Shown: piece after piece, positions 1 to 64,000 of the stretch | Position numbering within the stretch: the first letter of the stretch is position 1 | How the letters are laid out: every line of letters begins with the position of its first letter | From: Prorocentrum cordatum | Taxonomy: Eukaryota | Length of the DNA stretch: 64,000 bases | Direction of reading: 5' to 3' | NCBI GenBank assembly: GCA_963575745.1 | Contig: CAUYUJ010000049.1 | Span: 1 to 64,000 of the forward strand | Translations under genes and position numbers: made by a program | Notes under the pieces: generated by a model | The model's database searches: none | What the model saw: the letters and a program-made list of their open reading frames with translations, nothing else | Told to the model about the DNA's origin: nothing

Positions 1-469
1 TCCTCCGTCCTCCGTCTTCCGTCCTCCGTCCTCCTCCTCCTCCTCCTCCTCCTCCTCCTACTCCCCCGCCACCTCCTCCCCCACTCCCTCTATCCTCCCC
101 CTCCTCGTCTTCGGCCTCGCCTGCCGAACCCCTTGACAACCAACACGGCAAGGTGGGCTGTCGTTTTTTCTGTATTGTCATCGTTCACTTGTTCAGCCCG
201 CGATTTCGTTCGATCCGCGCGCCCCCACATTTGCCCACGAACCTCCACCCGTGCCCCTCCCTCCGACATTCCCCCCTGCTCTTCCGATGCCTGCGCTATT
301 TCGTGTTTCCACTGCGCGCCGCCTGCCTCTAATGACCGTGCGACCCTGGTCTGTGCCTACGAAGAGTAGGTCGCCGGCCGTCGGCGCCTTGCAAAGGGGC
401 TGCAGCCACTGCAGCCAAGCGATGGCAAAAGGAAAGAAGACAAGAGGATACTGTCAGTTTCTTCCTTCG

Positions 470-625
470 ATCCCCTCTTCATCCCGTTCCTCCTGGGTCC
501 TCTCCATCCACCATCCATCCTTCATCTCTCCCTCCCTCCCTCCCTCCCTCCCCCCCTCCGTCCTCCTCCTCCTCCTCTTCCTCCTCCTCTTTCTCTTTCT
601 CCTCCTCCTCCTCCTCCTCCTCCCT
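470..625. repeat. Pyrimidine-rich (CCT)n/(CT)n low-complexity tract (similar tract at 1-110)
   Basis: Directly visible CCT/CTC runs. Confidence 0.9.
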
Positions 626-859
626 CGCCGCTCGTTCCCTGAAAGGGAGGAGGGGGGGAAGACAAATGGGATATGGGCGCCAACAGGAAAACCATGCTAG
701 GGAAGGGGAAAGCGGAAACGTACAAGGTTGGAGCGTTACTGCGGTGTTTCGGTCGGCGCAACAAAAAACCACACGGTTTTGGACGGCTGGGCGATTGTCC
801 AGTACGGAGCGGGCATCACGGGCACGGGCGGGTCCTGAGGAAACCGATGAAGGCGGCGG

Positions 860-1850
860 CGCGACAACATCATGTACAGCTCGAGTACGGTGCCTCAATC
901 AACTCTGTTTTTCTCTCTAATCCCACCAACCTACGGAGCAAAAGCTGGCGCAGTGCACGTGCCACCAGGAGGTGCCCTCTCTGCTTAACGGGCGTGCCGA
1001 TCGCGAAGAGCTACCGAAGCGACGATCGAATCTGCGCGTTCGCTGCGCAGCATGCCATTGCGGGCCCAAGCCGTTGATTCTTTACGCGCGTTGTAACTTA
1101 ATCGACGTCAGGAAGCGAAACGGCCCGAGCCTACGAGACGCAAGTCCAAGCGCAGAAGCCCGGTAACCGCGCAACCAGCGCCACTGCCCGCCGGCCTGCG
1201 CCCAGTGTCCGACCAACTTTGACAACGCCGAGCTGGGAAACTGATTATTGAGGTTCTCCCCGGTGCACATGGCGGTGTTGGCAAAAAGACGGCCACCACA
1301 TCCAATATGATAACAAGGGATGCCACTCCCATTCGTCATCAGGCATGTGCACATGCCACGCGTGTCGCGCCACGGCAAGTCGCCGAGCTATTTCGCCCGA
1401 CGCTGGTCGGCCAGCCACCGCAAGTGTCTGGTCATGCTGATCGCGGACGGCGGCTTGACCGGCCCGTGCGCAAGGCCGAGGGCACGGCCGCGCCGTCGAA
1501 GAGGAGCTCTGCCGCGGCCGCATGCCCCCCCTTCTCCTCGAAACCTCCGGGCCTCGCCGGGGCCGCGCCTCGCCCCGTAGAACGCCCGCGCGAAGGCTTG
1601 CTGCCTGTCGGCGGCCCCGGCCGGCCAGCAACTCCGAGCCGAAACTCGATGTGGATGCCAGCATGTGTGCGCGTGTGGCCAGACCACCGCGCCTAACAAA
1701 TGGCAGATCTCCTCGCCGCTCTGGCGAGGCCGGCCCGTCCTCGTGCGCTGATCCTCTCGCTCCGCATCATGGCTCCTCGCGCTGGAACGGACCGTCGCAG
1801 GGCGCCCGCAGCCCCCCGGCGCGCTCCATGGCCGGGTGGGCGACGCGGGC
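860..1850 (+). pseudogene. Heavily decayed DDE transposase relic, Zator-like
   Basis: Colinear degenerate motifs across frameshifts: SINSVFLSNPTNLRSKSWR..CPLCL (about 895-985), CP(D)-NF..GKLII (about 1203-1250), CLVMLIADGG-D (about 1424-1460), GSSRWNGP..ARSPPARSMAG (about 1770-1835). These resemble the Zator motifs LPDHDF..KL, DGGPD and APG.S..N.VER..APLS..L.G. Confidence 0.4.
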
Positions 1851-4800
1851 CCTGACCGTCTGCATTGAAGACGGCGCGGCTGGGCTGCGTGATGCAACGG
1901 AACATCACTTCGCCCTGGCCCCCAGCAAGGTTGCGCCGCGCGCCGCCGCGCGTTGTTGGACGAGGCGCGCGTAGGCATCTGCGCGCGTCAAACGCGCGAA
2001 CTGGTCTGACAGTGAACCTTCCGCCTTCGCGTTCGCAGGTTCGACGTGCTCAAGTGCGACGAACGCGGCGACGTGCTCGTCCTGCGCCATCGCCGCCGAA
2101 CCGACGTCGCCAACCTGCTGCAAAATGACGCAATTCGCTAAGTATTCGATTCGTGTTTTCGAACAGATGCTCGACGTCGGCGACCTGCTGGTCAACCTGT
2201 TTCCATTGACCAGATGTCTCGAGATCGCCCGCGCGCCCGCTCAAAATCGCAGCCGCTCCCGCGCTTGAGGGGCCAAGAGTCGCGCCGTGAGACCTGACGT
2301 GGCATCGCGCTCTTTATCTTAATTTGGGCTTGCCGCCCCACTGCGAAACTTCGGGTCCCGAGGTGCATCGCCCGGGGCCCGGGGGGGGCCGACAAATCGG
2401 CAGGGCGCAACTGGGCGCCGTTCTACTCCACGCGTCGCGCGGCATCGCCTGAGGGCGAACAACTCGCACGGTGCTCGAGCCGTTGCGCGGCAGCGCAAGG
2501 CAGCAACGCAGAGAGGCGAAACCAGTCAAGCGGCAACGCGCGGGGGCGACACATACAGACCGTTGACTCGCCACGCGGCATCGCATGGATCGGGCGCGCG
2601 GCGTTCGACTCGTCGCGCGGCAACGCAGGGAAATGCAAAACGCGCGGGATCCGGCTGCGCTCGCGACGGCGACAACGACGACGAGAACGAACAAGGCGCC
2701 CCCGCCCGCGCGCGCGCCCGCGCGCCAATCCGCGCCTCCGCCCGCCCACTCGCGCCGCGCGCCTGCTCGCCGGTCCACCCGCCCACTCGCCCGCCCGCCC
2801 GCCCGCCCGCCCGCTCGCCCGCCTGCCCGCGCGCCCGCGACCCTCGCGCGCCTGTTCGCCTGTTCGCCCGCCCGCCCGCCCGCTCGCTCGCCTGCCAGAT
2901 CGCCCGCCCGCGCGCCCGCCAGCCCGCGCGCGCGCCTGCGCGCGCTGACGGCGACGACGGCCATCTTGCGGACGCGCGCGATGCAAACAAACTGGTTTGG
3001 CCGCATGCATCCCCCCTCTTCCTGCGCACCCAGCCTCTCAATTCTAAGTCTACAGTCTACAAGTCCACCTCCTTCTTGGGGGGGCTTCTATTCACGCTGG
3101 CTCGCGGAATTCGCCGTCGACGGCGCCCTCTATGTCAGCGCCGCGCCGCAAGCGCCGCCGCGAGAACTTTCGCGCCCGCGGGCAACTCGCCCGCGCGAGC
3201 GAACCGCGAGGGCGCGCCGAGCGAGAGCGCCGCCCCTGAGTTCAGGGCCCCCCAGGGCGTCTCACACAAAAATTGCGAGGAGGTATCGACCGGGGGCCGC
3301 CGTCGTCGCCGGCGGGCTTTCACCCGCGCGACTTGCGAGGGGGCATCGGGCGAGGCCGCGGGCCCTGAGCGCGGGGGCGCACGCGACCAGGGCGCGCGCG
3401 TGAAAAAATATGCGGAGGCATCAAGCAATGGCCGTCGTCGTCGTAGTTGGGCCCCCGTCTATTTGCCCGACTTGCGAAGACTCTCCGGCAAACGCGCCTC
3501 GAAGCGACTTGCGTCTTGGGCCCGGCCCGGCTCGAGCAGCGCAGGAACAAGTGGCTGCGTCGCTGTCCAGCTGAGGCTGGAATCCTCCGTCCAAAAATCA
3601 AGCGGGGGAGGTAACGCATGAAATGCTTGTTATCTGAGCCGCCCGACTGCTGCGCGACGCCGCGCGCCCCGGCAGCCCCCCCCCCCCCGCCGCGAGCGGC
3701 GGGGCGAGGCGGCCGCGCCGCGGAAGGTCGCTACCCGCTGCAAAGACGCCACGCTGCCACCAGGCAGATGACACGGGGCTCGAGGCCCGAGCAAAGGAGG
3801 GGCAGTGGCAGTGGCCACTGGCAACGCCGCCGCGCCATTGCCCGCTGCCTCCCTGCCGGGCGCCCAGCCGCTGCGACCGCCTCGACGCGCGAGGGCAGGG
3901 GCGGCTTGCCGCGGCAAGGGCCTGCTGCCCACCTCGGGGAGCCACGCGCCCCACGCGCGCGGCCCGCGAGGAAGGGGGGCGGCCGGGTGCGAGGAGAGAC
4001 CGGGCTTGGCAGCAGCGGCCAACTCCAAATCAATACCATCGCCACCCATAGCTGCGACCGCTGAAGGAGCCGCCTCGCGTGAATGGGGGGGGGGGCTGCG
4101 GGTGCGGCCCCAGGCGGCAGCGCGGCGGCCGCCCCGCCCGAGCTGGGCTGCGCGCGGCCCGCCGCCGCGACGGAGCGCCTGCCTCGCAAGAAAATGCGCG
4201 CACCGCGGCGCCCATCGCCCCCTCCCCCCCCCCCGCGAGGGCCCCACATCTCTTGGCGACCTCGCGATCCACGGGCTTGCCAGTGGAAGCAGCGCGCGCT
4301 TCCCTGCAGGGGCGCTGCAGCCCGGCATCGAGGCAATTGCGCGATGGGGCGCCACCGCGCTGTCAACGATGGAAGAGGCGACATGCCGCCCCCCCCCAAG
4401 TCGACGAGGGCCCACTGTCATCGACGTAGATGTCGAGGTCTGCGCGCAGTGGGAGCCGGGTGGAATTGAACGCGCCCAGCGAGGAGACTCGAACGCGGGC
4501 GGTTGAAAGGCTGCACCCAGAACCCGCCCCTTCCCCACAAACTCGGGCCCCGCGAGGATGCCGCCCAGTGGCGGGAAACGGCCGCGCCGAAAAGCCAATA
4601 TTCGAATGCGAACGGTCGGGCGGAGGGGGCTGCGCTCCTTGCACTTGTCTTCGAGAATGCTGAGATCTTTCGTTTCGTAATAATTGCGCGCGTCGTGAAA
4701 ACCGGGCACGGAACTTCTTGAACCGAGGTGCCATGTTCGGCGCAAGTGCACTGCCGCCAAACAACATCGGCTGCTCCTCGATGCTCACCCGCCGCCCAGA

Positions 4801-5358
4801 ACCAACGGGGGCGTTCTTGCTCGCGGGCCGGGCTGAGGGGCCGCCGACGGCTGCCCCGCACTCGGTACCAAGTGCAAAACGCCCCCCCTCCCCCCCCCCC
4901 CCCTCCTCGGTCTGCAGCCGCACGTGCGCTTCGAGAGCAGCGCAAGGAGCGCCGCAGAAAGTCTTTCCTCTGAGAATCGGGATAAGATGACAAAGGGATT
5001 AGGGTCTCACGTTCACTCTGCTCAGTGGTAGAGGGGACGGGAAGAGACATAGATAAGACAGTAAGTAACCGGTAGGCGAATATACTCAGGAAAAGTAAGG
5101 GAGGAGGCCGGCCCGCCGACGAACGACGACGCGCGGCGGCCGAAGGCACGCTCGCTCCTGTTTCTCCTTCGAGCACAAACAGCTGCGGATCGGTACCGCA
5201 GGAACAGCACAGACAGTGCATTGCAAGGCAGGCAGTGAGAGAAGCAATATTATGATGAGGCGGAGAGGAGCATATTTCCCCCCCCGCGGCGGGCCTCGCA
5301 GGGCCCATCCAACCACAGCACCCCCAGCCTGTGCATATGTGCAACCACTGGAGCCAAC

Positions 5359-6860
5359 TAGGAGGAGTCGGCTTGCGGGGGGGGTCGGGCGCGCGGGAGG
5401 CGGGCGGAGGCTTCGCCGGCGCCCCGCGCCCCCGGGGGGCTCCATGTTGGATTTCCCAGGCTGCGCCAAGCGCGCGCGCGTTGCTTGCCCGCGCGCTCAC
5501 ATTCGCGCACGCGCATCCTAAGAAACTATGACTTGGATCGGAAGCGGGCGACCACGGGCATGGGGCGCCTGTCAAGGCTGCTTCTGGGAAGCGATTGCTG
5601 CTGGCTCGACACGCGCGATATGCATGTAACGACTTGGAGGACGGGCGCTGCGCCGTCCAATCCAACGCGGCAATGGCGCGGTCCGGGGCGCGCGGCCGTC
5701 GCGGCGCACGGCGGCCGACGTGGCCGCATGGGGCGCGCGATCGGCCGCGCGGCATTTGCGGGCCATTCGGCCGACGCTGCCGGGTCGCCTTCGAACAGCC
5801 CGCCAGGAATACGCAAATGCGCAATGCGCCAGCGCGCCGCCAGGATATCGCCCTGAAAACAACCCGTTCACTCCGAACGCCGACTGCGCGCCTCGCTGAA
5901 CCAGCGAAGTCGCGCGGGGCGCCCGCGTCGCGGACCCGCCGCAATGAACTCGCGGGAGAAAGGCCTCTCTCCATGGGTTTTGGCACCGATTCTGGCCTAC
6001 TTCCCCGTTCTGGCCGATTCTGGTTCCATCGCCGATTCCTCCTTTGATTCCGTATTGATTCCGTACTGATTCTTTTGATTCTGCTAGAATCAGGGGTCGC
6101 AGTTGTGCCGATTTTGTTTTGATTCTGTATTGATTCCGTACTGATTCCTTTGATTCCCCTGTGCCCCGGGGGCCATCAGGCCGCGGCCCGAGCCCCCGCC
6201 TCGGCGGCGCGGTTTTTCCAGGAGCGCGGAAGAGTTTTGAAGGGGAGGGGGGCGGGGGGGGAGGCGGGGCGATTTTTGGGGCGCATCGGGCGGCCGAGCC
6301 GCAGATTTCCGGGCCCAGTGCGCGCGCCCAACATGGCAGGCGCGGGCGCGCGCGCGAGTTCTCGACCGTCGGCGCATCTGAAAGTTCATGCCCCGCCCCG
6401 CGCGCGGGAATGGAAACTTGCGCTGCGGTTTCCCATTGAACGCGCGGCCGTCGCCCCCCATGCTGCTCAGCGCGCAAAGCGCGCGAGCAGCATGGGGGGC
6501 TTTGCGTTCGCGCATGAGAAGTGCGCGGAACCGAACCGAACGGTCGGCGGCGCCCGCTCCTGCGCCGCGCGCGAGGCCATCGCGTCAGCGCGGGGGGCTA
6601 CAAGGGCCTGGGCCGTCGCCCTGGGGCGCAGGCACAGCGCGAGGCCAGCGCGGGTCTCTCGCGCCAAACATGCGCAACAAGGTCGGCCCGCCCGCCGGCT
6701 GGCGCTCGCGGGCGGCGCGACGCCCGCGCCGACTGCGAGGCCGACTGGGCCCGGAGGATTCCTGGGGGCCCCGGGAAGGGGCAGCTGGCCGCGATGGAAT
6801 CGGCGCGGTCGTTGGCGCCCCCCCCGCGCCCGCCCCCCCCCTGCAAGCCGACTCCTCCTA
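5359..6860. mobile_element. Non-autonomous hAT-type DNA transposon, 1502 bp
   Basis: TIR TAGGAGGAGTCGGCTTGC at 5359-5376 and its exact reverse complement at 6843-6860, extending imperfectly to about 35 bp. Perfect 8-bp TSD GAGCCAAC at 5351-5358 and 6861-6868. TAG..CTA termini with an 8-bp TSD are typical of hAT. Confidence 0.9.
6043..6156. repeat. Two ~37-bp direct repeats built of TGATTC units inside the hAT-type element
   Basis: TTGATTCCGTATTGATTCCGTACTGATTCTTTTGATT versus TTGATTCTGTATTGATTCCGTACTGATTCCTTTGATT. Confidence 0.85.
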
Positions 6861-6968
6861 GAGCCAACCGCAAAAAGTTTTACAGCTCAGCGGTGGCTGC
6901 CAGGGGGCCGAGGGCCGAAGAGGCCCGACGACTCCCACCATCAATTAAATAAGTTCCCCCCGCCGGTT

Positions 6969-7021
6969 CGACTTTGTCGATCGGTAGAGCTCTCACGGCC
7001 GATGCGACTTTGTCGATCGGT
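6969..7021. repeat. 17-bp perfect direct repeat next to the putative PPT
   Basis: CGACTTTGTCGATCGGT at 6969-6985 and 7005-7021, with a 19-nt spacer. Confidence 0.9.
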
Positions 7022-7255
7022 GAAACCTGCAATGGCTAAGTCACGCGGGCCGGGCCTAACTCAGTTCTTCCCGCGGTTTGTCCCCCGATGGTGGCGTCGG
7101 AGGACTCGGACGTGAGGACGACGAGCCCCCCTGTCTGCCTCCTTTCCCATGGGGCGAGCAGGATCTATATCCTTCGCCACGGCCAGCGTGATGCGCTGTT
7201 CTGTTGTGCTTGTCTTTGTTCTTAGACTCTTTCCCCTTCGTCGGGAAGTAGTGGT

Positions 7256-9109
7256 TTAATCTGTGAAAGACAATATATGCCACGTTCGTGACCACCGCAT
7301 ATTTTTGGTCATCCACCAGATGTGGTCACGATGAACGTAGTATCCATCTTGGACGTCATTTGTGAAGTGCGGGTAGTGGACCAGCGGGTCGTAACCAGCA
7401 GCGCCGCGGCTGACATCCATGGCTCCATCGCGCGCGCGGGGTGGCCTCGACCAATCCCGTGCGTCAACCGACGAATACCATGAGTACTCTTCGCCTGCCG
7501 AAGCGGCTGGGCCGCTGGCAGAACACGGAGATTCAGTGACTTCGTCGCGAGCCCGATCGTCTTGGACGTCGGGTCTACGTGGTGGAGGTGGCGGAGTCGG
7601 CCTTGCTTGTGCCAAATCATCTGGTCGCGTCGGCCCCTCCAGATCGGCTTTGCCGTCGGGGGGCCCAGCGGCGCCTCCACTCTCGTCAATTTTTGTCTCT
7701 CGATCTCGGATAAATGTGATATTTTCCCTTGCAGCGGTAGCAATTGGAATGCCAAATTTTCCACGCGCAATACGAAAAGGGCCTTCGTCCTTATCTTGTA
7801 GCTTCATTTCCTTGTCCTCGCACTTCTCTAGGAGCCAATAAATGGCCCCCTGCAACCTTGTGCCCTGACGACGGATGTCTGTGCGGACCTGTCTGCCCAA
7901 TTTACGGGCCCATTCCTCAATGAGATCATCCGTGTGAACCGCAGCGCGAATGCGACAATCAAGGGCGCATGCGTCCTTATGTCGCTTTCCATGAACGCGG
8001 TCTGAGCTCGCGCCCGGGGCAAGAGCGGCACTCCCAGGGTACGCAATGTAATGCCCCTCGGTAATAAAGCTACTAATGATCTCACGAATGACAGCGATCA
8101 CGCGCAACATACGAAGACCTAATTGCATTTCCGAAACTGGAACTTTCCAGTTCCCATTAATGACGTCCCGCACAATATCTGGGATTTCATGCGTTACTTC
8201 ACCCGACAGTCGTAATCTGTTGGGGTATCTTGTGCCCGGGCGGGCGCTGCTGTATTCCATTACGTACTGTGCAGCCACTGCCTTGGCTTCGAGCTGGGCC
8301 AAAGTAATATTCAAAGAATTGTCTTCGCAATGTGAGTTTGTGTGCCCATCGAGTTGATCGAGATCAATCGTCCCCTTAATTATCAGCTCGGCCTTGGACC
8401 CGCTGACTGCAGCGAAGTCAAGCGTCACTTGCAAATTCTCCTCGCTTGCCGTCTCGGTTGCACCGGCGGCAGATTGGACCAGTCCCGAAACCAGACGGTG
8501 GTCAGAACATAAATTAACACGCCTGGTAATGGACCGTGAAACACGGCGGGGATCTGCCCAGGCAACCGGTGGACGTCCACGAGGGCTGTGCCCTGTGGTG
8601 TCCATGGCGTTGTCCTGTTCAACGGGCAGCCACGGTGCTGCCCCAGTTCTCGCGCTTTCCAATGTCTGCAGCGTTGGCACAAAGATTCCCTGATTGTTCA
8701 CTGTGCGCTCCCATCTGTCCCAACCTTCCACTGGTTCATGAAGTGCGTCGGGTGCTTCTGGCCACTCAAAGGCGGCCAGAGCAGGGCAAGACATTGGGCG
8801 CGCATACTGATCAATGTCCGTTGCCCAAAGCAATGGCCACCAGTCTGCGATCGGAGGAACTGTTGTCCTTTGTCTCCAAGCCAAGTGTGCGAGCCACTTG
8901 ACGAATCGCCTCTTCAAGGGCTCGAGGTACTGAAAGAAAGGACCGTGACGCGCCGGCGGCTGGGCCGCGGCGTGGTCTGGAATCCAGGCAGGATAACTAC
9001 CTGTCCGACTGTTTCCAAAGGTTTGTCCTGAAGCAGCCAAGCGTAAATATTGATTACCGGTTGTCCACTTGCGCTCTTGCTGCAGATTGTCGTTGATGTT
9101 GTATATCAC
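7256..9109 (-). CDS. Uncharacterised 617-aa ORF, terminal part of the cargo polyprotein
   Basis: Long, compositionally complex ORF that continues by frameshift from 9106-9303. No family recognised. Confidence 0.55.
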   Translation of the reverse strand: MIYNINDNLQQERKWTTGNQYLRLAASGQTFGNSRTGSYPAWIPDHAAAQPPARHGPFFQYLEPLKRRFVKWLAHLAWRQRTTVPPIADWWPLLWATDIDQYARPMSCPALAAFEWPEAPDALHEPVEGWDRWERTVNNQGIFVPTLQTLESARTGAAPWLPVEQDNAMDTTGHSPRGRPPVAWADPRRVSRSITRRVNLCSDHRLVSGLVQSAAGATETASEENLQVTLDFAAVSGSKAELIIKGTIDLDQLDGHTNSHCEDNSLNITLAQLEAKAVAAQYVMEYSSARPGTRYPNRLRLSGEVTHEIPDIVRDVINGNWKVPVSEMQLGLRMLRVIAVIREIISSFITEGHYIAYPGSAALAPGASSDRVHGKRHKDACALDCRIRAAVHTDDLIEEWARKLGRQVRTDIRRQGTRLQGAIYWLLEKCEDKEMKLQDKDEGPFRIARGKFGIPIATAARENITFIRDRETKIDESGGAAGPPDGKADLEGPTRPDDLAQARPTPPPPPRRPDVQDDRARDEVTESPCSASGPAASAGEEYSWYSSVDARDWSRPPRARDGAMDVSRGAAGYDPLVHYPHFTNDVQDGYYVHRDHIWWMTKNMRWSRTWHILSFTD

Positions 9110-9569
9110 ATCCGCAGAACTCTCCTTTGTCGTTTTGCACGCGCTCCAGTCCAGCCGGCGCGTTCATTAGGAAGCTCACGGGGTTTATCAACGCGCAACG
9201 AAATGCCATGTCCCTTAAGGGATTTCGGGATAACTTTATCTTTCCATGTCTGGAGCAAGTAGTCGTGAGTAACTCGGAATGCTGCAGGAGGGTCGATGTC
9301 CAAAGCCAGTCCTCACCCAGTGAAAATTAGCGCACAGGAACCGACCGTCGTCCGTCCATGAGATAGATTGGACGAGTTCTTGCGCCTCGGGTGACAATTG
9401 AGGCATGTGGTCTGAGATCAAAGACAACATCTCGTCCGTGTGAATCCAACCGAGCATTGAATTGTCATTAAAATCCACCTCGTACGACGCCCACTCATGG
9501 TTGAAAACGATGGACCAAGAAATTTGCTTATCTCTAGTGTCCTCCAAGTTTCCAACTTTAACAAGGGTG

Positions 9570-10680
9570 CCGGCTCTGCCAATGTCGGTGAACTTCGGCA
9601 CCCCACGGGACACGAGCGTCCCATCCTGGCAAATCCTATGCGAAAAGCAAGTGAGAGCCCAGCCGTTGAAAACAATAATAAACGGCCAGGAGCCCCTGTG
9701 ATTCGGAAGCTGATCCCACAGATGGACTCTGTCCTCTGCGGGCCCTGCTCCGACCGATGGCGGCTCTCCTTGTTGCGCGACATTGCCCATAGACAAACTC
9801 TCTTGCGGGGACAGGTTCATCATACCTCCGTTGGCTGAGCCACGAAGAAAGGTGATCTTCCTCTCGCATGTTCGGATTCTTCTTGGTCGGGAGAAGCCTC
9901 AACAACTCGTAATCCGCCTCGAGGCAAAGCCCCGAGTCTCTCTTTGGGAACTGAACTTCTCCGACTGTGGACTCTAGTAGTGTCTTGAAGTCGGTGATAT
10001 GGAGAAGGGGGCCGCGACTCCTGGCTTGGCCAGGGTCATAAGGGACATGCGTTCTCTCAATTGAAGCAACAAAAGTGGAGTGTCCCTGGCAGGCTCGATA
10101 AAAAAAAGGAATTGGAATTGCATTCCTCTCCCTCAGTTGATAGGGCCACGCCGTGTAGTTTTGCGACATGTTGTGGACTTTCGTGTCACCGATGCTGTCA
10201 CTGTCAGCAGGGAACATCCCAAGGACCTCCACAGTCCCTGGCTGCAGCGCGGCTAGGCCGTGCGCAGCGAGGGCATATGTCTGATATCTGAATCCGTCCT
10301 CGGCGATCTTCTCGACCAGGTCGCCAAAGTAGACCCAGCCTCCCGAGGACCTCGCGTAGTCAGAGCAGCGCCTCGCGAGATATGCTGCGCAATTACCGAT
10401 ATGCAGAGCGAACTCGTTTACACTGTAACTTTGAAGTCTCCAAAAGTCAGCACTGCCCAGGGCATCTGGATTATAAGGGTCATCGACCCCGACAACTAAT
10501 GGCTTCAGGCAATTAAAGGACTGCGGGGCAAATCCGCCAGGGATATCATCGGAGTAGAACTCAGCACGGAGAAGCTCTTGCGCCTGATCAAACGTACCTC
10601 ATCCCTGCTAAGATTGCTCAATAGTGCAGATATAAGATCTTCAACGAACTCTGCAACATATCTGAGAGTATTATCCCTCT
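9570..10680 (-). pseudogene. Tpt1/KptA-like RNA 2'-phosphotransferase domain, frameshifted
   Basis: YRACQGHS (about 10078-10100) matches the Tpt1 IRA.QGHS signature. It is followed in order by LLHIT (HGT-equivalent, about 10000), GL-PRGG across a frameshift, REEDHLS (R.H.H-equivalent, about 9850-9868) and IIVFN..F.HRICQDGTLVSRGVP..DI (NGV.L..P-equivalent, about 9590-9680). Confidence 0.75.
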
Positions 10681-12782
10681 GATTGCGAATAGCCTCAACA
10701 TGTGGAAGAACAGGGCCAGTCATATGGGCCTCTCGAACCTTCTGCCTCATAGCAGGAGGTGTGCGCTGAATAACTTGAAGGCGTTCATTCTGCGAAATAT
10801 AAAACTCTGTGCCTTTGAAGTAGTTCGCGTGCCCGACTATGATTTCTTGGTCATCCTCTCGGGGCAAAGCGTTCGTCGGTTGACTCTGCCGTTTATCTGG
10901 AGCAGGTGGCAGATTTTCTCTGCAAAAGAAGTTGACAGATGCCGGGCCCGATCGATAGTGTTCTTCCTCAGTGGTAAAGAGTTCAGGATCCGCTGGATAT
11001 GGAAACTCATTGACCTGGGTCAGATCAAAGTCGGCCTCAAAAGATCCCGGAGTGCCTTGGGCACCAGAGTTTTGACCCGCGGACAGAGGCTCCGCCGCCT
11101 GATGTCCGAGTAGAGCGGCATTTGGCGGTGGCGCCTGAGCCGCGGGCGCATCCTCCTCTTCGGACGATTCTATCTTAGTAGGCGAAGAATCTGCAGGCTC
11201 TTGGGGCGCAGCAGGTGCCGCGGCACCGGCGCCCGAGTCTGCCGTTGCCTCGTCTTCCTCCTCTTGTTTGTCCTCCACTCTGGCTGGGCCAAGCGGAAGT
11301 GGAGGAAGGTTCTCCGTCGCGGCTGAGCCGGGCGGGGGGGCGGGTGGAGTAGGAAGTCTGCTTCCACTCGCAACAGATTTACCTTCGGCCTGAGGCTGCG
11401 ACCGCTCGCTCTGGTCGGCGAACATAGAAGTGGAGGCAAAACCTGGCACAAGCTCACGGATCTGATCAACAACAGCATCCTAGAACTTCGCCCAAGCATG
11501 CGAGCAATTTCCCGGGTCGTGTTTACCTTTTGCGCTGGCCTTCAAGTATAGCCCCCTTGCTGTTCAATATACGTTGCAATTTCATCTATCAGGTCATCGA
11601 GGCACTCGGTCTCTTGCGGCCAGTCGGCAGCGGTCCGACGCCACCAGTAAAATAACTCTTTCCCTGTTCTCAGAGCTCCACGTGCTCTCCGGCCCGAGAA
11701 TTGCATTTTAGGGACTTCTTTGAGTCCTGAGAATGACAGCTGCCTCGTCGGATCCTGTTGGCACAGGCGACTCCTCTGATGATGGATCTCCGTCCGTCTG
11801 CGTCGGAGGAGCTGCCTTAGGGGTATCAGGCCCCTCGCCGCCTCCGTGTCGTGCATCGCCTACATCCTCGGCGGCCCTGGCTTTCTTCTCGACTGCTTTT
11901 GCCTCTGCGACAGGGTTATCCCCCTGCGCGGTCCGATCCGTTCCAGCGCTGCCGTGGGCACGCTGGGGGGGGCCCTGTTCTCTCAACCACCTGGGCGCAG
12001 CCTTGGCCGGGGGCTTTGCCTTCTGGTGGTCTTGATCAGTTTGCAAAGCACTGTTAGCAGCCCACCTGGCAAGGTTAGTCACTGCAGCGGGGGGCTCACG
12101 AAGACTCGGTTTCCAAATTTTAGGCGGGTCGCCCGCTGTTTCCGCGCCTCCCGGCTTGGCCCACTGGGGACGCGGAAAAGTTATCAGCTCCCCTGTCGAG
12201 GCGAGCCACCCTAGCCGGTGGAGGTTTCGGCAATTGCGTCTCAGGACCGTGACGAGGTAGAGGCGGAGGCTTCATGGGCATATCCGACTTCACCGAGGGT
12301 GAGTCCTTTGGCGGTGCAATGTTCGGCTGCGTTGCCGGTGGAGGCGTCATCTTACTGAGTGGCGCAGGGGCTTTCTTCGGGGCGACCTCCCCTAGCCCAT
12401 CCGCTGACGGCCACTCCTTAGGAAGAGGAGGGGGCGTCGGCACTTTCCCAAGTGCATCAGTCTTGTGGAGTGAAGGCCAAGCCTCCGCCACGGCTTTGCC
12501 GGGCGGAGGCTTGAACGCCCTCCCAGTGCGAGACGCAGATTGCCCCAAAGTCGGGAAGTTCTCGGTGTCAAGCGAAAGAGGTGTGCTGGACGGCTTGGCC
12601 GCCGGCGCCTGCTGTGGTGCACTTGCAGATGATTTGGCTTTGTCCTCCTCATCTTTGTTACTTTGGACAAGTTTCTCGGATTCCTCCGAAGCCTCACCTC
12701 TGTGCAGCGGATGGATATTAGTTAGCTTGAGTCCTTTCTGCTGGAGCCATGGCCAAATGTCATCGATAGCATCGTCGTAGAA

Positions 12783-14645
12783 TTATGGATCCTGGCCTCT
12801 TTGCCATTCAATTGGTCCCAAATTCGGGACCCATTCTCTCTGTGCCTCCCGGACTTGGTCCGTGGCAGCCTTCCTTTCATCGTCGCGATATCGGTTGACT
12901 CCGAAGTCTTGCTCCAAGCACCAGTTATTCTGTCTGGCGATATGTTGGAAGAAAACATAAGCCTGCGTGATATGAAGCGCTGCTGGGGTCCAATGATATA
13001 GTCGAAGCTCATGCAACACATCGCCCGTCGGGTCGCTGACGTACTGACCTGGTTTTCCCCCAATGGCGGCTGGGTTTCTCGAAAAGAAAACAATCTCCGC
13101 AGTAATCCAGATGCCATCTCCAAAGGTCTCCTCTGCGACAGAGTACACCGTGTGAGTCTGGGGATTGTCAGTGCAACGAAAAGAGTACACTCCAATTATG
13201 TTATGCTTGACATTGTCTCCGTATTTTGGATTAGATGGAAGCAGCTGATGGCCGTCCAAATGTGCATGAAGTGCAGTCACAGGCGTACCATGGGACTGTC
13301 TAATCCAGCCTGCGGATTGGTCTTGGACCTCCGCAAGCTTTTTGTCTGTAACGTAGAAAGGCAAAGTAAGGTGAACGCAATGATGAAGACCCGCTCGGTG
13401 GGTTTTCATGGACATCTTCGCCCAGTTCAGACGATCAGCAACAGTAGCTGTTGGGTCCGCTCGCGACCGGTCGGCCTCAATCCTCAAGAAACGTGCCCAA
13501 TTAGGAGCGACATAATTTGGTTCCAAGACTGGGGTCTTCGTGGAATTCTGCAGCATCTGAGCAGCCAACCACGCTTCTCCTTTTGCGGTTCTCTGAATCA
13601 TCTTGAACTCCGCGCTACGGGGCGGATCTTTCCCGTGCGCAACCTGTGCGGCACGGCCCCCCTCTCCCGGATACTCATTATTGCGCATCATGCCTCTGCG
13701 GAGCTTACCGCTCGCTATCGCATATGATCGGAGAAAGCCATGATCAACTAGATCTTGGCCAGGCGCACTTCGGTAGGGCAACTTCTTCGTTGTCTGGTAT
13801 GACAAATGGTAAGGCCAATCCAGCTCCCAATCCTCATTGCGATTGGGATAACCGTTTGTCCTCAACCGTCTTGGGAACTTATACATCTGGCTGAGCACGG
13901 TTGATTTTCCAACGGGACATTTATTGCGGAGGTATTCCTCCGCTGCCTCACCAAGTGGTTTAGCCTCTTGCACGCCCGTCGCAGGGGCCAAAAAGGACTC
14001 GCGGGACGGCTGGGCCGCCCACGTGGTTGCATCGTTACCCGAGACGGCTGGGCCGCTCGGTGCAGCAGTGTCACTCGGAACGGCTGAGCCGCCCAGTGCT
14101 GTGGTGTTGTCCGAGGCGGCAGGGCCGCTCGGTGCAGAACCGCTACCCGAGACGGATAAGCCGCTCGGTGCCTTAGCAGGTGCTGCCTTCTTCAACTCAT
14201 CGACTGCCATGCGCATGTGAACATCGCTCTGCACACCTTCATTTGGCAACCGGAGGCGCTTCCCCTCTGGGGGCATTCCTGGACAGAAGTTCGGACCACG
14301 CGGCAAGAAGTACTGATCATCTTGCCACGGGAAGAAGTCCGCATATGCCATCCCCCGTTTCAGGAAGTCGATGAATGCTTCAGAATAATATGAATGGATG
14401 GGCCCGCATCCAGACCCGTCTTGGACGGCTGGGAACGATTTGTGATCTAAAGCTGTTAAGAACGGACGTGTATTGAGCACTGACCTGGGCACGTTGCCTT
14501 CCACGGGGTTCCAGTCTTGCCAGTTTATGGCCAGCTCACCGACGGTCGCCTCTTGCGCGGTGTACCCGTCAGCTCTCGTCGCCCTTGTTATGCTACCCCC
14601 TGGGCGGCTCAGCCGCCAGAGGGTTGGCAAAAAACAATGCTGCAA
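12783..14645 (-). CDS. 620-aa ORF with a C-terminal ADP-ribosyltransferase (PARP-like)-type domain
   Basis: QSHGT (about 13285-13299), then LLPS, IGVYSF (about 13180-13197), a YS motif and a later QYV strand. The spacing resembles H-Y-type ART folds. Confidence 0.5.
   Translation of the reverse strand: MQHCFLPTLWRLSRPGGSITRATRADGYTAQEATVGELAINWQDWNPVEGNVPRSVLNTRPFLTALDHKSFPAVQDGSGCGPIHSYYSEAFIDFLKRGMAYADFFPWQDDQYFLPRGPNFCPGMPPEGKRLRLPNEGVQSDVHMRMAVDELKKAAPAKAPSGLSVSGSGSAPSGPAASDNTTALGGSAVPSDTAAPSGPAVSGNDATTWAAQPSRESFLAPATGVQEAKPLGEAAEEYLRNKCPVGKSTVLSQMYKFPRRLRTNGYPNRNEDWELDWPYHLSYQTTKKLPYRSAPGQDLVDHGFLRSYAIASGKLRRGMMRNNEYPGEGGRAAQVAHGKDPPRSAEFKMIQRTAKGEAWLAAQMLQNSTKTPVLEPNYVAPNWARFLRIEADRSRADPTATVADRLNWAKMSMKTHRAGLHHCVHLTLPFYVTDKKLAEVQDQSAGWIRQSHGTPVTALHAHLDGHQLLPSNPKYGDNVKHNIIGVYSFRCTDNPQTHTVYSVAEETFGDGIWITAEIVFFSRNPAAIGGKPGQYVSDPTGDVLHELRLYHWTPAALHITQAYVFFQHIARQNNWCLEQDFGVNRYRDDERKAATDQVREAQREWVPNLGPIEWQRGQDP
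14000..14175 (-). repeat. Coding minisatellite of ~33-36-bp units (APSGPAxS)
   Basis: Repeated GGCCGCTCGGTGC core on the + strand; peptide repeats APSGLSVS, APSGPAAS, APSGPAVS. Confidence 0.75.
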
Positions 14646-15594
14646 GTTTGGCAGTCTTAAACATGTGCTCAGCGCAATTCTCCCGCGGTAACCTCAACCA
14701 TCTGTCCGCCCTTTATCTATTTTGTAATCGTCATGCTCAAGAACAAAAGGATAGAGGTCCCCTGGGCGGTGTCGCAGCTTGCGGTAAAGACTTACACCGT
14801 CTAAAATCATCATCCGGGGGGGAAATCCCCATGGCTGTATCTGTCAATCCGACGGTTCATTTTAGCCCTGACGAGAGTGGCGACATCGTCCCGCATCCGG
14901 CTCACGCCAGATCCGTCGGTCCTCCAGCATTCATGGTCTCCGCCAACGCACATGATCTCTATTGCCCCGTCTCCCGCACGAGTGATCGCGTCGTCCACCA
15001 GCTTCATCGCGCTTACTACTAATATTCGGAGGCTTCCAGCAAAAACAAATGGGCCTCTTGTCGCTGTGGTCCAGAGCCGACTCCTATCAATTCGCCGGTT
15101 CCAACAATATCATTAAAGTTCCAGAAGATGAAACGGATCGGCGTGTGAGTCCTTTTTATATAGTGATGGTGCTGGGCCAATTTAAAGTTCTTAGCCTCCT
15201 CCTTAATTTCTGGGGCCATACACCCACTCATGACCTTCTGCGAGCTGCCGTGCACATGTTCCCGCAGATGGTACTCAGGGAGAAGACCGGGCTTCTTTTT
15301 CTTGGACGACCCCCGAAACGAGATCGTGGAATCCGAAACAATGTGGACTGAATAAGACCAATATTTGTATGCCCCACTTTCCACCACGCACAAAGGATGG
15401 AACACATATGTCACTGGCTTGCCCGTGCCCATCATGGCCGCAATGTCCTCGCCAACAAATGGAATCCATGAGTGTCCACTCACTCGGGCAATCTGCGTGA
15501 TGGCCTGGCACTTTCGAAGAAACGTTAACTTAAGTGTCCAGTTTGCCATCTGAGGGTCTATGATATCAGCATAAAGCTGAATAATCGCATCCAT
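14640..15594 (-). pseudogene. SGNH/GDSL-esterase-like domain, frameshifted
   Basis: HIVSDST (block I-like, about 15327-15347), MSGCMAPEI (block II), IFWNFND (block III GxND-like, about 15110-15130), and a degenerate DLYPF near 14750 where DxxH is expected. Confidence 0.5.
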
Positions 15595-16559
15595 TGAGGG
15601 GCCCCAGGCTACGATAAGCCAAGTTTCCCGAAAAACCCTGAAAGGCCCCCCAACAAATAATTACATAAAACACGAAAAATACAAACATATATTTACAAGA
15701 AATACCAAAATTACCAGCACCACACCTCGTAACATGAGGCAGGGCAACGCACCACCATGACATCACAACGTCCAATATACTGAAAACTGCCTCCCTGCGA
15801 AGCAACGAAACTCCCGTAAGAGCATCGAGCTCACTCGCGAGCAACGGCTACGGACATAGGGTGGTGGGTAATGTGTGAAGTAAGGTGGGGGAGGGATGGC
15901 GGCGACGGCGACGAGCAGGGGGGGGTGGAGGGGCAGGCGGGGGGGCTGAAGGGCAGGGGGTGGGGGCACGAGGGAGGGGGGGGGGGAGAGGGGAGGGAGA
16001 GTGGGGAGGGGGAGGGGGAAGTGAGAGCAGGTGGGTGGGGGGGGGAGGGGGGCGACATGTGAGAGGGCGGGGGCTGGACGACCATGGCAGCAGGAATCCA
16101 GGCGTGCGTTTCTCTGCACCCTGCGCAGGCCAGCCGCGAGACCCAAGCGTGCCATCCTTGCGCAGGCGGTCGAAACGCTAGACCGACGGCGCTGCCCACA
16201 CGCGCCGCGATAAGAGAGAAAAAGAGACCTGCCCGACTTGAAGATGGGAAGTCGAATGGGTCGAGGGTGGATGGGGGCGGGGGGGTGGAGGGTGGGATGA
16301 TGATGAGGAGGAAGCGGAGGAGGAAGAGGGAGGTGAGGAGGAGGGAGAGGAGGAGGGCGCGGCCTCCCCCTCCTCCGCACCCTCCTCGTCCGCATCCGCC
16401 TCCGACTCTTCCCACTTCGGATCCTCCTCATGCTGCACTTCCTGCTCATCCCGATCCTCCTGAGGCTGCTGCTCCTCCTTCTCCTCCCTCCCCTCCTCCT
16501 CCTCCTGGCCCTCCTGACCCTCCTCCTGGCCCTCCTGGCCCTCCTGGCCCTGGAGCGAG

Positions 16560-18184
16560 ACTGCCGCGCAGCCGCCGGGCCGCCAGCTCAGGCCCCAGGC
16601 GGCGCTGCGGCGGCAGGCGCCGCGGCGGCAGGCGCTGCGGCGGCAGGCGCAGCGAAGGCTGCCGGGGCCTGCTCGTCGGGCCCGACCTCAAGCACCAGGC
16701 CACCTCCCTCCAGGGCTGCGACCACGGGGCCAGGCATCTCGGACCACACGCCCTTCCCCTGGAGCTCGCGCTTCAAGGAATCCGCGGCGGCCTCGAGGGG
16801 TCGGGCTCCTCCACCCTCCGCCTCCACCCTGGCCAGTTCCACCTCCACCCCTACCTCCGCCTCCACCCACGTCCCCGTTTCCACCTCAACCTCCGCCTAC
16901 ACCGCCCTGGACCATCCTCACCACCTCCACCACCCCCCTCACCACCTCCCCCATCCACCTCCAGCTCGTCTTCCCATCACCACCCGCATCACGCTCACCG
17001 CCCCGTCAACCTTCACCTCCTTCTCCTCGTACCCCCTCCTGGCCCTCGTCCTCCATCCTCCCTCAGTCTCCTTGTCTTTCCTCTATCTGATATGTGTTGG
17101 TGTCTCTCCTTCATCGTCATCCTCCCTCAGTCTCCTTGTCTTTCCTCAGTCTCCATCCTCCCTCCGTCTCCTTGTCTTTCCTCTATCAACGGTCGCATCT
17201 CCTTCATCGTCATCGTCGTCGTGCTCGTGACCCCCAATGGCCTTGAGCTTCTTAGGCCCTTTGAGGGTCGGGAAAGCGTACTTCATCGAGAAGATAACGA
17301 AGGTGAGGGAGATCGTGATCATGCCATCGTGGGTCTGCGATTCCCACTTCGAGAGCCGATCCTTCTCGAAAATGCCCTGGTGCTTCCGCGCCAATTTCAG
17401 GCGGCCGTCCATGTCGGTGATCAACGAACCCAGATCCTTGAGCTTCTTGTTCGCGACCAGCTCCTTCGCCATTGGATGGGGCGGCGATTGGAGGAGCTGG
17501 TCGCAAACAGGCCGCCAATTCGGCTGCCACTGCTCGATGTTGGCGAACGCCACGTCGAACCCCGTCAGCCAGCGCTGCTTGCACTCGCTCAAGGAGGTGT
17601 CCAAGGCGACCAGGCTGTCCCTGACCAGGCGAGCGACAGGGAGTCCGTTGAAGATGCCGATGTGCGTTTCGCTGGCCGATGCGAAGCACGTGTCCAGGTT
17701 CTGGACAAACGATGGCCCCCTGAAGTCCTGACCGCAGCAGGAATGCGGCTGACAGAGGGGGGTGGCGGCGGAGGAGGAGGTGGAGTGGATTATGGTAATT
17801 CTGAGGAGGGGGAAGAGGATTAGGAGGAGGAGGAGGGGGAGGCGCAGGAGAGAGGAGGAGGAGGAGGACGAGGAGGAGGAGGAGGACAAGGAGGAGGAGG
17901 AGGAGGAGGAGGAGGAGGAGGAGGAGGATAGAGGAGGAGGATAGAGGAGGGGGACGAGAAGCAGAAGGAGGATCGTGATGAGCCCCCTGGGCCCTCCCCG
18001 TGGTGGTGGGGGGGGGGCACAGTGAGGCTGCCCCATGTTCCCGCCTCCCTCCTCCTTCTCCTCCTCAGCCGCCTCCTCCTCCTCACCAACCCCCTCCGCC
18101 TGCTCCTCCCCCGAGCCATCATGCGCCCCCTCACCATCAACGTCATCATCATCCTCATCATCATCATCATCATCACCATCACTC

Positions 18185-18215
<31 letters not shown>

Positions 18216-19331
18216 CATCATCGCCGGCGTCTGATCGTGCCCGGGTCCTGGTCGGCAAACTGCATGCCACTCGTGCCCTCGAACGTCCTGAAGATGCTCT
18301 TCACGGCGTTGTTCAAGTTGCCGAGCGCCTCGTTGGCGGCCAACCACGCCTTCGCGCTGTCACCGTCAAAGTCCAGCTCGCACGTTACCAAGGGGCTCCC
18401 GCACAACCACACCATGCCGACGTTCGCAAGCAGGCCAACCTACCACCGAAGGATGTTGTCCGAGTAGCGGCAGGCCTCGGTGGCTTCCTCGAACGCCTTC
18501 TGCGCATCTTGGGTCAAGGTGACCACGTAGCGTGATCCCAATACAAGCTTGCACTCGCCGATGATGTCGTTCGGCGACGAAATAGCATCGGCCCACTGCT
18601 GCGTCCAAAAATCGCCGTCCCCGTAGTTCCCGAAGATGGAGCCAGTCACGAGCCGCACGAAGACCTCCAGTCGACCAGCCAATCGCGACGCCAACATGTC
18701 CGTGATCTCCTCTTACTCGGGGCTCGCGTGGAACTTCTCGAGAACTGTCTGCATGGCATCCGCTACTGGATGACCGTCCCAGAACGGCTTCAAGTAATCA
18801 TCGATCTGTCGCTGCGTGTCCGCCATGTACTCTGGCACCTTAGCAATAGGAGCTCCAGACTCCTTCCGTTCGGAAAACAACCTGACCGTGTCTGCAGAGG
18901 CCTTAAGGAGCTTCAGCGTATCCGAGTACCCCTCTGTATCCACGCCAGCAAGGTGCTCAGTCAGCTTCGGCACCGCGCCCACAGCATGGATCAGCTCGTC
19001 GACCAGCCCGACCCCGCCCGCCCAGTCGGCGCTAGTCCACTTTGCCTCCTCAAGCGGACGGTCCAGCCAGCCAACCAGGTCGTCCAAGAGCTCCTGACGC
19101 TGCATACGAAGGGTGCATATCAATGCTCTCTCTCTCTCTCTCTCTCTCTCTCGCTCCCTCCAACCCTCTCCCAAGGTTTGATATACCTCTCTCTCTTGTC
19201 GTCGCTTGCTCTCGCTCTCCCTATGTCTCTCTGTCTCTCGCTCTCGATCGCTCGCTTGCTCGCGCTCTCTCTCGTTCTCTCTCTCTCTCTCGCTCGCTCG
19301 CTCTCGAACTCACTCTAGCTCTCGCGCTCGC

Positions 19332-19372
<41 letters not shown>

Positions 19373-19506
19373 TCGTCTCTCCCGCTTCTCTCTCGCTCTC
19401 ACTCTCTCTCTCGCTCTCCGTCTTGACCTCGCGTGCGCTCGGTCTTCCTCTCCCTCTCTGTCCGTATCCCCCTCTCTCGCTCTCCCTCTCTCTCTCTCTC
19501 TCCGTC

Positions 19507-19556
<50 letters not shown>

Positions 19557-22480
19557 TCTCTCGCTCCCTCCCCCTTGTCCCTCGGCTCTGCCAGAGTCAC
19601 GCAACGGTCGCCATCTATCGCCAAATCATCCTGCCCGCCCGCGGGGTCACAGGGGAAGTGGGCGCCGAATGAGAGGGAAAGAGGAGGCGGCTCGCTCCTT
19701 GCACCCGGCCAAGACCAAGTCACACGCTGTCACGCAGTAGTCGAACAACGCCACGTCGACTTTGTCGGCGCTGATGTACCTCGCGGCCAGCGGAGAGGCG
19801 TCTTGCATGGCGCCCGCGAGCCCAGCCAAGTGGCTCTTGGTGCTGGCAACGCGATCGCGCCAGACCATGGTCGCCGCGTCTTGCTCTGCACACTGAGTAG
19901 CACGCTGGAGCAGAGCCGTGGCCTTCTTCGACAAGTCGATGCCCGCAGAGAAGCCAGCACCAGCGGTCTCAGCATCGCGTAGAAGCCGCTTGGCGTTAGG
20001 CCAGAGAACCAAAGATCCAGACATGGGCCAGCGGTTCTTCATTATGCCCTCCACGGACTCGCTGGCGGCCTCGAGCTCAACAATGGACGGCACCGCGTCA
20101 TTCTTGAGCAAGTCCAGCGAAGCTTTCAAGGCGCCCATGTCAGTCTTCACCTCTGCGCTGGCCCAGTGTGGTACCGACGACGCCAGTCGAGAGAGATCCC
20201 GATGTAAAAATTGTACATCGCCTTGCGCCAACATGCTGATCTTCATCTTAATCATCTCCAAGCGCATTGCAGCCTGCGCTGCCTCTGTGGGGAAGCCTGC
20301 CTCTGAGAGCTGCGACTGTTCCAATAGCCCCCACATGCCTTCGTCTGGGTCAGACGCCTCGCGAGAATCCTACTCAGGAGGCCGCCTGTGTCAATCCCCC
20401 GCCCGACTGCGCAACGCCGCGACCCGCTGCCCTGCGGGGGTGGGATGCCAGCGGGGAGGCGGGGGCAGTCAGGCGGGATTAATTTCACAGGGGGGCCACC
20501 CAAGTCGCATTCCCTATCAGGCCTCAACCCGCTTCGCGATGTATTCCTGGAGCATCCAGTGCGGGAAAGGAACCGCGGCCGCTGGAGGCGTTGCCAAAAA
20601 TGTGAGACTCATGCTGTAAATCCGCGCGAACTCCTTATCGAACTGCCCATTTTTAGCCCAGGCCTTCGAGATGGACACCGCTTCCTGCCCCTGCTTGCGG
20701 AGCGCCTGCATCTCGTCGGTGTCCTCGTAGAGCTCGGGCGGTGGACCCCCTGCCTCGATGCACTTATCGGCCTCCTCTTTCATGGCATGGGCGGGCATCA
20801 CGAGGGCGCTGAAATTTGCGACAGCTCCCTCCAGCTGCCTCCTGAAGTTCTGAGTGGTGAAATACTTCTCGTCCTGGTTCGACTCGCGGAATTCCTTCAA
20901 ATGGTCCAGCAAGGTCTGGCGGCGATTCCCGCGCGGGCGCCCAGGGGCACGGCGAGCTTGACCTTCGGCCCCCGAGTCGCTGTGCTCTCCGGAGCCGCTG
21001 GTCGACTTCATGCGGCGCTTGGCCTTGGCCTTGGCCTTCGCCTCCCCCTTCGCAGCGGGGGCCTCTTCAGAACCACCCTGCCCAGCGGCAGCCGCAGGCA
21101 CCATCATCGGGATGAACGCCGCCTGGAAGCCCGCGAAGATGGGGGCCTGGCCGGGGGCGCCGAAACCAGGACAAGGTACGGGCGCAGCTGGCTGACCTGG
21201 CGCGGCTGCCGCGGGAGGCGGGGCAGCGGCCCTAGCAAAAATGCCTGGGGCCTCCTCGCCCGAGGCCCTCGAATACGCACTCGAAAGGCTCTGCACGAGC
21301 CCCTGAAACCCACGCTCGAGCTGGCCCTCAAAGATTGCTGTCTCGCTGCTGTGGTGGATCCTGCGCCTAGCAACGCCGTGGGTCTCCACTGCCGCCTCTG
21401 TCCATTCACGTTTCCCTGGGGCGCGAACGCACTGCAGGCCTTCATGCATCACCACCTGGTGACCTTTCCCGTTTGAGTACGGGTCTCCGTAATCGCTAAT
21501 GTAGTCGTCCAGCGCAACGATGCGAGTTGGTGCACGCTTAATCTGCACCTCCCGCTTCTGGTAAGACGTAACTCGTTCTTGGACCTCTGGCCACGCAACT
21601 CTGACGCCCCTGGTGCCCCGGGCATCGATGAAGTACTGCACTGCCTCGTTTCGCCTCGTGTAAAATTCCTCGCACACCTCGCGATTCTGGCCGATCACAT
21701 TGAGCAGGAGCGGGCACGTGGCTGTGCTGGGCTGGTCTGCGTAGAAGCCTGAGGGGCGATAATTCGCAAGCTGCATCGTTGCATCGAACGGCCTACTACA
21801 TCTCGTCAAACATCAATCATAAAATGCGCCGCCTGATGCATCGATCGTTCTCCTTCAGCATCATGCATCATCTTGCATCACTGCAGCAATGCATCGATCG
21901 GTCCACTCCTCATCGTCAGACATCGATCATGAAATGCGCCGCCTCATCATCATTCATCGAACGTCCTCCTGCGGAAATTCGAAACTACATCTGGGGTTCA
22001 GCTCGGCCGACCCAACCCTCCGACTGGCGCCCAACCTCGAGACTCAAGCATTCCTCTGAGCAGGAGCGGCCAAGCCCTCCAAGGGCGTCGGCCCCGTCAC
22101 CCATCCCTCCCTCCCTCCCAACTCATCCCTATGGTTGGAGCAGCCTGCGTGGACACGGACGCAGTAGAAGCAGAAGTTGCCCCTGTTCTTTAACGTGAGG
22201 GGCTTGATTCCCCAGTGCAGACATTCCTCCTCGAAGACGTGATCCAATTCTGTGTCAGAACGGGCGCGCAATCCGCAAACTCGCCCGTCTGGGAGGACAT
22301 CCACCTTCACGCCGTTCTCGAAGGTTACCGGAACCACGACCTTGCCTGGGTTGTTGGCACCCCAATGCCCGAACCTGGCGCGGGTAGCGTCACCGCGGCC
22401 ATACTGCAAAGCTGAGGTCCCGGAGGGCTCGGCAGCGTCGCTCATCAGGGCCGCTGCACACCGACCCTCGCTGGGCCAGC
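16560..22480 (-). CDS. Large multi-exon uncharacterised gene with an N-terminal Cys/His motif; possibly pseudogenised
   Basis: Complex coding blocks at about 22140-22470 (VCGL..D..D.V..HWG..GNFCFYC), 20517-21775, 19698-20400, 18230-19093, 17240-17725 and 16560-16800, separated by microsatellite-filled introns. Example: GA-AG intron 19094-19697 joining GCK|ELLDD in frame. At least one frameshift near 18710. Confidence 0.6.
18130..18222. repeat. (CAT)n microsatellite; (GGA)n tract at 17820-17950
   Basis: Directly visible; lies in an inferred intron. Confidence 0.9.
19125..19575. repeat. Compound (CT)n/(CTCG)n microsatellite
   Basis: Directly visible; fills intron 19094-19697. Confidence 0.95.
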
Positions 22481-25400
22481 CCGATGGGGGAGGGGGGCCG
22501 ACCCGCGCCAGCGGCTCGAGCAGATGAGCTGCCAATCACCCCCGCTCCGACGTGAACATCATCAAGGTCGCTGGGACATGGCCCTGCAGGATGCAAGACG
22601 CTCGGGCATGTTCGTGCTCTCTCCTCTCGCTGCGGATGCTCGAGTAGCCTTGAGACGGGCGTCCGTTTCTTACCTGTCGGTTTAAGCGCGGTGTGGCTCA
22701 TGTAGGGCAGGGACAGTGCGACCCGTTCGCTAGACGGCGACCCCATCTCTCTACTGGATAGCGAGTCGATCATTCGATCCGATGGCCAGAAGGTCAACGG
22801 GATGGGGAGGGGCACGTCGGGGAGGGGGGGTCGGGGTGGTCAACTATCGAGTGATGCTGGGGCGGCGAGCTCCAGGCGGGAGGGTGGCCGAAGAATACTG
22901 TGCGGAACATGGGTCTGACGGTTAGAGGCGGACGCAAAACGTCTTCCGATTTTCGCCTATCCTAAAACAGCGCCACCATCGCAACCGTCTCCAGGCAAAC
23001 CCACGCGTGAAACGGGTCGATGCCCGCCTCGCTGGAGAGGCGGGGCGGCATCTCAGGCCCACTGAGCAAAGCTCAGTGAAACGCCATGGCAGCTGGTGCC
23101 GCCTGGCTCACCGACGCCCGATGCTGGAACTTAAAAAGAACCGCTGGCCTTTGCATGATTCCTCCTCGTCTTCGACGTCCTCCTCCTCCGTGGCCGCCTT
23201 TCCGCCTCGTCCTCCTCGCCCTCCTTGTCCTCCCCCTCCGTAACCTCCTGCCGTCGTCGCCGCATGATGCATCTGAGCCCCCTCCACGCCTGTCATCGTC
23301 CCTCGTCCTGCTAGTTCCTCCCTACCTCCTATCTGTCGCGATTCGAGGCGGGCCCTTACCTGAGCCGCCCGAATCCTGCGATCGCTGCAAGGGCAACAGC
23401 GGCGAACGGAAAGCCTGAGTAGGCATTTCCCACCAGCAACCGTGCCGTGCAATCATCGAGCGACTCGTCCGCCCCGAAAAAGCCGATGAGCCGCAGGAGC
23501 AGCTCGCCTGTCACCAGCCTGGCGCGGCAGACTCTTCTCGGGAGGGGCCCTCTACTCACCGCGTCGCCATCCTGCCCCACGCTCACCTGCCCACATCCTC
23601 ACCCCCCTCGCATCAGCCTCATCGCCCCAACGCCCATTCACCGCATCATCGTCGTCACCCCTAGCACCCCCAGGGGTGCCTCCAGTGCTTCTGCCCGTCC
23701 TCTGTCATCACGCGGAGCATCAGGACGCTCTTCGTGGTGAGCGTGGGCATGTAGTCGCGGAAGATGGCCCCTGAGCTGTCGGCCCCCAAAGCGAACCTGA
23801 GGCTCAAGTTGATGTCGGCCCACTGCATGGGCCCAGGAGCGGAGGGCCAGGGGTCGCATTCCTCACCGCGCACTGCAACCTGGGACAGGGATCGAAGACT
23901 GCACGAGGTCAGCAGGAGGAGGGGGGAAGGAGAAGGAGAAGGCGAAGGAGCAGGAGCAGGAGACGGTGAAGGAGAAGGATAAGGGCAAGGAGAAGGAGAA
24001 GGGGAAGGCGAGGGGGGGCGGAGGTGGATGGGGGAAGGAGAAGGGTGCTGGACAAAGGCCCACAGGCTGGGAGGAGGCCAACTGACTTTACGACTCCGAT
24101 CGTCGATCATCGTGGACTGCCCGGCGCCACGTCCTCCTCCTCCGCCACCTCCCTCTCGCCTCGCCCCCCTCCTCCGTCCCGTCCCTCCTCCCCGCCGTCT
24201 CCCTCATCTCTCCTCCCACCTCCGCCGCCCTCCTGCGCCCGCGCCCCCTCTCCGTCCCCCCCCCCTCCTCCGTCCTCCACCTCCTGGCTTGCATTGCCCC
24301 GCGAAGGGCCTCGATCTGCGCGTGGGTGAGGTGGGCAATCACCGTCTGGAACTCTGGGTCGCAGGCCGTCAGGTTTGGCGGGTAGTCCAAGCCCGCGCTG
24401 CGATAGTACGCCATATGCACGTCGCTGTTCCCCTTGGGCCGCTTGGCCCTGGGCGGCGAGCGGCCCTCGTGAGTCGGAATGTCCTTCCAGTTGAAAAAAG
24501 CTTCGATTGGAAGTTCGGGCAATTTCATCGAGGGGACCATGGCCGCGACGACAGAGATGCCCGCATGGTGCGCGTCGTCCAGAATCCCCACCAAAGCCAT
24601 CCGTATGCGTTTCACAGGCGACCCATACTCCTGCGCGCTGACGCGCATGGCCTCAGTTCGCTGGGGACTGGAGGTCGGAGCAGCACGCAGAGAGAGGGAG
24701 GAGACAAGGGAGGGGGATACCAAGGAGAGGGAGGGGCAGGGGCAGGAGGGAAGGAAGGCGAGGGCGCGGAGGGAAGAGGGCGAGTGGTCGATCTCGAGGG
24801 AAGCCAGACCAGGTGACACCGCAGGGGGGGGCGGGCGAGGTCGAGTCGAGGTCAAGGTGGCTAACCAAATCTACATGCACCCCCGGCGCCCTTTCGCGAA
24901 TCAAAAAAAACCATCGGCCCCCCTCGAACCACATCGGAAACGCTCGCATCAGATCCGACAAGACCAGACCGAGCCCACGGCCCGCGACGAATATCCGCAG
25001 GTCTGCAGGAAGGCGCATATCGCCACGCTGTCGGCGCACACGCCAGGCTCCACCTCGTTCATAAGGGCGGTAAGGTTTTCGACAATTACTATGGCTGGCC
25101 GCGCCTTCTGGATGTAGTCGGCGGTATATCGCCAAGCCTCGCCCGTGGCCCCTTCCCCAGTCTGCACAGGAGAGAGCCGCTTACCCCTCGTCGCAGAGTT
25201 GAGGTTACTCTTGGTGGTGCACGTGAACCCGGCAGCAAAGATACCAACCGTAGGTACAACGATGCGCTTGCCAGTCTTGACGTCGAGTGCGCGCGGCGGC
25301 GGCCGCTGGGGCTGGGCGGGAGAGGAGGAACGAGGGAGGAGAGCGGGTCATAAGCAGGGGGGCATGGGGGGGGCGCCCTTCAAGGCGCGGTCGAAAGACC

Positions 25401-26289
25401 TCCAAACTCGAACAACGCACCCGCTCTTCACAGGCACAGGCTTCATCGACTACATAGGCACAAAAGGGAAAAGCGTAAATTGGAATGACAAACGGGGCCG
25501 CATCCTCCTCCGTCTCCACCTCCTGCACCTCATCGGCATCCACGTTCACCTACACCTGCATCTCATCTCCACCTCCCGCCGCATCCTCCACCGCCTCCAC
25601 TGAACTCCTCACGAACGTCGGGCCGAGGGCCAGACTCTTTCATGTCGCCAAACAAGTGGAGCACCTCTGGGAACTCCCGCTGGAGAAAGCTCTGCTGCAA
25701 CACCCCTTTCTCGCACCGGAAGATAAACTGGAAGGTAAAGTCCCTGTCAAAGCGCTGCCGCCACTCTTCCTCAAACGCCAAGAAGATCTTAGCGATCACG
25801 TCGCTCCCGCTGAAGCCTCGCGGGGGCGGCCGCGGGGGCGGGGGTGCGCTGCGGCCGAGGACGGCGACGTAGCAGAGCACGGAGGAGGGCCGCATGGTGA
25901 GGGGAGAGCAACTGGACGAGAACGACAACAAGACGACGGACGCGGCGGAGGTCCAGGACGATACGACGAGACGGAGGGGAAGGCAACGACAGGTGAGCGA
26001 CGAACGACGAGCTCGGAGGGCGTGACGCCCCCACCGCCTCATCCTTCCCCTCCCCCAACCGCGGCTGGGCCTGTGCCAGCGCGAAGCCCGCCAGAGGCTA
26101 CTCCAGCAAGAAGGCTCGGCATGTGATGATGATGATGATGATCATGATGACGCGCCTTGAAAGGTCGGTTCTCCCAAAACACAAACCTGAGAAGCCACCA
26201 ATACGCCAACTGCGTACGGTAGAGAAAGAGGGAAGGCGGGCAAGAAGCTGGAGAGGAAGTAGCAGAACAAAGATGAATCCCAGCCCAGG

Positions 26290-26440
26290 ATTGAAACCCG
26301 AGATACTAAACGACATCATGAATGGAGACTGCCTGTCCGATACTGAAAGAAATCATGATTGAAACCCATGATACCGAAAGAAATCGTGAATGATTGAAAC
26401 CCATCCTAAATTGAACCCATGATACTGAATGAATGAAATC
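26290..26440. repeat. Degenerate tandem repeats in the LINE 3' UTR
   Basis: Recurrent ATTGAAACCC(ATG)ATAC(T/C)GAA units. Confidence 0.7.
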
Positions 26441-27017
26441 CACCACCAGGACCCTCTCGCTTTGAATAAAGGTGCGAGCAATGAGAAACGTAATGCAAGG
26501 TGATGGGTTATGCTTAAATTGATCAAAATATCTTGAGTGGCTTGAGTAACTCGAGTAACTTGAATAACTCTTGACGCCGAACTTGGGGGCATATGTTCCC
26601 ACGGCCAGAAGTGATTAAGAAGTGAAGAGAACTTTCTTTGAGTCCCTTGAAGCCCAATATACATAAGTGTCAACCCATTCGAATAAATGTGGTGAAAGAA
26701 AGAAAGCCTGACATAAACTGAATGTCTCAAGCACGCAATGACCCAGAATATACGGAGGCATACAAAGGAAACTGTAAAGCCGAGTGAGCCCAACCGTGAG
26801 AGCCCACCCCAGGTGAATCAAGGCATACGAGGTAGTTGAATTCAAACATGTATGACGCGAGAGGGCTGTGAATGTTTATGGTTTGTATTTTGCCAACTAC
26901 CGACGTTGAGGAACATGCAAAGGAGATTGAAGGAGAACTGAGAGACCTCCAAAAGCCGCAGGCCCATGCACCGCAGATGCCAAGAGGTTCAGACTGTGGG
27001 AGTCCCAGGAGAGGTCT

Positions 27018-27263
27018 TCACGGATACTTCCAACGCCACTTTTCAACAAAGAAGTCTCCGTCCCACCAGTAGTCAGATAGGTACCAAACCACTGGGTGGG
27101 GCCAGCCAGATTCAGGGTCGAACCACGTATCATAGTACTCCGTGTACCAGACTTTGGTGTAGACTTTTTCCTCTTCGCAGTAGTTCCACATTCCACCTGA
27201 GCCGTGAGTCCACTTGAGACGCTTCCTGGCTGCTAGCTTGGCTGGGAGGCTGCGTTTGACCAT
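27018..27263 (-). CDS. LINE cargo ORF-D, 81 aa, Trp/Tyr-rich, unknown function
   Basis: ATG at 27263 (MVKRSLPAK..) lies 55 nt downstream of an SL-like 22-mer. Confidence 0.45.
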   Translation of the reverse strand: MVKRSLPAKLAARKRLKWTHGSGGMWNYCEEEKVYTKVWYTEYYDTWFDPESGWPHPVVWYLSDYWWDGDFFVEKWRWKYP

Positions 27264-27318
27264 CCCCTGAATTGTATATGGATGTTCCCAGCCGTTTTGG
27301 ACAAGAGTTCCGTCAGGG

Positions 27319-27340
27319 TTTGAGGCGAAACGGCTACTGA
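27319..27340 (-). other. Spliced-leader-like relic
   Basis: TCAGTAGCCGTTTCGCCTCAAA, 17/22 identical to DCCGTAGCCATTTTGGCTCAAG; overlaps the stop codon of the previous ORF. Confidence 0.65.
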
Positions 27341-27660
27341 CCAACAGCCAGTTCTTTCCAAGGGATTCTCCGGACCCTTTCGTCAGGTCCCCTAACGTTT
27401 ACATACAGTCTATTAAAGCCGCTGTCCCGACAAGCTTTGAAGAGCGGAATTTTGCACCAGTCATATGTGAGATGTGGACCACCAAGGTCCGAAGGTATAA
27501 GGAACCGAGCAGGCAACTTGACCGCCCTTTGGAATAGCAGCGTAGAGCAGTATGAGAGTGCTTCAAGGTCTTGTTTGGACAGGAAGCAGACTTGGCGTTT
27601 AGACCTGCAAAGCTTCCCCTGAAAGATAACGTGAGGGTCTGACGCCTTGGGAGGTAGCAT
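27334..27660 (-). CDS. LINE cargo ORF-C, 108 aa, unknown function
   Basis: ATG at 27660 (MLPPKASDP..) lies 8 nt after CCTGCAGTCTCGGGCTCAAG (27669-27688), which has an SL-like 3' end. Confidence 0.45.
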   Translation of the reverse strand: MLPPKASDPHVIFQGKLCRSKRQVCFLSKQDLEALSYCSTLLFQRAVKLPARFLIPSDLGGPHLTYDWCKIPLFKACRDSGFNRLYVNVRGPDERVRRIPWKELAVGQ

Positions 27661-27936
27661 ACCGAAAGCTTGAGCCCGAGACTGCAGGGGAGCGACAGGA
27701 GGCAAAGGGCAAGAAAGGGCCCACCAGAGGCGGACAGAGGGAGGCGGGATTGTTGCGAAGCCACGGTGTCCCTGAGATCGCAGAGATCAGGCGGGTCCCA
27801 GATAGAATCGCACAAGTGACATCTCCTGGTGTCAGCCAATCCCGAAGGCGGGAGGCAAGGAGAGAGAGAGAACACAAAGAGGTCTTGGAACAGACCCAAA
27901 TGTAAATTCCGTGGGGTGTCAAATACCCCCGCTCCA

Positions 27937-28806
27937 TTAGTATTGGAGCCTGTTCTCTGAGGCTGCAATCAGATAAGATACCCATACCTCTGAGGATTCC
28001 GTCACATTAAATTTGTGCACTTGCATTCCGTGGAACATTGCCACGGCAAACTTCCGAGTGTGGGGAGCACATGGGCCGCGAAAAAGGCGACGGTCTTTAC
28101 CGGTCCTAGCGAAAGACCCATGTTGATCAGCAAACGTCAAAATGGACCGAATGGAGCAGATGATGGGAGAAATCCCCTGAATGATGTTCCAGAACCGATC
28201 AGGCTCAACATACCCCGCTCCCAACCCTAACTCCATCAAATCTCCGATGAGCTCTAACCACCGAGAAGTGTCGGGTTCCCTGTTCCACCGTTCTCGGACC
28301 ATCCTCTGTACATCGGTGGCACGACCAGCGATTGATCGAAGCTCCTCAATGGACTTGGACGAAGCACTGGTAGGTTGTCTTCTTTGAAGATACCTGGCCA
28401 TTTGGCCCCAAATGTTCCACCAGACGGTGTAAATGAAATTCCCAGGATCTGACCATCGATTGTCGTAGAACACGGCGCCCTTGTATGACATTGTCTTGAT
28501 CTGTACAAAAGACATAGAGCGTACTGCAATTCCCACAATCCCAATAAGGTCTTTGCATGCCTTACTAGAGAAGAAGGCCTCAAAGAGATTCCATAGCTGC
28601 CTGAGAGGTATCTCGAATTCGCGTCCCCTCTCGTACATGTGGAGTGTGACACATCTCCGTGGGTTGTACGATCCTGAATTTAAAGGAACGATCTCGGAAC
28701 TTTCGATTGCCAGTGCACGTGGGCAGGCGGATGCCCATGCCTCGAAGATACAGCACTGGAGCGACTTTGAATTCCATGGCCTGACAACCCTCTGAGGGGC
28801 AAGCAT
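27937..28806 (-). CDS. LINE cargo ORF-B, about 289 aa, unknown function
   Basis: Intact complex ORF (open from 28956); the ATG at 28806 lies 55 nt downstream of an SL relic. Confidence 0.65.
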   Translation of the reverse strand: MLAPQRVVRPWNSKSLQCCIFEAWASACPRALAIESSEIVPLNSGSYNPRRCVTLHMYERGREFEIPLRQLWNLFEAFFSSKACKDLIGIVGIAVRSMSFVQIKTMSYKGAVFYDNRWSDPGNFIYTVWWNIWGQMARYLQRRQPTSASSKSIEELRSIAGRATDVQRMVRERWNREPDTSRWLELIGDLMELGLGAGYVEPDRFWNIIQGISPIICSIRSILTFADQHGSFARTGKDRRLFRGPCAPHTRKFAVAMFHGMQVHKFNVTESSEVWVSYLIAASENRLQY

Positions 28807-28861
28807 GAGAGTGTGTTCCCAGAAAACTTGAGAAGAGGTTGGGGCAGAACGTGCAAAGCTA

Positions 28862-28883
28862 ATTGAACCAAAATGACTACAGA
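28862..28883 (-). other. Full-length spliced-leader relic
   Basis: TCTGTAGTCATTTTGGTTCAAT, 18/22 identical to the dinoflagellate SL; three of the four differences are C-to-T. Confidence 0.8.
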
Positions 28884-29512
28884 AAGCAGCCAAGCCAAAC
28901 AGGCCAACCGAAAGACCAGTAACCGAGGGAAGGAGAGATAGAGAAAAGAGATGCACTTTATCAGGAATCGGGCGGCAGTCAACGTCCTGGCCAGCAAGGT
29001 GAGATTAACAATCCCAGGCCGAACCCATTTGTACTGAAGTGAAGAGGCAAACTGAACACCAAACTATCCCAAGAAAGAGCTTGAAACATCGAGGACTTGG
29101 ACAAAGGGTGAGCAACAACCCCACTTAACCCCGTCAGCCGAATAGAGAGGAATAAGATGCAGCCCCAGCTCCTGCGAGGTGACCTGGGGGCCTCATGCCC
29201 CGAGACACACATGATTCCAAGCATTCCCAGATTGAAACGAAAGCCATAATCTTGGCAAAGTGAAGAGGTTGACAACCCCATCCAAACCCGTTTTGAACTG
29301 AAGTGAAGAGCCCAACTAAGGGCGAAGCGGACCCAAGTTAAGAAACGTCCATCGAGGCTGTGGGCAAAGCAAGAAACGACTCCACTACTTTGGCCCTGAC
29401 GGACATATTGAGAGCAGAAATTAATTCATGCCTCCGAGGAAAGTCCTGGAGTCTCCGATTGAACCAGAGTTGAACCAAAAGAGAGATGAGGGCCCGAAGG
29501 GAACTGCCTCAG

Positions 29513-30823
29513 TCACATCAGGAAACGGGGTTTGCAGAGCAAGTGGCACCTAACATTGGCACCGTTGTTGCCAGACTCCACCGTTATAAGATCTCCCACA
29601 TCTTCATACATATCCTTGACGTAGAGGAGAACCACAATACAGCTACCAGCGAAGATCTGAGATTTATCGTGTAGCCTCTCCTTCTTAGGGCAGACCTCAG
29701 GGCCAATGAACGCTTCTTTGGTATAAAACCGCGCGTTAAACAAGTGGATGTCCTTGGAGCGAAACGCGTTGAGCCCAAAGTGCCAGAGAATCTTCGTAAC
29801 GTCCCTGGTAGTGAGAAAGCCGTGCTCTCCCAGAACTGGGATACTGTCTGAAATCAGTGGGCCTTGGTTATCGATAATGAAAGGTGTGAGCTCACGAACT
29901 GTGATGATTTGGAAGTGCTCCCCGACCTTGGCCTTGAAGGTGTTCAAGCCTGTAAGCTGGGGAACGAAAACCATAATGTAGCGCCTTGAACTGGTGTGGT
30001 CTGTGCCGCCCTTTGGGGCGAAAATTGGGCATCCAGAATGATCGTACTCCAACTGGGACTTCAGCACTGGAGGGCCTAACTTGCTGATCCAGGGCTTCTT
30101 ATCCTGTTCCCAGCTCTTTGGGGCAGGCTGCGACTTTCGGTCAGGCGAATCGACTTCCGCTTCAGAGCCAGAGGATGAACTCCTGGAGCCTGGTGATTCC
30201 GAAGACGGTACTTCCCAAGTAGTGCCGCCCGCAGGTTTGACAGGTGTTTCCCCACGGTAGTCCTGCGTATCTGGTAGGGCATCATCCGAATCGGGCTTCG
30301 ACCCCGACCCGCCGCCCTGCGGTTGTTTCTTGAACCCAATTGAGTACTGCATCTTCCTGGCAATCGGCGAACGGCTCCGAGAGGCAGAATCTCTCCTATG
30401 CACAGGTGCTGGGGGTGGCGTGGGGAGAATCCTTGCTTCGCGAGGGTCAGCACTGGAGGATGCCTTGGCTTTGAGACCCTGATTTTTGAACTCGACTGAT
30501 CTTGCTTGGTCCTCCTTCTTCTGTTCGAGCTTCTTCTGCAACTTGACTTTCTTCTCCTTCGAGGTAAGAATGGGCTTCGTTTCCATCTTGACCAGACGAT
30601 TCCGAGCCCAACGATCTAAGGCGTGGCGGTCGAAGCCAAAGAAAAGGGGGATAGTCGGCTGAATCAGATTCCCAGTCCAATCCAGATCCTGAGAGTAACG
30701 GGTGTCCGTGGTGAGAGTAAAGGAGGGCCCCGCAGGGCGCAGTACGATAGCAAAGTGTGTCTGGTTGCACCAGACCGAGCCGATGGCTACTGAAGGCGAA
30801 GGTGAAGCGGTTGCCGAACCCAA
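29513..30823 (-). CDS. LINE cargo ORF-A, up to 436 aa (likely ATG at 30586); basic/Ser-rich N-half and globular C-half, unknown function
   Basis: Long intact ORF immediately after ORF2. Confidence 0.6.
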   Translation of the reverse strand: MGSATASPSPSVAIGSVWCNQTHFAIVLRPAGPSFTLTTDTRYSQDLDWTGNLIQPTIPLFFGFDRHALDRWARNRLVKMETKPILTSKEKKVKLQKKLEQKKEDQARSVEFKNQGLKAKASSSADPREARILPTPPPAPVHRRDSASRSRSPIARKMQYSIGFKKQPQGGGSGSKPDSDDALPDTQDYRGETPVKPAGGTTWEVPSSESPGSRSSSSGSEAEVDSPDRKSQPAPKSWEQDKKPWISKLGPPVLKSQLEYDHSGCPIFAPKGGTDHTSSRRYIMVFVPQLTGLNTFKAKVGEHFQIITVRELTPFIIDNQGPLISDSIPVLGEHGFLTTRDVTKILWHFGLNAFRSKDIHLFNARFYTKEAFIGPEVCPKKERLHDKSQIFAGSCIVVLLYVKDMYEDVGDLITVESGNNGANVRCHLLCKPRFLM

Positions 30824-33729
30824 TCGAGCATTTCTTTAGCGAGGCCCAGACGAAACTTTTTGTCCCGAGAGCCCTGCGGAGAAAATAAGGTGGTCCAGGC
30901 ATCCTTGTCATACCTGAAAACGCACCCCCTATGCGAGCGGGAGTGGGTACGGCTGCCACCAGAGTGGTCAAAGGAGCGATTCATAATAACCCAATGCTTG
31001 CAATATTGAAACAGCCTCGACGAAAAATCTTCTGGATGTCTTTGCATGTGTGAAACCCAACTAATAGCAGAATCCAAATGGAAAATAGCCCATGAGACTT
31101 CTTTGAACCCCTTGGTTTTACGATTTCTGCGTAAACTGAATTGTTCGGGGGATTCCCCTGGGAGCCTTTTGAGTTTCAACATGATCCTGATACATTGATT
31201 CTGTGCCTTGGTAATCAAATCCGCCGTCGTCTTGCAAGGGACCCAGGCGGCGCCTCTGGATCGTATAATCCCTCCCGCCATGCAGTTAAGTTTAGAGAGG
31301 CGTTTAGACATGGGGATATGCTCATTAATCAGGAACCTACTGTTAGCCCAAAAGGCCTTGTTGATCTGTGAAATACCCTGCTTGACATCTTCGTGACAGG
31401 AGCCAGTGGCGGAGAGAATAGGGCCCAGCACCTTGGCCTCCGGTACTACAGACCAAGATTTCCCGAAGGGGTCTGACCACTTGTATCCTTGAAAGAAGTA
31501 GGGGTATGCCGGGAGGATTTCCCGATCGTCTTTGAGTTTGAGCCGATGTTCATTCCATAGCTCCGACTCTACCAGGGCAGTCAGAGTTGCAAGATCTTGT
31601 TCCGAGGAAGCCACCACAAAGATATTGTCTGACCAGCTGAGAAGAGCGATCCTGAAGTCAAATCCCAACTGCTCGCAGCGAATGGAAATTCCCAAAGAAG
31701 AATGGGTAATTTTCTCCAGTGTGGAGGCGAAACAATCTTCTACAGAAACGCGCGCCAGTATGCATGCCGTCCCAGCTCCTTGCATCAACCCACGGTCTCT
31801 TTGAATAATCCCAGTGTTTGAGTCCAAAAGTGAAATGGAAACTCGAGGGTTCCTGTGCAACCTGATGCAGCCCACCGCTAAGAAAAGAGGGACTCCCCGT
31901 CCCAATAAACTCCGTAAAACCAACCCATAACGAATCTGGTCATGGTGAGCTTTGATATCAGTAATCCCAACCATTCCTTTGTTAAAGTGATCTCGGCCAT
32001 ATTCTAAAATGTGGTATACACTCGTGTGAAGTTCTTGTAATTGTCCACCTTTGCTTAGCCCAAAAATCAGGCCCTTGAGACCTTTGGACTCAGTGTATGA
32101 ATCCAGAACTGGCAAAATGGCCCTCGCCACATATGCGTGCCCAATCTTGGCAATAGCAGGCTGAGGAATAACAACTCTAGTTTGAGAAGGGGTTCCAAAA
32201 CCTTTGATCTTGTTACCCAGGTGGCCCCCGAATGTGACGTCGTTCCAGAATTCAGGGTTGCCTAAGCAGGCTTGTATACACCCCGTGAGCCTTTGGGACC
32301 AGCCCGAAACTTTTATAACCGCCGTGCAGGCAAACTCTGTGTCGATCTTTCGGGGGGCCTTGATGTCGTCCAGCGCGTCCTCTAGCAAGGAAGGGATGAT
32401 AGGGTCGTCGTAGAAATTGAAAAAACCCAAAGATCGAAGCCAGGCGATGTCCTCCTGGCGCTCCAATTCTGAGAGTCCCCACCTCTCTCTATATTCTTCA
32501 GCAACCAGTGTGGTACAGCGATCCACTTCAAAAATCTTGACTTGATCTACGCAGAAACCCAAAATGGGTAGGAGAGACTTGCGGGAGGCCCAGACTCGTT
32601 TTCCTTGAGAGGCGTTGAGCGCAACCTGAGCCAATTCACGTTGAAGTTTCGTTATCTTGAGCGCTTTCAGTAGGAGCTGACCCAAGGCGACCCTCGAGGC
32701 TTCGTTAAGTTCGGAGTTGAACCGTGTCCTGAGACTCTTGACCCAAAATGGCTCTTCGGCAAATCTCCTAAAACTCCTTGGGAGGGCCTGAGTCGCTTCG
32801 TAAACCTGTCCCAACATATTTTCCCAGAAATCGAAGGAGAGGGTGAGGTCCCTTGGATCGTGATACCTTACCGCACATGAATCATGCTGTTCTTCATCAT
32901 TTAGACGAATAAGTTCCGCTGATTCGGGAAACAGGCCCTGGGCGATCTTCCTGACCTCCAAAATGTTGGTAGGAGTCCAAAGGAGCGGTCTTCTCTTACG
33001 AGCCCGCTGAGGGAAGGCCAGGACATCACAGCCAATAAGGGCATGGTCCCCAGGGACGCCCGCCCAGCAGGCGAAGCAGTCAAAAGATAGGTCACCCTTG
33101 GCAAGAGCAATGTGATCGATCGTGCTATTGGCTTGAGAGAGCGCCTGCTCACCATCGGGCTTCCTAGTGAATTGCATGGAAGTCTCTTGGAACCTGAGAG
33201 GGCACCAATGGAGGTCGAGGTAGGAACAGGCTTCGCAGAACGATCGAAATTTTTGGTCTCCGTTGCCTTGATCTGCATTCATGTCCCCCAACCAGGAGAG
33301 AGTGGACCCCACAGGGCGGGATCGACCGAGTTGGATGGCACAGTTTAGAGAATCATGGAAAAAAACATGGGCAAGATGAGAGAAGAGAAAGGATCTGGCA
33401 TGATGGTGGCGTCCATCGAGACAGTCAGGACGAAGATCAACACGGATAGATCTCCAATCGCAGACAATGTCGTTCACACGTTTTCTCAGAGATTTGTGCA
33501 CAAGCACGCCCATGGCCCTACACCCAGGGCCCGAATGATGACGGTAGAAAGCGTGGCCATTGAAAACGGGGCGAAGTAGCCCATCGTTTTGAAGGCAGCC
33601 CTTGAAATCCGCCTCTAGGATACAAATTAAGCCCCAGCACTTCAGCTCGAGCAAATCTAGGTTGGCTTGCATTAGAGTCTCGTCTGCCCACTTGCCTTGC
33701 ACATTGAGCGCACAAGCGAGGCCCCTCAC
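30787..33729 (-). CDS. LINE ORF2: AP endonuclease plus reverse transcriptase, 980 aa
   Basis: APE motifs LNVQG, ILE, GDMN, IDHI and GDH. RT motifs TDIKAHHDQI, RGLMQG, SWSDN (YADD-equivalent) and KVLG. Confidence 0.92.
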   Translation of the reverse strand: MRGLACALNVQGKWADETLMQANLDLLELKCWGLICILEADFKGCLQNDGLLRPVFNGHAFYRHHSGPGCRAMGVLVHKSLRKRVNDIVCDWRSIRVDLRPDCLDGRHHHARSFLFSHLAHVFFHDSLNCAIQLGRSRPVGSTLSWLGDMNADQGNGDQKFRSFCEACSYLDLHWCPLRFQETSMQFTRKPDGEQALSQANSTIDHIALAKGDLSFDCFACWAGVPGDHALIGCDVLAFPQRARKRRPLLWTPTNILEVRKIAQGLFPESAELIRLNDEEQHDSCAVRYHDPRDLTLSFDFWENMLGQVYEATQALPRSFRRFAEEPFWVKSLRTRFNSELNEASRVALGQLLLKALKITKLQRELAQVALNASQGKRVWASRKSLLPILGFCVDQVKIFEVDRCTTLVAEEYRERWGLSELERQEDIAWLRSLGFFNFYDDPIIPSLLEDALDDIKAPRKIDTEFACTAVIKVSGWSQRLTGCIQACLGNPEFWNDVTFGGHLGNKIKGFGTPSQTRVVIPQPAIAKIGHAYVARAILPVLDSYTESKGLKGLIFGLSKGGQLQELHTSVYHILEYGRDHFNKGMVGITDIKAHHDQIRYGLVLRSLLGRGVPLFLAVGCIRLHRNPRVSISLLDSNTGIIQRDRGLMQGAGTACILARVSVEDCFASTLEKITHSSLGISIRCEQLGFDFRIALLSWSDNIFVVASSEQDLATLTALVESELWNEHRLKLKDDREILPAYPYFFQGYKWSDPFGKSWSVVPEAKVLGPILSATGSCHEDVKQGISQINKAFWANSRFLINEHIPMSKRLSKLNCMAGGIIRSRGAAWVPCKTTADLITKAQNQCIRIMLKLKRLPGESPEQFSLRRNRKTKGFKEVSWAIFHLDSAISWVSHMQRHPEDFSSRLFQYCKHWVIMNRSFDHSGGSRTHSRSHRGCVFRYDKDAWTTLFSPQGSRDKKFRLGLAKEMLDWVRQPLHLRLQ
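32737..32753 (-). other. Spliced-leader-like motif inside ORF2 coding sequence
   Basis: AGCCATTTTGGGTCAAG, 16/17 identical to the SL 3' part; encodes part of EPFWVK. Confidence 0.6.
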
Positions 33730-33738
33730 GTAGGCCTC

Positions 33739-34803
33739 TCAAAGAGAGAGTGCCTCGTCGATGGTGTCTTTCAGCGTCTTGCGGAGCGCTTCATCGGGGA
33801 TTTCCTTAAGAGACTCGTGCCACTGAAATTCCCCATCCTTGATAACACCTATCTGATGATCCAAGACAAAAAGTTTTCGAGTCCGAGAGCAAATCACGTA
33901 ACTGTCTGAGCGATCTCCCATTGCCTTTTCCAGTGCACTTGAAACTGTCTTGAACAATTTTGCTGGGCCCCGCTCCTCCTTAGTACTGATTTGTCCACAC
34001 CAGATCAAATTTTCTCAGTACCCAGGAATCTTGAGATCACGGATCGTAGCTGCCGCTTGAAGTCCCACTGTAACCGAGCTCCATTTGATCTCAACGCAGC
34101 TCCCATATCCAAAAGGAGCAACAATATGCGTGGGCTGGGGAACGTCTGCTTTGCGCAGGATCGCCCGCGCCTTTTCCAGAGCCTCCTGCTTTTTGAGATT
34201 CCAGCCCAAGTTAGTGAGAATAAAGATATCTCTATCTGCTCTTGGGGTGCTGGCCCAAGGCGGACCCTTCTTCCTAGAGGGGCCCTGACTAGACTGGCTT
34301 TCCAGTTGTTTGGCTGCCATTTCTGCGCGCAGAGACTTCTGCTCCAGTTCGACCGCCAGAATCCTCTCGTTGAAGGCTTTCTGCACCTCAGTCTCACCTG
34401 CCTCAAGGTTGGCAAGCTTTACTTCGTGGTCGTTGATCAGGGTGACGGCTACTGAGAATTCCTGGGCCAAGGCCTTTTGAGTTCCCAGAACGTCAAGTTG
34501 TAATGAGTCGATACGGTCCTTGATGGGAGCGATCTTTTTATCGAGGAGCGACTCGAGTTGCACCAAAAAACCGTCAGCCCCTGTGGCTGTTGGGGCAGCC
34601 CCTGAAGATATTGTACCATTCTCTCCCAGGCCCGTACCCTTAGCAGAACCCTTGGCCACCAGTGTTCTCATAGCTTTCGAGGCCTCTTGCTGATTTTCCT
34701 TATCTTCGTCTGCCATCCGAGCGTCGTCTCTCAGTCTTTTCTGCTTATCAATATCTAAAGACAAGAGCTTTTGCATAGTTTCTCCAATCTGCAAAGTCGG
34801 CAT
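33739..34803 (-). CDS. LINE ORF1 (coiled coil plus RRM-like domain), frameshifted near 34010
   Basis: MPTLQIGETMQ start, heptad-like region LESLLDKKIAPIKDRIDSL..LEQKSL, then FILTNLGW. Continues in another frame as IWCGQISTKEER to the stop at 33739. Confidence 0.75.
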
Positions 34804-35035
34804 GGCCGAAAGTGTAAGTACGATCCAATAATCCAAAGTTCGATATGGAAAGCGCCCAATTGACAAAACCCAATAAATTCGCGAATTCGCCAAATTGAGT
34901 CGATACCCCACCAATGAGAGTGATATCCCACTGATAAATCTCACCGATTGAACCCAAATTGAACCAATCTCGCTGACCTCGACGAAGACGGAGGCAGCAA
35001 TGGCAGCCGGCGCCCCCCCTCGGCGCCCGCCCCCC

Positions 35036-35083
35036 CTTGAGCCGGCGCTTGAGCCGGCGCTTGAGCCGGCGCTTGAGCCGGCG
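35036..35083 (-). repeat. Four tandem 12-mers CGCCGGCTCAAG at the LINE 5' end
   Basis: Perfect 4x repeat, each unit ending in the SL 3' octamer GGCTCAAG, abutting the TSD. Confidence 0.85.
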
Positions 35084-35257
35084 CATGTGCTGCTTCGGGA
35101 CGAGGTCATGCATGCGGTGGATGACATCCCGCAGGGCGTCCTTGTCGACCTGGCTGGCAGTCGAGGCGAACAAGGAGCGAGGCGAAGTGGCGACGGCCCC
35201 TCGCAGGCAGGCCCCCCGAGCTCGGCCCCCAAAGTGGCCCCCAAAGGGCCAGGACGA

Positions 35258-35353
35258 AACCCGCAGAAGTCAAGCCAGCAGAACGTCCATAAGGCCCGCA
35301 GAAGGCCCCCGCGCCAGAACCCGCAGAGGTCAAGCCAGCAGAACGCCCATAAG
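35258..35353. repeat. 36-bp direct repeat with a 60-bp period, upstream of the methyltransferase exon
   Basis: AACCCGCAGA(A/G)GTCAAGCCAGCAGAACG(T/C)CCATAAG occurs twice. Confidence 0.85.
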
Positions 35354-36179
35354 AGGCCCTCAAGACGGTCTTCCCGCGGTCAAGTCAAATCGCCCCCCCC
35401 CCCCTGGCCGACGTTCGAAGCGACTGCGTGCCACAGCCACATTCATGTAAGGATGCTCGCCCTCCTCGAGACACATCGAGCCCAGTGATGCAAGGCTGCA
35501 AGAGCACAGTCGGACCAAATCGACGCCAGGGAAGCCTGCGTGCGCGCCAAACGGAAGACATTCGATAGCTGCGCCAACTCCGCCCCCACTCTTCTCTACG
35601 CTCCGCTTCCTCTGCACCCGTTGTTTTCACCCAGTGGTCGCGCAGCGGCAAGACTCGCGCATACATCGTCAGTCGAAAGCGGGCGCTGCGCGCGCAATTC
35701 AACGCCTGCACCTGGAAAGCCAAACTCAGGTACCGAACGGCGCTTTGGGAGCGGAGCGTAGAGAAGAGTGGGGGGGAGGTGGATGGGGTGCGAAAGATTG
35801 AGGTTGGGAGGGGGGAGGCGGGACGATCGGAATCTCAATGCGGCCCACTCCTGGCGCCGCGACGAGAAAATGCGGCAGCCCGACCGCGCCCGCGTGCAGC
35901 CGCGCCACAGGCAGGCCAGAGCAGCAGGGTGCCTGGCAGAGCTCGTATTCTAGCGAGCGCCACGAGACAGCGGCGTCGACGTCAAGAAAAGGGCAGGAGC
36001 GGAACGAGGCTATCGGGGTCGAGGTGGGTGAGTCGGTAAAGCCGCCGCTCGACGTCGTCGTCATCGTCACCGAATGCACAGACGCCGCCGGCCAGTCACT
36101 TGGCCTCCGCGAGGGCGGTCTCATTCCCATTGCGGCCGAGGAGTCAAGGTCAGAGTCCGCCTGTGCCCGACGGGTCCCC

Positions 36180-36260
36180 AGGTGGGTACCACGAAGACGA
36201 GCCCAACTCCGCGTTCCAGAAATAGATGTGCCTGAAATCTTCAGAGTAGTACGTCACCCA
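36180..36260 (-). CDS. WW domain exon
   Basis: GWVTYYSEDFRHIYFWNAELGSSSWYPP fits W..(Y/F)(Y/F)xN..(T/S)xWxxP. Confidence 0.75.
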
Positions 36261-36691
36261 GCCGCCCTGATCACGACGACGCTGAAGCACCACCACCCAC
36301 GAGAAAAGCCAACCCGGCCTAGGCTCGAGGGGGGGCTTGGACTTGCGCGTGTCGCGCTCAGGTCGCACCGCCCCCGCTCGCAGTCTGACGGGGCTCGCTG
36401 TTCTCCAGGCAGGCGGCATCAGCATGCCCTCTAGCGGTCCAGGATGTCTTGGAATGTGAGGCCAGCATAATGTGCCCAGCTAGGGCCAAACCTCAGCTCA
36501 ACCTCTGGAAGCACGCGCTCGTGGACGTGCCGGTGGACAACGCGCTGGTGCACCGAGAAGGGCGGACGCCGACAAGACGACGTGAACGGCGATATGGGTT
36601 TCGAAGCAGCCAGGCACATATAGTCGAACGTGATGGGATGGGATGCGATGGGCAGGGACAGGAGGAGCAAGGCGACGAGGGTGGTAGGACC

Positions 36692-37960
36692 TCAGGGCGG
36701 AGGGAGTAGCGGTCTGGAGGCTGGAGGAGGGAGGGGGAGGGCACCACGTGAATCGGCGCCGCTGCAGGCGGCACTGGCGGGTTCTTGTAGGGGATGTGGT
36801 CCGTGCTGCTGCCAGCCTCCGCTTGGGCATCGTCGTCGCCGTCGTTGCCATCGTCGCCATCGTCGTCGACGCTTCCGACTGCGGCGCTGTCGGGGTCGTC
36901 TGCAGCCGCGACGACGACGCCGACGGCGACGACGCCCATCAGCCTGGACAGGGCCGCTCGCGGGCTGCGGCTTGGGCTTCGGCAGCGGAGCAGCCAGCGG
37001 CAATCCGCGCCAGGGTGGCGACATGGACTCCGAGGATGAGGAGGACGCGGGCACCGGCGGCAGCGAGGACACGTGGTAGGGCAACGGCGGGGGCGCCAGC
37101 GGAGACTTGGCCTTCGCCATCGCCGACTGACCAGGGTGAGCTGGGACTGGCGGTGGCATGCCATGGATCACCTTCGCCGGCGGGGGCCTGCCATAGATGA
37201 CGTCCGCCGGCGGCCACCTGACAGGGGGAACGGTCGCTGGCGGCGGCTTGCCAATGTAACGTGCTGCCGCCTGCTGCAGCCACGCTTTGGCTGAGACGCC
37301 TGGCGGCGGCTTCGCGGGCACCATCGTGCCAGGAATGCAGGCGAGCTGCGCCGCTGGCTCGCTAGTGGGCGCGGGCTCTTCTGGTGGCGGCGGCTCCAGC
37401 GGCGGCGGCGGCGGCGCTGCCAGGGCCAGCGGATTTCCAGGCGGCGGGCTTGGGGGATCACCGTCCACGGAGGCTGGCGCGGACGCGTTTACCACCGCAT
37501 CTGGCACCCACGGGTCGGCAGCCCAATGCACGATGGTCCAAGGCGCCCAGCTGATCTCTGTCTGCGCCGCGGTCGCAGCGAACCCCGGCAGCGCCTCAGG
37601 AAGCGCCGCCGCGCTAGCGTCGGCCGACTCGGACGCGGACATGTCGTGCCCAGAGCGGTTCTGTGCCCGCGGGGATCGCAAGTGGGAAGGGCGTGGAAGC
37701 CTGTCTCGAGCCAACGGCGCCTGCGGTGACCGCGGTCGCGTCACCTCCACCTGGATTCCTGGGGCAGCCTGGCGACACGCCGCAAACGGGGCTGCCGAGG
37801 GGACCCGGGGACCTCCTGAGGCGCGTGGACCTGGACCAGGAGCGCCCCAGACGACCTGAAGCCTGGAAAACCTGAACCTCCGGAAGCCTGGAGACCATCC
37901 GCAACCTGAAGACCCCAGCATTGAGGCCCCCACTGTTCTCCTGGACCTGGCACTAGGCAA
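36692..37960 (-). CDS. Proline-rich ORF/exon, probably the same gene as the WW exon
   Basis: 422-aa ORF with PAKPPP/GKPPP/GRPPP repeats; low complexity limits certainty. Confidence 0.4.
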   Translation of the reverse strand: MPSARSRRTVGASMLGSSGCGWSPGFRRFRFSRLQVVWGAPGPGPRASGGPRVPSAAPFAACRQAAPGIQVEVTRPRSPQAPLARDRLPRPSHLRSPRAQNRSGHDMSASESADASAAALPEALPGFAATAAQTEISWAPWTIVHWAADPWVPDAVVNASAPASVDGDPPSPPPGNPLALAAPPPPPLEPPPPEEPAPTSEPAAQLACIPGTMVPAKPPPGVSAKAWLQQAAARYIGKPPPATVPPVRWPPADVIYGRPPPAKVIHGMPPPVPAHPGQSAMAKAKSPLAPPPLPYHVSSLPPVPASSSSSESMSPPWRGLPLAAPLPKPKPQPASGPVQADGRRRRRRRRRGCRRPRQRRSRKRRRRWRRWQRRRRRCPSGGWQQHGPHPLQEPASAACSGADSRGALPLPPPASRPLLPPP

Positions 37961-38657
37961 CCGAGGACCAGGATGCCCCTGTGACCTGGGGACCCCCGCC
38001 CAGGACGCACGCGGCGACCTGGGACGGGTGGGAATGCGAGCGGACGTGGGCCAGGCGGGTCGAGGCGGGGGGCGCCGCGGGGGGAAGAGGAGGAGAAGAA
38101 GGGAGAGGAGGGGGAGAGGGGGGGAGGAGGAGGCGGAGGAGGAGGAGGAGGAGGAGGAGAAGGAGGAGGAGGAGGAGGAGGAGACGGAGGGGAAGGAGGC
38201 GGAGGAGGAGGAGGAGGCGGAGGAGGGAGGAGGAGGAGGAGGAGGGGGAGGAGGATGAGGCGGAGGCGGAGGCAGAGGGGGATGAGAGGAGGAGGGCAGG
38301 GGCAGGAGGGGAAGGAGGGAGAGGGGGATGAGGAGGAGGCTCCAGGCTGGGAGGGCTGCCCTGAGGGGGCATCTGCCGCAGCGAATCGCGCGCCCTCGTC
38401 AGGGCCGCGCCCCGCCTCCTCATCCTCCTGGTCGTCGTCGCCCCCCTCGTCGTTCTCTTCGTCGTCCTCCGCCCCGATCCCCTGTTAGCCGCCCGCCAGC
38501 ACTGCCTTCGCCGCCGCCGCCGTCAACCCGACGCCACCACACGCCCCCGCGCAGCGCCCAAGCGGGCGGGGGCCGCAGGCGGCACGTCCGTGTCCATCGC
38601 GCCCTCGGAGGCCTGCTGGCGGGCGCAGGGGCGACGGCGACCGATGACGAGCAGCGA

Positions 38658-38945
38658 GTTTCTCGTACGAGGGTGTCTCGTACGAGGAGTTTCTCGCACG
38701 AGGGTTTTTGGGGGCTCCGAAAAATGGTCCGCACGAGAAGTTCTCGCACGGACCCGCCCCGAAAATTAATTTCCTGTCCCGGGGCGGTTCTCGCACGAGC
38801 GCACCCCTCACGAGGATCAGAATTCTTTGTATTTTCGGGGCGGGGTTTTCGGTATTATCGGGAGGGGGGGCCGTACGAGAACGTCTCGCACGGTGAGTTT
38901 TCGGGAGCCCCCCGTAAACAACCACAAACGCCCCCCCCGAGAAAC
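38658..38945. mobile_element. Foldback/MITE-like insertion of about 290 bp
   Basis: Ends GTTTCTCG..CGAGAAAC, nested internal inverted pairs (GGGGGCTCCGAAAA / TTTTCGGGAGCCCCC; CGCCCCGAAAAT / ATTTTCGGGGCG) and multiple CTCG(T/C)ACG(AG) palindromic units. No TSD resolved. Confidence 0.7.
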
Positions 38946-38989
38946 GTGCCCCTCAGCCCCGAGCGCGACCCATCCAGGGGCGGGGGGGG

Positions 38990-40770
38990 GCGGCGCCTCG
39001 TCCTCGCTGTCGGAACTGGCGTCTGGTAGCCCGTGAAAGAGCCCTCCCAGCAGCTGCCCGACGGCCTGGACGTCCAGGGGAGCCTGCCGCGGACAGCGGG
39101 GCGGGGCTGAGGGTGGCGCGCGGGCTGAGGGAGGATGAGGGTGGAGAGAGGGTGGGAGCCGCGAGCAGCAGGGCACGAGCAGCAGCGCGGTGGACCTGCA
39201 ATGCGAAAGGTTAGCAGATTTCGAGACGCGGAGGCAGGACGAGGCGAAGGAGGATACGACACCAGGAGCCTCCCGCTGCACCACCGCCTGGCACGTGGGC
39301 GGCACCGCGGGCGTCGCGGTCACGGCTGCCGCGACCAGCGGGCCCGCCGCGGCACCACCCGTAGGTTGAACAGGGGCCGCAGGCGGCGAGGCTGGCGGCG
39401 ACGGCATCGGCTGCGTCGAAGCTCCTGGCGAGGGCATCGGCTGCGTCGAAGCTGCGCTCCGGGAGCTGGGCGACTCTGGGACGTCCCGCAGCTGCGGGCG
39501 AAAGGGCGGCGGCTTGGCCAACCTCGAGGGGAGTTTCAGCCCCAGAGTAGGCGTCTTCACCAGCGTGCCAACGGGGGCGTCTTGGGCAGGCGCCTGCCGA
39601 GGCCGCGGCGTCGCAGGCGGCGAAGCCTGCAGGCGCGAACGAACATCCTCGCCTGCCGTCTGCGCGGCAACGGCATGGCACCGCAGGGCGTCGCCCGCGG
39701 CCAACTCGCGAGCTGCTGCCCCGCCAAACACCCTGACATCAAAGCGCGCGTGGCTCAGGGCGGCCGCCTCGCGCGGGCCCTTAGGGTCGAACTCGCTATC
39801 GGAGACCGCTGCCGTCGCTGGTTCGATCGCCTCCACGCCGTCGGCATCCAGGGCTTCCTCAAGCAATTCTTCCAGCGATCCCTCCAGCGCCAAGCCACCG
39901 CCGCCTGCGGGGACCGCGAGCGGAGCCCCACTGGTGGCGGCGGGGGGCGAGGTAGCGACAGGCTCGCGGCCGGGCGGGGTGTGGGTGCCTGAGCCATCGG
40001 CAGCAGGCGGCGGCGTCGGCGGCGAAGGCTGAGTGCTCGGAATGTCGTCACCATCCACTGCGGCGCATGCATCCCCCTGCGGGGCGATCGAGGTGGCAGC
40101 CACCTCGCCGCGGCCAGACTGACTGTCGCCGCTCAGGACGCCGCTGCAGGCCGCGCGAGCGTCATCACCATGAACCGCACCATGATCTCTACGCCCTCCC
40201 TTGGGCGGGGTGCACAGGGCCGCCTGCTCGACAGGCGGCGGTCCGATCTCGGCGGCAGCTGACAGCGCGACGGCCGCTGGGGGAGGCGAGCCCTGCACAG
40301 CGCAGCTGGGCGCTGCGGGGCCTGCTGCCTCAGGCGACGCCACGCTGGCTGCGGTGAGCCCCAACTGGTCGCAGAGGGCGGCCATTTCCAGGCCAGATCG
40401 GACAACCCCAGGCGATGCCAGAGCGCGGCCTTGGTCGCCCTCGCTAGGCTCCAGGGCCTCAGGGGTATCTTGCCCCATGGCAGGATTGTCGAGTGTAGCG
40501 GGCACTAGAGCATCGGCTGCCTGGGATGCTTGGCCATCGCCCTTGGCCGCCTTGCATTTGGGTTTGCCCGTCCCTCCTTTGGCCTTGGCCTTGCCCTTGG
40601 CTTTGGGGGTGGCTTTGGGTTTGACCGTGGAACTTCCAGGAGCAGCATCTGCCGCACCCGCCGGCAGGGCAGGCGGAGCTGCCGCTGCGTTCGAGAGGAG
40701 CGTCTGCATGATCGATTTGGCCGTGGCTGCCGCCGGCTGTCCAGCGCTCGCAGACGTGCGCGCTGGCATC
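38990..40770 (-). CDS. Ala/Pro-rich uncharacterised ORF with a KAKGKAKAK basic patch
   Basis: 713-aa open frame (38817-40958) that includes an in-frame 186-nt GC-AG intron at 39084-39269. Confidence 0.5.
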
Positions 40771-41433
40771 CAGGCGCAGTGGAATTCCGAACGGCGTGTG
40801 CGGGAGCGGGGGTTCGACAGGAAAGCCTGAACGCAGATGGCTTCCGAACGCGCGCTGGAACCCCAGGAATCAGAACCCCCCCTGGACAGGACATTGCTTA
40901 CAGGTCTCGCAGGATTGCTTCGACTCGGCGGCATCGGCCCCTGGGCCCCGCGGCTCAAGCATCAGCGCGCTGCCCCCCGCCCCCAACGAGGAGACCAACG
41001 TTGGGCCAGGGGCCTCACACCAGGGTTAGGAGAACATCAGGCGGGGGCGGAGAAGAGCAGGTGGAGGAGATGATGAGGAGGGGGGGGGGGGTTCAGACGA
41101 TTGAGGAGGACGAGGGGGGAGGGGGGGGTAGAGGGAGCGGGGAGGGGGCAGTGTCAAGAGGGGTAAGTATACAGTAGTAAGCTAGTAAGTGCATCTGAAA
41201 CTCCTGAGCTCGGACTCAAGGAGGCCCCTTGCAATCTTTTTGGCAACTTCCCACGCAGGCCGGGAGCATGGATCGCCCTCAATCCGTCCGCGGCCTTAAC
41301 ATGCGAGCTGCCCTTCTGGTTCAGAACAGCGAAAAAGGTTTGACAGCGCCCCATCAGCTTGGTGAGATAAAGCCCCCCTGCCCTGATCATCCTGATTGTT
41401 CAACCCCTGAGACGGGACAGCGTCACCATCACA

Positions 41434-49800
<8,367 letters not shown>

Positions 49801-50449
49801 AGGGGCAGCGGGTGTCTTTCCTCCTCCTCCTCCTCCTCCTCCTCCTCCTCCTCCTCCTCCTCCTCCTCTCCTTCTCCTGCTCTGCCCCCTCCTCCTCCTC
49901 CTCCTCCCCCTCATCCTCCTCCTCCTCCTCCCCCATCCGTCACCTCCTCCCCATCCTCCTCCACCTCCTTTTCCTCCTCCTCCCCCTCCTCCCCCTCCCC
50001 CCCTCCCCCCCTCCCTCCCCCCTCCCCCTTCTCCTCCTTCTCCCCCCCTCCCCATCCCCCTCCACCTGCCCCTCGCCCTTCCCCCCCCCCCCCCGACCTC
50101 GCCAAGGGCGGCGTCGTTTCAAGGTCGAGGGGGCCGAGCCTGAGGCAGGGGGCTGGAAGTCCAGGGAGGGAGCAGGGAGCTGGGATGACAGAGGAGAGAG
50201 GCGGGTTTACGACCAGCCCGCCTTCCCCTTCCTGGGGCGGCCGCCGCGCTGGAGGCTGCGGTAGGCCGCGGCCTGGCACAGCTCCAAGGGCCACTCCTTG
50301 GGCCGCCGCCGCCGGCCGTCTTGCCGACGGCGAGCTTTGGGCACCAGCCGCCCGCGGCGCCGGATGCCCAGGCGCCCTCGAGGCAGCGCGCGGTCGCCAA
50401 CCCGCAGCTGCCTTCCGCGGCAGGGACCCCAAACCATCCTGACACCCGT

Positions 50450-50770
50450 GCTATCATCATCACCACCATCACCATCATTACCATCATCATCTTCATCATT
50501 GCCATCATCATCATCATCACCATCATCATCATCACCATCATCATCATCATAATCATCATCATCATTGTCGTCACAAGCATGACCACTATCAACATCATCA
50601 ACACGTACATCAGCAATGTCTCATGAGCGTTATCACCATCATCAACATTTCCATCTGCAGTGTCATCGGCATCATCGTCGTCATCGTTAGCACTGTCAAC
50701 GTCGACATCATCATCATTAACCCCAGCATCACCATCATCACCGCCATCGTCGTCCGTCCTCGTCATCACC
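50450..50770. repeat. Degenerate (CAT)n microsatellite
   Basis: Directly visible. Confidence 0.9.
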
Positions 50771-52107
50771 CCGTCATCGTCCCCCTTCTATGCTTCCACC
50801 GCCGCGCCTGCGGTCGCGGAGCTCCCGCAGGCCGTCGTAGCCTGCGGCCAGGGCGCCAGCGGCGTTGCCCGCCAGCACGCGGGCGCGGGGGGGCTGCGAC
50901 CGCGCCCTCTTGCGCCCCGCTATGGCGGCCGGCGGCGCAGCGGGAGCGCGCGGGAGGGCTGCCAGCGGCAGCGCCCCCCTGGAGTCCCGCGCGACGTCCA
51001 AAATGGACATCTTGGGCAACGCGCACGACCGCCGACGACGACGACGACCCGACGACGGCGAGGGGGTGAGAGAGGGAGGGAGGGAGGGAGAGGCAGCACG
51101 GGGGAGAGAGAGGGACGCAGGGTGTGTGCGGGGGGGGGAAGTGGGGCAGAGGGAGAGAGGGGGGGGGGGAGAATGTGCGAAAGGTGTGGGGAGTGCAGAT
51201 AACAAAATACAAGGGTGAGAGATGAAGTGGCAGTGCTGCAAGGGAAAGAGGGCGGGGCGAAGGGCGGCAGACGGAATGGGGAAGGAGGGCGCGAGGGATG
51301 GTGGAAAGCGGTGCGGGGGGGAGGGGGGGGGGGGGGGGGGGGGGATTTTTTTTTCTCTCGGGAACAGCGAGCCGCAGCACACAACAGGGCACTATTACAC
51401 ACATCGCGCGATCTGGCGCCCACCAGCCGACCGCCGACACAATCGACACAACCACGACGCGGTCGAACGCGCCGTCCCCTTGAGGGTCACCAGCTCCGAA
51501 CACCCCGGCACGTCTCGAGTGGGCAGTCAGCGCTCCTGTACATGGAGCGACCTGCAAACCAGACAAAACCGAGGGGGGGGGGGGATGAGGAGCAGCGGAA
51601 AAAACGGCAGGAGGGGCGCGAGAGGAGGGGGCGGAGAAGGTGGAGGAGGTGGAGATGGATAGGCAACAAGGAGAGAGGAGGAGGAGGATGAGGGACAGGA
51701 GAAGGGAGCGTGGGAGGAGAGGGTGGAGGGGGAGCAGGCCAAGCGACCTGGCGACGCCCAACCAGCCCCTGGGGCGAGCCCGGCTCCCGATGAGCGAAGA
51801 CTGCCGAACAAACCCGAACGGCATGCTTGGCCAGGCCCGCAAGAGCCCTAACAGCCCCCAAAAAAGACCACAAAGAATCCTAACAAACCTAACAGGGTCA
51901 AAGATGCCCTAACAGCCCCCAAAGAAGCACTCTGACAACCTACCCCACCCACCCTCCTCCCCCTCTGAAGAGAAAGCGCCCTCTCCGCCCCTCTAGAGGA
52001 AATGAAAAAACAAGCGCGAACGATGCCAGAGTGCAGAAACACAAAATTGCAAACGAGCAAAACATAGGGACGTCCGCACGAAAACCCACGCGACCCCCAA
52101 AACTTGC

Positions 52108-52134
52108 GCCCAAGAATCGGCGGGATTCTTGGGC
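52108..52134. other. Perfect 11-bp inverted repeat with a 5-nt loop
   Basis: GCCCAAGAATC-GGCGG-GATTCTTGGGC. Confidence 0.85.
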
Positions 52135-53159
52135 ACACTTCCTCCTACTACCGTGAGCACGTGAAAACAATGCGTCATTTATGTAACACGTGTGCATGTT
52201 TTGAAGTGAAGCAGCCACTTCGGGCGCCAAGAGAAGTATTTTGACCAGGGGGCGCAGGTGAAAAAAAAAAAAAAAAAAAAAAACAACATCGGCTCCTACG
52301 GGGGGGTAGCGTAAGCAAAACTTGGCCCTGGGAGGCCGCCCCCTGCGCTGGTGGACGCCCCCAAGACGACGAGAACACGGCCCCGACACCCTCCCCAGAG
52401 GAGGAGGGAAAGGATCAGGAGAAGGGCGCGTGGAGGGGCAGAAGGCGCAGGAGAAAGTGGAGGATGAACAGGAGGAAGAGGAGGTGGATCAGGATGAGAT
52501 GAGGAGGATATGAGAGGAGGAGAACGAGGAGAAGGAAGACGACGAGGAGGGCGGAGAAAGGGGGGTCGAGGCGGAGGAGGGGGGAGACGAAGGGCGAGGC
52601 GGAAGACCAGCAGAAGAGAGTAGGAGTAGGAGGAGGAGGAGGAGGAGGAGGAGGAGGAGGAGGAAGGAGGAAGGAGGAAGGAGGAAGGAGGAAGGAGGAG
52701 GAGGAAGGAGGACGGGAAAAGGGAGGGAGGGAAAGAGGGAGCGAGAAGCAGGGAGGGGGGGAGGGGGGGGGGGGGGGGGGGCGCAGGGAGGGAGGGACGG
52801 AAGGAGAACAAGGGAGGGGAGCATGACAGGGGGGGAGGGGCAGGCGAAGGAGGAGGACGGCGGGCAAGGGGGATGAGGAGGGAGGAGGAGGGGAAGGAGG
52901 AATGAGGAAGGACGGATACAGCAGACATGAAAACCTAAGCAAGCGGACACTGCAAACGCGGACGCCAGCCGCTCGAATGCCAGGCAAGCGGGCGACGCAA
53001 CGCATCAAAGGCGGGGCGCCGCACGCGAAACGCAAACACAAACGGCCACGCCGACGCATGCGACTAGAAAAAACAGCTCTTACCGTAAACAACTGGACAA
53101 CGTCTCAGATCCGCGCCACTTTAACAGCATTACCAAATAATATTTGGGAGATCACAAAT

Positions 53160-54592
53160 TCATTTTCCGTAATTATGAGTAAAAACTGTAATTATTTTCC
53201 CGTATTTCTGGAATTGTTTGCTTGGAATTCTTCGGGCTCTTTTCCTGAGAGTGATTTCTGCTTGTGGCGTGGGGCCCCTCAACGCATCCACCTTGGATTG
53301 CCACTCGTTGATCGGTGCCCTGGGATCCGGCGCAAAATTCCTCTGCAGCCGATGATAGCCAAGAACGTTCCAGGGGCCCCGCCCAAGGTAGGGCGGGTCG
53401 TCCTGGTCGCCACTTGCCGTAGTTGATCCCGCGCCAGGAGGTCCGCCTCCACCATCTCCCCCGGAGGGGTTACCCGAAGGCGGAACATCTCCCGAGGGAG
53501 AACCCCCCGACCCCGGCGGAGCCCCTCCACCGCCGGCTTGGCCGGGGGGAGAGCTACCGCCCGCCCCGCCACCAGCTTGTCCGGGCGGGGCAGCCGGGCC
53601 CGAGGCTGACCCGGCGGATGATCCGCCGGCAGCCGGACGACCGACACCAGGCTTGTCCAGCGAAGGCTGAGCGATGACAGCATCCGTCTGATGGCTCGCC
53701 GAATCGACTGAGTCGTTCGGGGCCTCTGTTGCCAAATGTAGCCTTTTGGCGGTGATTGCATCTCAGCCTCGCCGCCAAGTCCATCCTTCGCAAGCCAAGC
53801 ATCAAAATTGCATGGACGCGACCACGACGGTTGTTCCTTGCGCCAATGGATCGCCTGTTGGGGGGAGGTCTCAAAGTAATTTGTTCTGGCCGAAGGGGCG
53901 AGGGCCTCCTCAGCAACGCGCGCTGGCGTGTGAGATAAACCTTTGACGACAGGCAGGGTAAGTATCGTGCCCCAACCATCCCCACTGGCTGTGCCACGGG
54001 GAGGAGTTCGCGGTGGTGGGCCCCAAATGTTCAGCCGCAAATCTGGAGCGCCTTCTGGCCATGTGTCCCTTGCCAGGACGCTCGCAAAGTCCCCGTAGAT
54101 CGTCTTCCGCCGCACGGCTGGGCCAACGGCGGGGCCCACGACCTCTCCCTTTTCAAGAGTACGGACGGGGCGACGAGCCTCGCCCGGCGCATTTGCGCAC
54201 AACCTACAGACCAACCTCGTCATTTCATCTGGGTACGACTGAAAGAATGCACCCACGGGGATATGGTCTAGAGTTGGGGGGGGGGCACAATCGAAACGGC
54301 ACGTTGCCATTCTGTCGAACGTAGTCCAATGTGCGGTCCACGGATCTTGCGAGACATGAGAAAACAGGCGTTCAAAGATCGTATGTGATGTGTCGGCTAG
54401 GTCAGCCTTTGGCGCGGTAACGACTTGGTCGTTCCGTCTGTGTAATATGTCATGTCTCCACATCGTGAAACGCCAACTCCGTCCCCTTTTGCGAACAGAC
54501 TTGATGGTCCCCATGTGATTAGGCCTGGACCATTCTCTCTTTCTTATCAGGAAGGCAACGGGAGATGGGTTTCTCCTTTCGGGAGTTATCAT
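53160..54592 (-). CDS. Uncharacterised Copia cargo ORF, frameshifted, with a Gly/Pro-rich linker
   Basis: 437-aa and 191-aa overlapping frames directly after the methyltransferase-like ORF. Confidence 0.5.
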
Positions 54593-54610
54593 CTCCTTGA
54601 CCGGAGATGG

Positions 54611-56149
54611 CTACCCTCTTGGCAGACTGGCTGTCTTGGATAGCTTCTTCAGCAGCTCTTTTGCGAGCTGCGAAATCATTGCACCAGCCTCCATTTCGAT
54701 GTCTTTATTCATCACGGCATCGCTTGGGCTAAAAGGATTAGCCTCTTCCCCAGCCGGCTTGGGCGGCGGGGGGGCGTCCTCGCTCGGCTGGGCCGGTGGG
54801 GTAGCCTCTCGAATTGGGTTAGGAAGAACCTTTGCTTTGGGCTCAGCCTGGGGATCTCCCCTCTCAGGCGACTCGGGAGCGAGTTCGTCTATGATATCAT
54901 CCGAGCAAACCGAAGCCACGTCCTCCCGCGACGGCTTGGCCGCTGGGACTCCCAGCGGTTGGCACGTGGGTTTGGTCTGCGATCTCTCGGGCGCGCGGGG
55001 GCCGCGGCAGGCGAAGCTCGCGCGTCCGCATCGAGGCGGCGACGCGATCCGAGGCGGGGCCGCCCGCAGGGCAGCCCGCGCAAGCTCTGGAGACGAAACG
55101 GCAGCGGCACATGCGAAGTCAGAGGATAGGAAGGGACGACGACGGGGCGACACAACGCGCTCCGCAGCACGAGCAGCAACAATATGAACTTGTTCGGCAA
55201 AGGCGTCCGTATAATCCTCGGCAAGCTTGCGCTCGCGTCCTCTGGCCTCAACATGCTCGTGCGCACCGTCACATCTGCGCTCAAGTCCCTCCGTCGCGTC
55301 AGGGGACGTGGAAGCTATCGTCCAAGGCTTTTTCATGAAATTACCCTTACTGTCCCTCAATCCGTATGCACATCCATGCAACGCTGTCTTGACAAGCTCT
55401 AACTCTCTCATGAATTCTTTGACCTGAGGATGCCTCCAATAATTACACTGAGTCGACCACTCAATGCAAACGATGCCCCCCGTTGCGCGCGCAGCGCGGG
55501 CAATCTCTCGGACAATCCAAAACAGATATCTAAAATCTGTCCTAATACCACGAAGCCTACGCATCGCTCTATGGTTTCCGGCACGAAAGTAATGTGCCTC
55601 GTCCACATACTGCCAGAGGGAACCTCCCGAACAGGACATTGAGCCCCATAACGTAATGTTTTTTCCTTTGAACGTTTTAATATCATTCAAAGCCAACCTT
55701 CTTCCCTCATCAGTCCTCATATATTCTGTCTCGGTGTATCGAATTATCCTACACGAATTATCAACAACATTCTTTTGATTTCCTATCTTGATCTGAGGAC
55801 CACAACAATATTCTAACAAGAGTCTCTCCCAGGTCCACTGTGTGGCCAGGGCGCAATCTTCCCGGATCCCAAATTCTGTCCATCCAGTCCATCTACTTGG
55901 ACGATAATCGCCATCGCTGGAATCGCCGGTCGAGTTCTGCTCAAACGGGTGATGATACTTACTATCTTCGTCGCGCCAAGTATCCGTGCGGTCTATAGTC
56001 ATACCATGCTGGGTATCAGCGGCATAAGTGCGACGCCTATTATCTAGTCTGTCCAGGTCGATCGGGCAAGCAGTACTTACTGGCATAAACGTGACAAGTC
56101 TAGGAACGAAGTGCCATCGTTTCAAACTCTGTCCATGTTGTGTCCACAT
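54611..56149 (-). CDS. Copia-borne ORF with a cytosine-methyltransferase-like domain (about 55170-55790)
   Basis: LLEYCCG (motif I-like), LWGSMSCSGGSLWQ (IV-like), IEWSTQCNYW (VI-like), HGCAYGL..KKPW (VIII-like) and RCDGAHEH..AEDYT..FA. Preceded by a W..RWH..PR..F.P..R.T..D.W..WTGWTEF module. Confidence 0.68.
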   Translation of the reverse strand: MWTQHGQSLKRWHFVPRLVTFMPVSTACPIDLDRLDNRRRTYAADTQHGMTIDRTDTWRDEDSKYHHPFEQNSTGDSSDGDYRPSRWTGWTEFGIREDCALATQWTWERLLLEYCCGPQIKIGNQKNVVDNSCRIIRYTETEYMRTDEGRRLALNDIKTFKGKNITLWGSMSCSGGSLWQYVDEAHYFRAGNHRAMRRLRGIRTDFRYLFWIVREIARAARATGGIVCIEWSTQCNYWRHPQVKEFMRELELVKTALHGCAYGLRDSKGNFMKKPWTIASTSPDATEGLERRCDGAHEHVEARGRERKLAEDYTDAFAEQVHIVAARAAERVVSPRRRPFLSSDFACAAAVSSPELARAALRAAPPRIASPPRCGRASFACRGPRAPERSQTKPTCQPLGVPAAKPSREDVASVCSDDIIDELAPESPERGDPQAEPKAKVLPNPIREATPPAQPSEDAPPPPKPAGEEANPFSPSDAVMNKDIEMEAGAMISQLAKELLKKLSKTASLPRG

Positions 56150-56769
56150 ATCCGTTTTATCCTGGAAATTAGCAACAGCAGCAGGAGGGAGATGAGGAAG
56201 GAGGAGGTTGTAGCCAGGCAGTTATTCTCTATACTCGGCCGGCTACTTACTTGAACGTTCTTCGCGCATTTCTTTTGACAAGATTGATGTATCAGATTCG
56301 GTTCCACTGTCGGTCATATCAAACATTGCTCTCATCTCACGATCGGGGCTTTCCTTGGTTATCTCCTCTATCGCTCTGGCTTTCTCGGAGCTTATTCTGA
56401 AACCTTCCTCGGTCATAATGAGAGTGATTGCGCCTGCTTCCGCGGCTTTGCCGGGCGCATTATTCGCCACCGCAGCTTGGCCAGGAGCGTTTGCCACCGC
56501 GGCTTTGCCGGGGGCAGCCTCGGTTCCAGCCGGGCGTTGCGCGCCGCCAGGTGCCGCTGAGGTATTTATGGGCATCGAAGAATGCACAGCGGGCTTGCCC
56601 TTGTTGGGGCGCTTCTTCTTCTTGTTTATCTTTTTGCTAGGTGCAACAGCTCCTCTCCGCAAAACCGAACACGGGCCTTAGCGGGGCTCCCCCCCCCCCC
56701 CCCCCCCCGGGTTTCAAGGGAAGTCCGTTTGAAAACGTCGCATCTAGGTAGTCCTGGTACTGCTTGGCG

Positions 56770-57275
56770 GTCGCAAATTTAGGATTCACAATGTTGGCAA
56801 GGTACAAAACTTTAACCCAAGCCAAAGGGTCTGTGAACCTCTTTGTTCCGATGTCTGCAGCTTCGCCGCGGGCCCTTGCGTGCTGAAGTTCGACGATTCC
56901 GAGGGAAAATTGTTCGGACACAGCTGCAGCGTCAATGCGATGGGTTCTAGGTAGATGCACGAGCTTCATGGACCCTCCAGTTTTGATGACTGATGACTTT
57001 ACACACTGCCGGGTTATCCTCTAGGAATAAACAACGCATGTCCGTCCCAAGCAGTATTTCCCAAAGCGGAAGTGCTGCAAGCAGCTCTTTTCGTAAGGCA
57101 AGGTCAGCAGCCACAATGTCTGCCTCAAGGGTGCTATGGGAAACACATGTCTGTCGCTGTGATCCCATAGACTGCCCAGCTCTAGTGCACGGGCCCCGAA
57201 TTGCTTGATAACTTGCGCCTGCGCCCCATGTGTTCTGATGTCACTGGCCAGGTCCGCGTCAGAGTATTGCTTAAA
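56770..57275 (-). pseudogene. Copia RNase H
   Basis: YSDADLASD, VSHSTLEADIVA, EDN.A, RTHRID and ADIGTK; frameshifted. Confidence 0.88.
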
Positions 57276-58780
57276 CCAGACATCCTCCATCTTATCACCT
57301 ACCCATGAGGACATGCGGTAGTGAGATGTACACTTGATGTAACAGATGAGGCGGAAGAGATCCATGTCTTGTTGCTCTGTCCATTTGGCAATGCAGCTGG
57401 CCGTGTGACACGCGCCACGGGGCAAGTCATATCGAGCCATTCGTGCCCCGTAAAGAGTCTTCATCAAGACTTTTGCCGCTATGGGCTGGAGCACTCTCGA
57501 CTGGGTCGGTGGCCCCGGGTCGTTGGGGCTAGCCGCTGCGGCACCAAGACCGTGAACTTCGATTTCCTGATCTGGTTGCCCCACGTCAACTTTGATCTGC
57601 AACGCTGAGGCTATGACCTCCTCTGCAGGAGAGCATATTTCACCTCTAGGGCCGCCTTGGCCGTCTTCGAGATCAGTGAGTTCAGGGCCGAATGGGGTGC
57701 CCGCAGCAGGATATGTAGCTGAGTCAGTATCCGTGAGTTGTGCATAGAATGTGACACAGGACTCGAACAAGTCAGTCATATCGTATTCTGTTACTCTGAC
57801 CTGTCTGGGTTCTCTCGGTTGGTATGGCTCGGACGGCTGGGCCGCCGAATCACCCCCCGTTTCCTCCTCGCTACTCTCGTCTGGGACGGAGGCGTTCTTC
57901 TTGACCTTAGGAGGCGGCGGGTCCAAAACCGCGGGCGACTCACCTTGCCATTCAACCAGCTGTGTAGAAAGTCTGTGCTCGCAACCCAAATATCGTCCGA
58001 CAGCGGTCGGGGGGTATATTTCTATACCTTTAGGGCAGTTGTCAGAGGGGGCTTGTAGTACTTTCCACCCTTCAGCAAGCTTGTCTGCAGGGCCAGGCAG
58101 CTTATAATCATCAACGTAGATTATAAGGAAAAGCTTCAGCTCCTTATGAGAATAGCAACTGCGCCACGGGGTGCACTTTACAACTCCTTTTGCCGTTGCA
58201 TGCCCTTCGCAGTGGTGTTCCCAGTATCCCCCCGAATCGGGGTGCCCATACAACGACAGATATAATGGGCATACGGGATTGCGCATATGCGACTATTCTT
58301 TGGGCCATTCATCACGGGGTAGGAATGCCCACGTATGGGGTGCCGCCCAACTTTGACTGAGTATAAGCTTGACGGGCATCCGCTTGTTCAATACCATGGC
58401 CTTCAAACAGTCCGTAAGCGTCAACTGCTTTGCTGGCCTGCATTGTAGCAGGGCTGCTGGGAAGTTCTCGGAACAACGCTACATCCTTATTTTGGCCCCT
58501 CTACACTCGATCAGTCGAAAACTACTCGCCCTTTGCATGTCCGATCTTTGTGTCCGAGTGGCAACTCTGACTTTTCTCTACAAGGATTGCAAACAAACGC
58601 CCAAAATGAGCGGTCTGTCCATTTAGTTCCGCTACAACATCGGAGTATTCATTTACGCCTTTCTCGCTCAAGTGGCAATGTCTCGCAACCTATTCCATTA
58701 TTTTCTCAGGGCGGCCTGGGCGTCTTGATTCACCTTAGCCTCATCTTTGGAAACGGATCGAGCCACGGCGGCATCAACCT
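57276..58780 (-). pseudogene. Copia reverse transcriptase
   Basis: QADARQAYTQ, LYGHPDSGGYW, IYVDD and YLGCEH; contains in-frame stops and frameshifts. Confidence 0.92.
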
Positions 58781-60049
58781 TGGCATGTTGCCATTTGCTA
58801 GGAGGTTGGAAGGGCTCGTCCACAACTGAAATGACATATGTAAAAGGGTTGTAAAAAGACTGCAAATCAAATCTCTCTTTTTCGCGATGACTGGGCACTG
58901 GGGCCGAGCTACTCTGCAATGGCATCCGAGGCACGCTTCGCCGCGACGCGGCGGCCGACGGGCTCGAGGTCAGGCTTGCCTCTGATGTTTCCTCAGAGTC
59001 ATCATCGGATAACGGGCCCCTACCGGCTGGGCCGGAGGGGGCCCCGTCGCGTGCGATGGCGCCACCGTGCCATGTTTGCTTCCACCAAACATCCTCGTCA
59101 TCCGAAATGCATTCGTCGGAATTGCTGTCCTCAGAAGATTCGGCAGCTGCAGCTGCGGCTTGGCCGCCCTGTGCTTCCAATCGGCGAAGCCGCTCAGCAA
59201 CCCACGGTGAGGCTCTTCTTGCCTTAGGATGTGTCGCAAGATAGGCAGCAGTCTCCTCAGGGACCGGAGGGACCGCAGGTGGCTGGGACACTGCGGGCTC
59301 GGGCGGAGTCGGCGGGTCGCCCACGTCCAAGCCATGTCGCGCAGGAGGCCAAGACAAAGACCTGGATCTTCTATGGCAAAGAAACCTCTCTTTTCGGCCT
59401 TGCATTGCTCAACGGCCTGCCTACGTTGGGCTTGATTCACGTTGAACCAGCGTCCGAGATGAACTCCAGGGTTGGTGGATTCAGGCAATTTCTTCAACCA
59501 TTGGGCACCGTATTTAGTACCTGGGTCAGTTACGCATATTCGGGTCACGGGAACATAGTCAGGGTCGCAATAGAGCACCACTCGTATGCTGCACGTCTTC
59601 CGACGGCCTGTCAACGGGAGCTGTTGTGTCGATTCTTCTTTCGTCAGGCCGACGACTATACGCCTGTCTTCAAAATATTCCATAATATCAAGGTTCTGTG
59701 TTGCACGAGCAAGAAGCTGACCTTTCCCTGGGACCTCCCCACGCGGCTTGGCCGCTGAGAAACTCGGTTGTCGATCCAAGCGGTGCTCAATGCGTGCGAG
59801 ACCCAACTTCTTGTCTTTATCTTCGCCTGGGTGAGAGTCTCGCTGGGGGTCCCGACCATCAATCACCGCGGGCTCGTCATCCACACATAGACCCCCCGGA
59901 CCGTCGCCATCATCGGAATCGGCCTCGGAGTCTCGCAGTGGAGCGCCCTCGCCTTCTCGAGTAGGCGGTGGCGCGATAATGGCGGGCTCCTCTGCGCCAA
60001 ACAGATTGTCAGGTCGTACTCCTGTCTCCTGCCGCGGCCCGTCTGGGAC

Positions 60050-61030
60050 GGCCGCGGCCTCTCCTTCGGGAGGTATTGTGACGGAGCGCACCTCGGTCAT
60101 TGCCTGCCCGCGCGCCTGTCAAGGGAAACTGAGGAGAGTGATCTTCGGCAGTGCCGTCCAACTTGTTGCTGTATACTTGATCAGACTTCTCTTGGTGGGT
60201 CGCTTGCCCTGGGGCGTGCGCCCTGACTCCATATTAGGTCCGTCCAGTTGTCTCAACGGCACGACGTAACTCTCTGGGCCAACCATGCCCCCCGCTTTGT
60301 GCACATACCCCAGGTATATCCCTGGGCTCATTGCGCCTCCAGTCTTGGCTGTTCTAAGTCTTGACTCTGGCGGGGGTACATGGCGTGCGAGGGGCCCGAA
60401 GGGGGGAAGCGGGGCCTCGAACGTGTGTCCGAAGCGGCGTTCCCAGCTGGACTTCCCCTCTTCAGGGGTCCTGGCATTGTAACAAAGACCAAAGCATCGG
60501 ACGGCATGTCGAATATGGTGGCGGGAGGCCCGCCTGCATAAGCAGCGCTCTGGCCCCCATCTCTACCACGCCGTTCGCGCGCTCTGCGACAGCGTTTTGT
60601 TTCTCATTTCCTGGGATTGTAGGATCATGTGCAATCTTGAGCTCGTAACATGCCCTTGCAAGCTCACGTGCACCATCAATGTAACAATGCTCTAACTTCT
60701 CTCCCGGGGCTTTGAGGTTTACTAAAAAGTTACAAGCATGAACCGCCGACTTGTCGCGCACACCCTGAGCGGCAAGGAAATCCGCTGCTCGGTCGCGGAA
60801 AGCCACGCACGCGGTCTCATCGTGGAGCCCCCGCGAGAGTTCATCCATCGCAAACCAATGGTCCACCGTCGTCAGGTGTCCGAGCGAAGTGGGGTTAGCG
60901 TATGGGCGGGGAACCTTCAGCCCTTTGTTGCGCGCTTTGCGCTGCTGTTTTCTGACAGCTTTGGCCCAATTGCATACTGAGCAATATGGGCTCTTGGGAG
61001 TATGAGTTAGGAGATGCGGCAGGGAGGCTG
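60050..61030 (-). pseudogene. Copia integrase, copy 1
   Basis: HLLTHTPKSPYCSVC zinc motif, TVDH, YIDGAREL, QNAVAER and PGIYLGY; frameshifted. Confidence 0.88.
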
Positions 61031-61559
61031 CGGCCGTTTTGAGCCGCTCGGCAAGGGAACCCGACGCCTCAACCTCTGCATCCTCTGGGTCTGGTTCTGG
61101 CGGTGCGTCGACGTCGACCAAGTCGACGCCGCCAGAGTCTCCAACTTCCCCCTCCTCGGGCCCGGGGGCAGCGTCGCGCGCGCTGGAATCCAACCCTCGA
61201 TCCATTTCATAGGGGAAGTATCCTGAGACCCCATGCCAACCAAGGCTCTTATATGCGGCTGCGCAGGCCTCGGCTTTGCCGGGCTGCTCGTTGCTCTGAC
61301 CAACGGCTTGGCCGCGGCAGGGCAAAGCTGAGAGACGTTCGGAGGCGGCGATGCCAGTCGGTGTCCGACTCCAACCGCTTTCGCTAGCCTTGCAAGGCGA
61401 CTAATAGAAATAGGTGATGGTATCCGCAGAGTCTACAGAGGACGGAAAAACGCGCGCTAACTCAGTCGGCCGTCCGTCCACGTAGCTGTGGTTACCAATC
61501 AGCTCATGTGCATGCAGGTCTATGGTCGCGCGAGTCTGAACAGCATGGGGCGGAGGGCC

Positions 61560-62020
61560 CCCCGCTCATTCCGCGCTGTCCAGAAATGCCTTGGCGCCTG
61601 GCGTCACGCAACACCACCGCTCGGGAGGTTCACTCTCCCCAGCGGCAACCGCGCACATCCACCGACCCAGCGCCTCTTTGCCTGAAAGGGTAAAGTATGG
61701 CATCTTGCCCTCAACGGCCAAGTCCACTCTTTGACCCCAAGAAAAACTAAAGCCGTGATCCATGCACCGCTCTCCTACCGAGATCGCGCACGGGGTCTCC
61801 GGCATGGCCAAAGCGTTACAACTACCACCCTTAAAGTTGGGGCATGCGATGCGAGAAGGACCCAAGGGCTTTTGACTCTCCCCTGGCAGTATTCAGAGTG
61901 ATCGATTGCGGAAGCTTCCGAATCAATCTCATTGACCTGCACTTTTAATATACTTGTCCGCTATGAGGTTGTACCCACACCCTGTATCGATGATAAAGCT
62001 CAGTGCTCCAAGATACGCAG
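61560..62020 (-). pseudogene. Retroviral-type aspartic protease
   Basis: FIIDTGCGYNLI (about 61960-62000), then TPCAISVGERCMDHGFSFSW. Confidence 0.82.
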
Positions 62021-62663
62021 CATCCTTCTCTGTGCACCCCGCAGCGGCTGTGCCGCGTGGGCCCTCTTCCCCCTCCTCGGTCCTCAGCCAGAGGTGCCAG
62101 ACTTCATCTTGTAGGTCTGACGCCCTGATCAGGGCCTCCGCAGCAGACGCCCTCGACTGAGTAGACATCTGTCGGCGCATCTCTCCTGGGAACTTCCACC
62201 TGTCTTTGTCACTCGAGGGCAACTCTTTCAGGTCGTGGCGACGCGCCTTCCTGCAAGTGATGGCGGGCTCCTCAGTAGAGGGGTGAAATCGGACGCGGAA
62301 TTTGCATCGACCCTTCGTCTGAGATCGGATGCAACTTTTACTAGGAGGGGCGCTCCAGCACAGCTTGATAGCGTCCCGAGAAAGAGGATGCAAGAAGTTC
62401 GCAAGGATATTTGCAAGATTTTTCGCTTGCCCCCGGCATTCGTGGTGAAACGTTCCACAGGAGGGATTCCTGTCTCCTCGCCCGCTAGAATATATAGAGG
62501 CCTTTGAAAAATGAGGGCCGGCCTGCTTCTGCCCAGGAAGGCCCCGAGCTAACGGGGCGGGGCACGCAATGGTACCCAAGCTGACTAGGTCAGTGGATAC
62601 CTTCCTCTCCCCCCGCTTTCGGTTTGACCGACGCGGGCGTCGCCGCGTCCACCGAGCGAGGAA

Positions 62664-64000
62664 GATCCAAGCGGTGCTCAATGTGTGCGAGACCCAACTT
62701 ATTGTCTTTATCTTCGCCTGGGTGAGAGTCTCGCTGGGGGTCCCGACCATCAATCACCGCAGGCTCGTCATCCACGCATAGACCCCCTGGACCGTCGTCA
62801 TCATCGGAATCGGCCTCGGAGTCTCGTAGTGGAGCGCCCTCGCCTTCTCGAGGAGGCGGTGGCGTGATGATGGCGGGCTCCTCTGCGCCAAACAGATTGT
62901 CAGGTCGCACTCCTGTCTCCTGCCGCGGCCCGTCTGGGACGGCCGCGGCCTCTCCTTCAGGATGTATTGTGACGGAGCGCACCTCGGTCATTGCCTGCCC
63001 GTACGCCTGTCTCAAGGGAAACTGAAGAGAGTGATCTTCCGCAGCGCCGTCCAACTTGTTGCTGTATACTTGATCAGACTTCTCTATGGTGGGTCGCTTG
63101 CCCTGGGGCGTGCGCCCTGACTCCATATTAAGTCCGTCCAGTTGTCTCAACGGCGCGACGTAACTCTCTGGGCCAACCATGCCCCCCGCTTTGGGCACAT
63201 ACCCCAGGTATATCCCTGGGATCACTGCGCCTCCAGTCTTGGCTGTTCTAAATCTTGATTCTGGCGGGGGCACATGGCGTGCGAGGGGCCCGAAGGGTAG
63301 AAGCGGGGCCTCGAACGTGTGTCCGAAGCGGCGTTCCCAGCTGGACTTCCCTTCTTCAGGGGTCCTGGCATTGTAGCAAAGACCAAAGTATCGGACGGCA
63401 TGTCCAATATTTTGGCGGGAGGCCCGCCTGCATAAGCAGCGCTCTGGCCCCCATCTGTACCACGCCGTTCGCGCGCTCTGCGACAGCGTTTTGTTTCTCA
63501 TTTCCTGGGATGGTAGGATCATGTGCAATCTTGAGCTCGTAACATGCCCTTGCAAGCTCACGCGCACCATCAGCGTAACAATGCTCTAACTTCTCTCCCG
63601 GGGTTTTTAGGTTTACGAAAAAGTTACAAGCATGAACCGCCGACTTGTCGCGCAAACCCTGAGCGGCAAGGAAATTCGTTGCTCGGTCGCGGAAAGCCAC
63701 GCACGCGGTCTCATCGCGGAGCCCCCGCGAGAGTTCATCCATCGCAAACCAATGGTCCATCGTCGTCAGGTGTCCGAGCGAAGTGGGGTTAGCGTATGGG
63801 CGGGGAACCTTCAGCCCTTTGTTGCGCGCTTTGCGCGGCTGTTTTCTGGCAGCTTTGGCCCAATTGCATACTGAGCAATATGGGCTCTTGGGAGTATGAG
63901 TTAGGAGATGCGGCAGGGAGGCTGCGGCCGTTTTGAGCCGCTGGGCAAGGGAACCCGACGCCTCAACCTCTGCATCCTCTGGGTCTGGTTCTGGCGGCGC
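62664..64000 (-). repeat. Diverged duplicate of 59773-61106 (integrase copy 2)
   Basis: Colinear match at an offset of 2891-2894 bp, starting at GATCCAAGCGGTGCTCAATG and running to the window end. Confidence 0.97.

Follow-up and report, generated by a model that had tools for sequence, protein, structure and literature searches.

How does a LINE-like retrotransposon of Prorocentrum cordatum come to carry a train of open reading frames behind its reverse transcriptase (RT), with worn copies of the spliced leader (SL) standing between them and apparently inside some of them? The element lies in a window of 64,000 nucleotides, which was analysed at its full length. It had been proposed in the preliminary description that the LINE serially captured trans-spliced cDNAs by template switching or, alternatively, that it uses encoded SL mimics to express a polycistronic cargo.

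The region 26152-34983 is a single copy of a high-copy non-LTR retrotransposon family of ~8.8 kb. On the minus strand ORF1, the endonuclease/RT ORF2, ORF357, ORF289, ORF108, ORF81, a 3' UTR and a (TCA)9 tail follow one another (Table 1), which supports the description of a LINE-like element with extra ORFs before a simple-repeat tail. At its 5' end the transposing unit bears SL relics, and it continues through ORF1, ORF2, ORF357, ORF289 and ORF108/ORF81 to the (TCA)n tail; this arrangement belongs to the whole family, not to this copy alone. In four of four sequencing runs (X1-X4) the cargo was as deep as the RT part, ~100-400x the flanks. Depth in X1, which is summed over contigs and is not a copy number, was 223-1646 across the unit against 1.8-19 in the flanks, and the ORF289-ORF81 part (1167-1646) was at least as deep as ORF2 (223-1142). 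It was found that the depth falls sharply only at 34983 and at 26152, below which it is at flank level. Base composition agrees with this. The cargo ORFs have a GC of 0.50-0.53 and a CpG observed/expected of 0.60-0.78, close to ORF1 and ORF2 (0.50-0.52 and 0.67-0.71), against 0.64-0.66 and 0.91-1.0 in the flanks; the cargo thus matches the LINE and not its surroundings. Other copies share the R1 junction, as two database paralogs show. P0019, 91% identical to ORF2 without gaps, ends at the same residue, within R1, and the 420-aa model P0001, 84% identical to ORF357 over its full length, begins within R1 at 30784. Run depth, P0019 and P0001 together show that the cargo is family-wide, and not a one-off transduction in this copy.

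Table 1. Positions of the element's features in the window
Feature	Position	Strand	Remarks
Unit 5' end	34944..34983	-	X1 depth 428 to 6 between bins ending 34983 and starting 34984; X2-X4 likewise
Two truncated SL-3'-half relics opening the unit	34975-34944	-	TTGGTTCAAT, TTGGGTTCAAT; motif search
ORF1	34015..34800	-	261 aa; no Pfam family; no DNMT domain
ORF2	30787..33672	-	961 aa; endonuclease + reverse transcriptase; stop TAG = TAG of R1
Best SL-like site of window	32737..32759	-	16/21 ungapped; gapped score 28
R1	30774..30793	-	20-nt SL-like with 2-nt gap; supplies ORF2 stop
SL-like site in ORF357	30329..30349	-	15/21; in frame, residue 79
ORF357	29513..30586	-	357 aa; conserved protein family
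R2 doublet	29455..29480	-	two truncated SL 3' halves; 32 nt past ORF357 stop
264-nt tandem duplication	29014..29303	-	families D3 and D19, spacings 264 and 263
R5	28862..28883	-	DinoSL 18/22 (17/21 of core)
ORF289	27937..28806	-	289 aa, mostly helical in model; no Pfam family; mean pLDDT 46
R6	27669..27677	-	GGGCTCAAG, SL 3' end only; GGCTCAAG at 27676-27669, 8 nt before ATG 27660
ORF108	27334..27660	-	108 aa, putative; no Pfam family; stop TAG = TAG of R7
R7	27319..27340	-	17/22 (16/21 of core), complete from SL position 1
ORF81	27018..27263	-	81 aa, putative, tryptophan-rich; no Pfam family
3' UTR	26152..27017	-	GC 0.46; multi-copy in 4/4 runs
(TCA)9 simple-repeat tail, unit 3' end	26124..26150	-	TGA x9 on + strand

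The same region could be read as a LINE standing beside separate repeated retrocopies or short non-autonomous elements, brought together by nested or tandem insertion. In favour of this, depth varies 2-7 fold within the unit, rising 2.5-4 fold immediately below R5 in each of the four runs, and the spacers are indel-polymorphic, with joints at 27577/27730, 28888/28971, 29261/29378 and 29403/29503-29513 (one contig per run). A further relic-like site lies outside the element, at 54616-54596, between two long ORFs. On the other side, ORF2 passes directly into R1 without a UTR or tail of its own, none being found between ORF2 and ORF357, and the tail at the 3' end is the only simple-repeat tail of the element. 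Contigs of diverged copies span R1, R2 and R4/R5 (among 32 of 5226 pieces listed), for example a 276-nt contig across R1 (X2 record 12) and the contigs 28823-29033 across R5 (X2 record 9, X3 record 21). Since other copies have the sequence on either side of R1 (P0019 and P0001), composition is uniform and depth drops sharply only at the two ends, a chance neighbourhood of separate insertions is improbable.

The SL-like stretches were compared with the DinoSL sequence DCCGTAGCCATTTTGGCTCAAG, taken from the methods of PMC8045281 and PMC7245778. All four motifs pointed out in the preliminary description were recovered by this matching, on the minus strand. As a chance control, the ungapped 21-nt core was scored on the sense strand of 26001-35100 and on 300 dinucleotide shuffles of it. 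At thresholds of at least 14, 15, 16 and 17 matches there were 5, 4, 3 and 1 sites, against shuffle means of 0.82, 0.14, 0.02 and 0.003; the observed count was attained by 0 of 300 shuffles at the first three thresholds and by 1 of 300 at the last. No site of at least 16/21 was found on the antisense strand of 26001-35100, or on either strand of the remaining 54.9 kb of the window. When indels were allowed, three sites scored at least 22 against 0.07 expected, a count reached in 0 of 100 shuffles. The matches are more frequent than in shuffled controls, and the DinoSL-like stretches are genuine relics, above chance. Because they are beyond chance, reverse transcription of mature, SL-capped RNA was involved, and worn leader copies between and inside genes indicate that processed RNAs were stitched into the element.

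It is conceivable that the matches arose by accident, or as by-products of codon use in a T-rich, TTCAAG-rich coding sequence, and have no bearing on the history of the element. The short motif [CT]TCAA[GT] occurs 43 times in sense and 5 times in antisense, many of these within ORFs, and codons could explain part of it. Weaker sites (gapped score 14-18) are individually inseparable from chance; on the antisense strand 10 sites reach a gapped score of 14 or more, where sense-strand shuffles predict 4.65. However, codons or accident would hardly yield the three sites of at least 16/21. Two of the three best sites lie outside verified genes, the changes are mostly transitions (in R5 every one of the four changes gives T, from C in three cases), and the other 55 kb hold nothing of such quality. 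An accidental origin is therefore very unlikely.

Besides the relics before the cargo ORFs, ORF2 has further relic-like sites, one within it and one at its stop codon, and others lie inside ORF357 and where the element begins at its 5' end. The site at 32737-32759 is in frame in ORF2 (~residues 305-312), between the endonuclease and RT parts, and is kept in P0019; that within ORF357 is borderline alone, as 0.14 sites of at least 15 matches are expected per element. R1 alone is weak (gapped score 15); its likeness to two other sites is 77% and 69% (family D3). The pair of truncated relics at the 5' end shares 85% identity over 27 nt with the doublet 29478-29452 (family D7). R2, whose two GGTTCAA half-motifs lie at 29476 and 29465, is similar to the 5' terminus of the element; the stretch 29404-29512 is missing or replaced in some copies (joints in X1, X2 and X4, one contig each). 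Each unit of the tandem duplication starts with a pyrimidine tract, AG and a decayed SL-like stretch (R3, 29303-29278; R4, 29039-29014), and no credible ORF was found within the duplication. R5 and R7 end exactly 55 nt before the ATGs of ORF289 (28806) and ORF81 (27263), respectively. R6 is too short for a chance test of its own. Taking the evidence together, we consider it quite probable that this is one family-wide composite LINE, with real relics, whose parts were joined by RT from SL-capped RNA.

All four ORFs claimed between RT and tail exist, of which only ORF357 and ORF289 could be verified as genes. From their alignments these two are real conserved protein families. Eight relatives of ORF357 were found in 1.84 billion representatives, with identities of 34-42% for five, and alignment A2 shows conserved blocks; the model predicts a helix at the N-terminus, a long stretch of disorder and, at the C-terminus, a domain rich in beta structure (mean pLDDT 50). 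ORF289 has nine relatives. One, a cluster of 8 members, is 96% identical and another 83%, while five of 235-302 aa share 52-55% identity over 81-100% of the query. The remaining two are partial, with 58% identity over 61% and 63% over 38% of the query. A relative at 42% lies on a metagenome contig (L001), and alignment A3 has 46 invariant columns. ORF108 and ORF81 remain putative and may be one ORF split by the 22-nt relic; ORFs of 81 and 108 aa are within the expectation from length only, and overlapping same-strand ORFs of 100-154 aa exist. Among the 40 best-supported differences against other copies, the ratio of synonymous to non-synonymous changes was 9:4 in ORF2, 3:1 in ORF289, 3:4 in ORF357 and 1:0 in ORF81, the latter being the only difference in ORF81 among those listed. 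All 12 indels among those listed fall outside the ORFs, in sequence making up 30% of the unit.

The match of ORF2 to Pfam RVT_1 is weak (E 0.081 for the whole ORF; E 0.016 and 15.3 bits for residues 451-800, with a cut-off of 29.6). Its Atlas features score 0.96, the ten best named clusters all being RVT_1/Exo_endo_phos, and these clusters suggest an AP-like endonuclease part. In both copies compared, RT motif C has SDN in place of ADD, which raises some doubt about RT activity.

To our knowledge, LINEs with two extra downstream genes are of no described kind. In L1 3' transduction, and in chimeric retrogenes formed by template switching, a non-LTR RT joins unrelated RNA to a LINE and moves it. 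L1-transduced sequence lies beyond the 3' end of the element and marks a single copy lineage, and in the chimeric retrogenes the 3' partner is 5'-truncated. Here, in contrast, the extra sequence is inside the unit, before the tail, and its abundance equals that of the RT. The downstream partners have kept their 5' ends whole, with the SL. SLACS, CZAR, CRE and NeSL-1 are LINEs that target SL RNA genes in organisms with trans-splicing, and are likewise non-LTR elements physically associated with SL sequence. They are flanked by two halves of one SL exon and have a restriction-like endonuclease, whereas the SL pieces of the present element are internal, its endonuclease part looks AP-like and its flanks are unique GC-rich DNA without an SL gene.

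Closer likenesses exist in dinoflagellates. The accounts of DinoSL-relic retrogenes in PMC5585692, PMC12014239 and PMC7245778 describe a decayed or truncated 22-nt leader on the coding strand, tens of nt before starts. Doublets and truncated CTCAAG/TTGG forms are shared, and both cases imply reverse transcription of mature trans-spliced RNA. The relics so described sit at the 5' ends of independent host retrogenes. In the present element a series of them extends along a single transposing unit, behind the RT ORF, at the stop codon of that ORF and apparently also within two ORFs, and the whole series is multi-copy. SymbioLINE-Dnmt, a dinoflagellate LINE that gained a cytosine methyltransferase, resembles the present element, judging from PMC5890265: it is an endonuclease/RT LINE whose additional gene is conserved and under selection, its UTRs are conserved, it lacks a poly(A) tail and it is depleted in CpG. 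Its extra gene is ORF1, upstream of RT, whereas the extra genes here are downstream of RT and behind relics; the term 'spliced leader' occurs 0 times in PMC5890265.

These precedents bear on the first reading of the preliminary description, which may be moved to the ancestor of the family. The RT would have switched from the LINE 3' UTR onto foreign SL-capped mRNAs, cellular or of other elements, and back into the end of ORF2, in one or several rounds in a master copy, followed by amplification of the composite. R1, R5 and R7 are full-length from SL position 1, and relics stand 8-190 nt from ORF starts, as in a 5' UTR; retrogene relics are best kept at -50 to -100 in the data given in PMC5585692, where relics upstream of ~22% of gene models in two species also speak of rampant retroposition. 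A gene-acquiring dinoflagellate LINE is on record, as PMC5890265 reports for SymbioLINE-Dnmt. Relatives of ORF289 at 42-55% identity lie on short contigs showing no RT, but these contigs (0.7-2 kb) are too short to show context. No long protein fusing an ORF357-like part to RT occurs among the 1.84 billion representatives, all eight hits being of 61-195 aa. On the other hand, capture requires the RT to switch twice for each module and to re-enter the LINE exactly where ORF2 ends. No relic is preceded by an A-run or by another mark of a 3' end, and the GC and CpG depletion of the cargo are those of the LINE, not of the flanks or of nearby GC-rich ORFs. The in-frame sites in ORF2 and ORF357, the frame continuity described below and the relic-headed tandem duplication are left unexplained. 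RT of SL-capped RNA was involved, as had been claimed; a cellular origin of that RNA is only one of two live readings, because of the LINE-like composition, the relics inside ORF2 and ORF357 and the frames, and we hold ancestral capture to be possible but rather unlikely.

Our preferred reading, put forward tentatively from the sequence, is that the relics are scars, left where the RT switched template after copying SL-capped sub-transcripts that the element itself produces by internal trans-splicing. A long element transcript would receive the SL by trans-splicing, both at its 5' end and at internal acceptors, each a pyrimidine tract with AG, before the downstream ORFs, giving SL-capped sub-mRNAs. 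As these would share the 3' tail of the full-length RNA, they would still be templates for the element's own RT. On reaching the 5' SL of a sub-mRNA the RT would sometimes switch once to the full-length RNA and continue upstream, leaving an SL scar of ~22 nt in an otherwise continuous element. Scars between ORFs or in frame would survive and spread. A switch landing downstream of the acceptor would give a relic-headed tandem duplication, like the 264-nt repeat, and the SL-like stretches in frame inside ORF2 and ORF357 suggest that SL enters continuous coding sequence, not only module borders. The frames at the junctions fit. R1 is 20 nt long, and 20 mod 3 gives the frame offset of 2 between ORF2 and ORF357; R7 is 22 nt long, and 22 mod 3 gives the offset of 1 between ORF108 and ORF81. 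When the relics were removed in silico, ORF2 came into frame with ORF357 and ORF108 with ORF81, and the intervening leaders were open. Both testable junctions fit, for which chance is 1/9 on frame alone; the open leader of ORF357 may simply be coding, as in P0001. If template-switch scarring is the right explanation, ORF357 may be a former C-terminal part of ORF2, ORF108 and ORF81 may be one former ORF, and ORF289 would be an accessory gene long resident in the element. Neither a relic-free copy nor a 5'-truncated copy starting at a relic was seen among the contigs compared. The missing fusion of an ORF357-like part to RT among the representatives, the SDN motif and the want of a described LINE with two extra downstream genes also speak against this mechanism.

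An encoded SL mimic, the second earlier suggestion, fails, as a leader in an internal, uncapped position cannot act as one. Judging from their sequence, the relics and the preceding pyrimidine tracts can instead provide AG splice-acceptor sites. The 25 nt upstream of R1, R2, R3, R4 and R6 are 72-80% pyrimidine (top 2-7% of windows), from 72% at R1 to 80% at R6, and R5 has a 24/25 pyrimidine tract within 80 nt upstream. The bases directly upstream of R1, R5 and R7 are not AG, so rejoining was not at the exact splice point. The relic sites, and the AGs within them, would go on acting as acceptors, so that each downstream ORF could be translated from a separate capped mRNA. Polycistronic units that SL trans-splicing resolves are known in trypanosomatid gene arrays and nematode operons, and by analogy a pyrimidine tract and AG before downstream ORFs would give several capped mRNAs here as well. 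For dinoflagellate tandem arrays polycistronic transcription is disputed, going by a title cited in PMC11453091.

Two minor features of the ends may be added. ORF1 of this copy has a private early stop, position 34016 differing in every contig that covers it (TGA to TTA). The 3' UTR contains 9-nt repeats with CTCAAG (26544-26570) and 31-nt repeats (26339-26404).

The minus-strand element lies in a GC island of about 0.51 at 26-34 kb, surrounded by DNA with a GC content of 0.60-0.71. Contigs from four public sequencing runs (X1-X4), belonging to four studies, were aligned on 25000-36500 at a likeness of at least 85%. It was found in all four runs that the summed contig depth is high over 26152-34983 and at flank level outside, with sharp drops at these two positions; in X1 the element bins have a depth of 223-1646 and the flanks 1.8-19. 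The depth is 100-400 times that of the flanks in every run, a figure which is not a copy number and is taken only as "repeated, with these ends", and the element thus resembles a LINE in being a multi-copy, interspersed unit whose ends are fixed and whose tail is a simple repeat. No second copy is present in the 64-kb window. The flanks share just a 7-nt word (35031 and 26092), so that no convincing target-site duplication was seen; the 5' end is placed approximately, at about 34983.

Features of the element and its leader-like sites
Feature	Position	Strand	Remark
Element 5' end	~34983	-	starts with two truncated leader 3' halves
ORF1	34800-34015	-	
ORF2	33672-30787	-	961 aa
Third strong leader-like site	32759-32737	-	in frame within ORF2
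Relic R1	30793-30774	-	at the ORF2 stop
ORF357	30586-29513	-	
Spacer	between ORF357 and ORF289	-	630 nt
Relic doublet R2	29480-29455	-	
Tandem duplication (heads R3, R4)	29303-29014	-	264 nt, in spacer
Relic R5	28883-28862	-	
ORF289	28806-27937	-	
Relic R6	27677-27669	-	
ORF108	27660-27334	-	putative
Relic R7	27340-27319	-	
ORF81	27263-27018	-	putative
3' UTR	3' of ORF81	-	870 nt, short repeats
(TCA)9 tail	26124-26150	-	

Several minor features were observed at or near the ends of the element. In the 3' UTR, a 9-nt tandem repeat at 26544-26570 has sense-strand units that finish in CTCAAG or CTCGAG, CTCAAG being the last six bases of the leader; possibly these are truncated relics of the type described in PMC12014239, or the product of plain slippage. 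A perfect 12-nt tandem repeat of 4.1 copies (sense unit CGGCTCAAGCGC) occupies 35036-35084, and every unit contains the last 8 nt of the leader. This array lies about 50 nt upstream of the element in DNA of flank-level depth, and so it is private to the insertion site and outside the family consensus. On the other side, depth in the bin 25384-25767 spikes to 312 in X3, where the neighbouring bins have 0.7 and 4.4, and rises mildly in X1, to 19 between neighbours of 2.8 and 4.1. Either a short repeat lies here or, should X3 be an RNA run, this stretch beside the tail is expressed.

The four ORFs downstream of ORF2 (ORF357, ORF289, ORF108 and ORF81, the cargo) belong to the family as a whole. 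In all four runs the cargo is as deep as the reverse transcriptase (RT) or deeper; in X1 the part from ORF289 to ORF81 has a depth of 1167-1646 and ORF2 of 223-1142. Among the 32 of 5226 aligned pieces that were listed, contigs diverged by about 12-13% span the junction of ORF2, R1 and the ORF357 leader (30606-30883), and diverged contigs also span the end of ORF357 with the doublet (29279-29582) and R5 before ORF289 (28823-29033). Two database proteins respect the same boundary: P0019 (695 aa, 632 of 694 residues identical without gaps) terminates exactly at the end of ORF2, and P0001 (420 aa, 84% identical to ORF357) starts within R1, at window position 30784. The preliminary description had considered that the cargo might be private to this copy, as a one-off transduction; depth, bridging contigs and both proteins show that it is a block common to the family. 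No tail or UTR separates ORF2 from ORF357, hence the transposing unit must extend to the (TCA)n tail, and it is improbable that the region is a cluster of separate elements instead of one unit.

The leader-like motifs were compared with chance using the 22-nt dinoflagellate spliced leader (SL), in a sequence that agrees with the methods of PMC8045281 and PMC7245778. All the motifs of the preliminary description could be located: the matches of 18/22 at R5 and 17/22 at R7, each ending 55 nt upstream of an ATG, GGCTCAAG at 8 nt upstream of the ATG at 27660, and the GGTTCAA doublet at 29476 and 29465. That description had left it open whether such matches exceed shuffled controls, and they do. 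Three ungapped matches of at least 16/21 occur on the sense strand of 26001-35100, where 0.02 are expected, a number reached by none of 300 dinucleotide shuffles; there is none on the antisense strand and none on either strand of the other 54.9 kb. A gapped search gave three sites with a score of at least 22 (0.07 expected; none of 100 shuffles reaches that). The third strong site, absent from the preliminary description, is in frame within ORF2 between its endonuclease and RT parts. The earlier observation is therefore real and stronger than was stated. It should be noted here that the weak sites are individually indistinguishable from chance, that the antisense strand has 10 sites at a score of at least 14 where 4.65 are expected, and that GTAGCC alone is not enriched (4 sense, 4 antisense). 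With the strong sites taken into account, an origin of the SL-like motifs by chance is very improbable.

The relics are decayed SL copies in DNA. R5 stands before ORF289 and R7 before ORF81, both beyond chance and on the same strand within about 500 nt of a coding sequence, as in a retrogene with a leader relic; R1 lies about 190 nt before ORF357. Their surroundings lend weight to some of the weak sites. R1, a 20-nt leader-like stretch with a gapped score that is weak on its own, supplies the TAG that terminates ORF2, and R7 supplies the TAG that terminates ORF108. Within ORF357, a site of 15/21 is in frame at residue 79, two decayed leader copies head both units of the tandem duplication in the spacer, and the doublet 3' of ORF357 has 85% identity over 27 nt with the element's own 5' terminus. 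The 25 nt upstream of R1, R2, R3, R4 and R6 are 72-80% pyrimidine, and R5 has an upstream tract of 24/25. These tracts between the ORFs, along with the AGs inside the relics, look like splice acceptors. Outside the element, a leader-like site of 15/21 was observed at 54596-54616 on the minus strand, between ORFs at 56149-54611 and 54592-53279. The upstream ORF of 512 aa stops on the TAG of this relic, and the ORF of 437 aa begins 3 nt past it. Neither has a Pfam family. The pattern "ORF, relic, ORF" thus recurs elsewhere in the window.

The element was compared with known systems in which a LINE, a leader or extra sequence come together. SLACS, CZAR and NeSL of trypanosomatids and nematodes are inserted in the SL RNA gene, so that their flanks are the two halves of one SL exon. 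Here, in contrast, no SL match of at least 14/21 adjoins either end; the 5' flank has only the (CGGCTCAAGCGC)x4 microsatellite, 50 nt off, and the DNA of the 3' flank is unique and GC-rich. In 3' transduction by LINEs, the extra sequence follows the 3' end proper of the element and is restricted to one copy lineage, whereas here no tail intervenes between ORF2 and the cargo, and the cargo is at least as deep as the RT in all four runs. L1 chimeric retrogenes are another parallel, but their defining features are absent from the element. Leader relics are the known hallmark of dinoflagellate retrogenes, and relics of the same kind are found here. SymbioLINE-Dnmt is a dinoflagellate LINE that acquired and kept a gene, as its ORF1; PMC5890265 does not mention the leader. 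Its ORF1 carries a cytosine methyltransferase, whereas ORF1 of the present element has no Pfam family at E<=10, and no cytosine methyltransferase domain in particular. A full-text literature search, covering the main texts of mostly open-access papers, gave no account of a LINE with downstream ORFs headed by leader relics.

Where DNA holds a leader relic, an RT has copied a mature trans-spliced RNA as far as its 5' end, as is established for dinoflagellate retrogenes (PMC5585692, PMC12014239 and PMC7245778). When a relic lies in the middle of a unit, the RT must then have continued along another template. It is probable that the element is a family-wide composite LINE with real relics, generated by RT joining of SL-capped RNA. 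The preliminary description was half right on this point: RT template switching on SL-capped RNA is retained, and recent serial capture and encoded "SL mimics" are not.

Two accounts of the other template were weighed. According to the scar model, the element's own RNA would be trans-spliced at internal acceptors and so retain the element's 3' tail, and one switch of the RT back to full-length RNA would leave a 22-nt scar. According to the capture model, the downstream templates would be foreign mRNAs acquired by an ancestral master copy. The scar model is our tentative preference, held at somewhat less than an even chance, and capture is rather unlikely. Scarring is preferred because it needs a single switch for each relic and not two, and because it accounts for the LINE-like base composition of the cargo: the cargo ORFs have a GC content of 0.50-0.53 and a CpG observed/expected ratio of 0.60-0.78, close to those of ORF1 and ORF2 (0.50-0.52 and 0.67-0.71), and the flanks have 0.64-0.66 and 0.91-1.0. 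It also permits relic-like stretches within ORF2 and ORF357, and it predicts tandem duplications headed by relics, as in the spacer. In addition, the frame arithmetic fits, since the offset is 2 (20 mod 3) between ORF2 and ORF357 and 1 (22 mod 3) between ORF108 and ORF81, and the intervening leaders are open. On the other hand, by frame alone such a coincidence has a chance of 1 in 9, and the ORF357 leader could be open just because it is coding sequence, as it is in P0001. The bases immediately before R1, R5 and R7 are not AG, neither a relic-free nor a relic-started copy was seen among the copies examined, and there is no long RT-ORF357 fusion among 1.84 billion representative proteins. To our knowledge, no kind of LINE has been described that has two or three additional genes downstream. 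The remaining probability belongs to mixtures or to mechanisms that were not considered.

The scar model could be extended to an operon-like retrotransposon, a reading that we regard as doubtful, in which a long LINE transcript gives several SL-capped mRNAs by internal trans-splicing and the RT at times rejoins the sub-mRNAs to full-length RNA. The leader relics would then be fossils of the splice sites inside the element. Through insertion of the SL, an ORF2 that was about 1380 aa long in the ancestor would have been divided into the RT and ORF357 proteins, and an ORF of 200 aa into ORF108 and ORF81, and leader-derived peptides would have been added in frame within ORF2 and ORF357. ORF289 and ORF357 would be accessory proteins of a retroelement lineage present in several dinoflagellates.

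As judged from its relatives, ORF289 is a gene. Nine relatives were found, one at 96% identity (in a cluster of 8 members), one at 83%, five of 235-302 aa at 52-55% covering 81-100% of the query, and two partial ones that cover 61% (at 58% identity) and 38% (at 63% identity) of the query; when the ten sequences are aligned, 46 columns are invariant. A metagenome scan with this alignment gave 96 stretches that fit the pattern, including one true relative at 42% identity on contig L001 (1398 nt, beginning inside the gene), in which the 640-nt downstream part has no relic and no sequence like ORF108 or ORF81. Viral contigs and prokaryote genome contigs hold no relative of ORF289 or of the C-terminal part of ORF2. 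On similar grounds of sequence conservation ORF357 is also a gene, having one full-length paralog at 84% identity. An exhaustive profile-free search of 1.84 billion representatives gave 8 hits, none more than a fragment (61-195 aa); five are 34-42% identical and have clear blocks in common in the C-terminal half. The lengths of ORF108 and ORF81 are within the chance range. No Pfam family was found for seven of the eight element ORFs, ORF357 and ORF289 among them.

Among the best-supported 40 of the 1421 differences between copies, the synonymous to non-synonymous counts are 9:4 in ORF2, 3:1 in ORF289, 3:4 in ORF357, 1:0 in ORF81 and 1:4 in ORF1, the last including a stop at 34016 that is private to the window copy. 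Every contig aligned there, in all four runs, differs from it, and the alternative base would change TGA to TTA, adding 11 codons to ORF1. All 12 of the indels listed sit outside the ORFs, that is, in 30% of the unit. These counts are weak but consistent with the extra ORFs having been copied from working masters, like ORF2. It was also observed that the differences over 26152-34983 are strand-asymmetric, with 418 G>A plus A>G and 198 C>T plus T>C on the plus strand in X1. X2-X4 resemble X1, so that sense-strand C/T changes are about twice the G/A changes, which suggests strand-specific mutation or editing on RNA or on one DNA strand.

ORF2 appears by its similarities to be a very divergent endonuclease/RT protein. 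Pfam RVT_1 matches the whole ORF at E 0.081 and the RT part alone at E 0.016 (15.3 bits, below the cut-off of 29.6), and there is no match among solved structures (PDB) by sequence at E<=1. Its Atlas language-model features score 0.96, the ten best named clusters are all RVT_1, and Exo_endo_phos occurs in 19-85% of the members of its neighbour clusters. Residues 1-260 have no Pfam match, and catalytic-looking endonuclease motifs are read there by eye only. RT motifs A and B were likewise seen by eye, and motif C is SDN, not ADD (31620-31640, residues ~678-684), also in the 91%-identical paralog P0019. Either the lineage would tolerate Asn at the second catalytic Asp or the copies would rely on another RT.

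Structure prediction gave leads only for the function of the cargo. In the model of ORF357, which is poor (mean pLDDT 50), a predicted N-terminal helix is followed by some 140 disordered residues and then by a beta-rich domain. For residues 197-327 the top solved-structure match is a ubiquitin-like DWNN domain at Z 6.3, below the noise level of Z 7-8, and this match may be taken as a lead only. The basic N-terminal arm prompted a look at a capsid-like or endogenous RNA-virus origin (as did PMC10235124), which found no support in sequence or fold; against viral folds the model has no match at E<=0.001. The model of ORF289 is likewise poor, with a mean pLDDT of 46. Atlas proposes PEX11 at 0.87 with low recognition, again only as a lead.

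Retroposition is generally considered to account for much of the growth of dinoflagellate genomes, but little is known of the copying elements and of their handling of trans-spliced RNA. In this one high-copy element, the product of its own RT is joined at several points to the ends of SL-capped RNA, and two of its proteins belong to conserved "dark" families with members in other assemblies as well. Each of the two outcomes would be informative: the LINE would be operon-like and self-scarring, or it would have multiplied passenger genes. Should the relics correspond to internal splice sites, the element would be a direct, testable case of SL-resolved polycistronic expression, which is disputed in dinoflagellates, and a new way of rewriting transposon gene structure at the RNA level. 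If they mark captured host mRNAs, the LINE would have taken passenger genes to hundreds of copies, a route by which gene families would expand and by which many "dark" single-exon genes in the annotation of dinoflagellate genomes would have arisen.

Elsewhere in the window, two more islands with a GC content of about 0.55 (8000-16000 and 54000-60000) contain long minus-strand ORFs of 512, 306, 522, 512 and 421 aa. These have no Pfam family and are unrelated to the element proteins by BLASTP; "dark" genes or further repeats may be present there. The stretches 59773-61106 and 62664-64000 form a direct repeat with 96% identity over about 1.34 kb and a spacing of about 2.9 kb. Its ORFs, 58970-60100 and 62590-63570, are related (86% identical over 127 aa), and the repeat resembles a tandem array, of genes or of repeats, which continues past the window end.
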